Source: a virus | Reading direction: 5' to 3' (one strand) | UHGV virus genome: UHGV-0365687 | Length of the DNA stretch: 35,238 bases | Part shown: one piece after another, positions 1 to 35,238 of the stretch | How positions within the stretch are numbered: position 1 is the first letter of the stretch | Layout of the letters: each line of letters opens with the position of its first letter | Position numbers and translations under genes: made by a program | The notes under the pieces: generated by a model | Told to the model about the DNA's origin: nothing | Database searches by the model: none | Seen by the model: the letters and a program-made list of their open reading frames with translations, nothing else

Positions 1-33
1 AAAGAGTTCCTTTCAAATTTAAATAAGCGTTAA

Positions 34-56
34 GCCCACCACTCTTACTGGTGGGC
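34..56 (-). terminator. hairpin (8 bp GC-rich stem gcccacca/tggtgggc) in AT-rich context downstream of the hok-like gene; possible 3' end or fold-back element of the hok transcript
   Basis: Inverted repeat read directly; flanked by aaatttaaat-type AT-rich sequence. Confidence 0.3.
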
Positions 57-135
57 CTCAATTTAAATTTGGGTGCCACTTCGACCATACCCTGGCAACC
101 GATTGACGGGGGATTGCTCCCCCGTCGCGGTTTCC

Positions 136-276
136 TTACTGCTTACACTGTAAGAACGCCGCAAACTCCGCTCCCCAGAAGCTCATCCGTATTTCACACA
201 GCGAACCGTGCAACATCCAGATGATGAGGATTGCCGTCACGCAGAACGTGATGGCCGTAAGCGATTTTTGCGACAT
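136..276 (-). CDS. hok: Hok/Gef-family type I toxin (46 aa small membrane peptide)
   Basis: Manual translation MSQKSLTAITFCVTAILIIWMLHGSLCEIRMSFWGAEFAAFLQCKQ: N-terminal hydrophobic helix then SLCEIR and E-AAFL-C motifs typical of Hok/HokA/Gef; AAGGAG RBS about 8 nt upstream of ATG; below the 60 aa cutoff of the ORF track. Confidence 0.6.
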   Translation of the reverse strand: MSQKSLTAITFCVTAILIIWMLHGSLCEIRMSFWGAEFAAFLQCKQ

Positions 277-406
277 AGCACTTGCTCCTTTTCCGGAGAG
301 GCGCTAACCTTTCACTTGTCAAGGTAATGCGGTTAGGGCCTCGGTTAAACAGAGATGTTTTCCGGGGCCTTTCCACATCTGGCCTTCGGGTATTCCCTCC
401 GACCAT
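194..406 (-). CDS. mok-like overlapping reading frame (70 aa) covering the hok start
   Basis: ORF track frame overlaps hok start in a different frame, as mok does in hok/sok loci; no independent sequence signature. Confidence 0.3.
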   Translation of the reverse strand: MVGGNTRRPDVERPRKTSLFNRGPNRITLTSERLAPLRKRSKCYVAKIAYGHHVLRDGNPHHLDVARFAV

Positions 407-466
407 CAGCCGAAAGGCACCCGCGCGTAATCTATCGCTTTTTTGTTACTCCGGCAATTCTGCCTG

Positions 467-727
467 TTAATTCTGAGGTAAAGGCAAGCTCATCTGATTG
501 TTTCCCCTGTGTGAAGCTGGCAGCTCATGCCACGGGATACCTTCTGAAGAGTGAACGCCGGAGGCGTGTTTCGATGTGAATTTATGGAAAGCTTCCAGTG
601 TTGAGAAGCATACGCCGCATTCCAGGTTGTTACACTGGTAATACTTTTGCCGCACGGTGTTTGAATCATTTTCCGGACGACTGGTGCGGATACGGGCAGA
701 TGCGCCACAAAGCGGACAACGGAACAT
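467..727 (-). CDS. ogr: Ogr/Delta-family zinc-finger late-gene transcription activator
   Basis: MFRCPLCGASARIRTSR...YQCNNLEC: C-X2-C...C-X4-C arrangement and N-terminus resemble P2 Ogr; AAGGGAGG RBS upstream. Confidence 0.8.
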   Translation of the reverse strand: MFRCPLCGASARIRTSRPENDSNTVRQKYYQCNNLECGVCFSTLEAFHKFTSKHASGVHSSEGIPWHELPASHRGNNQMSLPLPQN

Positions 728-769
728 AGCGACCTCCCTTAACGTGGTGCTGCCGCTATTCTAAGTTGC

Positions 770-1879
770 TCACTCTGTTTCCGCTATCCATTCCGGGATT
801 TTTGCTTCAAGCTCAAGCTGCGTGGTAAAGCCGCTGCTATCAATGGTGTGCTCGGCTTTTGCAATAATCCAGTCCTGATTATCAATCTCGCTTTTAAATC
901 CTGTTACCGTGCCATGCATTTCGGGGTAGAGTTCTGCACGTCCACGCGCCAGCGTGATGGAGAATGATGCGGCTCCGCGTTGTAGCTGCTGCCACTTTGC
1001 CGCCGCTGCGCGTCTTGCTGCCTGCTCGTTCTGATAAGTTTTGCGTAACACAAACACGTTGCCTTCCGCACCTTCCATATAGTCGCCTTCCCGGCTGCTG
1101 CTTTTCTCCTTTTTTGGTTTTGACGGTTTGCGGCGTTTCACGCTGACTTTTTTCTTTTTCCCGTAATTAAGATCAAGCCAGTAAGCGCGTACCCCCGTAT
1201 ACGCTTCGCGGTCAGCAATGCGGAACTGATGGCGATCGCCGCTGCTGCGTGTGATGGCGAACGAGGGCAACGGCTGGCCCTGTGCGTTCACGCCACCGCC
1301 TGGCATGATGAATAACAGATTACCGCTTTTTACCGTGGTGATTGCGCCCAGCATTTCCGCCATGCGCGTAAGGAAGGACATGTCGCTTTCTTCGGTCTGG
1401 TCGGCGTGGTCGATTTCGATATCCATCAGCATTTCGCTGATTTGCGGTTTCAGACCGTACCGATGAGCGATGGCGGATACCACACGCTCAACGGTCACAT
1501 CATGCCAGGACACCTCACGTTTAACGTTAAATTCATCCCGGAAATCTGCGCTTCTGGCTGAAACAGTCAGCCTGTCCGGCGGTCCTTCGTGTGCGATTTC
1601 ATCAACAATGTAAGTGCCTTTTTCTGTCAGCGGTTCCCCTTTCCAGCCAATGAGAACCGTCAGACGCGCGCCCCGTGGCGGTAGCTGCAACTGGCCATCG
1701 GCATCATCCAGCGTGATGGTGAGCTGGTCCGCCTCAAATCCCCGGTTGTCGGTCAGTGACAGGCTCATCAGGCGTTCTGCCACGCCGGACAGCGTTTTAC
1801 CCTCGGCGAGAATATCAAAATCCGGCATTTTCACGGGGTCTGTGCCCTGACTGAGCAATTGCATGGTGGTGTCGGTCAT
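770..1879 (-). CDS. D: tail protein D (late control gene D family)
   Basis: ORF track frame; start refined to ATG at 1877-1879 (MTDTTMQLL) preceded by GGAGGGAG RBS; the open frame continues upstream to 2011 without a credible start. Confidence 0.88.
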   Translation of the reverse strand: MTDTTMQLLSQGTDPVKMPDFDILAEGKTLSGVAERLMSLSLTDNRGFEADQLTITLDDADGQLQLPPRGARLTVLIGWKGEPLTEKGTYIVDEIAHEGPPDRLTVSARSADFRDEFNVKREVSWHDVTVERVVSAIAHRYGLKPQISEMLMDIEIDHADQTEESDMSFLTRMAEMLGAITTVKSGNLLFIMPGGGVNAQGQPLPSFAITRSSGDRHQFRIADREAYTGVRAYWLDLNYGKKKKVSVKRRKPSKPKKEKSSSREGDYMEGAEGNVFVLRKTYQNEQAARRAAAAKWQQLQRGAASFSITLARGRAELYPEMHGTVTGFKSEIDNQDWIIAKAEHTIDSSGFTTQLELEAKIPEWIAETE

Positions 1880-2036
1880 CTGCTCCCTCCCTGTGTGGCA
1901 TGGTCGCATGTGCGTGCGGAGGGGGTTACTGCTTTTTGTTGTCGCCGTGGCGGGAGAACGGCGCAGGGGTGAGATTACGCGCGTGGTGGGTGATGATTGT
2001 TGCCGAATCATTTAACGGATACAAGGGGCTGAAGCT

Positions 2037-3221
2037 ATGAGTGAAACTCGTTTTCATGGTGCCCGTGTTACGGAAAATACCGACCTGGTAACAGCGATTA
2101 ACGATGTTGATTCCAGCGTTATTGGTATCGTGGCAACGGCGGATGATGCGGACGCGAAGCTGTTCCCGCTGAACAAGCCCACACTGCTGACCCGCGTCAA
2201 TGACGTGCTGGGAAAATGCGGAACAACGGGGACGCTTTATCGTGCGCTTAAGGCCATCGCAGACCAGGTGAGCACAAAGGTGATCGTCGTTCGCGTGGCT
2301 GAACACAAAGAAGAAGACGAAAAGACGCAGGATCAACTGGTTATCGGTGGTTCTGAGGATGACGGCAGCTATACGGGGATGTATGCGCTGCTTGTTGCAG
2401 AGCAGGATGAAAGCATCGGATACCGTCCGCGTATTCTGGCCGCGCCGGAGCTGGACACGGAGGCGGTGACAAAATCCCTGTGCGTGATTGCGGGTAAACT
2501 GCGCGCATTTGTGTATGCCTCATGTCACGGCTGTAACACGATGGCTGAAGCGATTACCTACCGCCAGAAATTCAACGAACGTGAAGTGATGCTCTTATGG
2601 CCGGACTTCATCGCCTACAACCCGAAAAGTGGCGAAAACGAAACGTTCCCCGCGCCTGCTTATGCGTGCGGCCTTCGTGCGTACATTGACCATGAGCAGG
2701 GCTGGCACAAATCGCTGTCCAACGTTCCGGTTAAAAATGTGCTGGGGATGTCGAGGCATGTGTTCTGGTCGTTGCAGGCCGAAGACAGCGATGCCAACAG
2801 CCTCAACAACAAAGAAATCACGACCATTATTCGTCGCAACGGGTTCCGCTTCTGGGGCAACCGCACACCGGAAACGAACGCCTACATTTTTGAGGTGTAT
2901 ACCCGAACCGCACAGGTGCTGGCTGATTCAATTGCGGAAGCGCAGTTTGAAACCATCGACAGTCCACTGACGCCTGCGAACGTGAAGGATGTTATCAGTG
3001 CCATCAGGGCAAAACTGGATTCACTGGTGACTGCCGGGAAACTGATTGGCGCGGAGTGCTGGTATGACGTGGTGGATAACAGCACCACGGATTTACGTCA
3101 GGGGCGTGTGCGTATTCGCTACAAATATACGCCCGTTCCGCCACTGGAAGACATGGAGCTTTACCAGACGTTTACTGATGAATACTTTGAACCCGCATTT
3201 GCGGTGCTGGGAGGTGCCTGA
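2037..3221 (+). CDS. FI: contractile tail sheath protein FI
   Basis: 394 aa, P2 FI-like sequence; stop overlaps FII start (ATGA). Confidence 0.9.
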   Translation: MSETRFHGARVTENTDLVTAINDVDSSVIGIVATADDADAKLFPLNKPTLLTRVNDVLGKCGTTGTLYRALKAIADQVSTKVIVVRVAEHKEEDEKTQDQLVIGGSEDDGSYTGMYALLVAEQDESIGYRPRILAAPELDTEAVTKSLCVIAGKLRAFVYASCHGCNTMAEAITYRQKFNEREVMLLWPDFIAYNPKSGENETFPAPAYACGLRAYIDHEQGWHKSLSNVPVKNVLGMSRHVFWSLQAEDSDANSLNNKEITTIIRRNGFRFWGNRTPETNAYIFEVYTRTAQVLADSIAEAQFETIDSPLTPANVKDVISAIRAKLDSLVTAGKLIGAECWYDVVDNSTTDLRQGRVRIRYKYTPVPPLEDMELYQTFTDEYFEPAFAVLGGA

Positions 3222-3733
3222 TGGCTGTGCCAAAACATCTTCGCTTTTTTACGCTGTTTGTGGATGGTGAAAACGAAGTGGGTAAGGTGACGTCCGTCAC
3301 TTTGCCTAAGCTGACGCGCAAAACCGACAGCTACCGGGGTGGTGGCATGATGGGGGCGGTAAGTATTGATCTCGGTCTGGACGACTCCGCGCTTGATGCG
3401 AGCTTTGTCATGGGGGGCGCAGTTCGTGAGCTGTTCCTTAAGTATGGCGGCACGATTGACGGCACGCTGCTGCGTTTTGCGGGTGAATACTACACCGATG
3501 CAGAAAGCGACCTGTATGAAGTCGAAATGCGCGGACGTGTGACGGAAATTGATATGGGGGAAGCCAAACAGGGCGAAGCCACATCACACACTTACGCCAT
3601 TAAAAACACCTACTACAAGCTGAGTGTTAACGATCGTCCGTTGTGGGAGATTGACCTGCTGAACTTCATTTACCGGAAGGACGGCAAGGACATTGTGCCC
3701 GATCGCATCCGTTCCGCGCTTGGGTTTGGCTGA
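3221..3733 (+). CDS. FII: tail tube protein FII
   Basis: 170 aa directly after the sheath gene, P2 FII-like. Confidence 0.88.
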   Translation: MAVPKHLRFFTLFVDGENEVGKVTSVTLPKLTRKTDSYRGGGMMGAVSIDLGLDDSALDASFVMGGAVRELFLKYGGTIDGTLLRFAGEYYTDAESDLYEVEMRGRVTEIDMGEAKQGEATSHTYAIKNTYYKLSVNDRPLWEIDLLNFIYRKDGKDIVPDRIRSALGFG

Positions 3734-3787
3734 TAAGTAATATGCAGGCGGCGCAGTGCGTCGCCTCTGACTGAAAGGAGTTTCCTG

Positions 3788-4153
3788 ATGAAAGAGACGA
3801 AAAACATCGATACCGAAAACACGGTAGTTACTGACACTGTGAAAGAAACCAGTGAGCGTGGCGTAAAACTTACCCAACCCATTGAGCGAGGCGGCGAAAA
3901 AATCACGTATGTGGAGATCACCGGGGCTATTGAGCAGGCTGGATCTCTGCGAGATTTGTCGCTGTCTGATGTGCTGAATCTGAAAGCGGAATCCATGTTT
4001 ACGCTGCTGTCACGCGTGACATCACCGCGACTGGATGAAGTGACGATCAAAAAAATGGCATCCCGTGACTTTATTCAGTTATGTGTGGTTGCCGTAAATT
4101 TTTTGAGCGGTGCGGACTCTGGCGGGAAGAACGAACAGGCGACGGAAGCCTGA
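3788..4153 (+). CDS. E: tail assembly chaperone E
   Basis: Position between tube and tape-measure genes; GAAAGGAG RBS; contains slippery heptamer. Confidence 0.8.
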   Translation: MKETKNIDTENTVVTDTVKETSERGVKLTQPIERGGEKITYVEITGAIEQAGSLRDLSLSDVLNLKAESMFTLLSRVTSPRLDEVTIKKMASRDFIQLCVVAVNFLSGADSGGKNEQATEA

Positions 4154-4317
4154 TCACGGTTGTGTGCTTTGAGCGCATAGAAGACTTTGTGGCAGATATT
4201 GCCGTTATTTTTAACTGGTCGCCCGCCGAAATCTTCATGATGACGCCCGGCGAAGTGGTTAGCTGGCGTGAGCGGGCGGCACTTCGCAGCGGGAATGCAG
4301 ACAATGAAGACTCTTGA
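3788..4317 (+). CDS. E': tail assembly chaperone E+E' fusion by programmed -1 frameshift at T_TTT_TTG (4099-4105)
   Basis: Slippery heptamer sits in the E frame as T TTT TTG; the -1 frame is open from there to the stop at 4315-4317 (ORF 4081..4317). Confidence 0.65.
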
Positions 4318-7111
4318 TATCCGGGTCGCTTTCAGCGCCGTTGACAGGCTGACCCGACCTGCCGAAAACGCCCGCCGCCTGATGGGGCAGTTTGGTGACT
4401 CCATCCAGCGAACGCAGGGGGCGATCAAAAATCTCGAGCGTCAGGCGCGTTCATTTGAGCGCGCCCGCGACGCTGTCAGTAAAGCGGATGCGGGTATCGT
4501 GAAAGCGCGACGCCAGCTTAACGCCCTTAATCAGTTACAACGCACGGGTACAGTGCTCAGCGAAAAACAACAAAAGCTGATGCAGCAGTTAAGCACCCGG
4601 CTTGAACGCCTGAATGAATCGCGCACGCGGGAAATTCAGAAAATGCGGGAGCTTGGCGGAGAGCTGAAACGCCACGGCATTTCCCTGACAGGCAGCGATA
4701 ACACCATCCAGCAGGCCATCAGACGCACCGAACAATACAACAACCAGCTTGAACGCGAACGGCAGGCGCTTGCGCGTGTAACGCGGGCGCGTGAGCGGTA
4801 TTCGCGCGCGCAGGAAACAGCGGGAAAACTGAAAACAGGTGGTGCGCTGGCAATTGGTGCGGCAGCGGCGGGCGGCTATGCTGCCGGGCGTTTTTTGCAG
4901 CCTGCGATCGGGTTCGGGAAAGAGATGTCCCGCGTTCAGGCGCTGACGCGAATCGACCAGAACAGCCCACAGTTTAAGGCGCTGCGTGAGCAGGCGTTAA
5001 AACTTGGCTCTGAAACGCAGTTCACCGCTGGAGATGCCGCCAGTGGACAGGCATTTCTTGCAATGGCTGGCTTCACACCACAGGCCATTCAGGCTGCGCT
5101 TCCCGGTGTGCTGAGCATGGCAACGGCTGGCGGTATGGATCTTGGCGAGACGGCGGATATTGGCTCAAACATCCTGACGCAGTTCGGCCTTTCTGCCGAC
5201 CAGATGGACCGGGTCGGTGACACGCTCACCGGAGCGTTTACCCGTACCAACACTGACCTTCGCGCACTGGGCGAAACCATGAAATATGCAGGTCCGGTGG
5301 CGGGCAAGCTGGGAATATCGCTGGAGCAGGCCGCAGCGATGGCGGGCGTGCTGGCGAATATGGGTATCAGGGGAAGTGATGCCGGGACGGCAATGCGTGC
5401 CAGCCTGGCTCGTCTGGCATCACCGCCAAAGGCGGCAGCAGAGGCGCTGAAAGAGCTTGGTGTGGCAGTCTCTGACGCGAACGGCAAAATGCGCCCGATG
5501 GAGGATGTGCTGGCCGACCTTTATAAAGCCACCCGCAAATACGGGGAAGTTGACCGGGTATCGTTCTTTAAGGACATTGCCGGAGAAGAGGCTTTCACAT
5601 CGTTTATGGCGCTCGTTGATGCAGCGGGTGACGGCTCCTTACCTAAACTGAGAAAAGAACTTGAAGGCGCGCGCGGTGAGGCTGAACGCACAGCAAAGGT
5701 TATGGCCAACAACCTTGACGGCGATCTGAAATCACTCAGCAGTGCATGGGAAGGGTTGCGCATCCGCATTGCAGATCTGATTGACGGTCCGCTGCGTTCT
5801 GTCACGCAGTGGCTCACGCGAGTGGTCTCAAAGGTGACGGCGCTGGCGCAGGCCCATCCCGCACTGACGCGCCAGCTACTGATTGCAGGCGGTGCGTTGC
5901 TGGCAATGACTGCAACGGTTGGCTCGTTGTCGCTGGCTATTGGTGTGCTTGCTGGCCCGCTGGCAAAACTGCGTCTTGGTTTTTCTCTCCTGACCGGATC
6001 AATGAATGCTGTCAGGGTCCTGCCAGCACTATGGGGAATGGTGACGGGTTCCGTTTCTTTGCTGGGAGGTGCTATCGGGGCGCTGTTCAGTCCGGTCGGG
6101 TTGATTGCTGCTGCGTTTGTGGCTGCGGCGGTTCTCATCTGGAAATACTGGGAACCCATCAAGGCGTTTTATGCCGGGGTGTTCAGCGGGATTATGGAAA
6201 GGCTGACCCCGTTGCGCGAAACCTTTGAACGGTTTGGTCCTGTTTTTGACGCAATCGGAAGCGGGATCAGCCAGGCGTTTAACTGGTTTAAATCGCTGCT
6301 GTCACCGATGGAGTCCAGCAAGGAAACGCTGGATAAATGTACCAGTGCTGGCGAGATATTCGGTAACGTTCTTGGCGGTGCGTTACAACTTGTTCTGACG
6401 CCTGCAAAAATGCTACTGGATACGCTGGCGTGGATACTTGAAAAACTTGGCGTCCTTCCGGATGAAGCGGAAAGGGCGCGCAAGAAAATCGAAGACGCAC
6501 AGCGTGCGGCCATTCTTCAGGACAAGGTTGCCTTGCTTCAGGGGGACCTGGCGAAAATCAATCCGCCGAAGCCTGTGGAAAATGGCAATGGCACCGGAGG
6601 TGATAAACCCAAAGACAACAAACCGCTCACAGACAGCAATACCGGTACGCTACGCAGACTCAGCAAAATTGCTGATAACACAGGTAAGCTGGTTGATGAG
6701 ACGAAAAAACGCATTGGCCCCGGCGATATTGTCTTTAAGAACCTGCCCCGCGCACTTGCTGTTCGTGGGGAGTGGCAGGAGCGGAAGATTGCGCAGATCA
6801 GTAAGCCTGCTTCCGCAATCAACATCACACCCGTGGTCCCGACTCCTCTGCCTCCGGCGCTGGTCCCTGTTGTTGCGGCCAGCTCCCGCCCGGTGGCGGA
6901 GGCCATACGATCGCCAGTGGCATCAGTTCCTGCAACTTCCCGTAACCGGGAGCCTGTTGTCTCCGGATTTGGCGGTGAAATTCATGTTCATCTGCATAAC
7001 GTTGTTACGCAGAATCCCCGCGAACTGGCGAAACTGGTCGGTGAAATGGTCAGGGCAGAATTGGAACGACGCGACCGTGCCGGACGTGGCAGTTTTTACG
7101 ATAAAGATTGA
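4304..7111 (+). CDS. T: tail tape measure protein T (start uncertain: GTG 4268, ATG 4295 or ATG 4304)
   Basis: 947 aa frame with coiled-coil N-terminal part, Gly/Ala-rich hydrophobic centre, position after E/E'. Confidence 0.85.
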   Translation: MKTLDIRVAFSAVDRLTRPAENARRLMGQFGDSIQRTQGAIKNLERQARSFERARDAVSKADAGIVKARRQLNALNQLQRTGTVLSEKQQKLMQQLSTRLERLNESRTREIQKMRELGGELKRHGISLTGSDNTIQQAIRRTEQYNNQLERERQALARVTRARERYSRAQETAGKLKTGGALAIGAAAAGGYAAGRFLQPAIGFGKEMSRVQALTRIDQNSPQFKALREQALKLGSETQFTAGDAASGQAFLAMAGFTPQAIQAALPGVLSMATAGGMDLGETADIGSNILTQFGLSADQMDRVGDTLTGAFTRTNTDLRALGETMKYAGPVAGKLGISLEQAAAMAGVLANMGIRGSDAGTAMRASLARLASPPKAAAEALKELGVAVSDANGKMRPMEDVLADLYKATRKYGEVDRVSFFKDIAGEEAFTSFMALVDAAGDGSLPKLRKELEGARGEAERTAKVMANNLDGDLKSLSSAWEGLRIRIADLIDGPLRSVTQWLTRVVSKVTALAQAHPALTRQLLIAGGALLAMTATVGSLSLAIGVLAGPLAKLRLGFSLLTGSMNAVRVLPALWGMVTGSVSLLGGAIGALFSPVGLIAAAFVAAAVLIWKYWEPIKAFYAGVFSGIMERLTPLRETFERFGPVFDAIGSGISQAFNWFKSLLSPMESSKETLDKCTSAGEIFGNVLGGALQLVLTPAKMLLDTLAWILEKLGVLPDEAERARKKIEDAQRAAILQDKVALLQGDLAKINPPKPVENGNGTGGDKPKDNKPLTDSNTGTLRRLSKIADNTGKLVDETKKRIGPGDIVFKNLPRALAVRGEWQERKIAQISKPASAINITPVVPTPLPPALVPVVAASSRPVAEAIRSPVASVPATSRNREPVVSGFGGEIHVHLHNVVTQNPRELAKLVGEMVRAELERRDRAGRGSFYDKD

Positions 7112-7123
7112 GGAGTCATGGCC

Positions 7124-7612
7124 ATGATGATGATCTACGGCATGTTTGTTTTTGAGCTGCGTACATTGCCGCATCAACAGTTACAGCAAAACAAAAGCTG
7201 GCGGCATGTGAAAAATGAACGCGTTAACCGTTCAGCAAGCTGGCAGTATATCGGTGCAGGTGATGATCGCATCGTTCTTTCTGGTGTGCTTTATCCTGAA
7301 ATTACAGGTGGCGAAGTGTCGCTGTCGCTGCTGACCACGCAGGCGTATACAGGACGACCCTGGCCTTTGATTGATGGTGTCGGGCAGATTTACGGCATGT
7401 ATGTGCTGACTGAAACGAATACGACCCGTTCCGAGTTTGATCGCTACGGTAAGGCGAAAAAGATAGAATTTTCACTGACTCTTGAACGCTGTGATGAGGA
7501 TTTGCGGGAGCGCCTGCAATCCTCATCGTTCAGTGATATGCTGTCCGGCTTCAAAGATAAGGTCACATCATCCCTTAACAGCGCGGCCAGCTCCGTTAAA
7601 GGGCTGTTTTGA
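7124..7612 (+). CDS. U: tail protein U
   Basis: P2 U-like; ATG at 7124 has better RBS spacing (GAGGAG 7110-7115) than ATG 7118. Confidence 0.8.
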   Translation: MMMIYGMFVFELRTLPHQQLQQNKSWRHVKNERVNRSASWQYIGAGDDRIVLSGVLYPEITGGEVSLSLLTTQAYTGRPWPLIDGVGQIYGMYVLTETNTTRSEFDRYGKAKKIEFSLTLERCDEDLRERLQSSSFSDMLSGFKDKVTSSLNSAASSVKGLF

Positions 7613-7622
7613 TTAACGCAAA

Positions 7623-7657
7623 ACCGCTAATGGTCAGATTAGCGGTTATTTTGTTTT
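7623..7657. terminator. intrinsic terminator hairpin (9 bp stem accgctaat/attagcggt) with T-tract, between convergent U and invertase genes
   Basis: Perfect inverted repeat 7623-7631/7638-7646 followed by tattttgtttt; A-run on the other side. Confidence 0.6.
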
Positions 7658-8233
7658 CTGACTCTTCTCTATTGTTCCGCTTGATTCTCCTGCGGGGTGG
7701 TAACGATAAATCGTCGATGTACCAATGCCGTAAATTATTGCCAGTTGTTTTCTGTCGTGACCGTTTTTAATCAGCCTTGCTATTTGCTCATGCTGTTCTT
7801 TTGTCAGCTTCGGGCGACGTCCGCCTGTGCGCCCCCGTGCGCGCGCTGCTGCCAGTCCGGCCAGTGTACGTTCAACGATTAATTCACGTTCCATTTCAGC
7901 CAGGGCACCCATAACGTGGAAGAAAAAACGCCCCATTGGAGAAGATGTATCTATGCTGTCGGTCAGACTGCGAAAATTAATCCCTCGCTCCTGTAGTTCC
8001 CCGACGAGAGAAATCAGATGTTTCATGCTTCGCCCGAGGCGATCCAGTTTCCAGACAACCAGCGTGTCACCTTTTTGAAGGCGCTTTAAAGCGCGTTTTA
8101 ATCCCGGTCAGTCTGTCTTTGTCCCGCTTAATTTATCTTCAAATATTTGTTCACATCCTGCACAAACAAGAGCGTTTCGTTGCAGGTCTGTATTCTGGTC
8201 ATTTGTTGATACCCTTACATAGCCAATCAGCAC
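7646..8233 (-). pseudogene. Gin/Pin/Cin/Hin-family serine DNA invertase, interrupted by in-frame TGA at 8108-8110 (codon 42)
   Basis: Manual translation from GTG 8231-8233: (M)[40 protein letters not shown]-stop-PGLKRALKRLQKGDTLVVWKLDRLGRS then the ORF-track frame MKHLISLVGEL...; continuous invertase homology across the stop. Confidence 0.75.
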
Positions 8234-8287
8234 GCTGAATCTCCCGTCCAAAAGCGTAAATCATGCCATGCAGGTCAGAAACGGCCA

Positions 8288-8315
8288 TTATCTAAAACCT
8301 CGGTTTGCAGGAAAC
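8288..8315. repeat. gix/cix-like recombination site (left boundary of invertible segment)
   Basis: ttatctaaaacctcggtttgcaggaaac; inverted copy of the site at 11232-11259; resembles the gix consensus from memory. Confidence 0.7.
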
Positions 8316-9201
8316 GGTAAACAAGGCTGGTAACGCCGTTCAGCGTTCCGGTGATAAAATGACCGGAGAACTGAAAATTGGCACGGTGAATGCGCTGCGA
8401 ATTTTCAATGATGCCTTCGGTCTTATTTTCCGTCGTTCAGAAGAGCACCTTCATTTCATCCCTACGGCTGAAGGACAAGGCGAAAACGGTGATATCGGCC
8501 CATTAAGGCCATTCGCTATAAATCTGAGAACAGGTGCTATATTTGTCAACCACGGGGCCAAAATTGAAGGAGGTCTAGCTATTGGTGCTACTGATAACGC
8601 ACTGGGTGAAAACTCCATTGTTCTGGGAGATAACGACACCGGATTTAGGCAAGATGGAGATGGTTTTATTAGCATCTTTTCAAATGGTTCGCGCATAGGA
8701 CATATTGATGAGTTAGGATTACATATTTATAAAGATATTGAATCTAATGGCAGCAATTTTAGATTAAAAGGTGATTACCGCCACCACATTACATTCGCCA
8801 ACGAAGACGGAAGTATTCGTATGTTTTTGTGGAAAGATAAAGATGGTGATGGTGTTCATATTAATAATGGTTCAAGCGGTGGCGGTGATTTCGTTTTTAA
8901 AACAGATGGGGGATTTGCGCTGGGAAGTGGTGCGCAAGTTGCGTCTAATGGCGATATTTATGGTTCAGTGTGGGAAAACAACTGGTTAAGCACATGGCTG
9001 CATAATCATGTCGTTCGGGATATTCGTCTTGGCAGCATTGAATATAAAAACGTATGGCGCGACTACGGCTTTGGCGATGCGTCAGGTTATGTTTTAACAG
9101 CCGCAATTAACAGCAATGCGGATGATATTGTCGACACTGTTGCCAGAAGGCCAATTCAGAAATTGATTGGGGGAATATGGTACAACGTGGGGAGTGTTTA
9201 A
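8305..9201 (+). CDS. alternative tail-fibre C-terminal cassette (Sv'-like), promoterless and startless in the current orientation
   Basis: Frame opens at the crossover site ([12 protein letters not shown]...), matching the H constant/variable junction; ends with the PIQ...WYNVGSV motif shared with H. Confidence 0.7.
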
Positions 9202-9202
9202 G

Positions 9203-9730
9203 ATGATGCACCTGAAAAATATTAAGGCCGGGAATCCGAAAACACCGGAACAATACCAGCTAACTAAAAAAGCGGGCGTGGTATGGTTCTTTTGCGAAGA
9301 TGGCAAAAACTGGTATGAGGAACAAAAGAATTTTCAGCCAGACACCATAAAAATTGCTTACGATGAGAACAACATCATCGTTGCTGTCAGTAAAGACGTT
9401 TCAACTATTAATCCTGAAGGGCTAAGCATAGTTGAAGTTCCTGATATTACGGCAAATCGTCGCGCAGACAATAACGGAAAATGGATGTTTCTGGATGGTA
9501 AAGTAGTAAAGAGGGAATATACAGAACAGGAACTGCAACAACAGGCCGAATCACAAAAGGCCGCGTTACTTTCCGAAGCAGAAAGCGTTATTCAGCCACT
9601 GGAACGCGCCGTCAGGCTGAATATGGCGACGGATGATGAACGCGCACGACTGGAGTCATGGGAACGCTACAGTGTTCTGGTCAGCCGTGTGGATACGGCA
9701 AATCCTGAATGGCCACAAAAGCCTGAATAA
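9203..9730 (+). CDS. tail fibre assembly protein (alternative, U'-like)
   Basis: [14 protein letters not shown]...; N-terminal ~90 aa nearly identical to the 9759..10292 product, C-terminus divergent. Confidence 0.75.
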
Positions 9731-9735
9731 AAATT

Positions 9736-9755
9736 AAGGCCCGATATCGGGCCTT
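9736..9755. terminator. palindromic hairpin aaggcccgatatcgggcctt between the two convergent fibre-assembly genes
   Basis: Perfect palindrome read directly. Confidence 0.4.
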
Positions 9756-9758
9756 CTC

Positions 9759-10292
9759 TCATTCTGGTTGTTCGGGAAACGTTACTGGCAGGCAGGAGGT
9801 GTCTGTGGATTCGACTTTCTGCGCATAGAGCATCCACTCGGTTAATTTTTGTTTATTCTCGTCGGAAATGATGCCCATCCGTAGCTGTGAGTCCCATAGC
9901 TGGGTTTTATCCCTGACAAGTTGCAACAGGCTTTGCTTTTCATTCTCTGCCTGCTGCCTCTGTTCCTCCTCGGTATAAGTTCGCTTTATCACTACGCCAT
10001 CTTTGAACATCCATTTACCCGAAATATCAGCCCGGCGATTTGCTGTAATATCAGGTAATTCAACGACGCTTGCGCCTTCTGGATTAATTGCTGAAACATC
10101 CTTTTCAATACAAATAATAACGCCGTTGTGGTCATAGACCATTTTCAACGTATCAGGCTGAAAGTTCTTTTGTTCCTCATACCAGTTTTTCCCATCCTCT
10201 GTATAAAGCCATTTGATGTTAAATTGTTTCGTTAGCTGGTATTGCTCTTTTGTTTTAGGGTTGCCAGCAGTAATATTTTTTAAGTGCATCAT
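9759..10292 (-). CDS. G: tail fibre assembly protein (expressed orientation)
   Basis: 177 aa immediately downstream of H on the same strand. Confidence 0.8.
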   Translation of the reverse strand: MMHLKNITAGNPKTKEQYQLTKQFNIKWLYTEDGKNWYEEQKNFQPDTLKMVYDHNGVIICIEKDVSAINPEGASVVELPDITANRRADISGKWMFKDGVVIKRTYTEEEQRQQAENEKQSLLQLVRDKTQLWDSQLRMGIISDENKQKLTEWMLYAQKVESTDTSCLPVTFPEQPE

Positions 10293-10294
10293 AA

Positions 10295-12391
10295 TTAAAT
10301 ACTCCCCGCGTTATACCACGTTCCATTAATGCAATACTGAATTGGCCTTGCCTGTGTTGTATCAATTAATTCATCACGGTTCCCGTTAACTGACCCCGTA
10401 ACGACATAACCTGACCTGTCAGACCAACCGGGACCATTCCATGTCTGAACAGATGACAGACCGCCAAGGCGAATACCTGTAATAAACCTTGAGTTACATT
10501 CTGCCTGCGTGTATGCACCAACATCTCCCGCAGAGGGTTTGCGGGTCGTGGTGTAAAACTCTGACCAGTCAGCCTCAAATCCATAACCATCACGCGCTGA
10601 ACGATAAAAAATACCGCCGTTCCTGTAATTCACGCGGAACTGTACAGCAGGGCAACTCCCCGCATTCATATTGAAGTGGAGGATTAATGTCGATGCATTG
10701 CTGATATCTGCATCATAAACACCGCTATTCCAGTTCCAGCCAACAGATTTATCATTTGCAACCCTGCTTCCTGTTTGCCCTAAAGCAAATGCAGGCTGCT
10801 GGTTTTTCGTGTTGTAGTCTCGTCGCCAGCCAGGAGCATAAGCATCACCATGATTAATATAAGTGAATTGAGCGTTAGTAATTCCGCCACCGCTGGAAGT
10901 GCTCGGGGTGGTTACACGGATGGTCATGGCACCTTTATTACCCATAACCTCAATAACGCAACCTGCAAGATGAATAGTTCCACAGCCAGTATCGGTAATA
11001 ATTTTATTATTGCCGTATGACCATGAACATTTGCACATCCAGTATGGGTGATTGAATGCCCCTTGAGAATCCAGCCATTCAATCAATTGTGCCGTCGTCC
11101 AGTTCCCTGCACCTGTACTAATAGAACTGTGAAAAGCGCGACATGCACCAATATTTTTTGTGAAGGTATCTTTTCCTGGAATATCTGCGCCGTTCTGGTT
11201 TTTCTGCAATGCGCCTGAAGCCTGATTTATCGTTTCCTGCAAACCGAGGTATTCGATAACGGCGGCAACGGTCGATTTCGCAAGAATATCCCGCCCGACT
11301 TTTGTCAGAGTTGCCAGGCTGGCGACATCATTCCCCGTAAAATACGGAAACCTGTCTGCCGCAGTAGCAAGCCCGGCCAGCGCCGTCAGGGTGGCATCTT
11401 TCGGTTGCTTACCCGCAAGCGCGTTAGTCATGGTGGTCGCAAAATTCGGGTCGTTGCCCAACGCCGCAGCCAGCTCGTTTAGCGTATTCAGTGCGTCAGG
11501 CGACGAGTCCACGAGGGCAGCGATCGCAGCCATAACGAAAGCCGTGCTTGCGATTTGGGTATTATTCGTTCCCTGTCGCGCAGTTGGCGTTGTTGGCGTT
11601 CCGGTCAACGCAGGACTGTTTAAGGGCGCTTTCTTGTTCGTTTCATCCATTACCGCCTTAACCGCTTTCGATGTCGCGGCCAGTGTTTCAGACGTGCTGT
11701 TGGTTGCACTGCTGAGCTGGACTATCCCTTTTCGTGCCGTCGTGGCGTCCTGAGCGGTATATTTTCCGTTAGCCAGGTCATACGCGGCCTTAACCGCTTT
11801 CGGCGTTGCGGCCAGCGTTTCAGAATCGCTGTTAGTGGCGCTACTGAGTTGAACAAAGCCTTTTGCGGTCAGCGAGGCATCCGGGTGACGTCGTGACTGT
11901 TCATGCTCTTTCAGTTTGTCATCCACGTAATCCACTGTGGCCATCACCATGGTGTTATCCACGGTAAGCGCCACGCTGGCAGTGCTGGATACGGTCAGAA
12001 TGGTGCGAAATGTTTGTGCACGTCCGGACCCCTCGGCAACGGTTGGCTTGTAACTTTCGGCAGTATTGCCCACCGCGATTAAATCGCCGTGCTCATCAAA
12101 TACACCAATTTCCCGGATCCAGAATCCGCCCGTTTCAGGAGGAATAACCAGCTCCGCAATAATGCGGTTCTGATGTGTTGCGTCCAGGATGACGCGATTA
12201 ACAGTGTGTCGCCACACCTCATGCACCAGACGGGTCTGCTTACTGTCTGGTGTGGGCAACGTGCCGCCACCGTCGCCCACGGCCATATGAGTCAGGCGGA
12301 CAGGCTTACCATCTGGCGCGGCTGCCTGAGCTAATTTTTTTGCACCCGTATCGGTGATAACGGTTTTAAATTTTCGTGTTGTGGTACTCAT
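10295..12391 (-). CDS. H: tail fibre protein H (constant N-terminal part plus currently joined variable C-terminal cassette)
   Basis: 698 aa; N-terminus and collagen-like repeats resemble P2 H; gix-like site lies inside the gene at the constant/variable junction (LGLQET). Confidence 0.9.
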   Translation of the reverse strand: MSTTTRKFKTVITDTGAKKLAQAAAPDGKPVRLTHMAVGDGGGTLPTPDSKQTRLVHEVWRHTVNRVILDATHQNRIIAELVIPPETGGFWIREIGVFDEHGDLIAVGNTAESYKPTVAEGSGRAQTFRTILTVSSTASVALTVDNTMVMATVDYVDDKLKEHEQSRRHPDASLTAKGFVQLSSATNSDSETLAATPKAVKAAYDLANGKYTAQDATTARKGIVQLSSATNSTSETLAATSKAVKAVMDETNKKAPLNSPALTGTPTTPTARQGTNNTQIASTAFVMAAIAALVDSSPDALNTLNELAAALGNDPNFATTMTNALAGKQPKDATLTALAGLATAADRFPYFTGNDVASLATLTKVGRDILAKSTVAAVIEYLGLQETINQASGALQKNQNGADIPGKDTFTKNIGACRAFHSSISTGAGNWTTAQLIEWLDSQGAFNHPYWMCKCSWSYGNNKIITDTGCGTIHLAGCVIEVMGNKGAMTIRVTTPSTSSGGGITNAQFTYINHGDAYAPGWRRDYNTKNQQPAFALGQTGSRVANDKSVGWNWNSGVYDADISNASTLILHFNMNAGSCPAVQFRVNYRNGGIFYRSARDGYGFEADWSEFYTTTRKPSAGDVGAYTQAECNSRFITGIRLGGLSSVQTWNGPGWSDRSGYVVTGSVNGNRDELIDTTQARPIQYCINGTWYNAGSI
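11232..11259. repeat. gix/cix-like recombination site (right boundary, inside H)
   Basis: gtttcctgcaaaccgaggtattcgataa; 20 bp core identical in inverted orientation to 8297-8316. Confidence 0.7.
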
Positions 12392-12393
12392 GC

Positions 12394-12924
12394 TTAATCG
12401 TCCGGATAAATGGTAATAACTTCACCGTCATAAGTTGCCGCCGCTGCGAAAATACCCCCCGGAATTTCCTGAATGATATTCAGCCCTGTCATGTGGCGGC
12501 TGACCGGACGGGCATCAGCAATCAACCGCTCCATTTCCAGATACATTTCCTCCGTCACGCCACTGTCCAGTGTGCCGACTTCAACGGTAAATGTTCCCGG
12601 TTCTCCGCCGAACTCCCACCATTCAGACACGCGAATGAGGTATCCCAGCGGCTCAATGGCCCTGCGCAGTGCGCTGATGGTCCCTTTGTGTCGGTGTATC
12701 AGCCATGCATCACGAATAACCTGTCGCTTTGTCTCTTCCGGCCAGTTGCGATCCCAGCGGTCAACGGAAAATGCCCAGGCGAGATAGGGCAGCAGATGCA
12801 CCGGACAGGTATCCGGCGACCACAGTGTGTTGAGGTCTACCGGAATGTCTGTAATGCGTGTTCCGACGGCTTCGGCACAACGCATGAAATTGCTGGCTGA
12901 TGGTGGTAACAACGAATTACTCAT
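12394..12924 (-). CDS. I: baseplate assembly protein I
   Basis: P2 I-like; start refined to MSNSLLPP with GAAGGTGG RBS. Confidence 0.8.
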   Translation of the reverse strand: MSNSLLPPSASNFMRCAEAVGTRITDIPVDLNTLWSPDTCPVHLLPYLAWAFSVDRWDRNWPEETKRQVIRDAWLIHRHKGTISALRRAIEPLGYLIRVSEWWEFGGEPGTFTVEVGTLDSGVTEEMYLEMERLIADARPVSRHMTGLNIIQEIPGGIFAAAATYDGEVITIYPDD

Positions 12925-13813
12925 TGCGCCCACCTTCGCTGATGGTGAACGACTCACAGCGCGCCGCCTGTATGTCGCTGATGGACATATTCTGTGTGGG
13001 TTCGATTATCTCCACGCGTTGCACACCGTGCACATGCAGTGCGGCAGCAATGGCGGACAACGCCACGTCCTGACCGATAAGCCCCTGCTCAGCCAGCCAC
13101 TTCCTGAACGACGATTCCGCCGCAGCCAGAATAGGTTCGGATTCCGGACCGGGGTAAAAGTACAGTTTTGCATTCAGCCGCCATGTCACGATTCTGGCGC
13201 TCTGTACGGTCAGGCGGTCGGCCACCGGGCGGGTATCCTCTGCATTCAGAACGGCGCGAACGGTATTAAGCAACGCCTCCGTTGCTGTGCCGTCGCCCTC
13301 AGTGGACAGGATGGAAACCGTCACATTTGCCGGAGACGGACTGATAGCCCGCGCATCACGCACCAGACCGCTGGCGCTGCGGGCAAAATACTCGTATGCA
13401 CCTGACGGGCCAGCAACACTCAGGCCGTCGTACGCCCGCTGCGCCCGCAGTCTCAGCGAGGTGTCACTTTCCATCACTGCGTCGGTGGTATCCGTTGCCG
13501 GAGTGATGGTCAGGCGCTTTGTGTTCATATTGCCCGCGAGGTTGTCCAGGTCTGTCCCGGCGCTGTGGCTTAACATGCAGGCGCGTGCCCCCTCATTGAC
13601 CCGCTGGCGTAACAGCATTTCACGAAACGCTGTTGTCTGGGCGATAACGTTCAGGGGTTCCGATTCCAGCTCCAGCGCGGCGGAGACGGCTTCACGCTGT
13701 TCGGCGGGATAAGCCGCAATCATCATGGCCTTTGTGTCAGCCAGAATTGCCTCAAAGTCAGGCTCCGCGATGATGGCGGGGTCCGGTAACTGTGAAAGGT
13801 CAACGGCGGGCAT
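12917..13813 (-). CDS. J: baseplate assembly protein J
   Basis: 298 aa, P2 J-like, correct position. Confidence 0.85.
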   Translation of the reverse strand: MPAVDLSQLPDPAIIAEPDFEAILADTKAMMIAAYPAEQREAVSAALELESEPLNVIAQTTAFREMLLRQRVNEGARACMLSHSAGTDLDNLAGNMNTKRLTITPATDTTDAVMESDTSLRLRAQRAYDGLSVAGPSGAYEYFARSASGLVRDARAISPSPANVTVSILSTEGDGTATEALLNTVRAVLNAEDTRPVADRLTVQSARIVTWRLNAKLYFYPGPESEPILAAAESSFRKWLAEQGLIGQDVALSAIAAALHVHGVQRVEIIEPTQNMSISDIQAARCESFTISEGGRNE

Positions 13814-13816
13814 GAT

Positions 13817-14167
13817 TTACTCCCTTAGCGTGATGGTTAATTCAACATTCTGCATGGTCTGCATGACAGTGCCCGACAGCGTCGCCCCGGCGCGGCCTCC
13901 CGCTTTCCAGACAACGTCGATGGCATCCAGGGCAATGCGGGGTTCCCATCGTGTCAGCGCAATCACGGCAGCACTCATGCATTGCAGACGCGTGGTGTTA
14001 TTCATGGGTTCGTCAATCAAATCAGGCACAAGGCTGCCATATTCCCGTCGCATAACCCGGCTTGCCAGCGGGGTGGTCAGGATATCCCTGACTGACTGTT
14101 TCAGGTGCTCCATATCGTTCAGGTTTCCCGTCCCGTCCGGATTCATTCCTGTGTAGCGGGTTGTCAC
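13817..14167 (-). CDS. W: baseplate wedge protein W (gp25-like)
   Basis: 116 aa, position and size. Confidence 0.8.
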   Translation of the reverse strand: MTTRYTGMNPDGTGNLNDMEHLKQSVRDILTTPLASRVMRREYGSLVPDLIDEPMNNTTRLQCMSAAVIALTRWEPRIALDAIDVVWKAGGRAGATLSGTVMQTMQNVELTITLRE

Positions 14168-14745
14168 TGCGGGCCTCCTGTCGAATCGCTGCCGCCTTTC
14201 ACGCCACCGTGTTTATGCGTATGCACTGTGATGCCGTTTGAGGTGAAATTGCCGCCGCTGTGCGTGATATTGCCGCTCATCTTTCCCCCTTTTGTGACGT
14301 CAAGCGTCGCCGTTCTCAGAAGGTTTGTGCATTCCACGACGGGCGTGTCCAGTTTCACGCTGACGGATGCCTGTAAAGTGGCCGTTTTCATGCCGCTGGC
14401 GCTCAGTGCGCCTGCGTCCGCGTCGTAGCGGAACACCGCGCCGTCCGGCGCGCTGATCACGATTTCTTTCAGGCTTTTGCCGGGGGCCGGACTGGCATCA
14501 CTCCACAGGCTGCCAATTATCATGGCGGTTTCCGGGTTGCCGCCAATGCAGGCAATTACTACCTGTTCGCCTGGTGATGGCGGCAGCCACACATTGAAGG
14601 CTCCCGCGCGCGTGGTGTTCCAGCGCAGCCAGCCTGTTTCCAGTTCGCCGCTGCGAACGCGCACGCGCCAGGACTTCTCATCAACTTCAGAGATGATCCC
14701 GGTGCGGATGATATTGCTCAGCAGTCGCATGAGTTCTGCGCTCAC
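14164..14745 (-). CDS. V: baseplate spike/assembly protein V
   Basis: 193 aa, position and size. Confidence 0.8.
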   Translation of the reverse strand: MSAELMRLLSNIIRTGIISEVDEKSWRVRVRSGELETGWLRWNTTRAGAFNVWLPPSPGEQVVIACIGGNPETAMIIGSLWSDASPAPGKSLKEIVISAPDGAVFRYDADAGALSASGMKTATLQASVSVKLDTPVVECTNLLRTATLDVTKGGKMSGNITHSGGNFTSNGITVHTHKHGGVKGGSDSTGGPQ

Positions 14746-15386
14746 CGTACAGCCTCCGCAATCCGGCCCAGCACCGTGTTATAAATCAGGCGCTCATCTG
14801 CCTGGCTGATACCCAGCAGCTCACGTACCGGGTAATCGGTGAAAATGCCCGGCGCAACCTGATCGCGCTCACCGAACTGATGAACGCGGGCAATACGTGC
14901 GGCCACGCCGCTGTAACCCACCGTCACACCGGAAGCATCTGCACGGGCTTTCAGGTAGCGGGCGGTGCGCAGTTTTACGAACATGGGGACGCGCTTTGTG
15001 CTGTCCTGGTTGATGCGCCGGGTGCGTATTTCCAGAAAACGGTCGATGTCATCCCGGTAAAACGTGCGGATATTGTTTTTATCCTCATCCCACCCGGTAA
15101 TGGTTCGCCCGTATTTCCCCGTGTCGTGATGCCAGTTTTTCAGCGTGCGTGCTTCGTTATTCCAGATAAAGCGAATGCGTTCCTGTATCCGGGTTACGCG
15201 GCGTCTGCGTGGTGTCCATGCGGTCCCGTCTGGCGCTTTCTGTGACCGGATGCGCGCCTGCTGGGCGCGGCGTAAATCCTGTGCCAGCTTTCTGGCGATG
15301 TTATTGATGGCCTGCTGATTCAGGCTGTCGCGGATGGCCTCAAAGGTTTCATCCACGCGGGTGAATGCCTTATCCATCGCTTTCAC
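14742..15386 (-). CDS. S: tail completion / virion morphogenesis protein (S-like)
   Basis: 214 aa in the S position of the P2 order. Confidence 0.65.
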   Translation of the reverse strand: MKAMDKAFTRVDETFEAIRDSLNQQAINNIARKLAQDLRRAQQARIRSQKAPDGTAWTPRRRRVTRIQERIRFIWNNEARTLKNWHHDTGKYGRTITGWDEDKNNIRTFYRDDIDRFLEIRTRRINQDSTKRVPMFVKLRTARYLKARADASGVTVGYSGVAARIARVHQFGERDQVAPGIFTDYPVRELLGISQADERLIYNTVLGRIAEAVR

Positions 15387-15837
15387 CCCACGTCACATCC
15401 TGGAATACATGCGACCAGTCGCCTTCGGAAGATGGCAGGCGGGGTTTTGGCTCCGGCAGGTGTTCTGCCTGCGGTGTGCCCTGACTGCTGCGCGTGATGC
15501 GAACGCGTTCCCGCAGGGGGAGCGTAAACAGGAGATCGGCGCTGTCATCGTCATTGATAACGGCGGAAAATTTGATGTCCTGATTACGCTCAGGGTTGAG
15601 CAACAACTGTGGCTGATTTTCGGATAACCACGCCAGCAGCGGCAGCGTGAGGTCGTCCAGCTCCCCGGCGTAATCCATGACAAACATCACCATCTGATAG
15701 CGGTAAACAAACGATGGGGTTTCTCCGGTCGTTTCAATGTTGCCGCTCTCCACGAAAATGGTGAATTTTTCCGGGTTGGCCTGACACCATCGGCATGAAC
15801 GGGTCATGGCTTCACGCAGGGAATCAGTTTTCAGCAT
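15370..15837 (-). CDS. R: tail completion protein R
   Basis: 155 aa, P2 R-like. Confidence 0.75.
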   Translation of the reverse strand: MLKTDSLREAMTRSCRWCQANPEKFTIFVESGNIETTGETPSFVYRYQMVMFVMDYAGELDDLTLPLLAWLSENQPQLLLNPERNQDIKFSAVINDDDSADLLFTLPLRERVRITRSSQGTPQAEHLPEPKPRLPSSEGDWSHVFQDVTWGESDG

Positions 15838-16114
15838 GGTTGTTGTCCTCGTTGTTCAGTCGTTGCAGCCTGCGCTGTTCCAGTAATTCAATGGCCCGTT
15901 TATCCGCGTTACAGGTTTCCAGTGCATCCAGAAGGCGGTCGCCCCATATACCGAGATTTCCCCATGTGGGAGCATCAGGGAAGGGGGGAGGCATTACCGG
16001 TATGGTCAGCGTCTGCGGTATAAGCCGGACTGACGGCGCTGGCCGTGGCGCGTTCTGCGTGCCTGCGCAACCTGTCAGTAAAACGAGCGTCAGGCAAAGC
16101 GTGGGCGCATTCAT
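15824..16114 (-). CDS. o-spanin (Rz1/LysC-like outer-membrane lipoprotein), overlapping the i-spanin gene in another frame
   Basis: MNAPTLCLTLVLLTGCAG: signal peptide with LTGC lipobox, Pro-rich body. Confidence 0.65.
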   Translation of the reverse strand: MNAPTLCLTLVLLTGCAGTQNAPRPAPSVRLIPQTLTIPVMPPPFPDAPTWGNLGIWGDRLLDALETCNADKRAIELLEQRRLQRLNNEDNNHAEN

Positions 16115-16382
16115 CTTTTGCAATATCGTTGCGTAGCTGTTCACGTCTGGCCTCTCCGTCCTGATTGCGTTGCTGATTTTCCGCGCGGAGTTGTGCCAGC
16201 ACCTGCTGCATATCCTGTACCCCGGCGCTGATGATATTCAGGGTGTCGACGGTACTTTTCAGGGTGCTGGCCTGCGCTTCGTTTCTGGCGTTCTCCCGGC
16301 CCAGTGACCACGACAGACGCATGGATGCTCCCCAGGCGGCAATCAGAAGAAAAGCGACGCCCAGCGTGGGCCAGAGCTTCAT
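15975..16382 (-). CDS. i-spanin (Rz/LysB-like)
   Basis: MKLWPTLGVAFLLIAAWGA: N-terminal TM segment then coiled-coil; start overlaps endolysin stop (ATGA). Confidence 0.7.
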   Translation of the reverse strand: MKLWPTLGVAFLLIAAWGASMRLSWSLGRENARNEAQASTLKSTVDTLNIISAGVQDMQQVLAQLRAENQQRNQDGEARREQLRNDIAKDECAHALPDARFTDRLRRHAERATASAVSPAYTADADHTGNASPLP

Positions 16383-16771
16383 GCCGGATAAACTCCGTGC
16401 GGTAACTGAAAATGCGGTCCGTCTTTCAGGGTCTTCCAGTCGCCGCCCCATTCCACCGGAATATTCAGTTCCCGGCTGGCCTGTCTGAATGCTGCTGCGA
16501 TTTTTTCGTACAGCGACCATTCCCATGACACCTGGCTGCCGATATAAGCCACAACATCCACGGCATGCCCCGTAAGGTGGCGGCTGTTCATGGTCTGGCT
16601 CTTACCCGTGGCCACCAGTTGCTTCTGGCGGTAACGGCTGCGCAACCCTTCGGTGATACCAAAATCCACTTCCGAGATTTCCAGTGCCCGTCGGGTCACT
16701 TTCACCAGATCAGGATTTACGCCCTGCAAATTCTTTTCGCTCCGGCTGCTGAATTTAAATGTGTTGCTCAT
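16379..16771 (-). CDS. endolysin, peptidase M15 (VanY-like zinc peptidase) type
   Basis: 130 aa with HLTGHAVD and DGPHFQ zinc-ligand motifs; sits between holin and spanins. Confidence 0.75.
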   Translation of the reverse strand: MSNTFKFSSRSEKNLQGVNPDLVKVTRRALEISEVDFGITEGLRSRYRQKQLVATGKSQTMNSRHLTGHAVDVVAYIGSQVSWEWSLYEKIAAAFRQASRELNIPVEWGGDWKTLKDGPHFQLPHGVYPA

Positions 16772-17091
16772 TCGTCCTTCTCCTTCACCCTGCGATTAAA
16801 GGCCGCAATAACCTTGTCGCGTGCTTTCTCTGCCCCCATAAAACCGATTGATGCGCCGATAAACGTCACGGCATCTTCAGGAAAACCGAAGAAGCGCAAC
16901 GACCCGGCCACGGCCATGGCAAGAACGCCGCACGCCAGCGATCCCGTTACGGTCTGAACCAGTGTTCGTCCGTCATAAAGACTCATCAGCGCGGAAATGC
17001 TGACCGCCGCGCCTACTGCATACACCGTTGGCAGGTGGTCAAAGAGCCATGCAATAACCTGCTCTGTGATCCCTGTTTGAATGGTGCTCAC
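16768..17091 (-). CDS. holin (GTG start)
   Basis: About 108 aa, hydrophobic segments and charged C-terminus; GGGGGGAG RBS before GTG 17089-17091; the ORF-track frame extends spuriously upstream into X. Confidence 0.6.
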   Translation of the reverse strand: MSTIQTGITEQVIAWLFDHLPTVYAVGAAVSISALMSLYDGRTLVQTVTGSLACGVLAMAVAGSLRFFGFPEDAVTFIGASIGFMGAEKARDKVIAAFNRRVKEKDE

Positions 17092-17093
17092 TG

Positions 17094-17294
17094 CTACTCC
17101 CCCCACAACTGAATCATTTCTCGTTTCTTCTTCTCCGGCTCCGGCATCTCCACGTCCTGCCCGGCGTCCAGAAATACCTGCTGACAGAGTCCGGGGTTGG
17201 CATCCAGCACCTTTTCGGTGACGCCCTGCGTCGTGCCGTAGTACCGGAAACAGAGCGAATCCACGGTGTCGCCTTCCAGTGCCTTCACTTTCAT
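17094..17294 (-). CDS. X: tail protein X
   Basis: MKVKALEGDT...; P2 X-like small protein. Confidence 0.75.
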   Translation of the reverse strand: MKVKALEGDTVDSLCFRYYGTTQGVTEKVLDANPGLCQQVFLDAGQDVEMPEPEKKKREMIQLWGE

Positions 17295-17797
17295 CAGCAC
17301 AGCTCCGCAAAGATTCGCGGGCGGCGCAGAATGTCAGAGATGGCCCAGCTCACATCGCGCCACAAATCCGATGTCTGTATATCCAGGGCGTCCGCGCGGC
17401 GGTCGCCCTTATCCGTTGTGTCCGCATCGCGGTAACGCTCCAGAATCAGGGCGCGTGTGGCGGTATAAACGGCATTGCGCCAGTGCCAGAGATTGACGCT
17501 TTCTCCGTTAATTACGGGTGCCGGAACATCGGCCAGCGTCTGATGGCCAGCCGCCTGTTGTTCCTGCTGCCACGCTTCCAGCTCGCGGGTAACGTGTGCC
17601 ACGGCCCCGGTGGCGGTATGCAGCAGGCGGGAGGTGGTCACACGGCCCGGCAGTCGTACCGCCAGACGCAGCTCACGCAGCACAATATCCGGCCAGAATG
17701 CACCCGCTGAAATACGGGTATCACCATCATCGGTATCGGTGATGTCGTCCTCTGCGGGGCCGGGGTTGGTTCTGGCAACCATACTCATGGGGTTCAC
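17294..17797 (-). CDS. L: head completion/stabilisation protein L
   Basis: 167 aa, position and P2 L-like sequence. Confidence 0.8.
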   Translation of the reverse strand: MNPMSMVARTNPGPAEDDITDTDDGDTRISAGAFWPDIVLRELRLAVRLPGRVTTSRLLHTATGAVAHVTRELEAWQQEQQAAGHQTLADVPAPVINGESVNLWHWRNAVYTATRALILERYRDADTTDKGDRRADALDIQTSDLWRDVSWAISDILRRPRIFAELC

Positions 17798-17890
17798 TCC
17801 TGAAAAAAATCGGGCGGTGGGTGCGCGGTGTAAACGGTCACGGAGTCAAACCGGAACACCGCGCACGCCGCCCGCTGACGGGGTCAGTCG

Positions 17891-18691
17891 TTAACCGCGC
17901 TTCGCCTTCTGCGTCGCGGTGGTTTTTCGTGTTGCAGGCTTCCGCGTTGTCTTTTTACTTTTGCTGCTTTCGTCCTGCGCCTGCTGTGCGCTGGCGTCTT
18001 CTGGTTCGGCTGCGGAATCGGCTTTTTTCAGGGCGCGGGAAAGGGTTGCAATCTCGCGTTTCACACCTGCGTTCGGGTTCAGGTGCATCGCTTCGCGCAG
18101 CAGCTTCAGTGATAAGGCCATGTTGTCCGCATCGGTCAGGCCACGGCGGGCAAAGGCGCACGCTTTGCATAATTTGGCGCGCACTTCGTCCGGCATGTCC
18201 TGGTCGGTGACAATCTCCCGGAGGGTGTCCAGTGGTTCGATAAAGGCGGACAAATCCGCGTCGGCATCCGTCCCGGCCTGCGTCAGTACCGGGTTGCAGA
18301 TTTCTTCGGTCAGTACCGTGGCAGCAGTACGGCCAAAGTTATCCGGCATGATGAGGTTGTGACGGACCACATACGCACCAATACGCAGCGCAAGCGGAAA
18401 ATCGCCGCAGTCAATTGCCCACACCATCAGCGTGGCAATCACTTCGTCCTGCTGCCCGCCGTCAGCCTCCAGCGTTCCCTCAATCCAGCCGGAAAAGTCC
18501 GGCAACAACTCTTTTTTGATGGCGGCTTTCGCGCTTCTTGCCTGTACGCCCTTAAGCCGGGCCTGTGCCAGACGCAGACGATACAGCACCTCTTCATGCG
18601 CGGTACGCGCGGCGTGGTCCACGCCTTCATTCGCCCGGCCTGCGCGCTGTGCCATCACGTTCTGCCAGTGTTGCTGTGCAGGAGTAATCAT
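17891..18691 (-). CDS. M: terminase endonuclease (small) subunit M
   Basis: 266 aa with basic C-terminal tail, P2 M-like. Confidence 0.85.
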   Translation of the reverse strand: MITPAQQHWQNVMAQRAGRANEGVDHAARTAHEEVLYRLRLAQARLKGVQARSAKAAIKKELLPDFSGWIEGTLEADGGQQDEVIATLMVWAIDCGDFPLALRIGAYVVRHNLIMPDNFGRTAATVLTEEICNPVLTQAGTDADADLSAFIEPLDTLREIVTDQDMPDEVRAKLCKACAFARRGLTDADNMALSLKLLREAMHLNPNAGVKREIATLSRALKKADSAAEPEDASAQQAQDESSKSKKTTRKPATRKTTATQKAKRG

Positions 18692-18736
18692 TTTTTCTCT
18701 CCGTTACAGGCGGGCATGATGCCCGCCGTGAGTTGA

Positions 18737-19789
18737 TTAGCTGTCGGCGAACTTCAGGCCAGTGACCATCGCGCACTTGCCATAGTCTTCAACGACATAA
18801 GCGTCATTGATGGACTGGTAGGTGGCGATGCGGTTGTATTCCGGTTCGTCTTTCATCAGACGACGCATTGAACCTTTCTGCCAGTAAATCGACAGGTTGT
18901 TGAACGAGGTGATCAGCATCGTTGAATCCGGGAAGAACGGCGCAAGGAACACGCCCAGCCCGCCAATGGTGCGCGATGACAGAATGAGCTGCCCGGCGAG
19001 TAATTCCGCATTGGGATTCTGGCCGCTGATGCTGTTCAGCACGGGCAGACGCAGCGAGTTAAACAGGTTGCGCCCCATAATCACCACGAGGTCGTCAGCT
19101 TCCTTGTGCCATTCATCCAGCAGGGATGAGCGCGCGTCCTGCACCAGTGCATCAGCGTTCGCATACTTACCCGCGTGCGCCACGGTGTTGTCCATGTTAC
19201 GGGAGGTCAGCGTCACGTCATTCATAACGCGTTCGCTGGCGTCGGTTCTGATGTGCTCCAGCCAGCCCACGTTAACGTCCTGAAGCAACTTGTTGGTGCT
19301 GAAGTTAGACTCATCCGCGTGAGACGTGCCGTTGAAACCGATCATGATGCGGTCAAGCGCCACCTGTCGGGCAATCTGTGCGCTGATGCGGGACTGAAAA
19401 TCAGGGTGTGCCGCCCAGGCATCAAGCTGCGGATATGAAATAAACGTGTCGTAGTTCACCTGTTCGCACTGGTATTTGCGGTTTTTCAGATCAACCACGT
19501 TATTCGGGTTACGGCGTTTTGTGCCGTCATAACTGGTATTCGTGCGCGCAATCGGCCCGGTGGTATCCAGGAGGATTTTTTCGCCTTTCTGGTCGGTCAC
19601 GCCGATCACGTTAATTCTTTTTGTAAATTCGGTGCTTTCCTTTGAGGCGTTTTCAAAACGCTGCTGTACCGAGGGTTCCACGGTAAATCGCGATACCAGT
19701 GCGGAAACCGGGATATTGTTAAGCGACGCCTGCTGCGCCATATAGCAACCCAGCTTGTTGCGGGTAATATCTGACATCACCAGATTCAT
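18737..19789 (-). CDS. N: major capsid protein N
   Basis: 350 aa, P2 N-like. Confidence 0.9.
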   Translation of the reverse strand: MNLVMSDITRNKLGCYMAQQASLNNIPVSALVSRFTVEPSVQQRFENASKESTEFTKRINVIGVTDQKGEKILLDTTGPIARTNTSYDGTKRRNPNNVVDLKNRKYQCEQVNYDTFISYPQLDAWAAHPDFQSRISAQIARQVALDRIMIGFNGTSHADESNFSTNKLLQDVNVGWLEHIRTDASERVMNDVTLTSRNMDNTVAHAGKYANADALVQDARSSLLDEWHKEADDLVVIMGRNLFNSLRLPVLNSISGQNPNAELLAGQLILSSRTIGGLGVFLAPFFPDSTMLITSFNNLSIYWQKGSMRRLMKDEPEYNRIATYQSINDAYVVEDYGKCAMVTGLKFADS

Positions 19790-19812
19790 AAAAAATTTGC
19801 TCCTTTGTCTTA

Positions 19813-20649
19813 TCAGAAGTCAGCCAGCTGGTCGGAGGCTGCGCCCGTTGCGGTGAACCGGTTCTGCGGATCGCCGTCCTGCGTGCGCAGTTTTTCCTTC
19901 AGTGCTGCCAGCTCTGTGGTCAGTGAAGTGATTTTCTGGCTGTCCTGCTGATGGCGGGTTTCCAGTGCATTAAAACGGTCGATAATGTCGGCCTGTGACG
20001 TTGCGACGCCTTCCACCGCTTCCTGAATGCGGGAGAAACTGGCGTCATCCGCTTTGCGGCCACGGCCAATAATCCCCATTACGCGGTTAAACCACTGGGT
20101 GCCTTCTTCCTGGCGTTGTTCTGCCATTTCGATGATTTCAGACTCGATGGCTTCGGAGATAAGCGGTGCTTCACCCTGGACACTGTTGAACGTCATCACC
20201 GCCTGACGTTGCTGTGCCGTGAATTTCAGGCGCTCAGTGCCCAGGCTTGCCGGGGTGTCGGTCATCGCCAGCCCGACCAGATAGGCGCGCCCGTTAACGG
20301 AGAACTGCGGGTGCAGTTCGATACTGGAATAGATTTTCTTGCCGTCAGCGACAAGCTGCTTCATGCGCTCGGTCGGTTCGATTTCTGCATACAGCGCAGT
20401 ACGTCCGGCCAGCGGGCCTTCCGTAATATCTTCCGTACTCAGCGCGGTGACATCGCCCATTGCGGAAAATTCGCTTGACGGGCATGGCGAGAGATAGTGC
20501 TCAACGTTCACGCGGGCAGCGTAAACATCCGGGTTGAAGTTCTCGGCGGCTTCACGCAGATGTACCGGACTGATTTCGCGGCCATCAACAGTTGATCCGG
20601 AGACAGCCACGCGAAACTTTTTGCGGGATGTCTTTTTTTCATTAGCCAT
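19813..20649 (-). CDS. O: capsid scaffolding protein O
   Basis: Start refined to MANEKK with GAGGGG RBS. Confidence 0.85.
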   Translation of the reverse strand: MANEKKTSRKKFRVAVSGSTVDGREISPVHLREAAENFNPDVYAARVNVEHYLSPCPSSEFSAMGDVTALSTEDITEGPLAGRTALYAEIEPTERMKQLVADGKKIYSSIELHPQFSVNGRAYLVGLAMTDTPASLGTERLKFTAQQRQAVMTFNSVQGEAPLISEAIESEIIEMAEQRQEEGTQWFNRVMGIIGRGRKADDASFSRIQEAVEGVATSQADIIDRFNALETRHQQDSQKITSLTTELAALKEKLRTQDGDPQNRFTATGAASDQLADF

Positions 20650-20803
20650 AGTTTTTGCCCCTCTGACTGGTTCTTCAGTCATGATGGCAAAGCGTAACAG
20701 GCTGATACAAAGGGCTTTTGTTGTAAGAAAACGGCCAGAACAGGGGGTTAAGGAGAACAGTTTCGCGCGCGGGTAATCTTCCTGTAATTACTCAGGGGGA
20801 GCA

Positions 20804-22555
20804 ATGATTCAGGACGCTTTTGTGCGCCAGCGTGCGCGACAACTTTACTGGCAGGGTTATCCGCCCGCAGAAATATCACGTCTGATGGGAATAAACCCGA
20901 ACACGATTTATGCGTGGAAAAAACGCGACCAGTGGGATGAAACGCCACCCGTGCAGCGTGTCACGCAATCCATTGATGCGCGCCTCATCCAGCTTACTGA
21001 AAAACAGAATAAAACAGGCGGTGACTTTAAGGAAATAGACCTGCTGACCCGGCAGCTTAAAAAGCTGCATGATGGCCAGCCGGATGTGATGGCCGCAGGA
21101 AAGAAAGGCCGGGCGAAAAAACTCAAAAATCATTTCACGCCGGAACAGATTGCCGCACTGCGGGAAAAAATCATCAGCAGGCTGGAGCGGCATCAGCGGG
21201 GCTGGTTTGACTCCCTGACCCTTTGCGGGGAAGCCGGGATACGTAACAGGATGATCCTGAAATCCCGACAGATTGGGGCGACCTGGTATTTTGCACAGGA
21301 AGCACTGCTGATGGCGCTGCGTGACGATGTGGCGCAACCTTACCAGCGTAACCAGATTTTTTTGTCTGCGTCGCGTCGTCAGGCGTTCCAGTTTAAAAGC
21401 ATTATTCAGAAGGCTGCATCTGAAGTTGATGTGGAGCTGAAAGGGGGCGATAAAATCATCCTCTCCAACGGCGCAGAGCTGCATTTTCTCGGTACTTCTG
21501 CTGCGACGGCACAGTCCTATACAGGCAATTTTTATTTTGATGAATTTTTCTGGGTCAGTCGCTTTGCTGAACTGCGCAAGGTGGCTGGCGCTATGGCAAC
21601 CCTCAGCGGGCTGCGACGCACCTACTTCTCCACGCCATCAACCGAAACGCACGAGGCATACGTCTACTGGAACGGCGACCGCTGGAACGAGAAAAAGGCC
21701 GCGCATAAACGCCAGCATTTTTCTGTGGACTGGAAAACGCTGCATAACGGGCTTATCTGCCCCGACCGGACGTGGCGGCAAATTGTCACGCTGGAAGATG
21801 TGGTTAATCACGGCTGGAAACACACCGATATTGATGAAATTCGTGATGAAAACACCGAAGACGAGTTCCGCAATCTCTATATGTGTGAGTTTGTCCGCGA
21901 AGGGGAATCGGCATTTAACCTGAATATCCTGATTGGCTGCGGCGTTGATGGATACGACGACTGGAAAGACTGGAAACCTTTTGCTCCCCGCCCGATGGGG
22001 AATCGTCCGGTATGGATTGGGTATGACGCAAACGGCAGCAGTGGAAACGGCGACAGTGGCGCGGTGTCCGTGGTGGTTCCTCCGGCTGTTCCTGGTGGCC
22101 GTTTTCGAACGGTGGAGACGCGACGCGTTCAGGGGCTGGAGTTTGAAGAACAGGCCAGAGTCATTGAAGAGTTCACGTGTCGCTACAACGTGGAACACAT
22201 CGGCATTGATGTGACGGGCGGGAACGGGGAGGCTGTTTATCAGATAGTGAAACGGTTTTTCCCTGCTGCTATTCCGTACACCTTCACGCTGTCATCAAAA
22301 CGGTCGCTGGTACTGAAAATGCTGCAAATAATGCGTGCCGGGCGGTGGGAATACGATCGCGCCGAACGCGAGCTGGTCGCGGCCTTTAACGCCGTGCGTA
22401 AGGTGAAAACACCGGGCGGCTTTATCACTTACGAAACGGACCGCGCGAGGGGGATCAGCCACGGCGACCTTGCGTGGGCAACCATGCTTGCTGTCATTAA
22501 CGAACCAATTGGCGGCGAAGGAGAAAACGAGCGTTTCACGGTTATGGAGTTCTGA
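20804..22555 (+). CDS. P: terminase ATPase (large) subunit P
   Basis: 583 aa, divergent from O, followed by portal gene. Confidence 0.88.
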   Translation: MIQDAFVRQRARQLYWQGYPPAEISRLMGINPNTIYAWKKRDQWDETPPVQRVTQSIDARLIQLTEKQNKTGGDFKEIDLLTRQLKKLHDGQPDVMAAGKKGRAKKLKNHFTPEQIAALREKIISRLERHQRGWFDSLTLCGEAGIRNRMILKSRQIGATWYFAQEALLMALRDDVAQPYQRNQIFLSASRRQAFQFKSIIQKAASEVDVELKGGDKIILSNGAELHFLGTSAATAQSYTGNFYFDEFFWVSRFAELRKVAGAMATLSGLRRTYFSTPSTETHEAYVYWNGDRWNEKKAAHKRQHFSVDWKTLHNGLICPDRTWRQIVTLEDVVNHGWKHTDIDEIRDENTEDEFRNLYMCEFVREGESAFNLNILIGCGVDGYDDWKDWKPFAPRPMGNRPVWIGYDANGSSGNGDSGAVSVVVPPAVPGGRFRTVETRRVQGLEFEEQARVIEEFTCRYNVEHIGIDVTGGNGEAVYQIVKRFFPAAIPYTFTLSSKRSLVLKMLQIMRAGRWEYDRAERELVAAFNAVRKVKTPGGFITYETDRARGISHGDLAWATMLAVINEPIGGEGENERFTVMEF

Positions 22556-23601
22556 TGAGCAGAAAAAATAAAAAAGTGCGCATGAGTTCACGCATTGATC
22601 TCGCTGATGCGCTCAGGAAAGAATCGTCGCTCAGTGCATTCACATTTGATGGTCCTTACCGCCTGACCGGGCATGACCTGCTGGACAATATGTACTGTGC
22701 TGATAACGGGCGGTGGTATGAAACCCCGGTGGACTGGTACGGTCTGGCAAGAGCTGCCCGGCAAACGTCCTGGCATCAGTCTGCGCTTTACTTTAAGCGT
22801 AATGTATTGCTCGGCTGCTATATTCCGCATCCGCTGCTTTCCCGGCAGGATTTCTCGGCGCTGGCGCTGGACTGGTTTGTGTTCGGTAACGCATTCCTTG
22901 AGCTTCGGAGCAATATGCTCGGCGAACCACTTAAATTACGGCACGCACTGGCGAAATACATGCGACGCGGAAGCGATCTTGAATCATGGTGGTATGTGCA
23001 GGATGGCAAGGACGCGTTTCAGTTTCGCCCTGGCAAAGTGTGCCACCTGATGAATCCGGACATTAACCAGGAAATTTACGGCATGCCGGAATATCTTGGC
23101 GCATTACTCTCGGCCAGCCTGTCTCATTCGGCGGACATGTTCAGAAAACTGTATTACGACAATGGATCCCACGCCGGGTGCATCATCTACATCGGTGCAG
23201 CGCAGGTAAACCGCGAAAGCATGGACTCCCTGAAAGAAACGCTACAGGGTGCGCGTGGTGGTGGCGCGTTTAAAAACGTGCTCATCCATGCGCCCAACGG
23301 GGGCAAAGAGGGGGTGCAAATTTTGCCGTTCCAGCAGATCACCGCAAAGGATGAGTTCATGAATGTTAAGGCGGCATCCCGTGATGATGTGCTGGCTGCG
23401 CACCGCGTTCCGCCGCAACTGATGGGGGCGATGCCGGGCGAAAAAAGTGCGTTTGGTGATGTGGAGAAGGCCGCGCGGGTTTACGCAATTAACGAGCTGA
23501 TGCCCGTCATGGAGGCCATGAAGCACATCAATGACTGGCTTGGCGAAGAGGTGATCCGCTTTAACCCTTACGCACTGTTAGACACCCAGCCCACATCCTG
23601 A
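22555..23601 (+). CDS. Q: portal (capsid vertex) protein Q
   Basis: 348 aa, P2 Q-like. Confidence 0.88.
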   Translation: MSRKNKKVRMSSRIDLADALRKESSLSAFTFDGPYRLTGHDLLDNMYCADNGRWYETPVDWYGLARAARQTSWHQSALYFKRNVLLGCYIPHPLLSRQDFSALALDWFVFGNAFLELRSNMLGEPLKLRHALAKYMRRGSDLESWWYVQDGKDAFQFRPGKVCHLMNPDINQEIYGMPEYLGALLSASLSHSADMFRKLYYDNGSHAGCIIYIGAAQVNRESMDSLKETLQGARGGGAFKNVLIHAPNGGKEGVQILPFQQITAKDEFMNVKAASRDDVLAAHRVPPQLMGAMPGEKSAFGDVEKAARVYAINELMPVMEAMKHINDWLGEEVIRFNPYALLDTQPTS

Positions 23602-23739
23602 CGCGCTTCGCTTGTCTGCTGCTTCGCCGGGGCATAAAAAATTTATGCCCCGACTCTCCAGCTCCTGTATCAATCAGATAATTTCACGACGCTTTTCTGC
23701 TTATTGCCATCATCGGCGGTCAGACTCTTACGCAATCCT

Positions 23740-23790
23740 ACCGCGTTGACTGCATGTTCTTCGCCGCCTCAGTGCGATTTTGACGGCCTT
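23740..23790. other. approximate position of cos (cohesive-end site)
   Basis: GC-rich sequence gcactgaggcggcgaag (minus strand) partly resembles the P2 cos overhang as I recall it; about 150 bp beyond Q as in P2; not exactly matched. Confidence 0.25.
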
Positions 23791-23931
23791 ACCTTTCACC
23801 CCATCAAATCAGAATCCCTCACGTATTTTTCATGCTCAGCGTGAGAAATACAGCCATTCTGTTGTGTCTCTGCGACATCGTTCAGGGAATGCTATTTACC
23901 CCCTGAAACGCGGGCTGTTCCCCCGTCACCT

Positions 23932-23956
23932 GCGCGCAGAAAAAGCGCGTTTTTTT
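23932..23956 (+). terminator. intrinsic terminator (cgcgc/gcgcg stem, 7 T) ending the P-Q transcript
   Basis: Hairpin plus uninterrupted T7 tract on the plus strand. Confidence 0.55.
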
Positions 23957-24026
23957 GTGCACGCACGGATCCTTGACGGATCCAGCCGCCACGCGGGCCG
24001 GAAGGGCAAAAAGTCGTTCAAAAAAA

Positions 24027-24053
24027 TTGTGCAAATTTGTGCACTATTGTGCA
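24027..24053. repeat. three direct TTGTGCA repeats at exact 10 bp phasing
   Basis: attgtgcaaatttgtgcactattgtgcagc read directly. Confidence 0.6.
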
Positions 24054-24092
24054 GCATGGCGATGCGCGATTATCGCCCTGGTTTGAGGGGGA

Positions 24093-24632
24093 TTAGGTGT
24101 TATTTTTATCTGTCGTCAGTGGGCTAAACCATCCACGATTTACATCGCAGGACTGATGCGTTCTGTCCTCGTGTTTCTCCTGCCACAATGCTTTTCCGCC
24201 AGCCTTTATGATGGCTCTTTCAACATCCCGCTCGTATCGCAAGGGCTGAAATACGTCATTAATGAAATATTCGCTTATGTCCGGAAGCGATACAGCAAGA
24301 TTATTTGTTTGTTGCGCCGTCCGGCTATGCGACAAAGCGGCATACTTTAATGCGTCCTGTGCTTTCTGGAATTTAAGTGCATAGTCAGTGGCGATTTTTT
24401 CCAGTTCAGCGATGCGCTTTTTTGCTGTTTCCAGTTCATCCAGCAGTGCCAGCATGTCTTCCGGTCCAGCCAGAATTCTGAAGGTGTTGATCGCGTCAAT
24501 ATCCACACCGTAATCTTTAAGTTCCTGTTCGCTTAACAAATCATCATCAACTGGCAATATTAACAGGCGTTCCATTGCCGGAATTGCACGTTCTGCTGCC
24601 ATTTGTAGTGCCTGATAGTCAATTTTGCTCAC
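24093..24632 (-). CDS. Ead/Ea22-like protein (paralogue 2)
   Basis: MSKIDYQAL... N-terminus and KRIAELE coiled-coil as in Ead/Ea22-family prophage proteins; 4 nt overlap with upstream paralogue. Confidence 0.6.
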   Translation of the reverse strand: MSKIDYQALQMAAERAIPAMERLLILPVDDDLLSEQELKDYGVDIDAINTFRILAGPEDMLALLDELETAKKRIAELEKIATDYALKFQKAQDALKYAALSHSRTAQQTNNLAVSLPDISEYFINDVFQPLRYERDVERAIIKAGGKALWQEKHEDRTHQSCDVNRGWFSPLTTDKNNT

Positions 24633-25228
24633 TGGCTGCCTCCTTTGCGAAGCTCTGCGGCGAAATATACAGCTGCGGAAACAATAGCTGCATGTCGGTA
24701 TTCATCATCAGAAAATAAAGAATCTCCCTTAAGTGCATTGACGATACTCTGATGATTTTTTGCCAGCATCTCCACGCCCTGCGCCCGTACTTCAGCCAGA
24801 AAAGCGTCGGTGGCTGGGGTTTGTGGCATTCCTCCGTCTGTTGCGCAGATATACGCGTCAGATATTTCATCCTGCTCTCCATCAAATACATAGCAACTGC
24901 CCCTGATAAACAGCTTCATTGCGGCATTCTCCGCTGCCAGCTCCGTGAAATTAGCCTCCAGCTCTGCAATGCGTTTGCTTTGGGCTTCTCGTTCATCCAA
25001 CAGAGCCTGCACTACTTCAGGGTTGAAAGCTGCGATATAACGAGCGTTGTTCTCTGCGTTTTTCTGTTCGTCGAATCCAGGCCAGTCGACAATATCTCCG
25101 TGATGATTATCTCCTGGTGTGTGCACGGCGTACGTGCCGTATTTGCCCGGCGAAATAAATGCGACCCATTCGCCCTGTGTTGCCTGTTTTGCTAACTCAC
25201 GCAGTGCCTGATAGTTGATTTCGCTCAT
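24629..25228 (-). CDS. Ead/Ea22-like protein (paralogue 1)
   Basis: MSEINYQALRELAKQATQGEW... typical Ead/Ea22 N-terminal region. Confidence 0.65.
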   Translation of the reverse strand: MSEINYQALRELAKQATQGEWVAFISPGKYGTYAVHTPGDNHHGDIVDWPGFDEQKNAENNARYIAAFNPEVVQALLDEREAQSKRIAELEANFTELAAENAAMKLFIRGSCYVFDGEQDEISDAYICATDGGMPQTPATDAFLAEVRAQGVEMLAKNHQSIVNALKGDSLFSDDEYRHAAIVSAAVYFAAELRKGGSQ

Positions 25229-25291
25229 TAAGTCGGTCTCCTTGTTTATGTTCTGAGGTGGAGATCAGGGCGAACACGCCCTGATGTTGTG

Positions 25292-25603
25292 TTATTCAGG
25301 AAATAACGCCCTGATATTTCTGGCCATCTGACTGGTTATCTGTGCGGTTGGTACTGGCTGTGACAGGGGGCGTTCTGTCCTGGTTTGTGTCACTGATAAC
25401 GCCTCATCATCAGCCCATGCAGCCAGTCGGTAAGCCTCTGCCGGATTCATTTTCAGAAGTGCCAGCCCGGCCAGAAAAGCCACGCGTTGGCCGCTTTTGC
25501 GGGCTTCTGGTGTAAGGCTGTCCAGCCAGGCGCATGCTTCGCCTTCGTTCTTGACGGCGGCGGGCTTCAGATAGAAACTTATCCGTCTGGTTGGTGTCGT
25601 CAT
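25292..25603 (-). CDS. parR: ParR/StbB-like small DNA-binding protein
   Basis: 103 aa directly downstream of the ParM-like gene; start MTTPT with AAGGAG RBS; ISFYLKP...LAGLALL resembles ParR N-terminal region. Confidence 0.5.
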   Translation of the reverse strand: MTTPTRRISFYLKPAAVKNEGEACAWLDSLTPEARKSGQRVAFLAGLALLKMNPAEAYRLAAWADDEALSVTQTRTERPLSQPVPTAQITSQMARNIRALFPE

Positions 25604-25607
25604 TGGT

Positions 25608-26567
25608 TTACTCCTTGTCCATTGCGTACAGCCCATTAACCAGAGCAAACTGTGGCACCCCGTCCGCGATGAAAGTCGCATTAACTCCGCAGGCTTCGCG
25701 GATAGCGGGTGCCACAATCTCCGCCCCGCCACCGACAACCATCACCCGCCCGTAACCCGAAAAACCCGCCAGCGCGCGGATCACGCGTTGTTTCAGTGTT
25801 TCTTCCTTTTCACGAATAACCGCCATCAGGCTGGCGTAATGCGCGTCATTGTGGATGTGCTGGCGCAGCCAGGCTTCATCATGGCGATGTTCGATAATGG
25901 TATTGGCGATGTGGTGACTGGTGCGCATACCGTTAGTGGCCATCACCGACAGTACGGCATCGGCCATCAGAGAAACGCCTACGTGTGGATCGCAAAACAC
26001 CTGGCTGATACCTGCCAGTTGCCCCTGAACCTTTGCCACATCCAGCGTGGTTCCGCCCAAATCCACAATCAGCAGGGATTCAAACGGACTCATGTCAGCC
26101 AGTGCCTTAAAGCCAGCCGGAATGGATTCAGGCATAACCCGCACGTTACGGATAGTGAATGCTTCGCCGTTCTGGTACTCCACCGGGCGCATAACGTTCG
26201 CTTTTTTGCGGTTGATGTTGGCCATGTCCGGCTGTGCGTTTGTGTCGAAATACTCGCTCAGTGGCAGGGTGACAACCACATCCACTTCCTGTGGTGTGAT
26301 GCCTGATTTGACCAGCGCGTGATGAATGGCAATTACATTCACATCGCTGTACTGGTATTGCGTGTCGGTCGTCTGGACAAAGCGATCGCTGACCGGATCA
26401 AAACCATAGCGCACGCCATCAAGCATGTAGTTCGCGGGCTGCGTGCCACCGAACGGCGCAGACCATTCCGACTTGAAGCTGTTCGGGCTGATGGCGTTGC
26501 GGCGTTCGCCGTTCTCAGTCCATGCCAGCTTGATGTTGGTGGAGCCGTCGTCGATACAAATTTTCAT
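25608..26567 (-). CDS. parM: ParM/StbA-family actin-like ATPase
   Basis: MKICIDDGSTNIKLAW...ISPNSFK...YSDVNVIAIHHAL...IVDLGGTTLD: strong resemblance to plasmid R1 ParM including the phosphate-binding motifs. Confidence 0.8.
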   Translation of the reverse strand: MKICIDDGSTNIKLAWTENGERRNAISPNSFKSEWSAPFGGTQPANYMLDGVRYGFDPVSDRFVQTTDTQYQYSDVNVIAIHHALVKSGITPQEVDVVVTLPLSEYFDTNAQPDMANINRKKANVMRPVEYQNGEAFTIRNVRVMPESIPAGFKALADMSPFESLLIVDLGGTTLDVAKVQGQLAGISQVFCDPHVGVSLMADAVLSVMATNGMRTSHHIANTIIEHRHDEAWLRQHIHNDAHYASLMAVIREKEETLKQRVIRALAGFSGYGRVMVVGGGAEIVAPAIREACGVNATFIADGVPQFALVNGLYAMDKE

Positions 26568-26598
26568 GTCGCTTTTCCTTATGTTGATTAATTAATCG

Positions 26599-26709
26599 TT
26601 TACGGGATTCTGAAATCCCGTTTTTGTCTGTTTTGTGCTCGCTTCATATATCGCTGCGCGTTTTTTGCTCATTTACGGGATTCGTGAGTCCCGTTTCTGT
26701 CTGTTTTTT
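26599..26709. repeat. two ~36-38 bp direct repeats, each a palindromic hairpin plus T-tract (parC-like candidate)
   Basis: tttacgggattctgaaatcccgtttttgtctgtttt (26599-26634) and tttacgggattcgtgagtcccgtttctgtctgtttttt (26672-26709). Confidence 0.5.
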
Positions 26710-29466
26710 GTTTCCACTGGTCAGGCCACCCCGCAGCAGGTCTGCTTTGCGGCGGGCGCGTTCAGTGGTTTCACTGATTCTCTGTGCGTGCTCTGCGTCG
26801 CGGATGGCGCGCAGCATGTCAGAAAGCACGGTAACGGGGGTTTTCATGGTGTTCTGGTCCTGCTGAAGTGTGGATGCCAGGCGTGCGGCGGCTTCAGGGT
26901 CTGATGCCCCCAGCTGTGCCAGATAGCTGGCGATCGGGTTATGGCGGATCTCCGTGCTGCTTACGCCATGATTACGGCTCAGTCGCTGCCAGAGCTGCGT
27001 GATTCGGCTGTCCGGGCGGGTATCCGGTTTGCGTACAATTTCAAATCCCTGCGGTGCAATGATGCTGCCGTCAACGTACAGACTGCCGCCCCGTAACAGG
27101 TGCTGCATCTGTTGTTCACCGATATGCAGGCCGAGAGATTCAGCAGACTCCCGCCATTCTTTAGCGAGTAACTCGTGGTTATCAGGCAAAGGCCGCTGCT
27201 GTTTGCGGCTCTGTGTCCAGTTCTGCATTTCATCGCTGCTGTTTTTTGCCTGTTTGTCACGAAGCGAACGCATCAGCGCCCGGCGTTCGTGCCGTTTCAG
27301 TGAGCGCATCCATTCATTTACTTCAACGCCGTCAGGAAGCTGCGGCCACGGTGCTGGCCGTTCTTCCGGCTGTTCTGTCCCGTTGTTGCCTGTTTCCTGT
27401 ACACGGGGACAGTTATTGCCACGAGTCCAAGGGGCGGCAGGGCCGCCCTGAAGGTCAAAACCATTTTCGCGGGTGCTGTCTTCCGCTTCCGGTTTACGTC
27501 TTACCAGCTTCCAGTTATCCGGATGCGTGCACACACGGGAGGATTCCCCGATGAGTGGCGACCAGATCCCGTAAATCTGTACACTCTGTTCGCCGTAATC
27601 GTTCAGCTCATCGGCGAGATCGTAGGCGGTGCGAATCAGGTAGTCTTTGCGTGGAACAAGTACGCCGCCCTGTTTTTCAATGTAGGTGGCAAAACATCCG
27701 GCATCAGCGGCAGCAAGAACCGCATCCATTGCGTCATCCTTCAGCCGTTGCGGGCCTTCCGGGTTGCGAGCCATCTGGCTGGCAAGGCGGCGCAGTTCAC
27801 GCCATACCTGACGGGAAGGGATGCCAAAGAACTGGAACTGGCGGACCCGGTGAAGACGTGCCCAGCCGATGGCACGTTCCACGCTCTCGGCCATTGATTT
27901 TCCGGTTTCGTGGTCAACGCGTGGCTTGCCCGTTTTCGGGTCGATGCCATCCACGGCGCGGCTGTCCAGGTTTTTTCCGATGTAGGTGGCGATATAGCTG
28001 GTCGGTGTGCCTTTTGAGCCGTCGACATACTCCACTTTAAAGCGCGGAGTAATATCATTGCCCAGCTCGTGGCGGTCTTCCTGAATGGCAATATCGCGGG
28101 TGATGGCCACGATGCTGTCGATTTCTTCCGGATGAGCAAAGACCATCATATGCCAGTGCACGGTGCCGTCATGGTGAGGCTCCACCGTGCGGATGCCATA
28201 CCAGCGCAGGCCGTCGCGATTCAGTTTTTTGCGGACCGCCGCAAAAAACGTGTTAACCAGGTAATCGCTGGAGTCGCGCATGGTGGCCCCGTTCCATTTG
28301 GGGTTCGGATGACCATTCTCCGTTGTTGCGTGGTATTTTGACGGGCAGGTGACAGTCAGAAACACCGCTTTGTCGCCACGGGCTTCGGCCAGAAGTTCCA
28401 GCCCCTTCATGGTGGCCATCATTTCTGCCTTACGGTGAACCGGGTTACTTACTCCCGCGTAATACACTGTCTCGAGATCAATCGTGAACCCGTCTTCGTT
28501 TTCCAGCATGAAACTTTTCAGGAAATCGCGTGTTTTCTCGCGCTGTGCGCGAAACTCGCTTAACGCGTCCTGGCTCAGATAGGGTGATGTTTTTCTGGAA
28601 ACCAGACAGGCGGCGCGGAGTTGTTCTTCTCTCCACTCGCAACGTAACAGCCACAGTTTGCGTTTCCACCATTCCGCACAGGTCAGGCGAAGGATTGCGC
28701 CCGGCAGCAGCTCCGTGTCCGGTTCGTTCCCCCGGTCTTTATCTGTTGTCAGTGCGTCATAATGTGGAGGCATGATGTGCAGGTGTAACGCCATGCGGGC
28801 CAGCATCTGATACGCCTTCAGCGTTACATCCATGGTCAGTTCGCCATCGGTCGCGCCAAAGCCATCGCAGAGTTTTTCGAAGGTGCTGCTGAACATCGCC
28901 GCCGTCATGGTGGCCAGCGTCTGTATCTGGTGTTTGTTGAGCTGCGGCAGGTAAAGCAAATCGTCCAGGCGTTCGCGTCCGGCAAGGGAGCGATAACCCG
29001 GTGTCAGCCAGTGTCCGTCAGTGCGATCCAGACGTTCGAATATTTTGCGCAGGGTTCCGCGTGCATAGCGTTCCGCCTGCCAGCTCTTTTTGCCTTTCCG
29101 GCGATCGGCTTCCTGTTTTTTGCGCAGGAAGGAGAGGTGGCGAATAAGCGGATCGCGCAGATAGGACGGCAGCAGGCGCAGCGAGGCCATGGCTTCATCC
29201 ACCGCGCCGCGTGCCTGTTTTCTGGCGTCTCCTGCCAGTGTGATGGTTTTGTCCTGTTTTTCCTGTGCGTCCAGGCTTTTATTAATCAGGTTGCCCAGTG
29301 GCGTGGCGGAGAACGCCGCATCAGCCATTTCCTGGCGGCGCTCGTTCTCTACCCGGTAGGCATCCAGCCAGGAGGAAAGCGCGGATTCAGGAGCGGGGAT
29401 CCCCGTTCCTTCACGCCCCACTGCGTGGCGCGGTTGTTGCCAGTCCCTGATGTACTCTGCCGTCAT
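26644..29466 (-). CDS. A: replication initiation endonuclease A (HUH rolling-circle initiator)
   Basis: 940 aa with HWHMMVF HUH motif, P2 A-like. Confidence 0.88.
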   Translation of the reverse strand: MTAEYIRDWQQPRHAVGREGTGIPAPESALSSWLDAYRVENERRQEMADAAFSATPLGNLINKSLDAQEKQDKTITLAGDARKQARGAVDEAMASLRLLPSYLRDPLIRHLSFLRKKQEADRRKGKKSWQAERYARGTLRKIFERLDRTDGHWLTPGYRSLAGRERLDDLLYLPQLNKHQIQTLATMTAAMFSSTFEKLCDGFGATDGELTMDVTLKAYQMLARMALHLHIMPPHYDALTTDKDRGNEPDTELLPGAILRLTCAEWWKRKLWLLRCEWREEQLRAACLVSRKTSPYLSQDALSEFRAQREKTRDFLKSFMLENEDGFTIDLETVYYAGVSNPVHRKAEMMATMKGLELLAEARGDKAVFLTVTCPSKYHATTENGHPNPKWNGATMRDSSDYLVNTFFAAVRKKLNRDGLRWYGIRTVEPHHDGTVHWHMMVFAHPEEIDSIVAITRDIAIQEDRHELGNDITPRFKVEYVDGSKGTPTSYIATYIGKNLDSRAVDGIDPKTGKPRVDHETGKSMAESVERAIGWARLHRVRQFQFFGIPSRQVWRELRRLASQMARNPEGPQRLKDDAMDAVLAAADAGCFATYIEKQGGVLVPRKDYLIRTAYDLADELNDYGEQSVQIYGIWSPLIGESSRVCTHPDNWKLVRRKPEAEDSTRENGFDLQGGPAAPWTRGNNCPRVQETGNNGTEQPEERPAPWPQLPDGVEVNEWMRSLKRHERRALMRSLRDKQAKNSSDEMQNWTQSRKQQRPLPDNHELLAKEWRESAESLGLHIGEQQMQHLLRGGSLYVDGSIIAPQGFEIVRKPDTRPDSRITQLWQRLSRNHGVSSTEIRHNPIASYLAQLGASDPEAAARLASTLQQDQNTMKTPVTVLSDMLRAIRDAEHAQRISETTERARRKADLLRGGLTSGNKKQTETGLTNPVNEQKTRSDI

Positions 29467-29472
29467 AGTGAT

Positions 29473-29838
29473 TTACTTCGTCATGCCATTCAGGGTGTCG
29501 CGGCAGACTGTAGCCAGCCGCTGAATTTCCAGCACGGTGTCTTCTGTGTCGGCATGGCGATGTGTGATGCGGATGCTGTCGGCAATCACATCGACGATTG
29601 CAGAGGATGGGCGCTGGTAAATGCCAATAACGGACGGGGTGCCACCTTCAATGCGGTAAAGCCTGTAATTTCCCTCGTGGCTGTCAATCATGTAGCGACC
29701 ATCAATAACAATCTTTCCGTCAGCGAGCTGCGGTACAGGCAGGGATTTCAGGTACATGTCATAACGATCACGCACGCGAGCGGCAAGATCACGCTCTGTG
29801 TTGAGCAGGTATTCAAGAAAGTCGTTGGCGAGAATCAT
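29473..29838 (-). CDS. hypothetical early protein
   Basis: ORF track, operon context only. Confidence 0.5.
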   Translation of the reverse strand: MILANDFLEYLLNTERDLAARVRDRYDMYLKSLPVPQLADGKIVIDGRYMIDSHEGNYRLYRIEGGTPSVIGIYQRPSSAIVDVIADSIRITHRHADTEDTVLEIQRLATVCRDTLNGMTK

Positions 29839-29910
29839 TGCGGCAATCCTCTTGTTACAGATGTGCGAAGGCCTCCCGCCGCAAGGTGCAGGAAAGGCCC
29901 GGAACAGGAA

Positions 29911-30141
29911 TTAATGGAGTTTGTTTTGCTGCTGGATGAGCTGCTGAAGCTCGCGCAGATCATCCGCCAGATAACTGAAAACAGCGGATGAGTAGAGGTT
30001 TGAAAGTTCGCAGCTACGCTCATGCAGCATATTGATGTGCATGATTTTAGCGACACGGAATGCGCGGGAAAGTCTGCGGTTGATTTCAGTCTGGATGTGA
30101 CGACGCTCCGCGATAGCGCGGTGCTGTTTGCGGTTTGCCAT
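29911..30141 (-). CDS. hypothetical small basic protein
   Basis: ORF with AAAGAGG RBS. Confidence 0.45.
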   Translation of the reverse strand: MANRKQHRAIAERRHIQTEINRRLSRAFRVAKIMHINMLHERSCELSNLYSSAVFSYLADDLRELQQLIQQQNKLH

Positions 30142-30461
30142 GGGGTGGCCTCTTTGGTTGTAAGTTTTGAAAACTCACCATCCAGAGCTGCGAAACTGTG
30201 GGTGGCGAGACGTACGGGGTTCGCAGTACCGGCAACCAAAGAACCCGGCCCGACCGAAGTCGGCCCCGTACGCCCCGCCATAATTCGTGTGCGAAAAAGA
30301 CGTGGCAATACAGTACGCACAAAAAAACCGCTGGCGCGGTTGTGCGCTTTGGTTGTCAGCAGGCTGCGAAACCCGGCACCCGTTTTATGAGGTGCAGCGG
30401 AAATGTAACCTGACTGATTGCGGCATGGCAAGCGGTTTTTTTGTGTGTGCATTATGATCAC
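30142..30461 (-). ncRNA. 320 bp non-coding, highly structured leader/intergenic element (candidate cis-regulatory RNA or sRNA)
   Basis: No credible ORF; nested inverted repeats (30211-30219/30264-30272, 30151-30160/30233-30242, 30321-30332/30431-30442). Confidence 0.25.
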
Positions 30462-31022
30462 TCAGTTTGGTAATAGCTCGTACAGTGCGGCGTCAGCAGC
30501 GACTCGGCGACCGTAAAGAGAACGTGCTGTGCGAGTGGTGATTTTTATTTGCAGTGTGTGATTAATGTGTTTTGCTATCATGGCGAACGTCATGTGCTGC
30601 TCATCATGTAGTTCAGTCACCAGTTCTACCAGGTGATCGCTGTATTTGGTCAGGTGATGGAGTTCCCCGCATTTTTGTAGGCTGTAACCACGTTTATTCA
30701 GGTGTGCTTGTACGGTGCGAGGGGTGCATCCCGCCTCGGCGGCCAGTTCCCGCGCTGTTCTGGCGCGGCGGTTTTCGATGAGAAAGGCGATCTCTTTTGC
30801 ACTCAGTGTCTTTTTCTTGCGGCCAATCAATCCACGATCACGTAAAAAACTAAGTCGGTGCATAACTGCGTCATGGGTTCGTTGAATTCGTTCAGTTATC
30901 TGGTGCGTGTTGCACTCCGGATAAAGCGAGATAAGCATTTCATCTTCCTGTTGTGTCCATGGCTTTACATGTGCCGGAGCCACGCCAGGTGTACCCATTG
31001 GTTTGAGTTTGAAGTTGTGCAT
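30462..31022 (-). CDS. HTH DNA-binding early protein (possibly replication accessory, B-like)
   Basis: 186 aa, helix-turn-helix-like segments; family not recognised with certainty. Confidence 0.5.
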   Translation of the reverse strand: MHNFKLKPMGTPGVAPAHVKPWTQQEDEMLISLYPECNTHQITERIQRTHDAVMHRLSFLRDRGLIGRKKKTLSAKEIAFLIENRRARTARELAAEAGCTPRTVQAHLNKRGYSLQKCGELHHLTKYSDHLVELVTELHDEQHMTFAMIAKHINHTLQIKITTRTARSLYGRRVAADAALYELLPN

Positions 31023-31138
31023 ATTTCTTACCCCGTTAGTGGTGGTGCTTTACACGGCGTATAAACCGCGGCGGTGGCACCACACTTCAAACATTCGTTT
31101 CACAATTTCGCGACAGTAGTAGCCATCGGTATCTCTCG

Positions 31139-31438
31139 TCAGGTCGTAGCGATTGCCATAACGCTGGCGCATCCATCGTTCAAAGGCTTTGTGCATGCTC
31201 TGGCTTCCTTCAGTAGCTGGTTAAACATGAGGGTTAGTGGGTTGCCACACCCGAACGGCATCGGGTTTACCTGGTAAGAGAACCGACCACCTGTTTTGCG
31301 TTCTTCTCTGATGACTAAGCCGCTGCGCCAGAGTCGGCGTAACTCCGCATTAATAGCTGTGGTTGGGGTATTCAGTGCTGCGGCGATTTCTCCGCCACTA
31401 CACCCCGGATTGGCGGCGATATAGTCCAGAATGGTCAT
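31139..31438 (-). CDS. winged-helix-like small DNA-binding protein
   Basis: 99 aa, operon context. Confidence 0.45.
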   Translation of the reverse strand: MTILDYIAANPGCSGGEIAAALNTPTTAINAELRRLWRSGLVIREERKTGGRFSYQVNPMPFGCGNPLTLMFNQLLKEARACTKPLNDGCASVMAIATT

Positions 31439-31638
31439 CTTCGTGACTCCTGTATCTGTCGGATAAGGTTCACCTGCACCACATTCGTGGCGCAGAAGTA
31501 TGTGTCGTCTATGAGATAAATGTGATGCGCGTCAGGTTGCGAACGGTGACGGTCGAGCGTTTTAATCAGCCGTTCGTCAACTTCGTATTCACGCCCTCTG
31601 GAGGTGAAACGAATGACGGTAAATTTCTTAATTGCCAT
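31435..31638 (-). CDS. hypothetical protein
   Basis: 67 aa, overlapping start/stop with neighbours. Confidence 0.4.
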   Translation of the reverse strand: MAIKKFTVIRFTSRGREYEVDERLIKTLDRHRSQPDAHHIYLIDDTYFCATNVVQVNLIRQIQESRR

Positions 31639-31964
31639 TACGTTTCCTTAGCCTGGAAGGCCTGCACCATTTGATGCAGGCGGTACATGGTGCGAAAGCG
31701 TGGGCGAGTTCGATTGTTGGCGTCAGAACCATTAACGCGGTTAAGCCAGCCGTAGCCATACCAGCGGTTAGCTACCCACACCTCAAAGAAGTTCTCGCCG
31801 TAATAAAAAATCGCGTTATGCCGATTCACGGTTACGAGTGAACCTTCACCCAGTAGTTGTTCTAATGCCCCATCCCATGACGCACTGAACGGGCGATAGT
31901 AAAAGCCGGTTGCGGTCCTGATGATGTGGCCCAGCAGGGCCACGATGTATTTCAGTCTCTCCAT
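31638..31964 (-). CDS. hypothetical protein
   Basis: 108 aa, operon context. Confidence 0.45.
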   Translation of the reverse strand: MERLKYIVALLGHIIRTATGFYYRPFSASWDGALEQLLGEGSLVTVNRHNAIFYYGENFFEVWVANRWYGYGWLNRVNGSDANNRTRPRFRTMYRLHQMVQAFQAKET

Positions 31965-31976
31965 TGCGTTATTCCG

Positions 31977-32351
31977 TCAGTCAATGAAGCGGACTTCTTT
32001 TTTATTAGCTTCCAGAGCGGGGTTGGCAGAGATCTCCTTAATTAAGAGTTTCTCCTGGTCTTTAGACTCGGCTACGATGATGTAAATTTTGTCGTCAGCA
32101 ACAGCGAGGCGAACTCGCTTGCCGATATTGGTGGCTGGCGAATTTTCTTTTGTTTGCTGTGCCCTGATAACTTCCAGCTCGGCAGCCTGTTTTTCGATGA
32201 TTTCAGCGGCTTCAGTAGCAGTTTTGGCGATTATTAATGAGAGAGTTGCGGTGTCCATGTGGCCATTCGCCATGGCTTCTTTTGCTACTTCACCTTGCAT
32301 ATCTGCGATTTCATTCAGGTTGTGAATAATGCCTTCTTCTTTTGCGTACAT
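31977..32351 (-). CDS. hypothetical protein
   Basis: 124 aa, operon context. Confidence 0.45.
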   Translation of the reverse strand: MYAKEEGIIHNLNEIADMQGEVAKEAMANGHMDTATLSLIIAKTATEAAEIIEKQAAELEVIRAQQTKENSPATNIGKRVRLAVADDKIYIIVAESKDQEKLLIKEISANPALEANKKEVRFID

Positions 32352-32444
32352 TTTTGTATCTCCGTTATTTACGTGTGCGAACGCCTCCGCGAATGCGGAT
32401 GGTTTTCATGTTTTCGTATTTAATCTTGTGTTTTGTTTATGCTG

Positions 32445-32558
32445 TTATTCGCCAGTGAAAAAACGTTCAATCTTTTTTACTGAATGAATAATTCGCATAA
32501 TACCAATTACGCAAACCACCGAAAAAATCAGAACAAGCCACGAAATAAATATATTCAT
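32445..32558 (-). CDS. small hydrophobic peptide (37 aa), translationally coupled to the upstream ORF
   Basis: Manual translation MNIFISWLVLIFSVVCVIGIMRIIHSVKKIERFFTGE; ATGA overlap with the stop of 32555..32797. Confidence 0.35.
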   Translation of the reverse strand: MNIFISWLVLIFSVVCVIGIMRIIHSVKKIERFFTGE

Positions 32559-32797
32559 GCGATATTCCCCAGCTTATACGGTTCAATATGTTCCCCGCAT
32601 TCTGCTGCGCAGATAAGCTCGGAAAGTTCGTTAAGTGCATCCAGATCATCAGCGTAAAAAGCCACGTCATACAGACTCCGGATTGCCCTGGTCAATGAGT
32701 CACGGGCTGCACGTTCAGCATGAGCGCCTGATGCACTTAAGCGAAAATAAAAACGCTCAAGTGCTTTGTTAATGAGAGTTTTATATTCTTTGCCCAT
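32555..32797 (-). CDS. hypothetical protein
   Basis: 80 aa, operon context. Confidence 0.45.
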   Translation of the reverse strand: MGKEYKTLINKALERFYFRLSASGAHAERAARDSLTRAIRSLYDVAFYADDLDALNELSELICAAECGEHIEPYKLGNIA

Positions 32798-32808
32798 CGC
32801 AACACCCT

Positions 32809-33087
32809 TTAATCTGCTTTCTGAATTTCAGCTTCTGAATCCATGCAGATAATTTCGATATAGGGTTCATCGCCATTAATCTGACGTGCCTTTTCAGCTT
32901 TGTTAATGATTTCGCGTACGGTCTGGTACGGAAGTTCCACAAACAATCGCGTGCCGTTCAGATAAAGGTAAGTGGCCACATCTTTTTCTGCCGGGACTAC
33001 AGCATCAATAGCTGATGCGCGTAACAACAACTCACCGCGAAAATCAATAAAACGGATAAATACACCTTGTGCATGCTCTTTGGTCAT
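32809..33087 (-). CDS. hypothetical protein
   Basis: Start refined to MTKEHAQGVFIRF; operon context. Confidence 0.45.
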   Translation of the reverse strand: MTKEHAQGVFIRFIDFRGELLLRASAIDAVVPAEKDVATYLYLNGTRLFVELPYQTVREIINKAEKARQINGDEPYIEIICMDSEAEIQKAD

Positions 33088-33097
33088 AAAGCACCTG

Positions 33098-33439
33098 TTA
33101 TAAATCAGCCTGTTTAATAAAACTTTGTCCGCGAAGCAGACGATCAACCGTGCGTAGTGCTTCGTATAATGTGAAATCCTGCCCGAACTGATTGTCGCCG
33201 CAGCTCAATGCAAAAATGCGGTTTCCGGTAAACGGATTGCGTGGGCATTTGTGAACCACGATTCCAGCTTTCTCAATCAGCCAGGCATGCTCGCCGATTT
33301 GTTTTACAGCGTGGCCATCCGGTGTTGCGTGTGTTTCGCTCAGGCTGTAGCGAGAGCTGCTGCGTGATGCACTGGTGGCGAAACGGTTAGCGTGGCGTTC
33401 AGCCCCATTACGAAAGCGTGAATTACGTTGCTGTTTCAT
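33098..33439 (-). CDS. hypothetical basic protein
   Basis: 113 aa, second gene of early operon. Confidence 0.45.
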   Translation of the reverse strand: MKQQRNSRFRNGAERHANRFATSASRSSSRYSLSETHATPDGHAVKQIGEHAWLIEKAGIVVHKCPRNPFTGNRIFALSCGDNQFGQDFTLYEALRTVDRLLRGQSFIKQADL

Positions 33440-33457
33440 ATCAAAACTCCCTGCATC

Positions 33458-33784
33458 TCATGCAGCAAAATTAAGGAAGCCTAATCCCAAATCTTCCGCC
33501 AGCTTCTTGGCTTTCTTAAGCCAGTGATTGCGCCAATCTTTACGCTCAGGAGGAAGCTGTTTCGTTGCGTCATAGACCATTTCGAGCCACTCATTCCAAA
33601 GGATGAGAAGACGGCGCGAACTCCCTTCCTCGCCTAAAACCTCGCGCTCAGTAGTTAGAGGGATGAGTCGACGCTCTACCAACTTTCTTACGGCTGATTC
33701 GGTCTTACCTGTGCGGCGGGAAAACTCATCGACGGTGATGGGGTCTGGGATCTTAAACAATGCCCTCAATAGTTCTTCATTCAT
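33458..33784 (-). CDS. cox: Cox-like excision/regulatory protein (first gene of early operon)
   Basis: Start MNEELLRALFKIPDPITVDEFSRRTGKTESAVRKL (HTH), divergent from C. Confidence 0.6.
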   Translation of the reverse strand: MNEELLRALFKIPDPITVDEFSRRTGKTESAVRKLVERRLIPLTTEREVLGEEGSSRRLLILWNEWLEMVYDATKQLPPERKDWRNHWLKKAKKLAEDLGLGFLNFAA

Positions 33785-33879
33785 GTGATAATCTCCCTGT
33801 TTGGGGTATTTCTTGCGACGGATGCCCCAAATCAAACTCATTTGTATAAACATTAATACAGACGTTGGAGAATTGCAAC
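33785..33879. promoter_or_regulatory. lysis-lysogeny switch region with divergent promoters; inverted repeat tttgggg-N18-ccccaaa (33800-33831)
   Basis: Position between cox and C; palindrome and tataaa-like element read directly. Confidence 0.45.
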
Positions 33880-34182
33880 ATGCGTATGACTATTGGAGAG
33901 CGCATAAAAATCATGCGTGAAAGCGAGAGACTTACCAGCCTCCCGGATACAGCAAAAATGCTTGGTTTAAACCGTGATGCTCTGTGGAGATATGAAAGCG
34001 GTAAAACTATCCCTAATGCTGAAGTAATTGAGCAAATACTAAACAACCCCAGATTTGAGAAATATGCGTTGTGGTTTATGACTGGGAAAATTGCGCCTGA
34101 ATCCGGGCAGATAGCTCCGGCTCTCGCACACTATGGGCAAGAGCCAACGGACTTACCCCCATCCGAAAGGAAAATTGGCTAA
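33880..34182 (+). CDS. C: immunity repressor C
   Basis: Start MRMTIGERIKIMRESE with GGAG RBS; FMTGKIAPESGQIAPALAHYGQ resembles the P2 C C-terminal region. Confidence 0.8.
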   Translation: MRMTIGERIKIMRESERLTSLPDTAKMLGLNRDALWRYESGKTIPNAEVIEQILNNPRFEKYALWFMTGKIAPESGQIAPALAHYGQEPTDLPPSERKIG

Positions 34183-34248
34183 CCCTTTATTATTCTTACG
34201 TTTTACAAACTGGAAATGTCTTTCCTCGTTTCACCGGAGGGCTTGCCA

Positions 34249-35238
34249 ATGGCAATTAAAGCGCTCGATGGTGGACGGTATAAAGTGGATGTTAGACCGC
34301 GTGGCCGAAGTGGACGTCGGATTCAGCGGATTTTTAAGAAAAAGGCAGATGCAGTGGCCTTTGAGCGTTATGTTCTCAGCCACATGCACGATAAGGAATG
34401 GCTTGAAAAGCCAACAGAGCAACGTCATCTCTCAGATCTGCTTCCGTTATGGTGGGAATTGGGTGGACGCAATAAGCCATATGCTAACGGCGTTCTAACC
34501 AGGTTGAAAAAAATCATCAAAGAAATGAATGATCCAAGGGTTAGCCAGATTAATGCTCGTTTCATGGCCGCTTATCGAAGCTCCCGTTTATCCTTGGGAG
34601 TAAAAGAGTCTACTGTTCGGCGTGATGAGTCGGATCTCGGAGGAATGTTTACACTCCTGGCAAATGCCGGGGAATTTCACGGAGAAAATCCGCTCCGCGC
34701 CCTCCCCTCTTTGAAACGAAAATCACCCGAAATGACGTATCTCACCACGGAAGAAATCGCCAAATTACTGGATGCAGTAAGCGGTGATGCCCGGCGGATT
34801 ACGCTACTTTGTCTCAGTACTGGGGCGAGATGGGGAGAAGCGAAAAATCTGCGCGCGGAACACATCATCAATAATCGCGTGACGTTTAACAAAACTAAAA
34901 ACGGAAAAGTTCGAATTATTCCTGTCTCTGATGAAGTTGTTAGTGAGATCAAAACAAAGAAATCCGGCCTTTTGTTTGACGTCAATTATGAGGAATATCG
35001 CAAGGTGCTTCGCAGTGTTAAGCCAGACCTACCAAAAGGACAGGCTGTACATGTTCTACGCCATACCTTTGCTGCTCACTTTATGATTAATGGAGGAAAT
35101 ATACTTACGCTCCAGCGAATTATGGGGCACGCTACGATCCAGCAAACTATGACCTATGCGCACCTCGCTCCTGATTTCCTCCAGGATGCAATTTCACTTA
35201 ATCCGTTAAAAGGAGGCATCCACATTTCATCCACATAA
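34249..35238 (+). CDS. int: tyrosine integrase (P2 Int-like)
   Basis: Start MAIKALDGGRYKVDVRPRGR with GGAGG RBS; C-terminal HxLRHTFA...Y catalytic region; stop at window end. Confidence 0.88.
   Translation: MAIKALDGGRYKVDVRPRGRSGRRIQRIFKKKADAVAFERYVLSHMHDKEWLEKPTEQRHLSDLLPLWWELGGRNKPYANGVLTRLKKIIKEMNDPRVSQINARFMAAYRSSRLSLGVKESTVRRDESDLGGMFTLLANAGEFHGENPLRALPSLKRKSPEMTYLTTEEIAKLLDAVSGDARRITLLCLSTGARWGEAKNLRAEHIINNRVTFNKTKNGKVRIIPVSDEVVSEIKTKKSGLLFDVNYEEYRKVLRSVKPDLPKGQAVHVLRHTFAAHFMINGGNILTLQRIMGHATIQQTMTYAHLAPDFLQDAISLNPLKGGIHISST

Follow-up and report, generated by a model that had tools for sequence, protein, structure and literature searches.

The hok gene and its mRNA

The window, that is, the whole stretch of 35,238 nucleotides analysed here from the virus genome UHGV-0365687, carries an ogr gene on the minus strand at 467-727 (PF04606, 52.4 bits). 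Immediately 3′ of ogr, an earlier note made from the sequence alone had placed a type I toxin locus of the Hok/Gef family that has a promoter of its own and structure in its 3′ UTR. This core reading proved correct, and each of the features described there was found where it had been placed (Table 1). The 46-residue peptide noticed for its Hok signature, MSQKSLTAITFCVTAILIIWMLHGSLCEIRMSFWGAEFAAFLQCKQ, matches the Pfam family HOK_GEF (PF01848) over residues 7-44 with 29.9 bits (cut-off 22, E = 4e-7). Hok/Gef membership is judged by a profile match above the curated cut-off, an N-terminal hydrophobic helix and a conserved Cys-Glu motif, and the profile match obtained clears its cut-off. The reading frame was checked for disruptions and none were present. 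The best-scoring NCBIfam model for the peptide is the HokA equivalog NF007290, but the score of 34 bits against a cut-off of 89 rules out that the peptide is HokA. Some databases label it 'protein HokA'; the name given by PGAP is Hok/Gef family protein (WP_000078916.1), and the exact peptide is found on at least 1000 contigs.

Table 1. Features of the hok/sok-type cassette in the window, with the basis on which each was assigned
Feature	Position	Strand	Basis
hok promoter −35, TTGCCG	452-457	−	read from sequence
hok promoter −10, TAGATT (17 nt spacer, 6 nt before +1)	429-434	−	read from sequence
Predicted full-length hok mRNA, ~390 nt	30-422	−	Rfam start, fold
tac element, 5′ GGGUGCCUUUCGGCU	408-422	−	MFE, centroid, RNAalifold consensus
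70 aa frame, termed mok-like in the earlier note	194-406	−	ORF; judged fortuitous
ucb-like box, GGAAAGGCCCC	364-374	−	MFE of full-length and truncated RNA
GAGG box, homologous to R1 mok SD	339-342	−	alignment to R1
Predicted Sok-target hairpin of truncated mRNA, stem GAGGC.CUAACC / GGUUAG.CGCCUC	298-342	−	MFE, 66-sequence consensus
Hypervariable loop of target hairpin, complementary to Sok 5′ tail	310-331	−	diversity scan
hok Shine-Dalgarno (SD) GGAG, 8 nt before ATG	285-288	−	sequence, fold, relatives
hok CDS, 46 aa toxin	136-276	−	ORF, Pfam match, conservation
3′ stem-loop just past hok stop	104-127	−	fold, compensatory changes
fbi element, GGUCGAAGUGGCACCC, 3′ partner of tac	71-86	−	fold, 66-sequence consensus
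GC-rich hairpin downstream of fbi	34-56	−	fold
sok promoter −35, TTGCTC, overlapping hok SD on the opposite strand	282-287	+	sequence, relatives
sok promoter −10, TAACCT (17 nt spacer)	305-310	+	alignment to R1 sok
Predicted Sok RNA, ~55 nt	318-373	+	fold; both ends inferred

Relatives of the cassette were collected by scanning IMG/VR with a 20 nt tac pattern, which biases the sample towards this clade. An intact Hok ORF of 46-48 residues is present in 68 of the 70 distinct related cassettes; in the other two, the ORF is frameshifted in one and the aligned ATG is missing in the other. Nucleotide diversity is 0.023 in the hok CDS and 0.062 over the whole mRNA, leaving out the 20 nt fixed by the search.

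The promoter proposed just downstream of the ogr stop, TTGCCG-17-TAGATT at 457-429, is present exactly as described, with +1 at G422. The position of its −35 element relative to +1 is conserved (variants TTGCCC and TTGAAA) though the upstream contexts, ogr or lom, differ, and TAAATT, TAGAAT and TACATT occur at the position of the −10 element in the 70 related cassettes. By consensus the hok promoter (8 of 12 matches) and the sok promoter described below (6 of 12) are both weak. A generic promoter scan of positions 1-800 called neither of them, the hok promoter being missed because 8 of 12 matches fall below the scan threshold. Both are putative promoters, called from positional homology and conservation rather than from consensus strength.

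An Rfam search for hok mRNA, which had been suggested as a check, gave a match to the full RF01794 model over 263-422 of the minus strand (48.4 bits, E = 2e-9). The match begins at 422, coinciding with the +1 predicted from the promoter. As the score is below the gathering threshold of 59, the leader is a significant relative outside the curated threshold. RF01794 bears the name sok; in practice it corresponds to the hok leader in the mRNA sense. Support is good for the predicted 5′ end of the mRNA at 422, whereas its 3′ end is uncertain.

The full-length mRNA folds with a minimum free energy (MFE) of −180 kcal/mol (z = −7.9), and none of 100 shuffled sequences folded as well. Its 5′ and 3′ regions are joined by 15 base pairs between tac and fbi, in both the MFE and the centroid structures. 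The pairing is kept in all 66 aligned relatives in the RNAalifold consensus, any single pair being broken in at most one of the 66, and variants of fbi preserve it through G-C/G-U changes. Since the 20 nt tac sequence served as the search key, tac is invariant by design of the search, and the information lies in its 3′ partner only. Homology to cassettes with different downstream cargo stops exactly at position 71.

Both hairpins noticed in the 3′ region are real. In the one just past the hok stop, two pairs have both of their bases altered, in 21 and in 23 of the 66 sequences, respectively, and by analogy this stem-loop is expected to protect the 3′ end of the processed mRNA; the equivalent structure of R1 shields Tr-hok from exonucleases (PMC9841398). 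The GC-rich hairpin downstream of fbi has a 10 bp stem and is limited to the cassette variant that carries a neighbouring TM2-domain gene, with most relatives having the canonical terminator ACCCGCAGCGTAAAAACTGCGGGTTTTCTTTTT in its place. It is possibly a weak terminator that belongs to the TM2-gene insert. With no good U tract, it is not a convincing intrinsic terminator, and hok mRNA may therefore read through into the TM2-com-methyltransferase genes, in which case fbi would be internal.

Antisense RNA, leader refolding and the mok-like frame

A Sok-like antisense RNA had been expected on the plus strand and reported as impossible to place. However, a promoter and a terminator are found at positions homologous to those of R1 sok. 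The TTG of the −35 element is invariant (variants TTGACT, TTGCCT and TTGTCT). The −10 element aligns with the TATCCT of R1 sok and is invariant in 66 of 66 sequences, an invariance confounded by the role that these bases also have in the stem of the target hairpin. The predicted Sok would consist of a single-stranded 5′ tail of 13 nt followed by a terminator hairpin at 335-371 (z = −3.7). The hallmarks of a cis-encoded antisense RNA, namely its own promoter, a terminator and complementarity to the leader, are thus present at the sequence level. The validated sokW of prophage Sp5 has the same promoter arrangement (TTGCCT-17-TAACC, oligo YO-597), and mutations in the sokW promoter abolished antitoxin function (PMC8621323).

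Folding predictions point to a switch in the mRNA. The MFE partner of the ucb-like box is the GAGG box in the full-length RNA and tac in RNA truncated at the 3′ end. The tac/ucb stem is predicted in the RNAs that end at 100 or 96 and likewise in nascent RNAs with lengths of 90 and 150 nt, and a GAGGC/GCCUC hairpin is predicted in those truncated or nascent RNAs that are long enough to include both arms. The models thus predict that 3′ truncation would switch the RNA to the tac/ucb stem plus the target hairpin, the same tac/ucb switch as described for R1 (PMC9841398).

The earlier note had also described a 70-residue frame overlapping the start of hok in the mok arrangement. The frame is present, but it is probably not a functional mok, being closed in 38 of 66 distinct relatives. 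Its first ATG (406) falls within the 5′ tac stem, and its translation gave no match in Pfam. The alternative to be weighed is the full three-gene design of R1, in which this +2 frame, or a shorter one from TTG 322 or GTG 376, would be a real mok whose translation frees the hok SD and is the step that Sok blocks. In its favour, no stop interrupts the +2 frame of the window from the 5′ end until past the hok SD, a TTG lies 46 nt upstream of the hok ATG, near the position of the R1 mok start (58 nt upstream), 27 of the 66 distinct relatives also have an ORF with a canonical start that reads through the hok SD, and the counterpart of the R1 mok SD, the GAGG box, is conserved. On the other hand, in the 38 closed cassettes each of the three frames is stopped ahead of the hok SD, and no usable start follows, be it ATG, GTG, TTG or a near-cognate codon preceded by an SD. 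They include the 94-95% identical copies of P88 and Chuche, along with P88_4B11 and the Stx-phage copies, all of which keep an intact Hok ORF. Candidate mok starts are found 46, 76, 100, 103 or 130 nt upstream in different relatives, an unconserved position, and TTG 320-322, the next canonical start after GAGG, is absent from most relatives. The GAGG box is nearly invariant in the 66 sequences. In the window it has no start codon at SD distance, and it cannot serve as the SD of TTG 322, as the two are 16 nt apart, which is too far; the candidate starts of the open frame lack an SD at the proper distance. The hypervariable loop of the leader brings in stop codons freely, as would be expected if no ORF were under selection across it.

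Reading frame was of no help in this decision. In an IncFII plasmid copy, mok extends hok in frame at the N-terminus, but that this holds in every case is ruled out by the numbering of R1, in which the mok AUG (116-118) and the hok AUG (174-176) are 58 nt apart and out of frame (PMC9841398). Because R1 mok is itself out of frame with hok, frame alone cannot reject the mok-like frame of the earlier note; conservation speaks against it. A three-codon mini-ORF, GUG-AAA-GGU-UAG (315-304), was considered separately as a coupling device and rejected, as it has no SD and its GUG is absent from Stx-type copies. A conserved mok with its own SD and start, as in the R1-type three-gene arrangement, was not found among the 66 sequences, and we regard the three-gene design as unlikely here. 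The clade, unlike R1, can probably do without a leader ORF of the mok kind, and the locus, in spite of its R1-like RNA switch, was not filed as a member of the three-gene hok/mok/sok group. Close relatives that differ in whether an ORF runs through the hok SD provide a natural experiment on the need for mok-type coupling.

How the hok SD would be opened without mok is left unexplained by the truncation model, which was examined as a possible mok-free path of activation in which loss of the 3′ end would itself free the SD. The GGAG pairs with CUCC (296-299) in a small hairpin. Its predicted unpaired probability in the partition function is about 0 in the full-length RNA and 0.06-0.11 in the truncated RNA (medians across the 66 sequences, 0.00 and 0.06), so that, although the MFE structure of the truncated RNA shows a partial opening, GGAG would be unpaired with a probability of about 0.1 or less in both forms.

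The leader is also the site of the highest variability. Whereas the stems of the target hairpin are essentially invariant (pi 0-0.024), the loop that they enclose has a pi of 0.239, about ten times that of the toxin gene, and is the variability peak. The 44 P2-type cassettes have 15 loop alleles, and the full set of 66 has 25. The only pair of cassettes from the same genome in the sample (L049 and L091, IMG genome 2802429221; n = 1) have different loops. A variable loop flanked by invariant stems is a candidate specificity determinant, and this Sok-recognition loop of ~20 nt may evolve to keep co-resident cassettes orthogonal.

Conservation and phage origin

We consider it highly probable that positions 30-457 constitute a complete, functional type I toxin-antitoxin cassette of the hok/sok kind carried as a moron by a P88-like prophage; its molecular identity as a hok/sok-type cassette is very likely. 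The prophage is P88-like (Peduoviridae, Xuanwuvirus). The possibility that the cassette is an inactive relic, a passive passenger of the prophage comparable to several of the hok loci on the E. coli K-12 chromosome, is very unlikely. The Rfam score below the gathering threshold and the replaced terminator of the window variant would agree with decay. Against this, the 66 distinct copies retain, intact, the ORF, the hok and sok promoters, tac, fbi and ucb as well as the target stem and the 3′ stem-loop, the conservation spans two unrelated phage lineages, CDS diversity is low, several helices show compensatory changes, and matches to the region occur in 1548 of 5426 complete E. coli genomes, with up to 7 cassettes per genome. 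In addition, a peptide identical to that of the window, 72_1621, was cloned for arabinose-induced toxicity assays in a Hok survey of 2025-26, in which 42 of 45 homologs were toxic (bioRxiv 10.1101/2025.08.07.668861). The toxicity of the exact window peptide has been shown by others through the identical 72_1621.

Phages that were isolated or induced, namely P88, P88_4B11, PhiR44_2, Chuche, 500465-2 and Shae_phiSM, carry the cassette between ogr and int. With its own promoter and its position between ogr and int/att in packaged phages, it has the properties of a P2-family prophage moron. The suggestion that the region might be host chromosomal DNA flanking the attachment site, to which its location at the very edge of the window, past ogr as the last recognisable P2-type gene, lent some appeal, is excluded, because the cassette sits inside packaged phage genomes between ogr and int and recurs in ogr and lom contexts, and because phage cargo precedes the host gene raiA in an identical prophage of E. 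coli PE15. In PE15, genes for a TM2-domain protein, com and a DNA methyltransferase lie between the cassette and raiA, placing the prophage end ~1.5 kb beyond position 1 of the window. The cassette had been described as lying between ogr and the prophage end; it is indeed near that end, but these cargo genes separate it from raiA and it is not at the end itself.

In 128 fetched loci (8 from annotated records and 120 from IMG/VR), the preceding gene is ogr in about 99 and lom in about 20. In both cases, the cassette follows late-operon genes on the same strand (D-ogr to hok in Peduoviridae and lom to hok in Stx phages). Only 35 of 72,556 plasmid records contain the cassette, compared with at least 5000 for the R1-type Hok. 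An enrichment of Hok in prophages has been reported (bioRxiv 10.1101/2025.08.07.668861). Among defence models, PADLOC gave no match for Hok, the TM2 protein or Com, and the neighbouring methyltransferase matched only generic type II and orphan methyltransferase models.

Proposed mechanism, role and comparison with known systems

Taking R1 hok/sok and hokW-sokW of Sp5 as models for the expression of Sok and its ends, for 3′ processing and RNase III decay, and for what triggers the system biologically, we propose the following scheme. The weak, constitutive promoter would yield a stable mRNA of ~390 nt, in which pairing of tac (422-408) with fbi (86-71) would give a closed form, untranslatable and inaccessible to Sok. 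Slow trimming from the 3′ end to the stem-loop at 104-127 would take off fbi, upon which tac would bind the ucb box (374-364) and GAGG would pair with GCCUC to present a hairpin with a loop of ~20 nt. The short-lived Sok (~318-373, plus strand) would recognise this loop through its single-stranded 5′ tail, and pairing along the hok leader would bring about repression and RNase III decay. Should sok transcription be stopped or outcompeted, Sok would decay first and the processed mRNA would be translated, with the 46-residue Hok inserting into the inner membrane and causing cell death or lysis. Possible triggers are loss of the prophage, shut-off of host transcription by an infecting lytic phage and prophage induction.

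In terms of biological role, killing upon Sok depletion, in the service of prophage retention or the exclusion of other phages, has roughly an even chance of being correct. Assistance of lysis coupled to induction, in analogy to Sp5, is a somewhat weaker candidate, and it is improbable that the cassette has no current role. With the cassette fixed in a position distal to the late operon, late transcription that reads through may run into the sok promoter, which, if true, would time Hok release to prophage induction. The placement behind late genes shared by two unrelated phage lineages suggests such a link between late transcription and Hok release, and the link could explain the RecA-dependent loss of sokW in Sp5 (PMC8621323). 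Tentatively, and with less than even expectation, the observations can be joined in one reading, in which Hok cluster 72, to which the window peptide belongs, has lost mok, the loop acts as specificity determinant and late read-through sets the timing of Hok release; the RNA switch and the decay induced by Sok may then be all that controls Hok translation.

The hok/sok locus is the textbook paradigm of type I toxin-antitoxin systems. The identification of the locus adds little, as PGAP annotates the gene, the family is a textbook one, prophage enrichment of Hok has been reported and the toxicity of the peptide was shown by others. Literature searches on hok in P2-like phages or near ogr, on hok in Peduoviridae and on phage P88 returned no paper about this cassette. 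Two minor points are new, namely the hypervariable loop recognised by Sok and the same-strand placement downstream of late-operon genes, and such comparative by-products should be modestly useful to specialists.

Compared with R1 hok/mok/sok (the parB locus), the window cassette shares a Hok/Gef peptide with the SLCEIR...AAF core, a weak hok promoter, a long structured mRNA with a protective 3′ stem-loop, the tac/fbi closure, the alternative tac/ucb pairing on 3′ truncation, GAGG paired to a downstream box, and an antisense promoter at the homologous position with a terminator that is the complement of the GAGG/ucb hairpin. It differs in that the peptide has 46 residues rather than 52 (39% identity over 31 residues, which comprise the core), the leader is 27 nt shorter (hok AUG at +147 rather than +174), the clade has no conserved mok ORF and the cassette is phage-borne and rare on plasmids. 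Its score against the Rfam model, which was built from R1-like leaders, does not reach the gathering threshold. HokA of E. coli K-12, the best NCBIfam model for the peptide, is far below its equivalog cut-off.

Within Hok cluster 72, which is classed as of high abundance, 72_1621 is identical to the window peptide and 72_1589 to the Stx-phage peptide beside lom, and both were cloned for toxicity assays in the survey mentioned above (bioRxiv 10.1101/2025.08.07.668861), which is CDS-only by design and has mok, Sok, mRNA structure and phage position outside its scope. The best functional analogue, phage-borne like the window cassette, is hokW-sokW from Sp5, an Stx2 prophage of E. coli O157:H7 Sakai; by experiment, hokW-sokW is a toxin-antitoxin system of type I (Takada et al. 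2021, PMC8621323). Upon mitomycin C induction of Sp5, HokW rises and sokW falls, and hokW-sokW helps phage release (PMC8621323). HokW is nevertheless another paralog, of 51 residues, with an MKQQKAM start and a DYESEK end according to the primers of that study. In the hokW leader, GAGGC is followed at a distance of 7 nt by the AUG of a canonical mok start (oligo YO-592), and Sp5 is a lambdoid phage, whereas that of the window is P2-like.

The Hok peptide and the phage origin of its cassette

The ORF that the earlier note had read as a 46 aa Hok peptide, MSQKSLTAITFCVTAILIIWMLHGSLCEIRMSFWGAEFAAFLQCKQ, was undisrupted. The peptide matched Pfam HOK_GEF with 29.9 bits (curated cut-off 22) and displayed 39% identity across the conserved core to Hok of R1, the plasmid paradigm of hok/mok/sok. 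In complete E. coli genomes the ORF is labelled by PGAP as a Hok/Gef family protein (WP_000078916.1). An intact Hok ORF of 46-48 aa was present in 68 of 70 distinct cassettes; one was frameshifted and one had no aligned ATG. The identical peptide has been cloned for arabinose-induced assays. Of the 45 Hok homologs in those assays, 42 were toxic, and the peptide is none of the three non-toxic ones (bioRxiv 10.1101/2025.08.07.668861). The identification is correct, and the element itself is known, widespread and already annotated; its peptide has been tested by others.

Many complete E. coli genomes contain the region at 100% identity; 1548 of 5426 have a match, at up to 7 places per genome. Plasmids rarely carry this clade (35 of 72,556 records). 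The cassette was also found downstream of ogr, at 94-97% identity, in phages P88, P88_4B11, PhiR44_2, Chuche, 500465-2 and Shae_phiSM, and int lies on its far side in the Chuche record. The cassette is therefore phage DNA, and the proposal that it might be host DNA flanking the attachment site was discarded. In many Stx phages the same cassette adjoins lom (~81% identity). Among 128 related loci (120 from an IMG/VR scan with the 20 nt tac sequence and 8 from annotated records), the upstream neighbour on the same strand was D-ogr in ~99 and lom in ~20, with a few loci in other contexts.

Nor does the prophage end directly at the cassette, which corrects the earlier reading. The identical prophage in E. 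coli PE15 extends ~1.5 kb leftward past window position 1, up to host raiA, and a TM2-domain gene, com and a DNA methyltransferase lie in this stretch. Gene content 3' of hok varies (com and methyltransferase; TM2, com and methyltransferase; a TagO-like gene and a 297 aa ORF; or int directly), and homology with cassettes of other downstream cargo begins at the hok promoter and stops at position 71, where fbi ends. In most copies a canonical terminator, ACCCGCAGCGTAAAAACTGCGGGTTTTCTTTTT, follows fbi after ~25 nt. The window type has, in place of the sequence right after GGCACCC, AAATTTAAATTGAG, the 34-56 hairpin and the TM2 gene's ribosome-binding site. This hairpin has no good U tract and was not called by a minus-strand terminator scan, and the mRNA 3' end is therefore uncertain in this variant. 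Since the TM2 insert has taken the place of the hok terminator here, one transcript may cover hok and TM2.

Window position 1 is one base past the start codon of the 98 aa TM2-domain gene, whose ribosome-binding site (AGGAA) lies within 1-20 (minus strand). The TM2 gene, the com-family gene and the type II-like DNA methyltransferase (2564-4000 region of related locus L001) make up variable cargo in the stretch from hok to the prophage end, and this slot is filled by different genes in other P88-like phages. Many IMG/VR provirus records have the tac pattern at 268-287 from the contig end (for example L014, L022, L036, L050, L056, L058, L066, L075, L079 and L080). The cut that delimits these predicted proviruses therefore falls exactly on the hok stop codon, with hok taken as the last phage gene. 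These boundaries are systematically too short, the real prophages being longer (by 1.5 kb in PE15). Elsewhere in the window, neighbouring C4 and isrK matches (30198-30395, minus strand) resemble a c4-style antisense immunity element of P1/P7 type, here within a P2-family prophage.

The hok leader, the mRNA fold and Sok

The putative hok promoter put forward earlier is present as described, and the full-length match to Rfam RF01794 starts at the very base that this promoter gives as +1. The strand matched by this family, named 'sok antitoxin', is that of the hok mRNA. The hok AUG is the end of the family's consensus, and what the model represents is therefore the hok leader in mRNA sense rather than Sok RNA; the match locates the leader and says nothing on which strand Sok is transcribed.

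Features of the cassette and of the antisense RNA region, in window coordinates
Feature	Position	Strand	Basis or detail
ogr	467-727	-	PF04606 match
hok promoter	457-429	-	TTGCCG-17-TAGATT; +1 at G422
RF01794 match	263-422	-	48.4 bits, E = 2e-9; below gathering score 59
tac	408-422	-	mRNA 5' element
70 aa frame	194-406	-	ORF reading
ucb-like box	374-364	-	alternative partner of tac
GAGG box	339-342	-	homologue of R1 mok SD
Target hairpin	298-342	-	predicted Sok-recognised hairpin
sok promoter -10 TAACCT	305-310, 17 nt spacer	+	aligned with R1 sok -10
sok promoter -35 TTGCTC	282-287	+	aligned with R1 sok -35
Hok ORF	136-276	-	46 aa
fbi	86-71	-	3' partner of tac
C4 antisense RNA	30198-30285	-	RF01695, 87.1 bits, above Rfam gathering
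isrK	30321-30395	-	RF01394, 65.9 bits, above Rfam gathering

Folding of the RNA from 422 to 25 gave an MFE of -180 kcal/mol (z = -7.9), and the hairpins described earlier at 104-127 and 34-56 were both real. In the predicted fold, the first 15 nt of the mRNA, GGGUGCCUUUCGGCU, pair with GGUCGAAGUGGCACCC in the tac/fbi closure that defines hok mRNAs (design summarised in PMC9841398). Truncation just past the 104-127 stem-loop switched the MFE structure: tac was now paired with GGAAAGGCCCC, and GAGGC (342-338) with GCCUC (302-298), forming a long hairpin with a loop of ~20 nt. This corresponds to the tac/ucb and SD/dcb stems of the processed, Sok-accessible form of R1 (PMC9841398).

Conservation was examined in 66 distinct mRNAs, the Hok ORF count alone using the 70 cassettes. 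RNAalifold recovered the tac-fbi helix, whose 3' arm varies solely between G-C and G-U. Of the 92 consensus pairs, 11 had compensatory changes on both sides, the clearest cases being two pairs in the stem-loop at 104-127 (changed in 21/66 and 23/66 sequences). No variation was seen in the sok -10 or in the target stem's 3' half. An AUGUG motif (374-378, minus strand; mRNA positions 45-49), the source of the far-upstream AUG/GUG starts of an occasional long +2 frame, was likewise invariant in 66/66 related cassettes.

Sok, which the earlier note could not place, was placed on the plus strand, with a predicted start near 318, by homology to the R1 sok promoter (TTGCGC-17-TATCCT). The experimentally validated sokW of the Stx2 prophage Sp5 has TTGCCT-17-TAACC (from oligo YO-597, Takada et al., PMC8621323). 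The predicted Sok RNA would be ~55 nt, its ends deduced from sequence, with a 13 nt single-stranded 5' tail, a hairpin at 335-371 and then UUUCC. As in R1, the hairpin is the complement of the mRNA GAGG/ucb hairpin.

The mok-like frame

The mok of R1 starts out of frame, 58 nt upstream of hok, and its translation is needed at least as far as the hok SD (PMC9841398). In an R1-type IncFII copy (pMTY1886_IncFII; L004, 344-403), the mok AUG lies 57 nt upstream of the hok AUG, in frame; the frame of mok relative to hok thus differs even between close relatives. The 70 aa mok-like frame proposed for the window does exist; the +2 frame stays open and offers three candidate starts, which lie 130, 100 and 46 nt upstream of the hok ATG. 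The frame had no match in a Pfam search, and all three frames were closed before the hok SD in 38/66 distinct cassettes, P88 and Chuche included; judged from this comparison, it is not a conserved gene. The 38 closed cassettes contained no ATG, GTG, TTG or SD-preceded near-cognate start past the last stop, and the conserved GAGG box had no start codon at SD distance. This Hok clade, we conclude, probably works independently of mok. The predicted unpaired probability of the hok SD was at most ~0.1 in both full-length and truncated RNA, and the predicted folds do not account for its opening.

Induction and the hypervariable loop

Killing upon Sok depletion is the behaviour expected from the architecture. 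The cassette starts 9 nt past the ogr stop with no terminator between, and late transcription should therefore read in against the sok promoter; in Stx phages, the cassette follows lom. We infer that such interference with the sok promoter may be the trigger at induction. In Sp5, mitomycin C leads to loss of sokW and production of HokW in a way that depends on RecA, and hokW-sokW doubles phage release (PMC8621323). R1 hok/sok on a high-copy plasmid lowered T4 plating, as cited in PMC8621323.

Among 44 P2-type cassettes, the loop of the target hairpin (~310-331) had a nucleotide diversity of 0.239 and 15 alleles. The corresponding diversity was 0.023 for the hok CDS, 0-0.024 for the flanking stems and 0.062 for the mRNA without the 20 nt that the tac search fixed; this is a descriptive comparison of unique sequences with gapped columns and without a neutral-variation model. 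The loop was also the peak of a second variability analysis. A specificity determinant would look like this loop. The sole same-genome cassette pair in the sample, L049 and L091 (IMG genome 2802429221), has differing Sok-recognition loops, CATACAACCTTCGCAAGTCGTA and one of the CCGTCAACCTAGCAAGTGATA type; this is consistent with orthogonality, as a single anecdote (n=1). That mok independence, loop-based orthogonality and late-operon coupling are combined here is a tentative proposal, which we regard as rather unlikely to hold in full. In its 5' half, the loop is complementary to the single-stranded 5' tail predicted for Sok; in R1, first contact is made by this element.

What the first reader, a model, noticed from the sequence alone, without database searches (positions are those of the whole stretch)
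1880..7657. Tail sheath-tube-tape measure block (FI-FII-E-T-U) is inverted relative to flanking D-ogr and H-to-O modules
In P2 the late operon is FI FII E T U D on one strand, followed by ogr, and co-directional with H and G. Here ogr, D, H and the other structural genes are on the minus strand while FI to U are on the plus strand, so D is divergent from FI across a 157 bp region (1880-2036) and U ends at a terminator facing the invertase. This implies either an ancient rearrangement with D under its own promoter, a recent inversion, or an assembly artefact. The invertase sits at one junction but I found no convincing gix-like site at either breakpoint.
Basis: partly seen in the sequence, partly recalled or inferred. 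Interest (0 to 1): 0.5.

Follow-up and report, generated by a model that had tools for sequence, protein, structure and literature searches.

The report
Fixed tail-gene inversion in P88-like prophages
The flipped sheath-to-U tail gene block is real, but it is the normal, anciently fixed gene order of a large group of P2-like prophages (phage P88 and relatives, present in about a quarter of complete E. coli genomes), so it is ordinary rather than a recent rearrangement or an assembly error.

Summary
U ends at a hairpin terminator facing an invertase gene.

The window is a complete P88-like (Xuanwuvirus) prophage, and P88's GenBank record has the same order. The D|FI junction occurs in 1355 of 5426 complete E. 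coli genomes. An artificial P2-order U-D junction occurs in none.

In 86 loci, all 64 with D at least 61% identical to this one have the inverted block. These come from about 27 enterobacterial genera. All 22 loci with D at most 54% identical keep the P2 order, as do Pseudomonas and Burkholderia outgroups. This points to one ancient inversion fixed in a clade.

The invertase is irrelevant. No repeats or gix sites flank the block, many relatives lack the gene, and here it carries a premature stop.

I infer that D and ogr are transcribed from a new promoter mirroring PF about a single Ogr-type operator (1940-1957). That is the geometry of P2's divergent PP/PO pair. The mirror -10 is conserved only in the inverted clade.

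Low interest.

The parts
467..727 (-). ogr (Ogr/Delta-type zinc-finger late activator), 86 aa, 42 bp downstream of D
   Evidence: Translation shows the CxxC...CxxxxC motif. BLASTP gives 42% identity to P2 Ogr, E = 2e-14.
770..1879 (-). D (baseplate hub / late control D), 369 aa
   Evidence: Pfam Phage_GPD. 52% identical to P2 D. SD GGAGGGAG at 1890-1883 precedes the ATG at 1879.
1900..1908 (-). Predicted extended -10 of a D/ogr promoter (PD): TGcGACCAT. Predicted start about 1893.
   Evidence: Anchored alignment of 62 unique relatives: hexamer A2 in 59/62, A5 in 47/62, T6 in 57/62; upstream TG with G in 56/62. These positions are at background in 15 P2-order controls. The start site is inferred, not measured.
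1923..1928 (-). Weak -35-like position of PD (TAACCC here, TTGnnn in many relatives), 17 bp from the -10
   Evidence: Weakly conserved TT at the first two positions. Inferred.
1940..1957 (.). Ogr-type operator TGTCGCCGTGGCGGGAGA (TGT-N12-ACA with one mismatch), centre 1948.5. It lies 55.5 bp from both predicted start sites.
   Evidence: 37 of 62 relatives have a perfect TGT-N12-ACA at this spot and 20 have one mismatch. The extended form TTGTTGT-N12-AGAAC occurs exactly twice in the window, here and between O and P.
1969..1974 (+). -35-like element of PF (GTGAGA)
   Evidence: T in 52/62 and G in 62/62 relatives. Also conserved in P2-order controls, 11/15 and 14/15.
1992..1997 (+). -10 of PF (GATGAT), 17-bp spacer. 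Predicted start about 2004.
   Evidence: A2, A5 and T6 are each in 60/62 relatives. Same register in P2-order controls, 13-14/15. P2's mapped PF start lies at the equivalent offset.
2037..3221 (+). FI, tail sheath
   Evidence: Pfam Phage_sheath_1 and related domains.
3221..3733 (+). FII, tail tube
   Evidence: Pfam Phage_tube, E = 8e-47.
3788..4317 (+). E (3788-4153) plus the overlapping E' frame (4081-4317), tail assembly chaperones
   Evidence: ORFs. Equivalent P88 and PhiR44_2 genes are annotated GpE / P2 GpE family. The frameshift itself was not examined.
4268..7111 (+). T, tape measure. The P88 annotation implies a start at 4304.
   Evidence: Pfam PhageMin_Tail. P88 annotation.
7118..7612 (+). 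U, tail protein
   Evidence: Pfam Phage_P2_GpU, E = 6e-39.
7622..7647 (.). Hairpin terminator between the convergent U and invertase genes
   Evidence: Terminator scan: 10-bp stem followed by ATTTTGTTTT.
7646..8233 (-). Gin/Cin-type DNA invertase pseudogene with a premature TGA at codon 42 (8110-8108). Not part of the inversion mechanism.
   Evidence: Alignment to the P88 invertase: CGA changed to TGA. The remaining ORF matches only profile positions 79-144 of the 145-position Resolvase N-terminal domain, plus the HTH.
8284..11263 (.). Neighbouring invertible tail-fibre (G-type) segment. It is bounded by 45-nt inverted repeats at 8284-8328 and 11219-11263.
   Evidence: Inverted repeats I1-I4. 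gix-like sites. Similarity to the Mu, P1 and D108 G/C segments.
20722..20739 (.). Second operator of the same type, between O and P (TGTAAGAAAACGGCCAGA). Flanked by a PO extended -10, TGcCATCAT (20689-20681), and a PP -10, TAATCT (20774-20779).
   Evidence: The true O start is probably 20649.

Best explanation
The window is a complete P88-like (Xuanwuvirus) P2-family prophage. In the common ancestor of a large clade of enterobacterial P2-like phages, the 5.6-kb segment carrying PF-FI-FII-E-E'-T-U was inverted once. One breakpoint lay just upstream of the PF operator. The other lay between U and D. The arrangement then became fixed.

Shown:
- The order is identical in P88, phiSM, SEN5 and 60-odd genome loci.
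- It co-segregates perfectly with D, FI and U phylogeny.
- It is not polymorphic in E. coli.
- The invertase plays no part.

Inferred: after the inversion, the dyad-symmetric Ogr operator of PF (1940-1957) sat next to D, facing away from it. A mirror-image promoter (PD) evolved on its other side, with extended -10 TGcGACCAT at 1908-1900 and a predicted start near 1893. One Ogr-bound operator, centred about 55.5 bp from each start, would then drive FI-U rightward and D-ogr leftward. This is the geometry of P2's own divergent PP/PO pair. Because ogr lies downstream of D, PD would also keep the late positive feedback on ogr that read-through from PF gives in P2.
For: Identity of the element:
- 94-96% nucleotide identity to P88 and relatives over 79-87% of 1-12500, in one colinear place.
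- The P88 annotation shows D(-) | FI..U(+) | invertase(-).

Fixation:
- The D|FI junction is in 1355 of 5426 complete E. coli genomes.
- For a synthetic P2-order U-D junction, 1416 genomes have the two halves but none joins them.

Depth of the rearrangement:
- 64 of 64 loci with D 61-100% identical are inverted, and 22 of 22 with D 49-54% identical are P2-order.
- SEN5 (Senquatrovirus) is inverted in its own annotation, and Kp4871-3 (Reginaelenavirus) by my tblastn gene order.
- The inverted loci are monophyletic in midpoint-rooted NJ trees of D, FI and U.
- The outgroups P2, Cartapus, Pseudomonas Dobby and Burkholderia PhiBP82.2 have the P2 order.

Promoter model:
- The spacing around the operator is invariant across the clade.
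- The FI-side -10 has A2, A5 and T6 each in 60/62 unique sequences.
- The D-side mirror -10 has A2 in 59/62 and T6 in 57/62, with the G of an upstream TG in 56/62. It lies at exactly the mirrored distance, 43.5-48.5 bp from the dyad centre.
- In 15 P2-order controls the FI side is conserved in the same register, but the mirrored side is at background, 2-6 of 15.
- P2's annotated PP/PO has one activator site. Its dyad (3063-3080) is centred 55.5 bp from both mapped starts, 3016 and 3127.
- The window's O|P region has the same operator form, and TTGTTGT-N12-AGAAC occurs only at these two places.
- An Ogr homologue is encoded.
- The TGT-N12-ACA consensus for P2 late promoters is summarised in PMC3931495.
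Against: - No transcription start, Ogr binding or reporter data exist for this region, so the PD promoter is a comparative-sequence inference.
- The window's operator has one mismatch (AGA instead of ACA).
- The PD hexamer GACCAT and its -35 (TAACCC) are weak.
- The predicted D leader is only about 14 nt.
- FII and J trees did not recover the inverted set as monophyletic. That may reflect mosaicism or rooting. It leaves open whether there was one event or a module later spread by recombination.
- The 80 genome loci are the best 80 hits, not a random sample.
Confidence: 0.8

Rival explanations
1. The ancient fixed inversion is correct, but D/ogr is not driven by an Ogr-dependent mirror promoter sharing the PF operator. 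D would instead use an activator-independent extended -10 promoter, or another regulator that binds the conserved GC-alternating tract. The mirror symmetry would be coincidental.
For: The D-side element has an extended -10 (TGn), a type that can work without a -35 or an activator. A conserved alternating Pu/Py tract of median 12 nt sits in its spacer and is unexplained.
Against: The -10 lies at exactly the mirrored distance from the dyad in 62 diverged sequences, with no length variation. P2's PP/PO pair shows that one operator can serve two divergent late promoters. A constitutive promoter reading into ogr would be expected to switch on late genes in lysogens; this last point is an inference from P2 biology.
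Confidence: 0.15
2. There was no in-situ inversion. The FI-U module was replaced by illegitimate or homologous recombination with a module from another phage, inserted in the opposite orientation.
For: P2-like genomes are mosaic. FII and J trees do not recover the inverted set as a clade. The slot next to U is a variable cargo site.
Against: FI and U trees agree with the D tree. The PF promoter travelled with FI in the same register as in P2-order phages. That is what a simple inversion with a breakpoint upstream of PF predicts. No donor lineage is evident.
Confidence: 0.08
3. A recent or reversible inversion, possibly catalysed by the adjacent Gin-type invertase.
For: An invertase gene abuts one end of the block.
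Against: No inverted repeats flank the block, and the only gix-like sites are at 8291 and 11234. The invertase has a nonsense codon here. PhiR44_2, SEN5 and most genome loci lack the invertase yet have the same order. None of 5426 E. coli genomes shows the opposite orientation.
Confidence: 0.01
4. An assembly artefact in this window.
For: None beyond the unusual order relative to P2.
Against: The same junctions occur in 1355 complete genomes and in independently sequenced phages: P88, P884B11, phiSM, 520873 and PhiR44_2.
Confidence: 0.01

Closest known systems
Escherichia phage P88 (Xuanwuvirus P88, Peduoviridae) and close relatives (P884B11, Citrobacter phiSM, Escherichia phages 520873, 503458, PhiR44_2)
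   Same: 94-97% nucleotide identity. The order is identical: ogr(-) D(-) | FI FII E T U(+) | invertase(-) | tail-fibre G segment | H I J W V(-). P88 is inducible and infective (PMC5285337), and phiSM is spontaneously active (PMC6456863). The arrangement is therefore functional.
   Different: Here the invertase carries a nonsense mutation. The tail-fibre variable parts differ. PhiR44_2 lacks the invertase and G segment altogether.
Bacteriophage P2 late gene organisation (F operon FI-FII-E-E'-T-U-D from PF, then ogr)
   Same: The gene set is the same, with D 52%, P 44%, O 36% and Ogr 42% identical. The prophage layout is otherwise the same. PF has an Ogr operator about 80-90 bp upstream of FI.
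   Different: FI-U is inverted, so D is no longer the last gene of the F operon. D lies divergent from FI and heads a short D-ogr unit. U now converges on the end of the tail-fibre operon.
P2 PP/PO divergent late promoters sharing one activator site
   Same: A single TGT-N12-ACA-type dyad is centred about 55.5 bp from each of two divergent start sites about 111 bp apart (P2). The predicted PD/PF pair and this phage's own PO/PP pair have that geometry.
   Different: It sits at a different place in the genome and drives different genes, and its starts are predicted, not mapped. The PD spacer carries a conserved alternating Pu/Py tract. At the equivalent position upstream of the PF operator, the P2-order controls have no such tract.
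Salmonella phages SEN4/SEN5 (Senquatrovirus) and Klebsiella Reginaelenavirus prophages
   Same: The FI-U block is inverted relative to D and the H-G module in the same way.
   Different: D is only 63-70% identical. There is no invertase. The immunity and replication regions differ.
Gin/Cin/Hin invertible segments (Mu G, P1 C)
   Same: The adjacent 8284-11263 segment is of this kind. It has 45-nt inverted repeats containing gix-like sites, two alternative fibre tips and assembly genes, and an invertase gene next to it.
   Different: The FI-U block is not such a segment. It has no flanking repeats and only one orientation in nature.

Membership tests
Xuanwuvirus (P88-like) prophage, Peduoviridae | High nucleotide identity and colinearity with phage P88 | tested here: met
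   94-96% identity over 79% of window 1-12500, in one colinear place. The annotation has the same order. Only the first 12.5 kb was compared at the DNA level.
Xuanwuvirus (P88-like) prophage, Peduoviridae | P2-type structural and regulatory gene set (P, O, D, FI, FII, T, U, ogr) | tested here: met
   Pfam hits for D, FI, FII, T and U. BLASTP to P2 O, P and Ogr.
P2-type F operon (FI FII E E' T U D co-transcribed from PF) | D immediately downstream of U on the same strand | tested here: not met
   D is on the opposite strand, divergent from FI.
P2-type F operon (FI FII E E' T U D co-transcribed from PF) | PF with a TGT-N12-ACA operator about 80 bp upstream of FI and a -10 about 44 bp from the dyad centre | tested here: met
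   The operator at 1940-1957 has one mismatch and its centre is 88.5 bp from the FI ATG. The -10 at 1992-1997 is in the same register as in 15 P2-order loci.
Ogr/Delta-dependent late promoter (for the proposed PD) | Dyad TGT-N12-ACA centred near -55 of the start site | tested here: inconclusive
   The geometry fits if the start is 7 nt beyond the conserved -10. The start site has not been measured.
Ogr/Delta-dependent late promoter (for the proposed PD) | Cognate Ogr-family activator encoded by the element | tested here: met
   ORF 467-727 is 42% identical to P2 Ogr and has the C4 motif.
Ogr/Delta-dependent late promoter (for the proposed PD) | Transcription requires Ogr | not testable with these tools
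   Needs reporter fusions or RNA mapping with and without Ogr.
Site-specific invertible segment (Gin/Cin/Hin type), considered for the FI-U block | Inverted-repeat recombination sites at both ends | tested here: not met
   No inverted repeat pairs 1880-2036 with 7613-7660. gix-like sites occur only at 8291 and 11234.
Site-specific invertible segment (Gin/Cin/Hin type), considered for the FI-U block | Both orientations occur among close relatives | tested here: not met
   None of 5426 E. coli genomes has the P2-order junction, and 1355 have the inverted one.
Site-specific invertible segment (Gin/Cin/Hin type), considered for the FI-U block | Functional invertase | tested here: not met
   Nonsense codon 42 relative to P88. 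The inversion is also present in invertase-free relatives.

The most novel reading that the evidence does not exclude
The inversion turned the unidirectional PF promoter into a bidirectional late promoter. One palindromic Ogr operator, placed 55.5 bp from each start, would co-activate the sheath-tube-tape-measure operon and a new short D-ogr operon. A conserved Z-DNA-prone alternating Pu/Py spacer on the D side may tune that arm, for example through supercoiling from divergent transcription. As far as my limited literature search shows, this would be an undescribed natural example of a dyad-symmetric class-I-type activator site being co-opted for a second promoter after a genome rearrangement.
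Probability: 0.55. Interest if true: 0.3.

Novelty: already known. Interest (0 to 1): 0.15.

Why it matters
It matters little as a discovery. The gene order is already visible in the public records of P88, SEN4/5, phiSM and thousands of prophages, and these phages are viable.

It is useful in three practical ways:
- Annotators and prophage-finders should not flag this order as a misassembly.
- The inversion is a clean synapomorphy. It separates a large enterobacterial clade of P2-like phages (Xuanwuvirus, Senquatrovirus, Reginaelenavirus and others) from P2, 186 and Elveevirus types.
- The D|FI intergenic region offers a compact, testable example of a late activator site being reused bidirectionally after a rearrangement.

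Tried and rejected
- **Exact TGT-N12-ACA search.** It found no site in any late intergenic region of the window. The operators here end in AGA and appear only when one mismatch is allowed.
- **Generic sigma-70 scan.** It called nothing in 1880-2036. The elements are too weak for its thresholds and were found only by comparative footprinting.
- **Early coordinate error.** I first mis-indexed the window and thought the FI-side -10 lay one helical turn too close to the operator. The anchored alignment corrected this.
- **ORF 490-708 as ogr.** It gave no Pfam hit. The real ogr is in another frame.
- **Literature.** The papers on P88, phiSM, SEN4/5 and Serratia PP4 contain no mention of inversion, rearrangement or gene order. 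A four-term search for a description of the inversion found nothing. I therefore cannot cite an explicit prior description, only the annotated records.
- **First tree script.** It timed out and was rerun with a faster distance method.
- **Searches not used.** I judged the large protein-database searches, structure prediction and metagenome scans unnecessary.
Full report
**1. What is in the window**

The ORF map and Pfam scan give, from the left:
- ogr: 467-727, minus strand.
- D: 770-1879, minus strand, Phage_GPD.
- A 157-bp gap: 1880-2036.
- On the plus strand:
  - FI: 2037-3221, sheath.
  - FII: 3221-3733, tube.
  - E/E': 3788-4317.
  - T: 4268-7111, tape measure.
  - U: 7118-7612.
- A hairpin terminator: 7622-7647.
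- A resolvase-family ORF on the minus strand.
- A Mu/P1-type invertible tail-fibre segment bounded by 45-nt inverted repeats at 8284-8328 and 11219-11263.
- H, I, J, W, V and onward to O on the minus strand, then P and Q on the plus strand.

The annotated P2 record has V W J I H G, FI FII E E' T U D and ogr all on one strand. Relative to P2, exactly the PF-FI...U segment is flipped.

One small correction: ogr is the 86-aa ORF 467-727. It is not the overlapping 490-708 frame, which has no Pfam match.

**2. It is the normal order of a known phage lineage**

Megablast of 1-12500 against phage records finds Escherichia phage P88 (Xuanwuvirus), P884B11, Citrobacter phiSM and Escherichia phages 520873, 503458 and PhiR44_2. 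Identity is 94-97%, in single colinear places. The P88 RefSeq annotation reads D(-), sheath to U(+), DNA invertase(-), fibre genes, as here. P88 is inducible and lyses new hosts (PMC5285337). phiSM is spontaneously active (PMC6456863). The arrangement therefore makes viable phage.

In 5426 complete E. coli genomes:
- A 1.2-kb probe centred on the D|FI gap is covered at 80% or more in 1355 genomes. Neither flank alone can reach 80%, so these matches must span the gap.
- The U|invertase junction is in 621 genomes. In many others the match stops at the end of U.
- In PhiR44_2, U is followed directly by the 3' end of the fibre-assembly gene, with no invertase.
- I built the junction that a P2-order version of this phage would have: the last 400 nt of U joined to the first 400 nt of D. 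1416 genomes contain the halves, and none has them joined.

The block does not flip in nature, and the window is not misassembled.

**3. How old is it, and which state is ancestral?**

I aligned five D proteins and scanned one genome per species (GTDB) for relatives with 10-kb flanks. I then placed the window's tail proteins on each locus with tblastn.

- All 64 sequences with D 61-100% identical to the window's (the window included) have U-T-E-FII-FI antiparallel to D and to V-W-J-I-H.
- These loci come from about 27 genera, among them:
  - Salmonella, Edwardsiella, Serratia, Erwinia, Pantoea and Pectobacterium.
  - Brenneria, Klebsiella, Kosakonia, Enterobacter and Citrobacter.
  - Xenorhabdus, Photorhabdus, Providencia, Morganella, Hafnia and Yersinia.
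- All 22 loci with D 49-54% identical have the P2 order.
- FI and U identities show the same gap between the two classes.
- In midpoint-rooted NJ trees of D, FI and U the inverted loci form one clade. FII and J do not resolve this way.
- Annotated SEN5 (Senquatrovirus) shows the inverted order. So does the unannotated Kp4871-3 (Reginaelenavirus), by tblastn gene order.
- Cartapus (Elveevirus), P2, Pseudomonas phage Dobby and Burkholderia PhiBP82.2 show the P2 order.

The P2 order is therefore ancestral. The inversion is most simply a single old event that defines a clade.

**4. The invertase is a bystander**

- No inverted repeat pairs the two ends of the block.
- A 23-nt gix-like probe, allowing three mismatches, hits only the two G-segment ends.
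- Most inverted-clade loci have no invertase.
- In this window the gene has CGA changed to TGA at codon 42 relative to P88. The surviving 126-aa ORF has lost the first 78 of the 145 profile positions of the Resolvase N-terminal (catalytic) domain.

**5. How D is probably expressed (inference)**

After the inversion D cannot be read from PF. A transcript coming from the fibre operon would have to cross 5.6 kb of antisense sequence and a terminator.

I extracted the D|FI gap from every inverted locus (62 unique sequences). I anchored them without gaps on the Ogr-type dyad, which is TGTCGCCGTGGCGGGAGA at 1940-1957 in the window. The dyad is a perfect TGT-N12-ACA in 37 of 62 sequences and has one mismatch in 20. 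Most of the gap is unconserved, but the spacing around the dyad never varies, and two sets of positions stand out.

- **FI side.** A -35-like nTGAnn lies at 1969-1974, with G in 62/62. After a 17-bp spacer comes a -10 nAnnAT at 1992-1997, with A2, A5 and T6 each in 60/62.
- **D side, read on the minus strand.** TG-n-nAnnAT lies at 1908-1900. A2 is in 59/62, T6 in 57/62, A5 in 47/62 and the G of TG in 56/62. It sits at exactly the mirrored distance from the dyad centre, 43.5-48.5 bp.

With starts 7 nt past each hexamer, the dyad is centred at about -55.5 for both promoters and the starts are about 111 bp apart.

Control: fifteen P2-order loci were anchored the same way. They keep the FI-side elements in the same register (13-14 of 15) but show nothing on the other side (2-6 of 15, background). 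PF therefore travelled with FI, and the mirror -10 is specific to the inverted clade.

Precedent:
- The P2 record annotates a single activator site for the divergent PP and PO promoters. Its dyad (3063-3080) is 55.5 bp from both mapped starts, 3016 and 3127.
- The window's own O|P gap is built the same way. Operator: 20722-20739. PO extended -10: TGcCATCAT. PP -10: TAATCT. True O start: probably 20649.
- The 12-specified-base motif TTGTTGT-N12-AGAAC occurs exactly twice in 35 kb, at these two gaps.
- The TGT-N12-ACA consensus and Ogr dependence of P2 late promoters are summarised in PMC3931495.

My reading is that one Ogr-bound operator drives FI-U one way and D-ogr the other.

Because ogr lies 42 bp beyond D, this would preserve the late read-through into ogr that P2's F operon provides. 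The P2 record annotates one terminator for both the ogr transcript and the F operon. None of this has been measured.

**6. Unexplained detail**

The spacer of the predicted D promoter carries an alternating purine/pyrimidine run, CA(C/T)GCGCGCG. Its median length is 12 nt in the clade, against 4 nt at the same offset in the controls.

**7. Verdict**

The other two are excluded.
The order is already present in annotated public records of named phages. The papers I could search do not comment on it.
- The only modestly new element is the inferred bidirectional PD/PF promoter.
- Interest is low.

Noticed in passing
window 7646-8233 (-), stop at 8110-8108: The Gin/Cin-type invertase is a pseudogene: CGA has become TGA at codon 42 relative to phage P88. 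The adjacent tail-fibre G segment (8284-11263) is therefore probably locked in its present orientation.
   Followed up: yes
window 1909-1921; also 20764-20772: A conserved alternating purine/pyrimidine (Z-DNA-prone) tract lies in the spacer of the predicted D promoter. Its median length is 12 nt in 62 relatives, against 4 nt in P2-order controls. A CGCGCGCG run also sits in the PP spacer. Function unknown.
   Followed up: partly
window 20649 vs 20682 (-): The longest O (scaffold) ORF starts at 20682. That ATG lies inside the predicted PO -10. The ATG at 20649 has a strong SD (AGAGGGG) and aligns with Met1 of P2 gpO, so it is probably the true start.
   Followed up: yes
window 467-727 (-) vs 490-708 (-): Two overlapping ORFs lie downstream of D. 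Only the 86-aa frame 467-727 is the Ogr homologue. The 72-aa frame 490-708, the same length as P2 Ogr, is spurious.
   Followed up: yes
window 136-276 (-): A 46-aa hok/gef-type membrane toxin ORF lies near the prophage end. P88 annotates the equivalent gene as 'MokW-like host killing'.
   Followed up: no
window 30198-30285 (-) and 30321-30395 (-): Rfam gathering-score matches to C4 antisense RNA (87 bits) and isrK Hfq-binding sRNA (66 bits) lie in the early/immunity region. This suggests a P1/P7-like antisense-RNA module in this P2-like prophage.
   Followed up: no
window 7613-9758; L002 9142-9394: The slot between the convergent 3' ends of U and the fibre-assembly gene is a variable cargo site. 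The invertase abuts U in 621 complete E. coli genomes. PhiR44_2 and many other genomes, O157:H7 among them, have nothing there.
   Followed up: partly
L008 (NZ_JBQPOM010000071.1, 'Vagococcus sp. WN89Y'): A contig assigned to a Firmicute carries a P88-type prophage with D 98% identical and the same gene order. This is probably contamination or mislabelling of the assembly.
   Followed up: no

Follow-up and report, generated by a model that had tools for sequence, protein, structure and literature searches.

The closest described system to the tail-fibre switch analysed here is the G segment of phage Mu, where inversion by Gin switches the C-terminus of the tail fibre together with its chaperone. 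Its genes are arranged as Sc-Sv-U / U'-Sv' / invertase, the crossover sites (gix) are inverted 26-bp sequences with a GA/TC centre, and the sis enhancer, which involves the host protein Fis, lies in the 5' part of the invertase gene. In Gin-type switches, this enhancer typically consists of two Fis sites approximately 48 bp apart, and the loss of the cognate invertase is a classical route to locked switches, such as the G(-)-locked derivatives of Mu. Trans-complementation has long been known for this family. Mu gin mutants are complemented by Pin of e14 (van de Putte, Plasterk and Kuijpers 1984, cited in PMC12529663); PinE, responsible for this function of e14, inverts both the Mu G segment and the Salmonella H segment; Fin of Fels-2 inverts H; and PinQ inverts the P segment of e14, which is locked in pinE pinQ mutants (PMC12529663).

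The prophage described here adds a natural case to this list, rather than a new kind of system. The stretch of DNA analysed (35,238 nucleotides, hereafter the window) is a complete P88-like prophage of E. coli (Xuanwuvirus, Peduoviridae, P2-like), whose fibre switch shares with that of Mu the gene order, the type of crossover site with its central dinucleotide, the Fis-site-like 15-mers in the 5' part of its invertase gene, and the exchange of both the fibre C-terminus and its chaperone. Contrary to the transposable Mu, this element is a P2-like prophage, its cassettes are unrelated to those of Mu in detail, and its invertase has a nonsense codon at Arg42. Most likely, it also resembles the Mu gin/Pin, Fin/Hin and PinQ/e14 cases in that a fibre segment with a defective invertase is inverted by a relative encoded elsewhere in the genome. 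However, the donor is known in those cross-acting cases, which involve laboratory mutants or defined strains, whereas here the donor is putative, and the nonsense allele is natural and has spread through a wild lineage. The switch differs as well from those locked by the loss of their invertase, in that locking is absent at the level of the lineage.

Within its own phage type, the prophage is syntenic with P88 and with the prophage of E. coli T28R, both of which differ from it in having CGA (Arg) at codon 42. It is integrated between raiA-bamD (a flank 99.7% identical to E. coli) and pheL-pheA. The DNA identity in the invertase region is 98.5% with P88 and 99.9% with the T28R prophage, the latter being approximately 98.4% identical to the window prophage outside this region. 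Every recognisable structural, late, lysis and replication protein of P88 maps full-length to the window with no internal stop, which led to the rejection of general prophage decay, and the invertase gene is the only recognisable broken gene of the prophage. In the deposited P88 genome, the expressed cassette is the one that the window keeps silent; P88 also differs in its second variable fibre part, its integrase and its immunity region.

The fibre switch and its interrupted invertase gene

The invertible segment of the window spans approximately 2.95 kb (8301..11246), and public genomes of the lineage contain it in either orientation. It is delimited by a gixL-like 26-bp crossover site, TTATCTAAAACC-TC-GGTTTGCAGGAA (8288..8313, centre 8300-8301), and a gixR-like 26-bp site, TTCCTGCAAACC-GA-GGTATTCGATAA (11234..11259, centre 11246-11247), the last one lying within the fibre gene. 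Both sites, which are enclosed by inverted repeats (8284-8328 and 11219-11263), have an identical central dinucleotide and share a 20-nt identical inverted core. The tail fibre expressed in the window, S (698 aa; 10295..12391, minus strand), is composed of a constant part (12391..11247) and a variable part (11246..10295), and is followed by the likewise expressed gene for its assembly protein or chaperone, U (177 aa; 9759..10292, minus strand). On the opposite strand are the intact alternative fibre C-terminus Sv' (8305..9201, plus strand) and the assembly gene U' (175 aa, Caudo_TAP; 9203..9730, plus strand), both silent in this orientation. A simulated inversion about the site centres fuses Sv' in frame to the constant part, giving a 681-aa fibre, S', accompanied by U'. 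The locus thus has paired inverted sites, one of them inside the fibre gene, two intact sets of fibre and chaperone, and representatives in both orientations, as is characteristic of Gin-type fibre switches (Mu G / P1 C / e14 P type).

A putative recombinational enhancer (8149..8212, minus strand), proposed by analogy with Hin and consisting of two 15-mers that resemble the Fis consensus, lies within the 5' part of the invertase gene. These occupy nucleotides 22-36 and 71-85 of the gene, with their centres 49 bp apart (as judged by motif match only), and lie approximately 95 and 144 bp from the gixL centre; in Hin, the enhancer is found approximately 100 bp from hix (PMC3798978). We considered and discarded the possibility that the mutation falls inside the enhancer, since the Fis-like pair ends at nucleotide 85 of the gene and the mutation is at nucleotide 124. 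Judging from these elements, the DNA substrate of the reaction, that is, the gix sites, the Fis-site-like pair and both cassettes, appears intact.

The invertase gene itself (7646..8233, minus strand) starts with a GTG at 8233, preceded by GGGAG 7 nt upstream, and comprises 195 codons including one internal TGA. This premature stop (8108..8110, minus strand) is codon 42, which is CGA (Arg) in relatives, and its next base is C, giving a UGA-C context. In the conceptual translation of 8233..7646, it is the one in-frame stop (8110-8108; local sequence GTKTD*PGLKRALK), and is followed by 153 further uninterrupted invertase codons up to the natural stop at 7648-7646, an extent of in-frame homology that is far beyond chance. 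Read with Arg at the stop, the protein matches the Pfam families Resolvase (PF00239, 1.3e-50) and HTH_7 (PF02796, 1.3e-13), is 85% identical to Mu Gin overall, with only 3 differences within the first 120 residues, and finds its best matches among solved structures in Gin 4M6F and 3UJ3 (approximately 1e-100). The active-site residues Tyr5, Arg7, Ser9, Asp33, Arg65 and Arg68 (Gin numbering) are all encoded, Arg42 alone being replaced by the stop. The residues that set enhancer-dependent invertases apart are encoded too: the contacts with Fis and the enhancer described in Hin, namely the basic residues 47, 48 and 51, and Gln151, Arg154 and Leu155 (PMC3798978), correspond here to K46, R47, K50, Q150, R153 and L154 (Hin numbering minus 1). 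Comparison of window positions 7600-8350 with E. coli T28R gives a single difference in 751 nt, the C-to-T change at 8110 that turns CGA into TGA; P88 also has Arg at codon 42, and in both T28R and P88 the invertase is annotated as an intact 588-nt CDS. Taken together, these features define the gene as a pseudogenised Fis/enhancer-dependent DNA invertase of the Gin/Hin/Cin/Pin subfamily, with the architecture of the subfamily preserved but the open frame and Arg42 lost.

An earlier note made from the sequence of the window had described this gene as a Gin/Pin-type invertase, with a TGA presumably derived from CGA upstream of most of the catalytic domain and with gix-like sites and fibre cassettes intact. 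All of this holds: the coordinates of gene and stop are exact, the Pfam and Gin matches agree with the assignment, T28R differs by just that base, codon 42 precedes most of the catalytic domain, and the identical site centres and the in-frame S' obtained by simulated inversion bear out the integrity of sites and cassettes.

Regarding the products of the interrupted gene, the residual N-terminal ORF (41 codons; 8111..8233, minus strand) retains Tyr5, Arg7, the catalytic Ser9 and Asp33, and lacks the rest of the fold, including Arg65, Arg68, helix E and the HTH; judging from the sequence, the resulting peptide can neither fold nor catalyse. Arg42 itself aligns with Arg43 of Hin, whose mutations inactivate the enzyme (PMC3798978), and with Arg45 of resolvase, where R45A and R45K abolish resolution in vivo and lower the cleavage rate to 0.3-2% (PMC2794168). 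Barring read-through of the UGA-C, the invertase gene is dead in cis. The next in-frame start, the ATG of Met70 at 8026, opens a downstream ORF of 126 aa (7646..8026, minus strand) which spans the last part of the catalytic domain together with helix E and the HTH, and which has been called as a gene in public assemblies; no convincing Shine-Dalgarno sequence was found before this ATG. Programmed recoding of the UGA, either by selenocysteine insertion or by read-through, was also considered, and was rejected on account of the lack of a SECIS-like or other stable hairpin or recoding signal 3' of the UGA (fold z = -0.55), the CGA codon of the relatives, and the absence of an 80-nt sequence with the TGA from 511 places in complete genomes.

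Distribution of the TGA allele

The stop was at first suspected to be private to the window, given that exact searches came back empty. A 36-mer containing the TGA had 0 matches in IMG/VR, the GTDB species representatives and the JGI metagenomes, and the above-mentioned 80-nt TGA query, run against all complete E. coli genomes, had 0 of 511 matching places at 100% identity. A look-up with the 41-aa N-terminal peptide yielded nothing but genes truncated at the ends of contigs from unrelated genomes. This suspicion was overturned by exact-protein look-ups in a larger contig collection, using the 126-aa downstream ORF and the 698-aa fibre, which located the identical 588-nt gene with the TGA in ERZ27267900, ERR1622305, SRR24000634, SRR29999970, SRR25638858, GCA_022970685.1, GCA_050939295.1 and GCA_050938415.1, together with two further carriers, GCA_902848835.1 and GCA_036602815.1, making a total of 10 public datasets. 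These come from different projects and assemblers, and may not all be independent, although at least five prophage genotypes can be distinguished among them. The codon at 8108-8110, which had been singled out for confirmation, with CGA as the finding that would speak against a stop, is therefore TGA in ten public datasets.

Over lengths of 2-22 kb, the carrier contigs match the window with 99.96-100% identity, and the variants found among them are all private. The nearest relatives with CGA, by comparison, are 31-48 substitutions away from the window in the invertible segment alone, and a CGA counterpart of this exact prophage was not encountered. The TGA is, then, a genuine allele, inherited within one E. 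coli prophage lineage.

Inversion of the segment after the mutation

The orientation of the segment in the TGA carriers was determined with exact 62-nt probes for the four possible junctions. The ten datasets were divided into five with the orientation of the window, four with the flipped one, and one without an orientation call. The first group comprises loci L006, L013 and L017, where both junctions were recovered, and L009 and L011, identified by their gixL junction. In two of the flipped datasets, both recombinant junctions and the TGA are on one contig: L018 (GCA_902848835.1), which follows the in-silico flipped window collinearly for 16,915 nt with 3 mismatches, and L025 (GCA_036602815.1), which does so for 22,046 nt with 1 mismatch. 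In the other two, the flipped junctions and the TGA are on different contigs of the same dataset (L019 with L007 in ERR1622305, and L026 with L012 in GCA_022970685.1). At the protein level, the predicted 681-aa S' has an exact match in public E. coli assemblies, as does the 304-aa silent remnant of the current S, and both fusion proteins (the 698-aa S and S') are present in public assemblies; silent remnants of 247 and 315 aa, used as markers of the flipped state, had no match in the protein collection. Junction probes proved non-discriminating against complete E. coli genomes, where both matched the same approximately 168 genomes. The crossover maps within the 20-nt identical core that holds the gix centre.

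Any point mutation starts out on a single molecule, which has a single orientation. Since the identical TGA is found in both, at least one inversion must have taken place after the mutation. The earlier note had concluded that the switch appeared frozen in its current orientation; this is not supported by the five carriers as they are in the window and the four flipped ones, and the caveat that it had added, of another invertase acting in trans, becomes the favoured reading. However, because all the variants of the lineage are private, one flip and many cannot be told apart: a single flip after the mutation would explain the orientation data, and ongoing flipping is not proven. Most carrier contigs run straight through the gix sites, and each isolate looks largely homogeneous in orientation, implying slow inversion. 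In three assemblies of the lineage, contigs end at the gix boundaries or close to them (L012 at 8316, L021 at 11229, and L020, which contains the segment only, 8318-11213), which hints at, but does not establish, mixed orientations in the reads.

The explanation that we consider probable is that the invertase is dead in cis and that a different Gin-family invertase of the host inverts the segment in trans. A single C-to-T transition (CGA, Arg42, to TGA) has removed the prophage's own invertase, the mutant prophage is inherited within one E. coli lineage with its gix sites and cassettes kept, and recombination at the gix core after the mutation has produced the two orientations seen in the lineage. 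According to this model, a Gin/Pin-family invertase encoded elsewhere in the host, presumably together with host Fis, would act on the orphaned gix sites. Possible donors are widespread, as 3,758 of 5,426 complete E. coli genomes (69%) have at least one invertase homologue, with up to 8 places per genome. No second invertase was found within the window or in the host flanks at either prophage end. Among the carriers, the Logan contigs of ERR1622305 and SRR29999970 break at the same positions, 8226 and 8153 (loci L007, L010 and L019), breaks not seen in SRR24000634 or SRR25638858. By the logic of a k=31 de Bruijn graph, these breaks would fit a 131-nt exact repeat (gene nucleotides -21 to 110) that a second invertase gene would have in common with this one. 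A contig end inside an exact repeat is also observed in L022, where the 200-nt repeat is common to two invertase loci.

The most serious competitor of inversion in trans is a leaky stop, where occasional read-through of UGA-C would provide a little full-length invertase and the segment would flip in cis at a reduced rate. We regard it as unlikely, even though the base after the UGA is indeed a C, both orientations are seen with the TGA, and the gene downstream of the stop is fully conserved, with 0 further differences from T28R across 751 nt. UGA_C is described as a weaker terminator, mostly from eukaryotic data (PMC9841425). The notion of UGA-C as a poor terminator in E. coli is said to rest on work by Poole, Brown and Tate in 1995. 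On the other hand, read-through of UGA in this bacterium inserts mainly Trp, which would mostly replace the conserved Arg42. The equivalent Arg mutants of Hin and resolvase are inactive or crippled (PMC3798978, PMC2794168), so that a low frequency of read-through multiplied by a crippled enzyme would result in a very low rate of inversion. Moreover, the sequence after the stop shows no SECIS-like hairpin or recoding signal (z = -0.55), and a young allele would explain the downstream conservation equally well. The conservation of Arg42, along with the inactivation of Hin by its mutation, is what makes read-through weaker than inversion in trans. A broader proposal, to which we give slightly less credit still, is that the UGA-C would be more than a dead end: read-through might act as an attenuated phase-variation clock, or the prophage might have come to depend on the invertases of co-resident prophages, possibly modulated by the 126-aa product. 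If such a dependence were true, the host range of the prophage would be set by the prophage community of its host.

Somewhat more doubtful than either of these is that the switch is frozen for site-specific inversion, and that the flipped genomes derive from invertase-independent recombination, namely a rare homologous or illegitimate exchange between the inverted repeats, or from independent recurrence or transfer of the C-to-T change. It is true that the data strictly require one flip only, and that an exchange within the 20-nt identical inverted core, which the two sites share along with longer imperfect repeats, would be indistinguishable from site-specific recombination. However, efficient RecA recombination needs a minimum of roughly 25 nt, more than the core offers; the longer U/U' repeats are just 70-80% identical and the observed junctions are elsewhere; and a rare event would be improbable in 4 of 9 sampled datasets. 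Recurrence of the mutation is at odds with the distance to the nearest CGA relatives, 31-48 nt in the segment, and with the fact that no CGA twin has been seen. As an addition to any of these mechanisms, translation of the 126-aa ORF could yield a protein that binds gix as a catalytically dead competitor or regulator of trans-acting invertases. The ORF is intact and contains the HTH_7 domain with Q150, R153 and L154, but there is no convincing ribosome-binding site before the ATG at 8026, the product is putative, and the observed flips show that inversion is not blocked, all of which makes such a role very improbable. Finally, a sequencing or assembly error in an intact invertase, suggested by the single-base nature of the change and by the empty exact searches, is excluded in practice because ten datasets from various projects and assemblers agree on this base, and the site is moreover outside the GATC and CCWGG methylation motifs that give systematic miscalls.

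Taken by itself, the invertase gene is a routine pseudogene in a well-understood switch. Its interest lies in the TGA, which serves as a built-in time marker, providing a clean natural example of a host-range segment that was mobile after losing its own recombinase. Since the segment is mobile with a broken invertase, it is unsafe to annotate a switch as locked from the broken gene alone. The lineage would also constitute a tractable test bed for the cross-talk between prophage invertases in wild E. coli, a subject in which the work on PinQ, e14 and anti-phage activity has revived interest (PMC12529663).

Variable regions and insertions around the switch

Apart from the invertase gene, the sole interrupted P88 feature is a 47-codon hypothetical ORF with an internal stop (window 23822-23962, minus strand), which is probably no real gene. 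The late genes are 97-100% identical to those of P88, whereas the integrase (approximately 50%) and the C-type repressor (approximately 42%) diverge, and the region that contains them (33865-35238) is a mosaic immunity and integration module. Over 1,000 blocks of the contig collection contain the same integrase, which adjoins pheL in 8 of 8 among the matches listed. The prophage also encodes ParM/ParR-like segregation proteins (25295-26567, minus strand; 100% and 96% identical to those of P88) and, near its left end, a hok/gef-family toxin (139-276, minus strand), which represent plasmid-style maintenance functions in an integrated P2-like prophage.

Two Ead/Ea22-like ORFs of 179 and 199 aa (24093-25228, minus strand) lie in the window between the portal and the parM/parR-like genes, a place occupied in T28R by a 399-aa hypothetical protein and a TOPRIM-domain protein (L003, 31111-32831). 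This region looks like a variable cargo hotspot, possibly with an anti-phage defence function in T28R. Another difference between both prophages is a DUF3800 gene located between ogr and gene D in T28R (L003, 6484-7653) and absent from the window (approximately 767-770). Gene D is apparently split in the T28R annotation and, in the window, full-length with respect to P88 gpD.

Closer to the switch, an inverted repeat, AACCGCTAATCTGACCATTAGCGGTT, followed by TTT (7613-7645), separates the convergent gpU and invertase genes, and looks like a bidirectional intrinsic terminator shared by both. In the TGA prophages of SRR24000634 and SRR25638858, IS10-type termini interrupt the silent U' at window positions 9274-9282, and the junctions carry a duplication of TACCACGCC (3' end of L016, and 5' ends of L009 and L011); the window has no IS at this place. 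In SRR24000634, the inside end of the IS is on one side and the outside end on the other, and SRR25638858 has the IS at the same site in the opposite orientation. The outside-end sequence occurs in a paper on Tn10 transposition (PMC2705183).

The last observation concerns an unrelated E. coli contig, the above-mentioned L022 (GCA_005391305.1, BFYM01000088.1; 6589-10123), where a gene for a 199-aa invertase next to gpU is followed by fibre-chaperone cassettes. At the end of this contig lies the start of a second invertase gene in the opposite orientation, the two copies being identical from approximately -77 to +123, and the locus could be a more complex arrangement, with multiple invertases or multiple segments.

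Follow-up and report, generated by a model that had tools for sequence, protein, structure and literature searches.

A Mu-type invertible tail-fibre segment beside a nonsense-interrupted invertase gene in a P88-like Escherichia coli prophage

The window that we analysed, a stretch of 35,238 nucleotides of viral DNA (UHGV-0365687) that ends at prophage borders, quite probably carries a tail-fibre switch of the Mu G-segment type in a P88-like (Xuanwuvirus, P2-family) E. coli prophage whose own invertase is dead, and whose fibre segment has flipped since that mutation, most likely through an enzyme acting in trans. Systems of this type are already known, and the novelty of the find is low. The features of the locus, with their positions in the window, are these:

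7622–7647, no strand assigned: hairpin followed by a T-run, between the ends of tail gene U (plus) and the invertase gene (minus)
7646–8233, minus strand: Gin/Pin-type serine DNA invertase gene, nonsense-inactivated (translation ...SGTKTD*PGLKRAL...)
8124–8233, no strand assigned: putative recombinational (Fis) enhancer, in the 5′-terminal 110 nt of the invertase gene
8288–8313: left crossover site, gix-type, 26 bp, TTATCTAAAACC-TC-GGTTTGCAGGAA, central dinucleotide at 8300–8301
8302–11245: invertible segment proper, between the central dinucleotides, about 2.94–2.95 kb
8305–9201, plus strand: silent variable fibre end Sv′, 298 codons, without its own initiator
9203–9730, plus strand: silent tail-fibre assembly chaperone, Mu U type, 175 aa (Pfam Caudo_TAP, E = 1.9e-36)
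9736–9755, no strand assigned: GC-rich hairpin AAGGCCCGATATCGGGCCTT, in the gap where the two chaperone genes converge
9759–10292, minus strand: expressed tail-fibre assembly chaperone, Mu U′ type, 177 aa (Pfam Caudo_TAP, E = 4.1e-36)
10295–12391, minus strand: ORF of tail-fibre gene H, open
10295–11245, minus strand: expressed variable fibre end Sv, the last ~316 residues of H, Mu S′ (G(−)) type
11234–11259: right crossover site, inverted, plus strand TTCCTGCAAACC-GA-GGTATTCGATAA, central dinucleotide at 11246–11247
11246–12391, minus strand: constant part of H, residues 1 to ~382, outside the segment, which brings the start codon and upstream transcription

Crossover sites and the invertible segment

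A sequence-only reading of this DNA had placed inverted 20-bp cores within gix-like sites on either side of the segment, and we recovered both. The cores at 8297–8316 and 11231–11250 are exact reverse complements (ACCTCGGTTTGCAGGAAACG) and sit within a 45-nt inverted repeat (8284–8328 and 11219–11263) that is 87% complementary. Moreover, a scan of the 35 kb for the gix pattern, with 3 mismatches allowed, returned exactly two sites, with 0 expected in 100 shuffles. These two inverted 26-bp sites have matching central TC/GA dinucleotides, as is characteristic of the crossover sites of Din-family segments. The left site differs from Mu gix (TTATCCAAAACCTCGGTTTACAGGAA, read from L007) by 2 mismatches, while the right site falls within gene H, codes for ...IEYLGLQET... 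in the H product, and on the minus strand reads TTATCGAATACC-TC-GGTTTGCAGGAA. Here, we noticed that the inner half-site GGTTTGCAGGAA has a G at both sites where Mu has an A, a variant that also occurs in the inverted isomer L025 described below, and that the outer half-site of the right site is one base off that of two relatives (L005/L006) that have demonstrably flipped. No third crossover site and no shufflon was found in the 35-kb window, even with 3 mismatches allowed.

Tail-fibre ends and chaperones

The constant N-terminal part of the fibre lies outside the segment, and two C-terminal parts with their cognate chaperones lie inside it. Pfam Phage_tail_fib (E = 1.1e-53) and Phage_fiber_2 are both recognized in the constant part of H, and residues 1–410 are 86% identical to H of P88. 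In the expressed orientation this region had been said to continue into one C-terminal domain, followed by the chaperone at 9759–10292, and the ORFs are indeed open as described. The expressed Sv shares 88% amino-acid identity with Mu S′ and finds 8ju3 ('Tail fiber protein S,S′') in the PDB with E = 4.4e-202; its coding region is about 88% identical in nucleotides to the Mu, D108, and P1 segments.

For the opposite orientation, a fusion of H at LQET to 8305–9201, with the second chaperone (9203–9730) behind it, had been predicted. When we inverted the segment in silico, this gave an uninterrupted fusion of 681 aa between the H constant part and Sv′ across the LGLQET junction, and exactly this protein is present in GenBank (WP_247188417.1). 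The frame at 8305–9201 was checked for disruption and is open, and the silent cassette is intact. Sv′ and the expressed Sv are related only at their ends, over the last 67 aa (42% identity). Its best match among sequenced phages reaches 45%, whereas matches above 90% come from E. coli, Shigella, and Salmonella prophages. In the PDB, an AlphaFold2 model of Sv′ (pLDDT 69.8) is matched best by 5yvq_A and 8ju3, both Mu fibres. From what is established for Mu, P1, and P2-type systems, it is reasonable to expect that the silent tip confers an alternative host range, and the orientation-dependent adsorption specificity of Mu G(+)/G(−) (PMC4406740) suggests by analogy that the two orientations would differ in this respect.

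The silent chaperone is 83% identical to the U proteins of Mu and D108. The expressed one is 97.7% identical to Mu U′, and its only relative found in the PDB was the Mu U chaperone 5yvq_B (E = 4.5e-63). When compared with each other, the two chaperones are 72% identical in the first 100 residues and 34% identical in the last 77; accordingly, the difference noted earlier between their C-terminal halves stands, while the N-terminal halves, then called almost identical, are better described as similar. The hairpin at 9736–9755 is likely a two-way terminator, and rho-independent terminators are annotated on both strands at the equivalent position in D108.

Invertase gene and putative enhancer

Next to the segment lies the gene of a small serine recombinase of the Gin/Hin subgroup. 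With its stop codon replaced, the product matches Pfam Resolvase (E = 1.3e-50) and HTH_7, and it is 99% identical to the invertase of P88 and 84.5% identical to Mu Gin. As it stands, the locus lacks the intact recombinase frame of a self-sufficient switch, for an in-frame TGA (plus strand 8108–8110) occupies codon 42, the equivalent of Hin Arg43. A single G-to-A change at base 8110 (A here, G in relatives) turns CGA into TGA, and over 728 nt the gene differs at a single base from that of strain T28R, the closest complete genome. The 41-residue N-terminal product keeps only Ser9, the catalytic residue of Gin (PMC3575834), and the 126-residue downstream ORF is without it. This TGA allele is carried by L009, L010, L013–L015, L017–L020, and L025, and it was found in at least 8 independent samples from NCBI, ENA, and Logan.

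The locus had previously been called intact, a term that holds for the segment and fails for the adjacent invertase gene, which lay just outside the coordinates then considered. The nonsense mutation in this Gin-like gene had been missed in that reading.

Over its first 110 nt the invertase gene matches the beginning of Mu gin at every base (100% DNA identity), synonymous positions included, and the start codon is spaced 67 bp from gix, as it is in Mu. In the Hin system the enhancer begins about 100 bp from hixL (PMC3798978); the position of 8124–8233 is consistent with this, and we infer that the interval may act as a Fis enhancer.

Occurrence of both orientations

Both orientations of the segment occur in nature. 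An E. coli contig (L025) is a precise inverted isomer of the window, in which exactly the interval 8302–11245 is turned, with its end points at the crossover sites, 1 SNP in 14 kb, and the same TGA. Likewise, assembly GCA_022970685.1 has the mutant invertase (L020) together with the inverted fibre gene (L026). Each of the two isomers is spanned by single contigs (L009/L010 and L025, respectively), and host assemblies are GCA_050939295.1 for the window isomer and GCA_036602815.1 for the inverted one. Moreover, strain 2020N21-110 and its derivative 2020N21-110-15 (L005/L006) have flanks that are 100% identical and differ by a 3124-bp inversion. In complete E. coli genomes searched at a coverage of at least 80%, the isomer of the window was found in 68 and the isomer inverted in silico in 62, with a median of 2 matching places for such prophages per genome. 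Among samples with the mutant allele, 5, with contigs that cross the left site, have the orientation of the window and only two or more are inverted, so that flipping in the TGA-allele lineage may be rare.

We had considered the switch to be 'locked', given that all 5 left-site-crossing mutant contigs were in the orientation of the window, and dropped this idea in view of L025 and L026, to which an exact search with the in-silico fusion protein led and in which the same allele goes with the inverted state. ETEC1706 (L003), which a junction search had returned as an inverted isomer, was also dropped, as it has the Sv′ type on both arms and frameshifted chaperones. To relate orientation to allele, we also scanned metagenomes with a degenerate junction pattern; this returned only 4 loci, none with the mutant allele.

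Proposed mechanism and alternative explanations

In the mechanism that we propose, a small serine recombinase of the Gin/Cin/Pin/Hin group would bind both inverted 26-bp sites, cut at the central TC/GA dinucleotide, and rotate the ~2.94 kb between them. Because H starts outside the segment, where its constant part also lies, each orientation would join it to one or the other of two C-terminal receptor-binding ends, unrelated to each other, and set the matching chaperone gene directly downstream of the fused H, while the other tip and chaperone, having no upstream constant part, would stay silent. In the present state of the window, the Mu S′/U′-type pair, which is that of Mu G(−), is predicted to be expressed, and Sv′ with the Mu U-type chaperone to be silent.

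In prophages that are virtually identical, the dead allele goes with either orientation, so that the segment has inverted since the invertase was mutated. The driver of this flip was most likely a related invertase encoded by another resident prophage and acting in trans. No such trans-acting invertase is seen within the window, which stops at the prophage borders. PinQ, PinR, and PinE each invert the P segment of e14, PinE also inverts the Mu G segment, and Fels-2 Fin inverts the Salmonella H segment (PMC12529663). Active inversion of P2-like prophage loci has been documented in enteropathogenic E. coli (EPEC) by sequencing and PCR (PMC4272514). Whether the locus is an 'orphaned' host-range switch, with its invertase lost and its fibre segment intact, still flipping and maintained instead of decaying, we regard as evenly balanced. 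If it is, invertases encoded by the cell's other prophages would set its host range, or else a host-serving use of the fibre products as reported for StfE2 of e14, amounting to a natural form of cross-prophage control.

We think it unlikely that the prophage's own enzyme still runs the switch, through occasional read-through of the TGA that would yield a little full-length invertase, enough for rare inversion. Some observations do fit this, in that the stop is a UGA followed by C, reportedly the context in which termination in E. coli is weakest (Poole et al. 1995), the ORF shows no damage apart from the stop and is 99% identical to the P88 invertase, and both orientations exist with the TGA allele. 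Nonetheless, UGA read-through in E. coli mostly inserts tryptophan, and function here would be restored only by the rare insertion of arginine. The codon is the one equivalent to Hin Arg43, where substitutions inactivate Hin (PMC3798978).

Clearly less probable again is a switch that was frozen by the mutation, with the two orientations explained by the same C-to-T change having arisen twice, or by recombination of the allele between prophages of opposite orientation, and with no flip thereafter. The 5 mutant-allele samples that share the window's orientation across the left site would suit such a history, and prophages of the P88-like family often co-occur, as the median of 2 matching places per genome indicates, which makes exchange possible. 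However, besides the inversion, a single SNP over 14 kb separates L025 from the window; one inversion event accounts for this far more simply than an independent origin or a recombinant patchwork would, and the end points of that inversion fall exactly at the crossover sites. Hardly credible, in our view, is the idea that assembly or sequencing produced an artefact, either in the stop codon or in the orientation, and that the switch is a fully standard, self-sufficient one. Only one base separates the gene from that of the closest complete genome, and short-read assemblies do break here, with L015 and L020 ending exactly at 8316, but the same base recurs in the independent samples listed above, and each isomer is spanned by single contigs.

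Significance

The value of the locus as a discovery is small. Invertible fibre segments of this kind have stood in textbooks since phage Mu, published work already covers both their occurrence and their activity in P2-like E. coli prophages, and RefSeq already has the proteins. The initial observation on this DNA was correct, and its interpretation is supported. A practical consequence is that annotation pipelines name the silent end a free-standing 'phage tail protein' and omit the invertase pseudogene, so host-range predictions based on such records can be one flip wrong. In addition, a dead-invertase lineage with both isomers offers a clean natural case of switches that do not depend on their own enzyme, and such independence bears on the engineering or 'locking' of phage host range.

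Comparison with known systems

The closest likeness is to the G segment and Gin of Mu (also D108 and SfMu), where the layout is the same, with the constant part outside and two opposed pairs of fibre end and chaperone inside. Mu and the window have the same 26-bp sites, and in both the invertase gene starts at the same distance from one of them. The U′, U, and S′-type parts are about 88% identical in DNA, and the proteins are 88% (S′), 97.7% (U′), 83% (U), and 84.5% (invertase) identical. In contrast, the constant part is Sc in Mu and P2 gpH-like in the window, and Sv′ is unrelated to the Sv of Mu or D108 except in the last ~65 residues. Also unlike in Mu, the invertase gene of the window is a pseudogene and adjoins the silent cassette, between two convergent operons. 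D108 was considered as a match to the whole segment and was rejected at the protein level, its Sv being unrelated to the silent tip.

The C segment and Cin of P1/P7 follow the same switching logic, with chaperone and S′-type regions that are 88–90% identical in DNA, though this segment is larger (4.2 kb) and is carried by an unrelated phage-plasmid whose constant part is not the same. Multiple-inversion systems, whether shufflon-like, the three-repeat EPEC P2-like locus, or Min of p15B, need at least 3 sites, from which more than two fibre ends result, and the window has two. In e14, the P segment, likewise a tail-fibre segment, is turned by Din-family invertases that are encoded elsewhere in the same chromosome (PMC12529663), and as such is a precedent for flipping in trans; however, e14 keeps a working PinE, and its sites and fibre genes differ from those of the window. 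A role in host defence has been reported for the inversion product of e14. A PADLOC scan of the accessory region of the window (23.7–26.6 kb) gave no matches.

Genome layout and invertase (99% amino-acid identity) are as in P88, other Xuanwuvirus members (520873, 503458, and P884B11), and the P2-like loci of EPEC E2348/69, although the invertases of these phages and loci are intact, unlike that of the window. The P88 record has the same Mu S′/U′-type cassette in the silent position, together with another cassette that has a different tip, and its H has an extra fibre repeat; the P88 paper makes no mention of inversion. In terms of DNA, the region is 91–93% identical to Xuanwuvirus over the aligning parts, which make up 47–70% of it. 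We also considered the FI–U block as a fossil of invertase action and rejected this, as there is no gix-like site at its borders and the layout is common to P88. The window and P88 in fact share the gene order D(−), FI–U(+), invertase(−), silent cassette(+), expressed cassette(−), and H–I–J(−). As in P88 and its relatives, a P2-type structural set is accompanied by FI–U on the opposite strand and by an invertase gene between U and the fibre genes, and we treat the opposite-strand block as a trait of the genus.

Prophage layout and the invertible segment

The window holds a complete P2-family prophage, its genes ordered from right to left as integrase, cox, gpA, capsid and lysis, baseplate V-W-J-I, tail-fibre H, FI-FII-E-T-U, D, and ogr. 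Around the fibre genes, the layout of D(-), FI-U(+), invertase(-), silent cassette(+), and expressed cassette(-) is the same as in Escherichia phage P88 (genus Xuanwuvirus) and many E. coli prophages. The features of this region are as follows.

Features of the invertible segment and its surroundings
7646-8233, -: Gin-type serine recombinase (invertase) gene adjoining the left site; 84.5% to Gin, 99% to P88 invertase
8288-8313: left crossover site, 26 bp, Gin/gix type, TTATCTAAAACC-TC-GGTTTGCAGGAA
8305-9201, +: silent tip Sv', open 298-codon frame beginning in frame inside the left site; best sequenced phage match, Yersinia Mu-like phages (45%)
9203-9730, +: second (silent) Caudo_TAP chaperone gene, after the 298-codon frame; closest to Mu U (83%)
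9736-9755: GC-rich hairpin between the two convergent chaperone genes
9759-10292, -: expressed Caudo_TAP chaperone gene, downstream of H; closest to Mu U' (97.7%)
10295-12391, -: tail-fibre gene H, 698 aa, with P2-type N-terminal collar domain and fibre repeats
10295-11245, -: expressed variable end of H, Sv; closest to Mu S', the G(-) fibre of solved structure 8ju3 (88%, E = 4.4e-202)
11234-11259, minus strand: right crossover site, 26 bp, Gin/gix type, TTATCGAATACC-TC-GGTTTGCAGGAA, inside H, encoding ...IEYLGLQET...

The FI-FII-E-T-U block (2037-7612, +) runs opposite to D/ogr (770-2011, -) and V-W-J-I-H (10295-15386, -), whereas in P2 these tail and baseplate genes are all co-directional. 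This opposite-strand block is common to P88 and its relatives, and our window scan found no gix-like site at its borders. The FI-U operon is convergent with the invertase gene and shares the direction of the silent cassette, so that terminator read-through at 7622-7647 could bring about transcription of the "silent" chaperone. Elsewhere, the portal gene and replication gene A are separated by an accessory region (23600-26600, -) that carries a ParM/StbA-type actin-like segregation protein (25608-26567), two Ead/Ea22-like proteins, and small unknown ORFs, a cargo unusual for a P2-type prophage, with no PADLOC hits for defence systems in this region. The replication protein (26644-29466, -) has 940 aa by longest ORF, with the GPA domain beginning at residue 179; P2 gpA is shorter.

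Crossover sites and fibre cassettes

The sequence-only reading placed inverted 20-bp cores at 8297-8316 and 11231-11250. They prove to be exact reverse complements and form part of a 45-nt repeat with 87% complementarity, and the limits given in that reading, 8288-11259, coincide exactly with the outer edges of both crossover sites. The counterpart in Mu, the gix site of the G segment, is TTATCCAAAACC-TC-GGTTTACAGGAA. Scanning the whole window with the gix pattern (up to 3 mismatches) gave exactly two sites, and none in 100 shuffles, which rules out a shufflon and indicates a simple two-state switch. We noticed that the inner half-sites (8302-8313 and 11234-11245) have a G in place of the A of Mu, P88, and most relatives (GGTTTGCAGGAA vs GGTTTACAGGAA). 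This variant, also found in relatives L001, L003, and L011, is common to a sub-lineage, and it is still compatible with inversion, as an inverted isomer bearing it exists (contig L025).

In-silico inversion of 8302-11245 gave an uninterrupted 681-aa fibre, and thus the proposed joining of H at LQET to an alternative C-terminal domain holds, with 8305-9201 open throughout. Sv and Sv' are unrelated apart from the junction residues and the last 67 residues (42% identical). The chaperones are indeed modular, with 72% identity over residues 1-100 and 34% afterwards, though calling their N-terminal halves almost identical was an overstatement. At the site of the hairpin between them, D108 has annotated terminators on both strands.

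Most of the invertible segment (9203-11259) shares ~88% DNA identity with the segments of Mu, D108, and P1. For Sv', no close relative was found among sequenced phages, though at >90% identity it is common in E. coli, Shigella sonnei, and Salmonella prophages, where it is always annotated just "phage tail protein". With Mu S and S', it has only the C-terminal ~65 residues in common. Its AlphaFold2 model (mean pLDDT 69.8) has Mu fibres 5yvq_A and 8ju3 as best PDB matches, by which Sv' is a predicted Mu-style fibre tip.

The constant part of H contains a 96-nt direct repeat (11655-11750 and 11787-11882, 75% identical, spacing 132) that corresponds to the Phage_fiber_2 repeat. P88 H has an additional copy of ~42 residues, and repeat number therefore differs among relatives. 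In E. coli ETEC1706 (L003; NZ_CP122904.1, locus 5387-8388), both segment arms have an Sv'-type end and are 97% identical to window 8288-9201, while both chaperone genes are frameshifted. This symmetrical, apparently degenerate segment possibly arose by gene conversion between arms.

A nonsense allele of the invertase gene

The invertase start codon lies 67 bp from the left-site centre, the same spacing as in Mu, and the first 110 nt of the gene are 100% identical to Mu gin. This fits the known placement of Fis-dependent enhancers in the 5' end of such genes, and a predicted enhancer would lie here; in the Hin system, it begins ~100 bp from hixL (PMC3798978).

The frame itself is broken (...SGTKTD*PGLKRAL...) by a TGA at + strand 8108-8110. 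Compared with the closest complete genome (strain T28R), there is one difference in 728 nt of the invertase region, an A rather than G at 8110, which turns codon CGA into TGA. The residue lost is equivalent to Hin Arg43, substitutions of which inactivate Hin (PMC3798978), and the 126-residue ORF downstream is without the catalytic Ser9 (PMC3575834). A sequencing error is ruled out by recurrence across independent isolates and assemblies, namely GCA_050939295.1, GCA_050938415.1, GCA_022970685.1, and GCA_036602815.1, as well as two ENA metagenome assemblies and several Logan assemblies. Two short-read contigs with the mutant invertase (L015 and L020) end exactly at window 8316, the innermost base of the 20-bp core, as assembly graphs break where two continuations exist; the cause could be a sequenced culture with mixed orientations or the presence of two related prophages.

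Inversion since the mutation

Both orientations occur in nature. Between strain 2020N21-110 and 2020N21-110-15, which was derived from it, the flanks are 100% identical and the proteins unchanged, but the 3124-bp stretch between the sites is inverted. Among complete E. coli genomes (coverage at least 80%) the window's arrangement is present in 68 and the in-silico inverted one in 62. Flipping was demonstrated experimentally for P2-like prophages of EPEC E2348/69 (PMC4272514). Moreover, the 681-aa fusion predicted from the window exactly matches a GenBank protein, WP_247188417.1, encoded on L025 (GCA_036602815.1). Over 14 kb, a single genuine SNP (window 12862) separates this contig from the window, apart from a precise inversion with its ends at the two sites, and the same TGA codon is present. 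Likewise, GCA_022970685.1 has the mutant invertase (L020) together with the inverted fibre gene (L026), while five other contigs (L009, L010, L013, L017, and L019) have the mutant allele in the window's orientation. As the allele is found in both orientations, at least one inversion followed the mutation: one mutant molecule cannot otherwise found both states. Our initial reading of a locked switch was overturned by these inverted isomers. That the mutation recurred independently, or that the allele moved between prophages by recombination, is unlikely given the single SNP separating the window and L025.

By analogy with Gin, Hin, and Cin, the recombinase would cleave at the central dinucleotide and undergo a 180-degree subunit rotation, in dependence on Fis and the enhancer, and expression would be limited to whichever cassette is joined to the constant part. 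As for the catalyst, there is a smaller possibility that the window's own invertase is made by read-through of its UGA-C stop, reportedly a weak termination context (Poole and colleagues, in 1995, are said to have found so), but only Arg insertion would restore the residue essential in Hin. Most likely, inversion is catalysed by a related enzyme whose gene lies elsewhere in the host. Cross-action among these enzymes is well documented: PinE acts on the Mu G segment as well as on the P segment of e14, which PinQ and PinR can also invert, and the Salmonella H segment is flipped by Fels-2 Fin (PMC12529663). One or more such loci occur in half of the complete E. coli genomes, and the median among genomes with any is two.

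Host range and comparison with known systems

Mu in its G(+) form has E. coli K-12 as host, while the hosts of its G(-) form are E. coli C, Enterobacter, Citrobacter, Serratia, Erwinia, and Shigella sonnei (PMC4406740). By this analogy, the window's present orientation would confer a specificity like that of Mu G(-), and the silent tip a different one. Nonetheless, the SfMu fibre is ~96% identical to Mu S', yet its receptor differs (PMC4406740).

The observation of an intact invertible segment with an alternative fibre cassette is thus confirmed, and its interpretation is supported by the sites, the two cassettes, and the natural inverted isomer. Both the type of element and the phage genus are known, and the proteins already have entries in public databases. 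The sole addition is the nonsense-mutated invertase with evidence of continued flipping, a neat, if unsurprising, illustration of trans-acting invertases.

Follow-up and report, generated by a model that had tools for sequence, protein, structure and literature searches.

The 35,238-nucleotide virus genome UHGV-0365687, referred to here in its entirety as the window, is an integrating P2-family prophage of E. coli of the P88-like (Xuanwuvirus) type, and behind its replication gene A the minus strand encodes, in order, parM, parR, and two genes of the Ead/Ea22 family (Table 1). Reading the sequence by analogy with characterized systems, we give a probability of about 0.55 to the interpretation that parMR and its upstream repeats constitute a functional, early-expressed type II (ParMRC) segregation cassette that acts on an extrachromosomal circular form of the phage genome. 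In P2, tin and old occupy the slot between gpA and Q, and the genes described here do lie in that slot, as the original prediction had proposed. The cox gene and a repressor-like gene are present upstream of A in the expected P2 layout. Phage P88, which encodes an identical ParM (100%), is integrated in the chromosome and is mitomycin-inducible (PMC5285337).

Table 1. Features between gene A and the portal gene, in window coordinates.
Feature	Coordinates	Strand	Basis or context
Gene A, replication endonuclease, 940 aa	26644..29466	-	Context; immediately upstream of parMR, same strand
Distal 42-nt repeat, parC-like candidate centromere/operator	26669..26710	-	Dyad at 26675-26694; overlaps last codons of A
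Proximal 42-nt repeat, candidate centromere/operator	26596..26637	-	Perfect dyad at 26602-26621; in A-parM intergenic region
parM, actin-fold partition ATPase, 319 aa	25608..26567	-	Pfam, PHROG, R1 ParM alignment, dN/dS 0.05
parR, centromere-binding adaptor (by homology), 103 aa	25292..25603	-	Pfam, PHROG, RefSeq relatives
Ead/Ea22-family gene no. 1, 199 aa, variable cargo	24629..25228	-	PF13935, phrog_368
Ead/Ea22-family gene no. 2, 179 aa, GTG start	24093..24632	-	PF13935
Terminator-like hairpin and T-run	24029..24044	-	~50 nt past Ead/Ea22 no. 2
Conserved block adjoining portal gene	23602..24053		Common also to P2-like phage without parMR

The ParM protein begins MKICIDDGSTNIKLAW and matches the Pfam families StbA_N (E = 1.8e-82) and ParM C-terminal domain (E = 1.3e-68) as well as PHROG 691, "partition protein" (E = 1.8e-90). 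It aligns end to end with R1 ParM structures (1mwk; E = 9e-93), and in this alignment the nucleotide-binding (phosphate-binding and catalytic) motifs are kept and DDGSTNIK, MPESIPAG, and DLGGTT are retained. These matches confirm the earlier assignment of the protein to the ParM/StbA actin family, and the small ParR-like partner proposed for it was likewise recovered, with a match to Pfam Plasmid_stab_B (E = 4e-24). The parR ATG lies 4 nt past the parM stop. A 148-aa ORF overlapping parM was rejected as parR because RefSeq relatives annotate the 103-aa gene at 25292-25603. ParR consists of a conserved N-terminal DNA-binding region (by homology), a hypervariable linker at residues ~65-90 that is predicted to be disordered, and a conserved tail with the motif NI(R/Q)A(L/F)FP. 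An N-terminal RRxxFYLxP strand region and a C-terminal (K/R)xN...LFP tail are common to this protein and plasmid ParRs, including StbB of R1/R100, the sequence of which was recovered full-length at 100% identity in more than 1000 plasmids. AlphaFold modeled monomeric ParR poorly (pLDDT 56), and this model does not confirm a ribbon-helix-helix fold.

The cassette is under strong purifying selection. Among prophage copies, parM has a dN/dS of ~0.05, calculated from the 80 loci closest in ParM protein (a selection that biases dN downward); 143 of its 200 polymorphic sites are third codon positions, and the gene is intact (960 nt) in 87 of 88 loci, the exception being a partial match that was fetched deliberately. 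For ParR, dN/dS is 0.19 over residues 1-64, 0.83 in the linker, and 0.06 in the tail, such that the DNA-binding end and the C-terminal tail are constrained and the linker is nearly neutral. Many ParR alleles exist, with identities down to 52%, while ParM stays above 92%. Since neither the N-terminal 14 residues of ParR nor the dyad arms diversify, there is no sign of a change in specificity driven by incompatibility.

The repeats that had been noted upstream of parM are two direct repeats of 42 nt, 73 bp apart and identical at 35 of 42 positions. This similarity is well beyond chance (300 dinucleotide shuffles gave a mean of 23.5, a standard deviation of 1.3, and a maximum of 28). Each repeat contains a 20-bp dyad, ACGGGATT-N4-AATCCCGT, of which no further copies were found elsewhere in the window. 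The A stop codon is at 26644-26646, the A-parM intergenic region is 76 bp, and the proximal dyad starts 54 nt upstream of the parM ATG; equivalent proximal dyads occur at -56 in Hafnia and -60 in Plesiomonas, each with a partner dyad 72-73 bp upstream, so that the two-dyad layout, its 72-73 bp spacing, and a proximal dyad 54-60 nt before the ATG recur in all three lineages. In Hafnia an extra 167-aa ORF separates gpA from parM, indicating that the dyads travel with parM, and in one related locus with a different A 3' end, similarity restarts approximately at the start of the distal repeat. Among P88-like elements, conservation of the dyad arms does not exceed that of the neighboring non-coding DNA (2.19 versus 2.18 variants per site).

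Scans of the sequence between A and parM revealed neither a minus-strand terminator-like site nor a sigma-70 match reaching the scan threshold. Visual inspection suggests a weak promoter candidate, TTCAGA (26614-26609) separated by 16 nt from ATTAAT (26592-26587), making expression in lysogens possible. As read from the sequence, parMR appears to sit at the far end of the early transcription unit (cox to A) without a convincing promoter of its own, an arrangement that suggests co-production with gpA. The hairpin beyond Ead/Ea22 no. 2 is the probable end of the transcription unit. It falls within a block that matches a P2-like phage lacking parMR (query positions 1-452) and presumably contains cos; a search of this block for the P2 cos 19-mer gave no match within 3 mismatches.

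The cassette had been called unexpected in an integrating P2-type phage. Instead, it is a fixed feature of the P88-like lineage, present in 14 of 14 P88-like phage records and in the literature since 2022, when Rousset et al. described a "putative plasmid partitioning system" between gpA and gpQ of P2-like prophages, with Ead_Ea22 listed as a companion of the partition Pfam pair (PMC9122126). Annotations of the same par genes exist for phage P88 and Citrobacter phage phiSM, as well as for thousands of RefSeq genomes. Among 5426 complete E. coli genomes, 1308 contain parMR, which accompanies this gpA type in ~97% of cases (1278 genomes for parMR versus 1320 for gpA at a coverage of at least 80%), and deletions of parMR are seen only rarely. 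ParMs with 54-63% identity are encoded by P2-like prophages of Plesiomonas, Hafnia, Serratia, and Enterobacter, and the order gpA, parM, parR, cargo, portal is kept in these four genera. To the published description, our analysis adds the pattern of selection, the gpA-linked position in four other genera, the recurring two-dyad layout, and the promoter and terminator scan between A and parM.

The paired Ead/Ea22 genes alone are uncommon, with 7 genomes covering at least 80% of the full interval. Their proposed family membership was verified by matches to PF13935, the family of lambda Ea22 and P22 Ead (E = 2.3e-25 for no. 1, which also matches phrog_368 over its full length, and E = 1e-21 for no. 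2), and Ea22-type genes of lambdoid, Stx, and P1-like phages have the N-terminal segment as well as a coiled-coil-like stretch in common with them. The GTG start of no. 2 overlaps the stop of no. 1, the overlap being 4 nt. A recent tandem duplication was rejected because the two proteins share only ~98 N-terminal residues, at 36% identity, and differ in their C-terminal domains; in its C-terminal half, no. 2 nearly matches the Ead/Ea22 gene that most commonly occurs as single cargo in related prophages. Sequence searches against solved-structure chains returned no Ea22 chain for either protein; no. 1 drew only weak adenylate-cyclase and unrelated matches, and no. 2 drew none. Lambda Ea22 favors lysogeny (PMC7093339, PMC10834534). 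The window pair is located in the P2-type gpA-cos hotspot rather than in the lambdoid exo-xis region. The gpA-gpQ region is a hotspot for anti-phage systems (PMC9122126; PMC13586616), cargo between parR and cos takes 27 architectures in 49 loci, and defence-like neighbors in relatives include an AAA ATPase with an S8 peptidase, HicAB, and a KAP NTPase. In our reading, the Ead/Ea22 pair is exchangeable cargo of a defence/accessory hotspot and lies outside the partition machine.

Such surroundings would suit a role for parMR other than moving phage DNA, for example an action on the host chromosome or cell cycle in the lysogen, exclusion of plasmids or phages whose centromeres are related, or defence or anti-defence, as would the divergence of ParR relative to ParM. 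We consider co-option of this kind improbable, since PADLOC gave no match for ParM, ParR, or either Ead/Ea22 protein, the position of parMR is invariant and fixed with the gpA type, unlike the cargo, and ParR variability is concentrated in the near-neutral linker. It is quite unlikely that the dyads are not a ParR centromere but plus-strand intrinsic terminators (for antisense or late read-through transcription), mRNA structure, or a gpA origin or nick site. On the plus strand, both hairpins are followed by a T-run and score as terminator-like, G-U pairing on the mRNA strand would survive some natural variants of the proximal arms (A to G, C to T), and the RNA fold of the region is strong (z = -3.8), as two identical palindromes would automatically produce. 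The distal copy also lies within gene A, as does the P2 ori. However, no T-runs lie beside the Hafnia and Plesiomonas dyads, whose position and spacing are kept, two plus-strand terminator-like sites are already present much nearer Q, and the Hafnia dyads adjoin parM and are parted from gpA, which argues against an origin. The sites bound by SrpR (see below) are likewise paired repeats just upstream of a motor gene.

Persistence of P88-like phages for many generations as low-copy plasmids in place of integration, for instance in hosts without a free attB, is possible but unlikely. Rousset et al. speculated that these prophages are "maintained as plasmids" (PMC9122126), the nearest ParM from a non-Xuanwuvirus phage is that of the P1-like plasmid-prophage D6, a Plesiomonas relative resides on a 32-kb contig of approximately phage size, and NZ_CP148288.1, from an E. 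coli assembly, is a 34,461-bp circular replicon containing a complete P88-like genome with int, cox, repressor, gpA, and parMR. A single circular contig could, however, equally represent excised or induced phage DNA that was assembled separately. In complete E. coli genomes, 1454 of 1456 copies are chromosomal (the remainder being on a 439-kb replicon or unidentified). Of the seven PLSDB matches, five are prophages within large replicons (228 kb to 1.4 Mb) and another is an unplaced linear contig, and integrase is retained in all relatives examined. Moreover, gpA-type rolling-circle replication, as in P2, is not known to be under copy-number control. The stable episomal state raised in the original prediction is weakly supported, with one 34.5-kb circular record in its favor and the chromosomal location of nearly all copies against it. 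Another of its suggestions, a remnant of phage-plasmid ancestry, here taken as non-functional, has nothing positive to recommend it beyond the absence of a demonstrated function and is contradicted by the intact and constrained parM, the constrained tail and N-terminus of ParR, and a gene order that persists in four other genera even where protein identity falls to 54%; we regard it as very improbable.

No experiments on parMR of P2-like prophages were found in the literature searched. The parMRC (stbAB) locus of plasmids R1/R100 (IncFII, type II) resembles the cassette in its end-to-end ParM match, in the order repeats, parM, parR, and in the DNA-binding region and tail motif of StbB. It differs in that it resides on a plasmid rather than in a chromosomally integrating phage, and window ParR is shorter (103 versus 117 aa) and lacks the conserved middle helix of plasmid ParRs. 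Unlike R1/R100, the candidate centromere contains no clear promoter, and in a neighbor-joining tree the ParMs of P2-like prophages form their own branch, apart from plasmid and ICE ParMs. R1 parC consists of ten 11-bp iterons, whereas the candidate centromere consists of two 20-bp dyads 73 bp apart (four half-sites), a dissimilarity that counts against our preferred reading. The system of Rousset et al. (PMC9122126) is the identical thing, the same Pfam pair between gpA and gpQ, except that the window has two Ead/Ea22 genes, which is rare, rather than one or none. StbA/StbB of D6, the only other INPHARED phage with this ParM type (48% identity), carries an annotation that cites P88 StbA, but D6 is a true 91-kb plasmid prophage whose ParM falls among plasmid ParMs and whose upstream iterons are unrelated.

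SrpMRC of SXT/R391 is, like the window cassette, an actin-type system in a normally integrated, rolling-circle-replicating element. It stabilizes excised, replicating R391, its expression depends on an induction-specific promoter, and the srpC repeats, four in number and arranged as two pairs, lie immediately before the motor gene and were shown to bind SrpR (PMC4489591). SrpM and SrpR are no more than distant relatives of R1 ParMR, SrpR having no recognizable domain, whereas the window proteins are clear family members; the SrpMRC host is an ICE and its function is demonstrated, whereas ours is a phage and the function is proposed. AlpA/AlpC of C. glutamicum prophage CGP3 also pairs an actin-like ATPase with a DNA-binding adaptor in an integrated prophage (PMC4446434, PMC5539076), is induced early, and is needed for efficient replication of the circular CGP3 DNA after excision (PMC4446434). 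Its adaptor sites lie upstream of the operon, similar to the candidate sites here, but it belongs to another actin-like family and host phylum and has the adaptor gene first.

Of the proposed roles, the best fit is one on a transient extrachromosomal form. In a scheme modeled on R1 ParMRC, ParR dimers would bind the two dyads just upstream of parM, and the ParR C-terminal tail would capture the ends of ATP-dependent ParM filaments, which would move or position ParR-bound phage DNA circles. Co-transcribed with A, parMR would be expressed alongside gpA, the rolling-circle initiator, upon infection or prophage induction and would not be made in a quiescent lysogen, and its substrate would be the extrachromosomal circular phage genome. 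A benefit of partitioning in the lytic cycle is not self-evident for a phage that lyses within an hour. We regard the cassette as a fixed part of the replication module in one P2-family lineage, in which ParMR, in the role that experiments established for AlpAC of CGP3 and for SrpMRC of SXT/R391, would position and separate replicating circles and prevent their loss at division before lysis or (re)integration.

The window is a P2-family prophage in which a cox-like gene heads a long set of minus-strand early genes, the last of which is the replication gene A (see table). The 450 bp adjoining the portal gene Q form a conserved block common to other P2-like phages, and cos presumably lies within this block (23602-24053). 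A search of the window for the P2/186 cohesive-end 19-mer, with up to three mismatches allowed, gave no match and left cos unlocated, which suggests that the cos sequence of this lineage is another one. Three TTGTGCA motifs spaced ~10-11 bp apart (24008-24053; tandem-repeat score 41) are also located inside the conserved block and overlap the terminator-like hairpin 3' of the second Ead/Ea22 gene. These motifs may belong to the terminator or form an array for protein binding close to cos. TUM1881, the closest genome, carries an additional 174-aa ORF between Q and the conserved block. An Rfam scan of 23400-27000 returned no match. The product of gene A (gpA) varies in length among relatives that carry parM and parR (785, 789, 835 and 907 aa, compared with 940 aa in the window), and its C-terminal two thirds match a separate PHROG of unknown function (6857).

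Features of the window surrounding the parMR genes, with coordinates
Feature	Coordinates	Strand	Remarks
Terminase P	20804-22555	plus	
Portal Q	22555-23601	plus	
Terminator-like hairpin and T-run	24044-24029	minus	after Ead/Ea22 no. 2
Ead/Ea22 no. 2	24093-24632	minus	PF13935; start overlaps stop of no. 1
Ead/Ea22 no. 1	24629-25228	minus	PF13935
parR	25292-25603	minus	starts 4 nt past parM; 103 aa
parM	25608-26567	minus	directly after A
Gene A (replication)	26644-29466	minus	Phage_GPA, E = 8e-131; 940 aa
cox-like gene	33458-33853	minus	PF10743, 24.6 bits, under the Pfam cutoff of 27.5 bits
Repressor-like HTH gene	33865-34182		same end as integrase
Integrase	34216-35238		end of window opposite P/Q

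The cassette that follows gene A, composed of parM, parR and a candidate centromere upstream of them, is a real, selected ParMRC system. The original prediction had proposed an actin-like ATPase of the ParM/StbA family, a ParR-like partner, upstream repeats and a pair of Ead/Ea22-like genes, and these identities proved right. A profile search placed both the Pfam StbA_N domain (E = 1.8e-82) and the ParM C-terminal domain (E = 1.3e-68) in ParM, and the protein aligned over its full length with the sequence of the R1 ParM crystal structure, 1mwk (residues 2-316 against 2-318; E = 9e-93). The motifs IDDGSTNIKL (containing the phosphate-binding DDGSTNIK), MPESIPAG (containing the catalytic glutamate), DLGGTTLD and VGGGAE are kept in this alignment, and E148 and D170 of R1 correspond to E147 and D169. 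An NCBIfam search gave only sub-threshold hits to ParM and was uninformative. ParR, which adjoins ParM, matched Plasmid_stab_B (E = 4e-24) and PHROG 2515 (“partition protein”) in profile searches. A longer, 148-aa ORF (25292-25738) was considered as parR and rejected, as RefSeq relatives annotate the 103-aa product.

ParM is 100% identical to that of phage P88. To describe selection we used 88 loci, comprising the window, stretches of annotated records, and contigs from genomes and viruses. Of these, 87 have an intact parM; the lone exception had been fetched on purpose as a partial match. Mean dN/dS for parM is 0.05, with dN biased low because the set consists mostly of the 80 loci most similar in ParM protein, and third codon positions account for 143 of the 200 polymorphic sites. 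The next-nearest ParMs (54-63% identity) are from Plesiomonas, Hafnia, Serratia and Enterobacter, all within P2-like prophages in which gpA is followed by parM, parR, variable genes and then the portal gene; ParMs that are ~50% identical occur in plasmid or ICE contexts. Prophage ParMs cluster together in a neighbor-joining tree built without bootstrap. A 226-kb contig labelled Vagococcus sp., a Firmicute (NZ_JBQPOM010000071.1), encodes a ParM with 98% identity to its E. coli prophage counterpart and is most likely enterobacterial contamination or an assembly mislabelling. The Plesiomonas shigelloides relative (WEKF01000002.1) lies on a 32,167-bp contig, approximately the size of a phage genome, with an integrase near one end; the contig may represent a phage genome that is extrachromosomal or that was assembled separately.

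ParR divides into three parts: an N-terminal region, a linker and a C-terminal tail. The N-terminal region contains an invariant MTTPTRRISFYLKP and has a dN/dS of 0.19 across the 88-locus set; residues 65-90 form a hypervariable linker that is predicted to be disordered (dN/dS 0.83); and the tail, NI(R/Q)A(L/F)FP, varies little or not at all among 27 alleles (dN/dS 0.06). The N-terminal region may form the ribbon-helix-helix DNA-binding domain of R1-type ParRs. The RRxxFYLxP strand region can be aligned with plasmid ParRs, and the tail aligns with their extreme C-terminus, including KKNAMKLIN of R1/R100 StbB. In R1, the C-terminal segment of ParR binds ParM. A comparison of ParR with PDB sequences gave no match, and an AlphaFold2 monomer model built with 27 homologues (pLDDT 56, N-terminus disordered) was too poor for a fold search. 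Many mosaic alleles of ParR exist, and identity among them falls to ~52%, whereas ParM beside it is always at least 92% identical; this ParR divergence is centered on the ~25-residue linker between the invariant N-terminus and the invariant tail.

Two 42-nt direct repeats (26596-26637 and 26669-26710), 73 bp apart, lie upstream of parM, and each contains the dyad ACGGGATT-N4-AATCCCGT, which is found nowhere else in the window. The repeats match at 35 of 42 positions, whereas none of 300 dinucleotide shuffles exceeded 28. The distal repeat codes for the last residues of gpA, and in one related locus with a divergent 3' end of A, similarity picks up again approximately at the start of this repeat. 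Within the P88-like lineage the dyad arms showed no added conservation relative to their surroundings (2.19 versus 2.18 variants per site) and, given this result, we judged dyad conservation by comparison across genera. P88-like, Hafnia and Plesiomonas elements all have two GGG...CCC dyads 72-73 bp apart, the proximal one starting 54-60 nt before the parM ATG, and in Hafnia, where an additional ORF is located between gpA and parM, the dyads remain beside parM. This comparison weakens the case for terminators or an origin at the dyads. Serratia and Enterobacter have another inverted-repeat arrangement and a slightly different ParR N-terminus. ParR allele class and dyad spacer variants showed no pattern, and the iterons upstream of the IncFII plasmid and D6 homologues are unrelated, such that no centromere sequence is common to them. 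The candidate centromere has the position upstream of parM that is seen in ParMRC systems, with two dyads only and no promoter at the level of our scan.

A scan of the 76-bp gap between A and parM found neither a terminator-like site on the coding strand nor a promoter meeting the scan criteria. Inspection by eye gives no more than a weak -35/-10 pair, of which the -35 falls within the proximal dyad. An A/T-rich box, ATTAATCAA (26583-26595), located 20-30 nt before the parM start codon and just upstream of the Shine-Dalgarno sequence, is kept in P88-like, Hafnia and Plesiomonas elements and may act as a weak -10 element or as a signal in the 5' UTR. Papers on the O157 proteome and transcriptome in which CP-933T is named contained no usable statement on expression of the genes at this locus.

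The true variable slot in this lineage extends from parR to the conserved block beside Q. Among 49 loci it holds 27 gene architectures, with Ead/Ea22 genes as the commonest occupants; others include a 110-aa ClpX-zinc-finger-like protein, a 360-aa AAA ATPase with a 734-aa S8-peptidase-like protein, and a 381-aa HTH and ImmA/IrrE-like (peptidase) protein with a 183-aa partner, and in other genera HicAB and a KAP NTPase. The two-gene Ead/Ea22 arrangement of the window is rare, as only seven genomes cover at least 80% of the full interval. Both proteins (199 and 179 aa) score well above the PF13935 gathering cutoff of 27 (90.2 and 78.4 bits), as had been proposed for them. They resemble each other over the N-terminal ~98 residues only (36% identity), and the C-terminal half of the second is almost the same as in the Ead/Ea22 gene that most often occupies this place singly in related prophages. 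The two genes have the appearance of modular cargo, not of a duplication. A perfect 9-bp-stem hairpin with no U-run on the coding strand (25264-25285; ATCAGGGCG-N4-CGCCCTGAT) lies in the 63-bp gap between parR and the first Ead/Ea22 gene and may be a boundary of cargo exchange. The four proteins of the locus, searched against PADLOC profiles at E up to 0.1, did not match catalogued defense systems, and a search of solved-structure chain sequences found no Ea22 chain for either Ead/Ea22 protein. Lambda Ea22 favors lysogeny (PMC7093339, PMC10834534). By sequence, neither protein shows the type of C-terminal domain solved by NMR for lambda Ea22, and lambdoid homologues align over the N-terminal half only. 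Our best guess, held with low confidence, is that the pair might modulate the lysis-lysogeny decision or host or competitor processes.

The region is 97% identical to P88 and other Xuanwuvirus (Peduoviridae) genomes over a common 60-63% of the interval. The only other phage with this type of ParM is the P1-like plasmid-prophage D6 (48% identity). Among 5426 complete E. coli genomes, 1308 carry the parMR segment, in 1456 copies of which 1454 are chromosomal. At a coverage of at least 80%, 1278 genomes have parMR compared with 1320 that have the P88-type gene A, and only isolated deletions were seen, indicating that the cassette is essentially fixed in this replication-module lineage. The original prediction had regarded a plasmid partition cassette as unexpected in an integrating P2-type phage; this part did not stand, given that parMR is fixed with its gpA type, is present in all 14 P88-like phage records and has been noted in print. 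The feature has been described before, public records annotate it correctly, and the gpA-gpQ interval has been studied in 18,150 E. coli P2-like prophages (Rousset et al. 2022, PMC9122126). The literature that we searched contained no functional study of this parMR. In the closest genome the prophage is integrated beside pheA, and P88 itself is integrated and mitomycin-inducible, with attL and attR present (PMC5285337). One record from an E. coli isolate from a cat (NZ_CP148288.1) is a complete P88-like genome deposited as a circular 34,461-bp “plasmid” that carries int, cox, repressor, gpA, parMR, a Hok/Gef gene and a Com/methyltransferase pair; it may be a genuine episome, or else excised phage DNA that entered the assembly. 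A 26.8-kb Shigella “plasmid” was rejected as evidence of an episome, being a linear, unplaced contig with a degraded prophage.

The cassette resembles R1 ParMRC in its actin-fold ATPase with both domains, its intact nucleotide-binding and hydrolysis motifs and the position of parR directly downstream, but it is not on a low-copy plasmid: its copies in complete E. coli genomes are chromosomal with two exceptions, and an integrase is present. It differs likewise from phage-plasmids of the P1, D6, N15 and SSU5 types in being integrated by pheA with int, cox and a repressor, the sole exception being the one circular 34.5-kb record. SrpMRC and AlpAC likewise combine an actin-like motor with an adaptor and repeats upstream, in elements that are normally integrated. 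SrpMRC of SXT/R391 ICEs stabilizes the excised, rolling-circle-replicating form; its centromere, located upstream of the motor gene, has four repeats arranged as two pairs, and its promoter is induction-dependent (PMC4489591). In the integrated CGP3 prophage, AlpAC is induced early, and the excised phage circle needs it to replicate efficiently (PMC4446434). For parMR, we infer action on the excised form and expression linked to induction from operon position alone.

The protein gpA is a rolling-circle initiator, and excised SXT/R391 also replicates by rolling circle. With this shared feature, and with AlpAC and SrpMRC as close functional models, we favor a role on an extrachromosomal circle: ParMRC would position or partition the circular phage genome after infection or induction, a reading to which we assign a probability of roughly 0.55. 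The fixation of the cassette alongside a single gpA type, its position as the last part of the early operon and the overwhelmingly chromosomal state of the prophage argue against a purely plasmid lifestyle and also against a relic, which speaks against the earlier suggestion that the cassette could be a remnant of phage-plasmid ancestry. That P88-like phages are instead kept as plasmids, at least facultatively, seems unlikely; the main evidence for it is the 34,461-bp circular record, which contains the whole P88-like genome. It also seems unlikely that ParMRC goes beyond a brief helper role in the lytic phase and, once the phage has excised or infected a cell, sustains an extrachromosomal state that is heritable and of low copy number. 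If it did, a very common “integrating” prophage lineage would be a facultative phage-plasmid, and ParMRC would be a general stabilizer of rolling-circle integrative elements, in phages and ICEs alike.

As a discovery the locus is ordinary, having been annotated correctly and remarked on in print, and the functional question it poses is readily testable because P88 is both inducible and genetically modifiable. Its significance lies in what the prophage lineage carries: a segregation machine of the actin type that is intact and under strong constraint. The lineage occurs in ~24% of complete E. coli genomes, with hosts that include O157:H7, O104:H4, O145, UTI89 and ST131 strains. If the machine acts on the excised circle in the manner of SrpMRC and AlpAC, it would extend the active management of a transient plasmid-like phase by integrative elements to one of the best known families of phages.

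What the first reader, a model, noticed from the sequence alone, without database searches (positions are those of the whole stretch)
26599..26709. Tandem hairpin-plus-T-tract repeats at the A/parM junction, the second lying inside the 3' end of A
Two near-identical ~36-38 bp units each contain an 8 bp or 6 bp stem palindrome followed by a T-run. Their position immediately upstream of parM fits a parC-like centromere/operator. On the plus strand they also look like intrinsic terminators that would block antisense transcription into A. Copy 2 encodes part of the C-terminal tail of A, suggesting the A reading frame was extended or remodelled when this cargo was acquired.
Basis: seen in the sequence. 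Interest (0 to 1): 0.4.

Follow-up and report, generated by a model that had tools for sequence, protein, structure and literature searches.

The report
Two-site centromere upstream of phage parM
Two 42-bp repeats between the replication gene A and the actin-like gene parM of a P2-like E. coli prophage are most likely the docking site (centromere) for the phage's ParR protein, not transcription terminators, and they arrived together with the parM-parR genes, rewriting the last ~30 codons of gene A.

Summary
Two 42-nt direct repeats (26596-26637 and 26669-26710, 35/42 identical, 73 bp apart) each carry the palindrome ACGGGATT-N4-AATCCCGT; the distal copy lies inside the 3' end of gene A.

The window is a P88-like (Xuanwuvirus, P2-like) prophage. 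A, parM and parR all lie on the minus strand, at the end of the early operon.

The best explanation is a parC-type, two-part ParR binding site:
- The repeats travel with parM-parR, not with A. Recombinant loci break at 26708, 26730 and 26744.
- Phages from Hafnia and Plesiomonas, whose ParM is only 62-63% identical, also have exactly two GGG-N10-CCC dyads, 72-73 bp apart, at the same distance from the parM start. Their inner sequence, hairpin strength and T-runs are not conserved.
- The dyads occur only where ParR has the strand TRR(I/V)SFYL.
- The region has helically phased A-tracts.

The plus-strand terminator reading is not supported. No RNA covariation was found.

The remodelling of A's tail is supported, but only for the last ~27-32 residues, not ~180.

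ParR binding itself is inferred, not shown. I class this as a new variant of a known kind, of moderate interest.

The parts
26669..26710 (-). Distal 42-bp repeat unit. It lies inside the last codons of A and forms the outer (left) edge of the parMR module.
   Evidence: repeat family D1. Homology in the recombinants L045 and L188 resumes at 26708.
26677..26692 (.). Distal dyad GGG-N10-CCC, the core of the palindrome 26675-26694.
   Evidence: The CGGGA/TCCCG cores are nearly invariant in 65 haplotypes.
26638..26668 (-). 31-bp spacer between the units. It contains the A stop codon (TGA, 26644-26646) and is the most polymorphic part of the region.
   Evidence: 29% of sites polymorphic.
26596..26637 (-). 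Proximal 42-bp repeat unit, in the A-parM intergenic region.
26604..26619 (.). Proximal dyad GGG-N10-CCC, the core of the perfect palindrome 26602-26621.
26709..26744 (-). Junction zone between the A core and the parMR cargo module, where recombination breakpoints cluster.
   Evidence: Breakpoints at 26744 (L186), 26730 (L187) and 26708 (L045).
26644..29466 (-). Replication initiator gene A (940 aa, Phage_GPA). Its last ~27-32 codons are supplied by the parMR module.
26576..26580 (-). Shine-Dalgarno sequence (AAGGA) of parM. It is not covered by either hairpin.
25608..26567 (-). parM, an actin-like ATPase (319 aa).
   Evidence: Pfam StbA_N 1.8e-82 plus ParM C-terminal domain 1.3e-68.
25292..25603 (-). 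parR, the centromere-binding adaptor (103 aa). It has an N-terminal ribbon-helix-helix strand TRRISFYLKP and a C-terminal ParM-binding tail ARNIRALFPE.
   Evidence: Pfam Plasmid_stab_B 4e-24. The family profile hits pB171 ParR, PDB 2JD3, at E=5e-24. Translation.

Best explanation
The two 42-bp units form the cis-acting site (parC-type centromere) of a phage-borne type II ParMRC system.

Each unit contains a 16-bp dyad, GGG-N10-CCC, extended in this phage to ACGGGATT-N4-AATCCCGT and flanked by A-tracts. The two dyads are 73 bp apart, about seven helical turns, so they lie on the same face of a region with helically phased A-tracts that suggest intrinsic curvature.

Proposed mechanism (inferred). 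Dimers of the ribbon-helix-helix protein ParR bind the dyad arms, possibly spreading onto the A-tract flanks. Together with the DNA curvature they fold the ~115-bp region into a compact complex. That complex presents the ParR C-terminal tails to the ends of ParM filaments, so filament growth moves or positions free copies of the phage genome.

The T-runs that look like terminator tails on the plus strand are the A-tracts of this site, read on the other strand.

The site, parM and parR entered the P2-type cargo hotspot downstream of A as one module. The module's left edge lies inside the A reading frame, so it supplies A's last ~27-32 codons and its stop codon.

No promoter or minus-strand terminator is detectable between A and parM. 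parMR is therefore probably read through from the early lytic operon, and any ParR control would be by roadblock rather than by promoter occlusion.

Shown: sequence anatomy, co-inheritance, cross-lineage conservation, restriction to one ParR type, A-tract phasing. Inferred: ParR binding, complex geometry, biological role.
For: 1. Repeat and palindromes are far above chance.

2. Intact partners sit immediately downstream. ParM has full-length Pfam domains. ParR matches PF10784, and its family profile hits the solved pB171 ParR (2JD3) at E=5e-24. Its N-terminal strand and its C-terminal LFP tail align with R1 and other ParRs.

3. The repeats belong to the parMR module.
- In L045/L188 a different 155-aa ORF precedes parM, and homology to the window resumes exactly at 26708, the outer edge of the distal unit.
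- In L186 and L187, A genes 95% identical to this one carry other cargo. They lose homology at 26744 and 26730 and have no dyads.
- In L085, A stops before the distal hairpin, yet the unit is kept.

4. Cross-lineage test. P2-like prophages of Hafnia (L093) and Plesiomonas (L095), with ParM 62-63% identical, have exactly two GGG-N10-CCC dyads at -128/-55 and -131/-59 from the parM ATG, spaced 73 and 72 bp. The window has -125/-52, spaced 73 bp. In each source these are the only pair spaced 70-75 bp, among 6, 5 and 3 dyads in 35, 9 and 9 kb.

5. The dyads are present in 3 of 3 lineages with the ParR strand TRR(I/V)SFYL. They are absent in the 4 Serratia/Enterobacter-type loci examined (ParR strand NRKISFYLKP), in 10 plasmid-type or more distant loci and in the 24 metagenome loci whose ParR strand differs.

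6. In every P88-like locus that matches the extended motif, the motif lies only at these two fixed positions.

7. Helical phasing of A4/T4 tracts in 26546-26755 ranks 6th-15th of 7020 windows. R1 parC is likewise strongly curved and two-part (PMC2241845).

8. Within 65 E. coli haplotypes the dyad cores are the least polymorphic non-coding part (5% of sites) and the spacer the most (29%).
Against: - No binding data exist; the ParR-dyad link is correlative, and the GGG-N10-CCC motif was defined after inspecting the sequences.
- Only two sites are present, whereas R1 has ten iterons. The characterised ParRs bind direct repeats (PMC9426499), while the conserved core here is a dyad.
- No sigma-70-like promoter lies in or near the site, unlike R1 parC, so the operator function is unsupported.
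- Similarity of the T-rich parts to plasmid parC iterons is not significant (best z = 1.9).
- Within the E. coli population the repeats are only modestly more conserved than their neighbours, and common variants change positions within or next to the dyad cores (26621 A>G, 26604 C>T).
- The phage is almost always integrated in the chromosome (1452 of 1454 places), so it is unclear what a centromere would be for.
- The Serratia/Enterobacter relatives use a different architecture.
Confidence: 0.65

Rival explanations
1. Intrinsic (Rho-independent) terminators acting on the plus strand. They would stop antisense or read-through transcription, for example from the late portal/terminase operon, before it enters A.
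For: - On the plus strand both units match a hairpin-plus-T-run pattern.
- The hairpins fold at -10.2 kcal/mol.
- A lenient terminator criterion is met by 22/43 (proximal) and 38/43 (distal) E. coli haplotypes.
Against: - The stems are short (8 bp, 4 G-C pairs) and the U-tracts are interrupted (UUUUUGUCU, UUUCUGUCU).
- No promoter-like site lies on the plus strand in 25200-27200.
- A stronger plus-strand terminator (23932-23950 followed by T7) directly follows the portal gene.
- Common haplotypes introduce C.A mismatches into the plus-strand proximal stem; 10/43 fold weaker than -6 kcal/mol.
- Hafnia and Plesiomonas relatives keep the dyads and their spacing but have no T-run after them on either strand, and the Plesiomonas stems are only 4 bp.
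- A terminator role does not explain the conserved 72-73-bp spacing or the restriction to one ParR type.
Confidence: 0.07
2. RNA hairpins in the sense (minus-strand) polycistronic mRNA. They would act in processing, stabilisation or translational control at the A-parM boundary.
For: - Minus-strand RNA hairpins fold at -10.7 and -9.0 kcal/mol, z = -4.6 and -2.9.
- The frequent variants in the proximal stem (A>G, C>U) keep G.U pairing on the minus strand only (28 cells).
- No terminator or promoter separates A and parM, so both units are probably transcribed.
Against: - There is no compensatory change in either hairpin, and all covariation measures are no better than shuffles (95/500 and 295/500).
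- Changes in the distal stem are mostly disruptive (19 unpaired cells).
- The hairpins do not cover the parM Shine-Dalgarno sequence.
- In Plesiomonas only 3-4 bp of stem remain, while the GGG/CCC triplets and their spacing are kept.
Confidence: 0.1
3. A non-functional scar. The repeat would be a duplication created when the cargo module recombined into the hotspot, or a recombination site used for cargo exchange.
For: - Recombination breakpoints cluster at or next to the distal unit (26708-26744).
- This is a known cargo hotspot of P2-like phages, with different cargo in L186 and L187.
Against: - Both copies, and the 72-73-bp spacing, are kept in lineages whose surrounding DNA is no longer alignable.
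- Loci with other cargo lack any copy, so this is not a general exchange site.
- The dyad cores are conserved while the spacer drifts.
Confidence: 0.08
4. A repeat at the protein level. Both copies are read in the same register, as KQT(E/K)TG(L/F)(T/Q)NPVN(E/D): once as the A tail and once in a 26-codon mini-ORF (26592-26672, minus strand). The conserved object would then be a peptide.
For: - Translations are.
- The mini-ORF is intact in 62 of 65 haplotypes.
- One contig fuses A to the mini-ORF through a 1-nt deletion in the A6 run.
Against: - All three frames are open across the T-poor unit, so an open frame carries no information.
- No Shine-Dalgarno sequence precedes the mini-ORF ATG.
- Many changes are non-synonymous.
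- In L085, A stops before the unit.
- In Hafnia and Plesiomonas the overlapping ORFs read the dyads in other frames and give unrelated peptides.
Confidence: 0.03

Closest known systems
parC of plasmid R1 (ParMRC, type II partition)
   Same: - It lies directly upstream of parM-parR.
- It is two-part: two protein-binding blocks separated by an unbound spacer (39 bp in R1, 31 bp here).
- It is A-rich on the coding strand and curved (PMC2241845; the R1-type sequence is in L089).
- Its ParR has the same N-terminal strand / helix-helix / C-terminal tail layout.
   Different: - R1 has 2 x 5 direct 11-bp iterons with the par promoter in the spacer.
- Here there are 2 x 1 units of 42 bp, each built around a 16-bp dyad.
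- No promoter is detectable here, and the spacer holds the stop codon of the upstream gene.
- There is no significant sequence similarity.
- ParM is ~46-47% identical in IncF-type plasmids annotated parM/stbA.
- ParR here is shorter, 103 aa, and lacks a ~23-residue central segment.
parC of pB171 par1 and other characterised ParR sites (pSK41, pCW3)
   Same: [quoted passage not shown] The ParR family profile that includes this protein hits the pB171 ParR structure 2JD3.
   Different: According to PMC9426499, all characterised ParRs bind direct repeats. Here the conserved core of each unit is an inverted repeat (GGG-N10-CCC), and the two units are 73 bp apart rather than adjacent.
AlpA-AlpC-alpS of Corynebacterium glutamicum prophage CGP3
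   Same: An integrated prophage carries an actin-like filament protein, a DNA-binding adaptor and repeated adaptor sites next to the operon. The genes are early-induced and are needed for efficient phage DNA replication and transport (PMC4446434 and PMC5539076). This gives a plausible role for a centromere in a phage that integrates.
   Different: - The proteins are unrelated at the sequence level (AlpC/AlpA versus ParM/ParR of the R1 family).
- The gene order is the opposite (adaptor first).
- alpS consists of 24 short repeats (TTAAnnG) in the promoter region, not two dyads.
Cargo hotspot between A and the portal gene of P2-like phages (tin/old region of P2)
   Same: The position is the same, and so is the behaviour: alternative cargo modules follow nearly identical A genes (Dam methylase + AAA ATPase in L186; AAA ATPase + S8 peptidase in L187). 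That this region is a cargo hotspot in P2 rests on my own knowledge, not on a tool result.
   Different: The cargo here is a partition-type module with its own cis site rather than a recognised defence system; PADLOC gives no hit. It is by far the commonest cargo behind this A type in E. coli (1301 of 1370 genomes).

Membership tests
ParMRC (type II) partition locus: parC centromere | The cis site lies immediately upstream of a parM-parR gene pair. | tested here: met
   The units lie at 26596-26710. parM is 25608-26567 and parR is 25292-25603, on the same strand.
ParMRC (type II) partition locus: parC centromere | Cognate ParR of the ribbon-helix-helix StbB/ParR family with a C-terminal ParM-binding tail. 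| tested here: met
   PF10784 at 4e-24. The family profile hits 2JD3 (pB171 ParR) at E=5e-24. The aligned N-terminal strand and the ...N(I/A)xxLFP tail are present. The fold itself was not modelled.
ParMRC (type II) partition locus: parC centromere | Intact actin-like ParM. | tested here: met
   Full-length StbA_N (1-157 of 158) and ParM C-terminal (1-159 of 159) Pfam matches.
ParMRC (type II) partition locus: parC centromere | Array of repeated ParR-binding sequences (direct iterons of ~10-20 bp). | tested here: inconclusive
   There are two direct 42-bp units, but only two, and the conserved core is a dyad rather than a direct iteron. Iteron-like GTTTT motifs at ~10-11-bp multiples are visible but are not significantly similar to plasmid iterons.
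ParMRC (type II) partition locus: parC centromere | The site co-evolves and co-inherits with its ParR. | tested here: met
   Module breakpoints are at 26708-26744. The dyad pair is found in 3 of 3 lineages with the ParR strand TRR(I/V)SFYL and in no locus examined with another ParR strand.
ParMRC (type II) partition locus: parC centromere | Contains the par promoter and acts as the operator for ParR autoregulation (as in R1). | tested here: not met
   No sigma-70-like site on either strand in 25200-27200. The candidate -10-like hexamer in the spacer is not conserved among haplotypes. The consensus scan is crude, and other promoter types are not covered.
ParMRC (type II) partition locus: parC centromere | Intrinsically curved DNA (R1 parC). 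| tested here: met
   Power of A4/T4 tracts at periods of 10.2-11 bp ranks 6th-15th of 7020 windows. This is a proxy; curvature was not modelled or measured.
ParMRC (type II) partition locus: parC centromere | Specific ParR binding, plasmid stabilisation and incompatibility. | not testable with these tools
   This needs EMSA or footprinting and plasmid-loss assays.
Rho-independent terminator (plus strand) | G+C-rich stem-loop directly followed by a U-tract. | tested here: inconclusive
   The pattern is matched at 26602-26621 and 26675-26694, but the hairpins are only -10.2 kcal/mol with interrupted U-tracts. 22/43 and 38/43 haplotypes pass a lenient filter.
Rho-independent terminator (plus strand) | A transcription unit on that strand ends there, and the arrangement is conserved in relatives. 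| tested here: not met
   No plus-strand promoter-like site lies upstream. A better terminator follows the portal gene. Hafnia and Plesiomonas relatives lack a T-run after the dyads.
Structured RNA element (either strand) | Base pairs maintained by compensatory substitutions, or a match to a known RNA family. | tested here: not met
   There are 0 double-sided changes in the two hairpins, and covariation equals the shuffles. Rfam has no hit in 26500-26800, even at E<=5.
Replication origin / nick site of the A protein | Present wherever the cognate A gene is present. | tested here: not met
   L186 and L187 carry A genes 95% identical to this one but have no copy of the units or dyads.

The most novel reading that the evidence does not exclude
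An integrating P2-like phage, present in about a quarter of complete E. coli genomes, uses an actin-like ParMR machine whose centromere is reduced to two dyad-symmetric ParR sites seven helical turns apart. The centromere has no promoter and overlaps the stop region of the replication initiator gene.

The system would be expressed from the early lytic operon. It would position or separate free, replicating phage genomes, as AlpAC does for prophage CGP3, rather than maintain a plasmid. ParR bound at the distal dyad would also act as a roadblock that tunes read-through from A into parMR.
Probability: 0.3. Interest if true: 0.55.

Novelty: new variant of a known kind. Interest (0 to 1): 0.4.

Why it matters
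If ParR does bind these two dyads, this is a minimal parC with a different architecture from the studied ones: two inverted-repeat sites 73 bp apart, instead of arrays of direct iterons around a promoter.

It sits in one of the commonest prophage families of E. coli. The junction is present in 1314 of 5426 complete genomes.

It raises a testable question: why does a phage that integrates into the chromosome carry a DNA-segregation machine? It also gives exact coordinates and point mutations for testing that.

Finally, it is a clear example of a cargo module whose edge lies inside an essential phage gene and rewrites that gene's C-terminus.

Tried and rejected
- **Homology of the T-rich parts to plasmid parC iterons.** Local alignments against eight plasmid or phage-plasmid parC regions were not significant (best z = 1.9), so I claim only a resemblance in composition.
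- **Rfam.** No family matches the region.
- **RNA covariation on 43 haplotypes.** No signal.
- **Promoter search.** No site found. Hand inspection of the spacer found only a non-conserved TATATG.
- **Replication origin of A.** Rejected, because A genes with other cargo lack the units.
- **Conserved peptide or mini-ORF, or frameshifting on the A6 run.** Rejected as the main explanation (other lineages read other frames).
- **Defence-system membership of ParM, ParR or the Ead proteins.** No PADLOC hit.
- **Single-sequence PDB search with ParR.** Nothing found; the family profile was needed.
- **Searches for more lineages with the TRR-type ParR.** IMG/VR with the Hafnia and Plesiomonas ParM, and the metagenome scan, returned only E. 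coli-type loci or other ParR types. The cross-lineage test therefore rests on three lineages.
- **L101 (ParM 81% identical).** The contig is cut at its start, so it gave no upstream region.
- **Literature.** I found no paper in the held library on the P88 parMR locus.

Full report
**1. The observation**

The repeat finder reports one family of two 42-nt direct copies, 26596-26637 and 26669-26710, 83% identical with a start-to-start spacing of 73.

Each copy contains a palindrome:
- 26602-26621 is a perfect 8-bp stem with a 4-nt loop (ACGGGATT-CTGA-AATCCCGT on the plus strand).
- 26675-26694 has one imperfect position in this window.

On the plus strand each palindrome is followed by a T-rich run.

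The repeat is far above chance. The best 42-mer self-match is 35/42, against 23.5 +/- 1.1 in 300 dinucleotide shuffles. The palindrome pattern occurs nowhere else in the 35-kb window.

The units are direct repeats separated by 31 bp, not strictly tandem. They are about 42 nt long rather than 36-38.

**2. Context**

The window is a P88-like phage or prophage (Xuanwuvirus, Peduoviridae, P2-like). The junction region is 97-99% identical to phage P88 and 13 other phage records. It is present in 1314 of 5426 complete E. coli genomes, almost always on the chromosome.

All relevant genes are on the minus strand:
- A, the replication initiator: 26644-29466, 940 aa, Phage_GPA.
- parM: 25608-26567, with full-length StbA_N and ParM C-terminal domains.
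- parR: 25292-25603, 103 aa, Plasmid_stab_B.
- Two Ead/Ea22-like genes.

The portal gene follows on the plus strand. Further upstream on the minus strand lie a cox-like gene and the other early genes. A repressor-like HTH gene and the integrase lie on the plus strand. parM-parR therefore sits at the far end of the early operon.

No sigma-70-like promoter on either strand, and no minus-strand terminator, was found between A and parM.

The distal unit lies inside the last codons of A (stop codon 26644-26646). The proximal unit lies 29-70 nt upstream of the parM start. Neither covers the parM Shine-Dalgarno sequence (26576-26580).

**3. The repeats belong to the parMR module, not to A**

Four natural variants show this.
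- In L045 (IMG/VR) and L188 (E. coli 720632), A is 871 aa and is followed by a separate 155-aa ORF. Homology to the window is lost at 27230 and resumes at 26708, the outer edge of the distal unit. The foreign ORF then reads through the unit to the same stop codon.
- In L186, an A gene 95% identical is followed by a Dam methylase and an AAA ATPase. Homology ends at 26744 and A has a different 33-residue tail.
- In L187, A is followed by an AAA ATPase and an S8 peptidase. Homology ends at 26730 and the tail is ...LLQDKGNSEKKK.
- In L085, A stops (TAA) just before the distal hairpin, yet the unit is retained.

L186 and L187 contain no copy of the units or of the dyad. This also rules out the idea that the hairpins are the origin or nick site of the A protein.

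The left edge of the module therefore lies within 26708-26744, and the last ~27-32 residues of A are supplied by the cargo. The preceding ~220 C-terminal residues are shared with A genes that carry other cargo. In the phage collection they are found only in Xuanwuvirus records. Of 1370 E. coli genomes with this A 3' end, 1301 carry the parMR-type tail.

**4. Cross-lineage test**

A ParM search and contig look-ups found parM-parR in the same position, between A and the portal gene, in P2-like prophages of:
- Hafnia (L093, ParM 62% identical),
- Plesiomonas (L095, 63%),
- Serratia (L096 and L098, 57-58%),
- Enterobacter (L099, 54%),
- two IMG/VR contigs (L107, L108).

The upstream DNA is no longer alignable as a whole. 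Even so, Plesiomonas has two 26-nt repeats 72 bp apart, and the distal one is again overlapped by the end of A.

Reducing the comparison to what is shared gives a 16-bp dyad, GGG-N10-CCC. It occurs exactly twice upstream of parM in each of three lineages:

| Lineage | Position from the parM ATG | Spacing |
|---|---|---|
| Window | -125 and -52 | 73 bp |
| Hafnia | -128 and -55 | 73 bp |
| Plesiomonas | -131 and -59 | 72 bp |

The dyad is rare: 6 in the 35-kb window, 5 and 3 in the two 9-kb loci. In each case the only pair spaced 70-75 bp is this one.

The inner ten bases are not conserved. In Plesiomonas only 3-4 bp of stem can form. In Hafnia and Plesiomonas no T-run follows the dyads on either strand.

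What is conserved is therefore a pair of dyad-symmetric DNA sites at a fixed distance from each other and from parM. It is not a hairpin and not a terminator.

I defined the motif after seeing the E. coli and Plesiomonas sequences. The Hafnia result is thus the cleanest independent test, and three lineages is a small sample.

**5. Link to ParR**

The three lineages with the dyad pair have the ParR N-terminal strand TRR(I/V)SFYL(K/N)P. The Serratia/Enterobacter group has NRKISFYLKP and a different site. That site has two ~20-bp elements (CGGGAAC-GATATAGAAAAAT) in inverted orientation about 60 bp apart.

No dyad pair is found upstream of parM in 10 plasmid-type or more distant loci or in 24 metagenome loci with other ParR strands.

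The aligned ParRs share the N-terminal strand, two helices and the C-terminal ...N(I/A)xxLFP tail. The family profile hits the solved pB171 ParR (2JD3) at E=5e-24. The E. coli-type ParR is short and lacks a ~23-residue central segment.

In every P88-like locus that matches the extended motif CGGGATT-N4-AATCCCG, the motif lies only at the two fixed positions.

**6. DNA shape and population variation**

A4/T4 tracts in 26546-26755 are phased with the helical repeat. The region ranks 6th-15th of 7020 windows, and only one other locus in the window (~32276-32480) is comparable. R1 parC is also strongly curved (PMC2241845).

The table shows the share of sites polymorphic at 5% or more among 65 distinct E. 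coli-type haplotypes:

| Region | Polymorphic sites |
|---|---|
| Dyad cores (CGGGA/TCCCG) | 5% |
| Distal unit | 10% |
| Proximal unit | 19% |
| Spacer | 29% |
| A core (coding) | 18% |
| parM (coding) | 3% |

The signal of constraint within this shallow population is modest. Two common variants (26621 A>G, 26604 C>T) touch positions within or next to the dyad cores.

**7. Rival readings**

*Plus-strand terminators.* The pattern is matched, and within the E. coli type 22/43 and 38/43 haplotypes pass a lenient filter, so I cannot exclude an incidental effect. Several points argue against a terminator function:
- The hairpins are weak (-10.2 kcal/mol) and their U-tracts are interrupted.
- There is no plus-strand promoter-like site upstream.
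- A better terminator follows the portal gene at 23932-23950.
- The arrangement is not conserved in the relatives that keep the dyads.

*Sense-strand RNA hairpins.* They fold, and the frequent changes in the proximal stem are G.U-compatible on the minus strand. However, there is no compensatory change, covariation is no better than in shuffles, and changes in the distal stem are disruptive. Rfam has no match.

*Peptide repeat or mini-ORF.* Both copies are read in the same register: KQTETGLTNPVNE in A, and KQTKTGFQNPVND in a 26-codon ORF at 26592-26672. The ORF is intact in 62/65 haplotypes. Against this:
- All three frames are open across this T-poor sequence.
- No Shine-Dalgarno sequence precedes the mini-ORF ATG.
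- Many substitutions are non-synonymous.
- The other lineages read their dyads in other frames.

*Recombination scar.* Breakpoints do cluster here. A scar, however, does not explain why both copies and their spacing are kept in distant lineages.

**8. Most likely mechanism**

Shown:
- a two-part, dyad-containing DNA element with phased A-tracts;
- its co-inheritance with an intact parM-parR pair;
- its conserved geometry in distant relatives;
- its restriction to one ParR type.

Inferred: ParR dimers bind the dyad arms, possibly spreading onto the A-tract flanks. The two sites are seven helical turns apart, so they lie on one face of the DNA. They would form a compact partition complex that presents ParR tails to ParM filament ends, as in R1, where two ParR blocks on parC form a U-shaped complex (PMC2241845).

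The phage integrates, and the genes sit at the end of the early operon. The likely cargo of this machine is therefore the free, replicating phage genome after infection or induction. This would be analogous to AlpA-AlpC-alpS of prophage CGP3, which is early-induced and needed for efficient phage DNA replication (PMC4446434, PMC5539076). That last step is speculation by analogy.

**9. Comparison with known systems and novelty**

The proteins are ordinary members of the R1/pB171 ParM and ParR families. The site differs from characterised parC sites in four ways:
- It has only two units.
- Each unit is built on an inverted repeat. A 2022 paper states that all characterised ParRs bind direct repeats (PMC9426499).
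- It has no detectable promoter.
- It overlaps the end of an essential upstream gene.

I found no paper in the held library that describes this locus.

I class it as a new variant of a known kind and rate it of moderate interest. The terminator idea is not supported. The idea that A's tail was remodelled is right, but on a smaller scale than suggested.

Noticed in passing
window 26592-26672 (minus strand): A 26-codon mini-ORF (MSKKRAAIYEASTKQTKTGFQNPVND) starts inside the A tail. It repeats the A-tail peptide in the same register and is intact in 62/65 haplotypes. In one contig a 1-nt deletion in the A6 run (26661-26666) fuses A to it, giving an A protein with a duplicated tail. This is probably a by-product of T-poor DNA, but it has not been tested.
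   Followed up: partly
window 26637-26640 with 26656-26659: In most haplotypes the spacer can form a 4-bp GC stem (GCGC/GCGC) around the A stop codon. One haplotype shows a G-C to A-U double change; the window's own copy breaks one pair.
   Followed up: partly
window ~32276-32480: This is the only other locus in the window with helically phased A4/T4 tracts as strong as those at the parM junction. It spans the end of a 124-aa minus-strand ORF and the T-rich stretch that follows it in the early region.
   Followed up: no
window 25264-25285: A 9-bp-stem GC-rich hairpin lies just after the parR stop. It has no T-run on the minus strand and is followed by the Shine-Dalgarno sequence of the next (Ead/Ea22-like) gene. 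A sub-threshold Rfam match to STnc320 (20.7 bits, gathering score 50) overlaps it.
   Followed up: no
L186 (NZ_OW967003.1) and L187 (NZ_CP157152.1): Nearly identical P88-type A genes carry other cargo: Dam methylase + AAA ATPase in L186, and AAA ATPase + S8 peptidase in L187. Each gives A its own C-terminal tail, so this hotspot's insertion point lies inside the A reading frame.
   Followed up: partly
L045 3457-3924 and L188 3489-3956: In this variant prophage A is 871 aa and a separate 155-aa ORF with a CxxC...CxxC motif sits between A and parM. The ORF borrows the last 21 residues and the stop codon from the distal repeat unit.
   Followed up: partly
window 25292-25603 (ParR), alignment A1: The E. 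coli-type ParR (102-103 aa) lacks a ~23-residue central segment that is present in plasmid ParRs and in the Hafnia, Plesiomonas and Serratia phage ParRs.
   Followed up: no
L096, L098, L099, L107, L108, upstream of parM: The Serratia/Enterobacter-type phage parMR loci have a different site upstream of parM. It is a long inverted repeat (CGGGAAC-GATATAGAAAAAT ... ATTTTTCTGTTTC-GTTCCC) with ~26 bp between the arms. Its T-rich arm resembles the TATTTTTCT iterons of IncF and IncL/M plasmid parC regions.
   Followed up: partly
L007 (NZ_JBQPOM010000071.1) and L092 (NZ_CP110658.1): A P88-like prophage with 98%-identical ParM sits on a contig labelled Vagococcus sp. (a Firmicute), which probably reflects contamination or mislabelling. 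Another complete copy is integrated in a 272-kb IncHI2 Salmonella plasmid.
   Followed up: no

What the first reader, a model, noticed from the sequence alone, without database searches (positions are those of the whole stretch)
30142..30461. 320 bp ORF-free, highly structured region inside the early operon
Between the HTH protein gene and the next small ORF there is no plausible coding frame but dense nested inverted repeats. One 10 bp pair (30151-30160/30233-30242) would, in the minus-strand mRNA, pair an upstream UCUUUGGUUG with CAACCAAAGA overlapping the AAAGAGG RBS of the 29911-30141 ORF, a classic translational-sequestration arrangement. A 12 bp pair (aaaaaaaccgct/agcggttttttt, 30321-30332/30431-30442) brackets about 100 nt, and a ccgac-cgaa-gtcgg tetraloop hairpin is present.
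Basis: seen in the sequence. Interest (0 to 1): 0.45.

Follow-up and report, generated by a model that had tools for sequence, protein, structure and literature searches.

The report
C4/IsrK antisense RNA immunity switch
The "structured gap" holds two known small-RNA genes, an IsrK-like leader and a C4 antisense RNA, whose loops pair with the ribosome-binding site of the next gene, a P4-epsilon-like anti-repressor; the kind is well known, but here it sits unannotated in a P2-like E. coli prophage.

Summary
Every repeat is at the stated coordinates.

The region is not an anonymous leader. On the minus strand Rfam finds an isrK RNA (30395-30321, 65.9 bits) and a C4 antisense RNA (30285-30198, 87.1 bits).

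That gene is homologous to the P4 epsilon anti-repressor.

In 59 distinct copies of the cassette the stems are almost invariant. Six short segments (a1/a'/a2 and b1/b'/b2) are hypervariable and co-vary three ways: 5 a-types, 17 b-types, 95.8-100% of cells paired.

This is the P1/P7 immI and P4 CI logic. An RNA repressor blocks translation of an anti-repressor, and probably expression of replication gene A downstream.

The host phage is P88-like (Xuanwuvirus) and carries a P2 C-type repressor, the known target of P4 epsilon.

The 12-bp pair joins an invariant A-tract just upstream of the cassette's promoter to the IsrK terminator. Its function is unresolved.

The open frame across the region (Pfam Phage_ASH, "ash family protein" in RefSeq) shows no coding signature.

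Verdict: a new, unannotated member of a known kind.

The parts
30431..30445 (-). Upstream arm CACAAAAAAACCGCT (extended 30428-30455). An A7 tract with CCGC, lying directly 5' of the -35 hexamer. It is perfectly complementary to the IsrK terminator 3' arm, U-tract and GUG (30332-30318). It is either a UP-element-like tract or an anti-terminator arm present only in transcripts arriving from the early promoter.
   Evidence: (I1). It is invariant in 59 cassettes, so covariation gives no test. Duplex energy is -26.9 kcal/mol, against -9.0 for the terminator hairpin. It is absent from 40 other C4 loci.
30403..30431 (-). Sigma-70-type promoter of the cassette: -35 TTGCCA (30431-30426), 17-nt spacer, -10 TTACAT (30408-30403). 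The predicted start is about 30395. It occupies the same position as PLE of P4.
   Evidence: promoter scan; both hexamers and the spacing are invariant even where the spacer sequence diverges (L113, L157, L163); the same layout in P4.
30321..30395 (-). IsrK-like small RNA / leader. Hairpin 1 is 30395-30376. Hairpin 2 is 30375-30360 and carries decoy site a1 (30372-30364). Decoy site b1 is 30355-30347. The intrinsic terminator is 30341-30326, with a U7 tract running to 30321.
   Evidence: RF01394, 65.9 bits, gathering score 50. (terminator); a1-a' has 4 of 7 pairs and b1-b' 7 of 9 pairs changed on both sides, with 99.8-100% of cells paired.
30286..30320 (-). Spacer between the IsrK terminator and C4. 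It contains a second promoter-like site (TTGCCA N17 AATTAT, 30308-30280) whose -35 hexamer is not conserved.
30198..30285 (-). C4 antisense RNA. It has a 17-bp outer stem, hairpin 1 with a UUCG loop (30263-30250), and hairpin 2 whose 12-nt loop is b' (30244-30233). The single-stranded junction a' is 30227-30219.
   Evidence: RF01695, 87.1 bits, gathering score 45.: -49.8 kcal/mol, z = -3.9; stems 99.9-100% paired, with compensatory changes in 5 pairs.
30188..30196 (-). Target site a2 (GUUUCGCAG), 2 nt after the 3' end of C4. It is complementary to a'.
   Evidence: D8; helix 8 has 4 of 7 pairs changed on both sides and 100% of cells paired.
30160..30178 (-). Small hairpin (GUGAGUUUU-CAA-AAACUUAC) between a2 and b2. 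It places b2 at its 3' foot.
   Evidence: (I11).
30149..30160 (-). Target site b2 (CAACCAAAGAG, 30160-30150). It overlaps the Shine-Dalgarno sequence AAGAGG (30154-30149), which lies 7 nt before the ATG at 30141.
   Evidence: Helix 7 has 6 of 11 pairs changed on both sides and 95.8% of cells paired. The b':b2 duplex is -14.2 kcal/mol.
29911..30141 (-). The regulated gene: a 76-aa homologue of the P4 epsilon (E) 'derepression' anti-repressor.
   Evidence: PF25738, 29.5 bits, gathering score 27. BLASTP against P4 epsilon, 29% identity over 66 aa, E 1e-8; pN/pS 0.41.
26644..29838 (-). Downstream genes likely to be subject to polarity: orf121 (29838-29473, unknown function, phrog_3237) and replication endonuclease A (29466-26644).
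   Evidence: The polarity itself is inferred, not shown.

Best explanation
The region is a P1-immI / P4-CI-type RNA immunity cassette inside the early operon of a P2-like (P88/Xuanwuvirus) prophage.

Layout, as shown by sequence and comparison.
- A conserved sigma-70 promoter (30431-30403) starts transcription at about 30395.
- The first 75 nt form an IsrK-like RNA that ends at a modest intrinsic terminator.
- Read-through transcripts continue into an 88-nt C4 RNA.
- C4 exposes two recognition segments: loop b', and junction a'.
- These pair with a2 (2 nt past C4) and b2 (over the Shine-Dalgarno sequence of the 76-aa epsilon-like gene).
- The IsrK RNA carries a second copy of both targets (a1, b1).

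Inferred from the characterised relatives.
- C4 is cut out of the precursor and accumulates in the lysogen.
- It blocks ribosome binding at the epsilon-like gene, on its own transcript and on those of a super-infecting phage.
- The untranslated RNA is then terminated, so orf121 and replication gene A stay silent.
- The anti-repressor therefore cannot inactivate the phage's P2 C-type repressor.
- The a1/b1 copy in short IsrK RNA acts as a decoy that can titrate C4 and switch the anti-repressor on, as IsrK does in Gifsy-1.
- The hypervariable a/b code sets immunity specificity.
For: Family membership.
- Rfam hits above the gathering score for C4 and isrK in the window.
- The same two hits in 12 variants carrying different a/b types.
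- The same two hits in P4 itself, in the same order upstream of epsilon.

Covariation in 59 distinct cassettes (A1).
- C4 stems are 99.9-100% paired, with compensatory changes.
- b'-b2: 6 of 11 pairs changed on both sides. a'-a2: 4 of 7.
- a1-a': 4 of 7. b1-b': 7 of 9. Both are 99.8-100% paired.
- 0 of 500 shuffles reach the observed percentage paired or covariation score. Slid controls are 27-52% paired.
- There are 5 a' types, 17 b' types and 22 combinations. Cognate b' duplexes are at least 8-9 bp; non-cognate ones average 5-6 bp.

The regulated gene and its target.
- b2 always overlaps the Shine-Dalgarno sequence.
- The regulated gene is homologous to P4 epsilon.
- The phage repressor is P2 C-like (PDB 2l49/2xcj, E 5e-25). 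P2 C is the known binding partner of P4 E (PMC2995052).

Promoter and terminator are found by scan and are conserved.

Decoy plausibility.
- a':a1 plus b':b1 sum to -30.3 kcal/mol, against -24.7 for a2 plus b2.
- The MFE of the read-through RNA pairs a1b1 with a'b' in cis. This matches 'structure A' of Gifsy-1 IsrK (PMC4825925).

Expression in a relative. IsrK and STnc1160 (the stable RNA just downstream of IsrK, where C4 lies here) are highly transcribed in Gifsy-1 lysogens in all conditions tested (PMC7067206).
Against: There are no expression, processing or genetic data for this phage. RNase P processing, trans action, Rho-dependent polarity on gene A, and binding of the 76-aa protein to C are all inferred from relatives.

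The cassette lacks the small first ORF through which the P1 and P4 systems work (icd in P1; kil/eta in P4).

The Rfam c4-a1b1 model is below threshold here (20.5 bits against 46.7).

In Gifsy-1 the equivalent region is read as a translated 'orf45' and IsrK acts as an activator, so the net sign of regulation in vivo is not settled.

An open frame from the AUG at the 5' end of C4 persists for 148 codons in 50 of 57 variants and ends in an ATGA overlap with orf121. This is unexplained.
Confidence: 0.85

Rival explanations
1. A purely cis-acting leader. The upstream UCUUUGGUUG folds back on the RBS within the same mRNA as a simple sequestration hairpin, and no separate RNA product or trans action is involved.
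For: The b'/b2 complementarity is real and covaries. The two sites are only 72 nt apart on one transcript, so cis pairing is physically possible. C4-type RNAs do also act on their own transcript.
Against: b' sits in the loop of a highly stable, independently folding 88-nt domain (-49.8 kcal/mol). That domain matches the C4 family end to end.

A second contact (a'/a2) and a duplicated target set (a1/b1) covary with it, which a plain hairpin model does not need.

The 22 specificity combinations make sense only if recognition discriminates between molecules, that is, self from non-self.
Confidence: 0.08
2. The region encodes a protein: the 'ash family protein' of RefSeq (Pfam Phage_ASH), or the 148/208-codon minus-strand ORF.
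For: The minus-strand frame is open from 30461 to 29835. Its translation hits PF10554 at 32.5 bits, gathering score 26.

PGAP calls an 'ash family' pseudogene over the equivalent of 30189-30452 in NZ_CP080260.

The frame is stop-free in 56 of 59 cassettes. From the AUG at 30281 it runs 148-149 codons in 50 of 57 variants, ending in ATGA on the orf121 start.
Against: pN/pS in that frame is 0.94, no different from the other two frames (1.05, 0.73). In the part overlapping the epsilon-like gene it is 1.11, while the epsilon frame itself gives 0.41.

Variable sites are spread 26/30/35 over the three codon positions.

Indels of 1-2 nt in the RNA's variable loops truncate the ORF to 16 or 64 codons in four variants that keep every RNA feature. 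Three further variants have other lengths.

The Pfam match starts upstream of the predicted transcription start. The AUG has no Shine-Dalgarno sequence and lies inside the C4 outer stem.

Substitutions are explained base for base by RNA pairing.
Confidence: 0.04
3. The 12-bp (really 15-28 nt) long-range pair is a promoter-selective anti-terminator. Transcripts from the upstream early promoter contain the arm 30445-30431. That arm sequesters the 3' half of the IsrK terminator, so these transcripts read through to epsilon and gene A. Transcripts from the internal promoter lack the arm and mostly stop as short IsrK RNA.
For: There are 15 perfect base pairs (28 nt at 82%). The duplex is -26.9 kcal/mol, against -9.0 for the terminator hairpin.

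The MFE of the long RNA uses this helix in place of the terminator hairpin.

The arm is retained in all 59 cassettes although the gene upstream differs; cassette homology starts 3-10 nt 5' of it.

None of 40 other C4 loci, P4-like ones among them, has a complement of 10 nt or more. P4 itself was checked by eye and has none.

By my own estimate, eight extra matching bases flanking an A7/T7 pair have a chance probability of about 1e-5.
Against: Both arms are invariant, so there is no covariation at all.

L113 and L157 have A5 instead of A7 with no compensating change.

The A-tract lies at about -47 to -41 of the promoter, where a proximal UP element would sit. That alone could explain its conservation.
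Confidence: 0.25
4. A Gifsy-1-type positive switch dominates. The read-through mRNA is intrinsically inactive because a1b1 pairs with a'b' in cis, and short IsrK RNA in trans activates translation. C4 does not act as a free repressor.
For: The MFE of the 266-nt read-through RNA is exactly that cis structure. Experimental precedent exists in Gifsy-1 (PMC4825925).
Against: In that cis structure b2 and the Shine-Dalgarno sequence of the epsilon-like gene are left unpaired, so it would not silence this gene.

The covariation of b' with b2 and of a' with a2 shows selection on the repressor-target contact as well.

The two models are not exclusive.
Confidence: 0.3

Closest known systems
P4 immunity region (PLE - seqA - CI RNA - seqC - kil/eta - epsilon - orf151 - orf106 - alpha)
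   Same: The order of Rfam hits is the same: isrK, then C4, upstream of epsilon (P4: 8692-8615, 8507-8420, epsilon 8175-7888).

The promoter has the same geometry relative to the first hairpin.

The regulated gene is a homologue of epsilon, and it is followed by the replication gene of the element.
   Different: P4 has a 65-aa Icd-like ORF (the kil/eta region) between seqC and epsilon, and its b2 covers that ORF's RBS. Here b2 sits directly on the epsilon-like gene.

The spacer between the IsrK terminator and C4 is about 107 nt in P4 and 35 nt here.

The replication protein is a P2-type A nickase, not the alpha primase.

The host element is a complete P2-like phage with its own C repressor, not a satellite.

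P4 lacks the upstream arm complementary to the terminator.
P1/P7 immI operon (c4 - icd - ant1/2)
   Same: An antisense RNA processed from the operon's own transcript pairs through two segments (a', b') with a2/b2, b2 covering an RBS. This prevents synthesis of an anti-repressor that would inactivate the primary repressor.

a1/b1 copies lie upstream.

Sequence differences in a'/b' define heteroimmunity (PMC12197685; PMC8198154).
   Different: The anti-repressor here is epsilon-like (76 aa), not Ant, and there is no icd.

The leader here is an IsrK-type RNA with its own terminator.

The module lies in a chromosomal P2-like prophage immediately upstream of the replication gene.

Many more specificity types are seen (22 combinations) than the two classical ones.
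Gifsy-1 isrK - orf45 (STnc1160) - anrP - isrJ locus of Salmonella
   Same: An IsrK RNA with a leaky terminator is followed by a C4-like stable RNA and an anti-repressor gene.

There is long-range cis pairing between the middle of IsrK and the C4-like region.

Both RNAs are expressed constitutively in lysogens.
   Different: Gifsy-1 is lambdoid, and its cargo is AnrP.

The published model treats the C4-like region as a translated 45-codon ORF coupled to anrP, with IsrK as an activator.

Here the corresponding frame runs 148 codons, has no coding signature, and is broken in several variants.

Membership tests
C4 antisense RNA (Rfam RF01695) | Covariance-model score at or above the gathering score, with a full-length match | tested here: met
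   87.1 bits against 45, model positions 1-87 of 87. Twelve variants score 76-83 bits.
C4 antisense RNA (Rfam RF01695) | Long outer stem enclosing two hairpins, supported by covariation | tested here: met
   The MFE structure equals the Rfam structure. Stems are 99.9-100% paired. Three outer-stem pairs and two hairpin-1 pairs change on both sides.
C4 antisense RNA (Rfam RF01695) | Two exposed segments (a', b') complementary to downstream targets a2 and b2, with b2 over a ribosome-binding site | tested here: met
   a'-a2 is 100% paired and b'-b2 95.8% paired, with 4 and 6 pairs changed on both sides. b2 overlaps AAGAGG, 7 nt before the ATG.
C4 antisense RNA (Rfam RF01695) | Excision from a longer precursor (RNase P) and action in trans as an immunity repressor | not testable with these tools
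   This needs RNA mapping and genetics. It is known for P1/P7 and P4 from the literature and my own knowledge.
isrK Hfq-binding RNA (Rfam RF01394) | Covariance-model score at or above the gathering score; two 5' hairpins plus an intrinsic terminator | tested here: met
   65.9 bits against 50. The terminator is found independently. Twelve variants score 57-72 bits.
isrK Hfq-binding RNA (Rfam RF01394) | Own promoter giving a short terminated form and a read-through form | tested here: inconclusive
The transcripts themselves were not observed.
isrK Hfq-binding RNA (Rfam RF01394) | Binds Hfq | not testable with these tools
c4-a1b1 motif (Rfam RF03163) | Covariance-model score at or above the gathering score | tested here: not met
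   20.5 bits against 46.7; P4 scores 44.1. The function the motif stands for is nevertheless met: upstream a1/b1 copies complementary to a'/b', 99.8-100% paired, with 11 of 16 pairs changed on both sides.
P4 epsilon / 'Derepression protein' family (Pfam PF25738) | Sequence homology to P4 epsilon | tested here: met
   29.5 bits against gathering score 27. BLASTP against P4 epsilon gives E 1e-8, 29% identity over 66 aa.
P4 epsilon / 'Derepression protein' family (Pfam PF25738) | Binds and inactivates a P2 C-type repressor | not testable with these tools
   The same phage does encode a P2 C homologue (33865-34182; PDB 2l49/2xcj, E 5e-25). Binding was not tested.
P1 immI operon / P4 immunity operon, full architecture | A small first ORF (icd in P1; kil/eta in P4) whose translation is the direct target of the antisense RNA and couples to downstream transcription | tested here: not met
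   No such ORF lies between C4 and the epsilon-like gene, and b2 sits on the epsilon-like RBS itself. P4 has the Icd-like ORF.
Ash protein family (Pfam PF10554) | Profile score at or above the gathering score | tested here: met
   32.5 bits against 26 for the minus-strand translation.
Ash protein family (Pfam PF10554) | Evolves as a protein-coding sequence | tested here: not met
   pN/pS is 0.94, with the other frames at 1.05 and 0.73. Frameshifts occur in several variants. Substitutions follow RNA pairing.

The most novel reading that the evidence does not exclude
Two linked possibilities.

First, the cassette may make read-through depend on which promoter fired. Only transcripts from the phage early promoter would carry the invariant 15-28-nt arm that disables the IsrK terminator and lets RNA polymerase reach the anti-repressor and replication genes.

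Second, P2-like helpers and P4-like satellites use the same C4/IsrK code and the same epsilon-type anti-repressor. Matching or mismatching a/b types could therefore give RNA-level cross-immunity or cross-induction between helper and satellite.
Probability: 0.2. Interest if true: 0.6.

Novelty: new member of a known kind. Interest (0 to 1): 0.35.

Why it matters
Annotation. About a quarter of complete E. coli genomes (1400 of 5426) carry DNA matching this cassette and its flanking genes. The records examined either leave the region blank, call a spurious plus-strand CDS over it (phage P88), or call an 'ash family protein' pseudogene. Recognising it as C4 plus IsrK corrects the annotation. It also suggests that Pfam PF10554 is largely a translation of RNA genes.

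Biology. A group of P2-like phages carries a second, RNA-based immunity layer guarding an epsilon-type anti-repressor. P2 itself is classically non-inducible (my own knowledge). This offers a candidate route for induction and for heteroimmunity in P88-like phages.

A natural experiment. The 22 a/b combinations, with three-way compensatory changes, map RNA-RNA recognition specificity.

Evolution. The shared module links helper phages to P4-like satellites.

Tried and rejected
- Coding hypothesis. I tested it because one minus-strand frame is open in 56 of 59 homologues and hits Pfam Phage_ASH. I rejected it on pN/pS, codon-position spread and frameshifts.
- Covariation for the 12/15-bp long-range pair. 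Both arms are invariant, so there is no information.
- The same long-range pairing in 40 other C4 loci. None has it, so it is not a general feature of the family.
- tblastn of the 76-aa protein against 50,697 phage records. It found only P88-type phages. The link to P4 epsilon needed a profile search and a direct pairwise comparison.
- orf121 against P4 orf151. No similarity.
- NCBIfam. No hit for either small protein.
- The genome-contig scan with the 76-aa protein. Only 3 loci.
- A LexA box near either promoter. I looked by eye and found none.
- The second promoter-like site in front of C4 (30308-30280). I did not adopt it as the C4 promoter. Its -35 is not conserved, and a start 7 nt after its -10 would remove the 5' strand of the outer stem.
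- Literature search for C4 in P2-like phages or Xuanwuvirus. No description found.

Full report
**1. Observation**

- The 10-bp pair 30151-30160 / 30233-30242.
- The 12-bp pair 30321-30332 / 30431-30442.
- The ccgac-cgaa-gtcgg hairpin at 30250-30263.

The repeat finder recovers and extends them: I2 is 19 nt, and I1 is 28 nt at 82% complementarity.
- I4: 30215-26 with 30364-75.
- I7: 30233-41 with 30347-55.
- D8: the direct repeat GCTGCGAAAC at 30187-96 and 30363-72.

The minus-strand RNA folds far better than shuffles (z = -4.2 for 332 nt; z = -3.9 for the 88-nt core).

The phrase "ORF-free" needs qualifying. A mechanical 208-codon minus-strand ORF (30461-29835) spans the whole region.

**2. 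What it is**

An Rfam scan of the window gives exactly two hits at gathering threshold. Both lie inside the finding, on the minus strand.
- C4 antisense RNA, RF01695: 30285-30198, 87.1 bits against 45.
- isrK, RF01394: 30395-30321, 65.9 bits against 50.

The related c4-a1b1 model overlaps isrK but is below threshold (20.5 bits against 46.7).

- The "upstream arm" of the 10-bp pair is the 12-nt loop (b') of C4 hairpin 2.
- Its partner (b2, 30160-30150) overlaps the AAGAGG Shine-Dalgarno sequence, 7 nt before the ATG at 30141.
- The tetraloop hairpin is C4 hairpin 1 (a UUCG loop).
- The C4 junction a' (30227-30219) matches a2 (30196-30188).
- Both targets are duplicated upstream inside the isrK RNA: a1 at 30372-30364 in the loop of hairpin 2, and b1 at 30355-30347.

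A sigma-70-like promoter (TTGCCA, 17 nt, TTACAT; 30431-30403) sits 7 nt before the first isrK position. A 6-bp stem with a U7 tract forms a terminator at the end of isrK.

**3. Context**

The window is a P88-like (Xuanwuvirus, Peduoviridae) E. coli prophage. Genes identified:
- Integrase, 34216-35238 (named by its position beside the repressor and my reading of the translation, not scanned against a family library).
- A repressor homologous to P2 C, 33865-34182 (PDB 2l49/2xcj, E 5e-25).
- Cox.
- A minus-strand early operon ending in replication gene A, 29466-26644 (PF05840).

The 76-aa gene regulated by b2 matches Pfam "Derepression protein" (29.5 bits against 27). It aligns with P4 epsilon at E 1e-8. 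P4 epsilon (E) is an anti-repressor that binds P2 C (PMC2995052).

P4 itself shows the same Rfam order, isrK then C4, upstream of epsilon. Its promoter geometry is also the same. The cassette is therefore a compact P4-type immunity region inside a P2-like phage.

Homology between P88-type phages starts at window 30452 or 30445 whatever gene lies upstream, which marks the cassette boundary. A DNA match to a query spanning the cassette and its flanks (29800-30600) occurs in 1400 of 5426 complete E. coli genomes.

In lambdoid and Stx phages the RNA part alone, about 30148-30402, is conserved at roughly 70% identity. The annotated features under those matches include antirepressor and Rha genes.

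**4. Comparative test**

I aligned 59 distinct cassette copies (A1). The promoter hexamers, stems and terminator are almost invariant. Six short segments are hypervariable, and they are exactly a1, b1, b', a', a2 and b2.

Pair counts:

| Contact | Pairs changed on both sides | Cells paired |
|---|---|---|
| C4 stems | 5 pairs | 99.9-100% |
| b'-b2 | 6 of 11 | 95.8% |
| a'-a2 | 4 of 7 | 100% |
| a1-a' | 4 of 7 | 99.8% |
| b1-b' | 7 of 9 | 100% |

No shuffle of 500 reaches the observed percentage paired or covariation score. Sliding the partner columns drops pairing to 27-52%.

There are 5 a' types and 17 b' types in 22 combinations. Twelve variants of different type still hit both Rfam models. 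Another 62 unrelated C4 loci show 42 b' loops and 19 a' types, so a variable recognition code is a family trait.

It supports the RBS-pairing idea, as part of a three-site recognition system.

**5. Coding rival**

The evidence pointing towards a gene:
- The minus-strand frame is stop-free in 56 of 59 copies.
- Its translation hits Pfam Phage_ASH (32.5 bits).
- RefSeq sometimes calls an "ash family protein" pseudogene there.
- The P88 record instead calls a plus-strand hypothetical CDS over C4.

The evidence against:
- pN/pS in that frame is 0.94, against 1.05 and 0.73 in the other frames.
- Where the frame overlaps the epsilon-like gene it is 1.11, while the epsilon frame gives 0.41.
- Variable sites spread 26/30/35 over the three codon positions.
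- Indels of 1-2 nt in the variable loops cut the ORF to 16 or 64 codons in four variants that keep all RNA features.

I conclude the region is not protein-coding as a sequence under selection.

One oddity remains. The frame starting at the conserved AUG at the 5' end of C4 (30281) runs 148-149 codons in 50 of 57 variants. It ends in an ATGA overlap with the orf121 start. It is the positional equivalent of Gifsy-1 orf45.

**6. Mechanism**

Shown here:
- The parts and their order.
- Their conservation.
- Selection on the four RNA-RNA contacts.

Inferred from P1/P7, P4 and Gifsy-1 (PMC12197685, PMC8198154, PMC4825925 and my own knowledge of the primary papers):
- C4 is processed from read-through transcripts of the cassette promoter and is present in the lysogen.
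- C4 occludes the RBS of the epsilon-like gene.
- Lack of translation exposes the RNA to termination, silencing orf121 and gene A.
- The anti-repressor is thus kept from the C repressor.
- Short IsrK RNA, which carries a1 and b1, can titrate C4. The summed duplex energies are -30.3 kcal/mol for a1+b1 against -24.7 for a2+b2.

The MFE of the 266-nt read-through RNA pairs a1b1 with a'b' in cis. This matches the "structure A" shown experimentally for Gifsy-1, so alternative conformers are likely here too.

**7. The 12-bp pair**

One arm is the terminator's 3' strand with its U-tract. The other (CACAAAAAAACCGCT, 30445-30431) lies upstream of the cassette promoter, so it is present only in transcripts coming from the early promoter.

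For a function:
- 15 perfect base pairs.
- A duplex of -26.9 kcal/mol, against -9.0 for the terminator hairpin.
- The long RNA's MFE uses this helix instead of the terminator hairpin.
- None of 40 other C4 loci has anything similar.

This would fit a promoter-selective anti-terminator that lets early transcripts reach gene A.

Against, or neutral:
- Both arms are invariant, so there is no covariation test.
- Two variants have A5 without compensation.
- The A-tract lies where a UP element would sit.

I leave this at about 25%.

**8. Verdict**

This is a known kind of system: a C4/CI antisense immunity RNA with an IsrK/seqA leader. It is a new, unannotated member in P2-like Xuanwuvirus prophages. 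Its particular features are:
- Direct control of an epsilon-type anti-repressor, with no intervening icd-like or kil/eta ORF.
- A position immediately upstream of replication gene A.
- A rich set of specificity types.

I found no description of C4 in P2-like phages in the searchable literature.

Noticed in passing
window 30189-30452 (- strand); L207 990-1253: RefSeq/PGAP annotates an 'ash family protein' pseudogene exactly over the isrK-C4 RNA region in NZ_CP080260. Pfam PF10554 (Phage_ASH) matches the translation of this RNA locus at 32.5 bits. That protein family may largely be a translation of conserved RNA genes.
   Followed up: yes
window 30281-29835 (- strand): An ORF starting at the conserved AUG at the 5' end of C4 stays open for 148-149 codons in 50 of 57 variants. 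It overlaps the epsilon-like gene in another frame and stops in an ATGA overlap with the orf121 start (29838-29835). It has no coding signature (pN/pS about 1). It is the positional equivalent of Gifsy-1 orf45, so translation without a functional peptide is possible.
   Followed up: partly
L002 3403-3591 (phage P88, KP063541 5033-5221): The P88 GenBank record carries a plus-strand 'hypothetical protein' CDS lying antisense over the C4 RNA. It is almost certainly spurious.
   Followed up: partly
window 30280-30308 (- strand): A second promoter-like site (TTGCCA N17 AATTAT) lies just upstream of C4 and overlaps it. The -10 is invariant, but the -35 varies (TCGCCA in many copies). P1 is reported to have two c4 promoters, so the site may deserve a test.
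   Followed up: partly
window 30160-30178 (- strand): An 8-bp hairpin lies between a2 and b2. In the L011-type cassettes the sequence differs but can still form a 5-bp hairpin (GGUGA/UCACC) in a shifted register.
   Followed up: no
L005 (NZ_JBQPOM010000071.1, 'Vagococcus sp. WN89Y'): A contig labelled as a Firmicute (Vagococcus) carries this enterobacterial P2-like cassette at 86% DNA identity and 84% protein identity. It looks like contamination or mislabelling of the assembly.
   Followed up: no
window 33865-34182 (+), 33458-33853 (-), 34216-35238 (+): The lysogeny module of the prophage is present. It comprises a P2 C-type repressor (PDB 2l49/2xcj, E 5e-25), a long Cox-like protein (131 aa; Phage_Cox at 24.6 bits, just under the cut-off) and an integrase that runs off the window end.
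   Followed up: partly
window 28930-29991 (+ strand): A 353-codon ORF lies antisense to replication gene A, orf121 and the end of the epsilon-like gene. It is probably a chance open frame in GC-rich antisense sequence.
   Followed up: no
L196, L202, L092/L175/L191 (viral contigs): Some recognition types are shared between P88-type cassettes and unrelated C4 loci. L202 has the window's a' (CTGCGAAC). L092, L175 and L191 have the GGAAC a-type. L196 has nearly the TTCTTCGTTTG b' loop. RNA-level cross-talk between different mobile elements is therefore conceivable.
   Followed up: partly
window 29839-29910 (- strand): A 72-nt untranslated gap separates the epsilon-like stop from the orf121 start. 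It is a possible site for the inferred Rho-dependent termination. I did not examine it.
   Followed up: no
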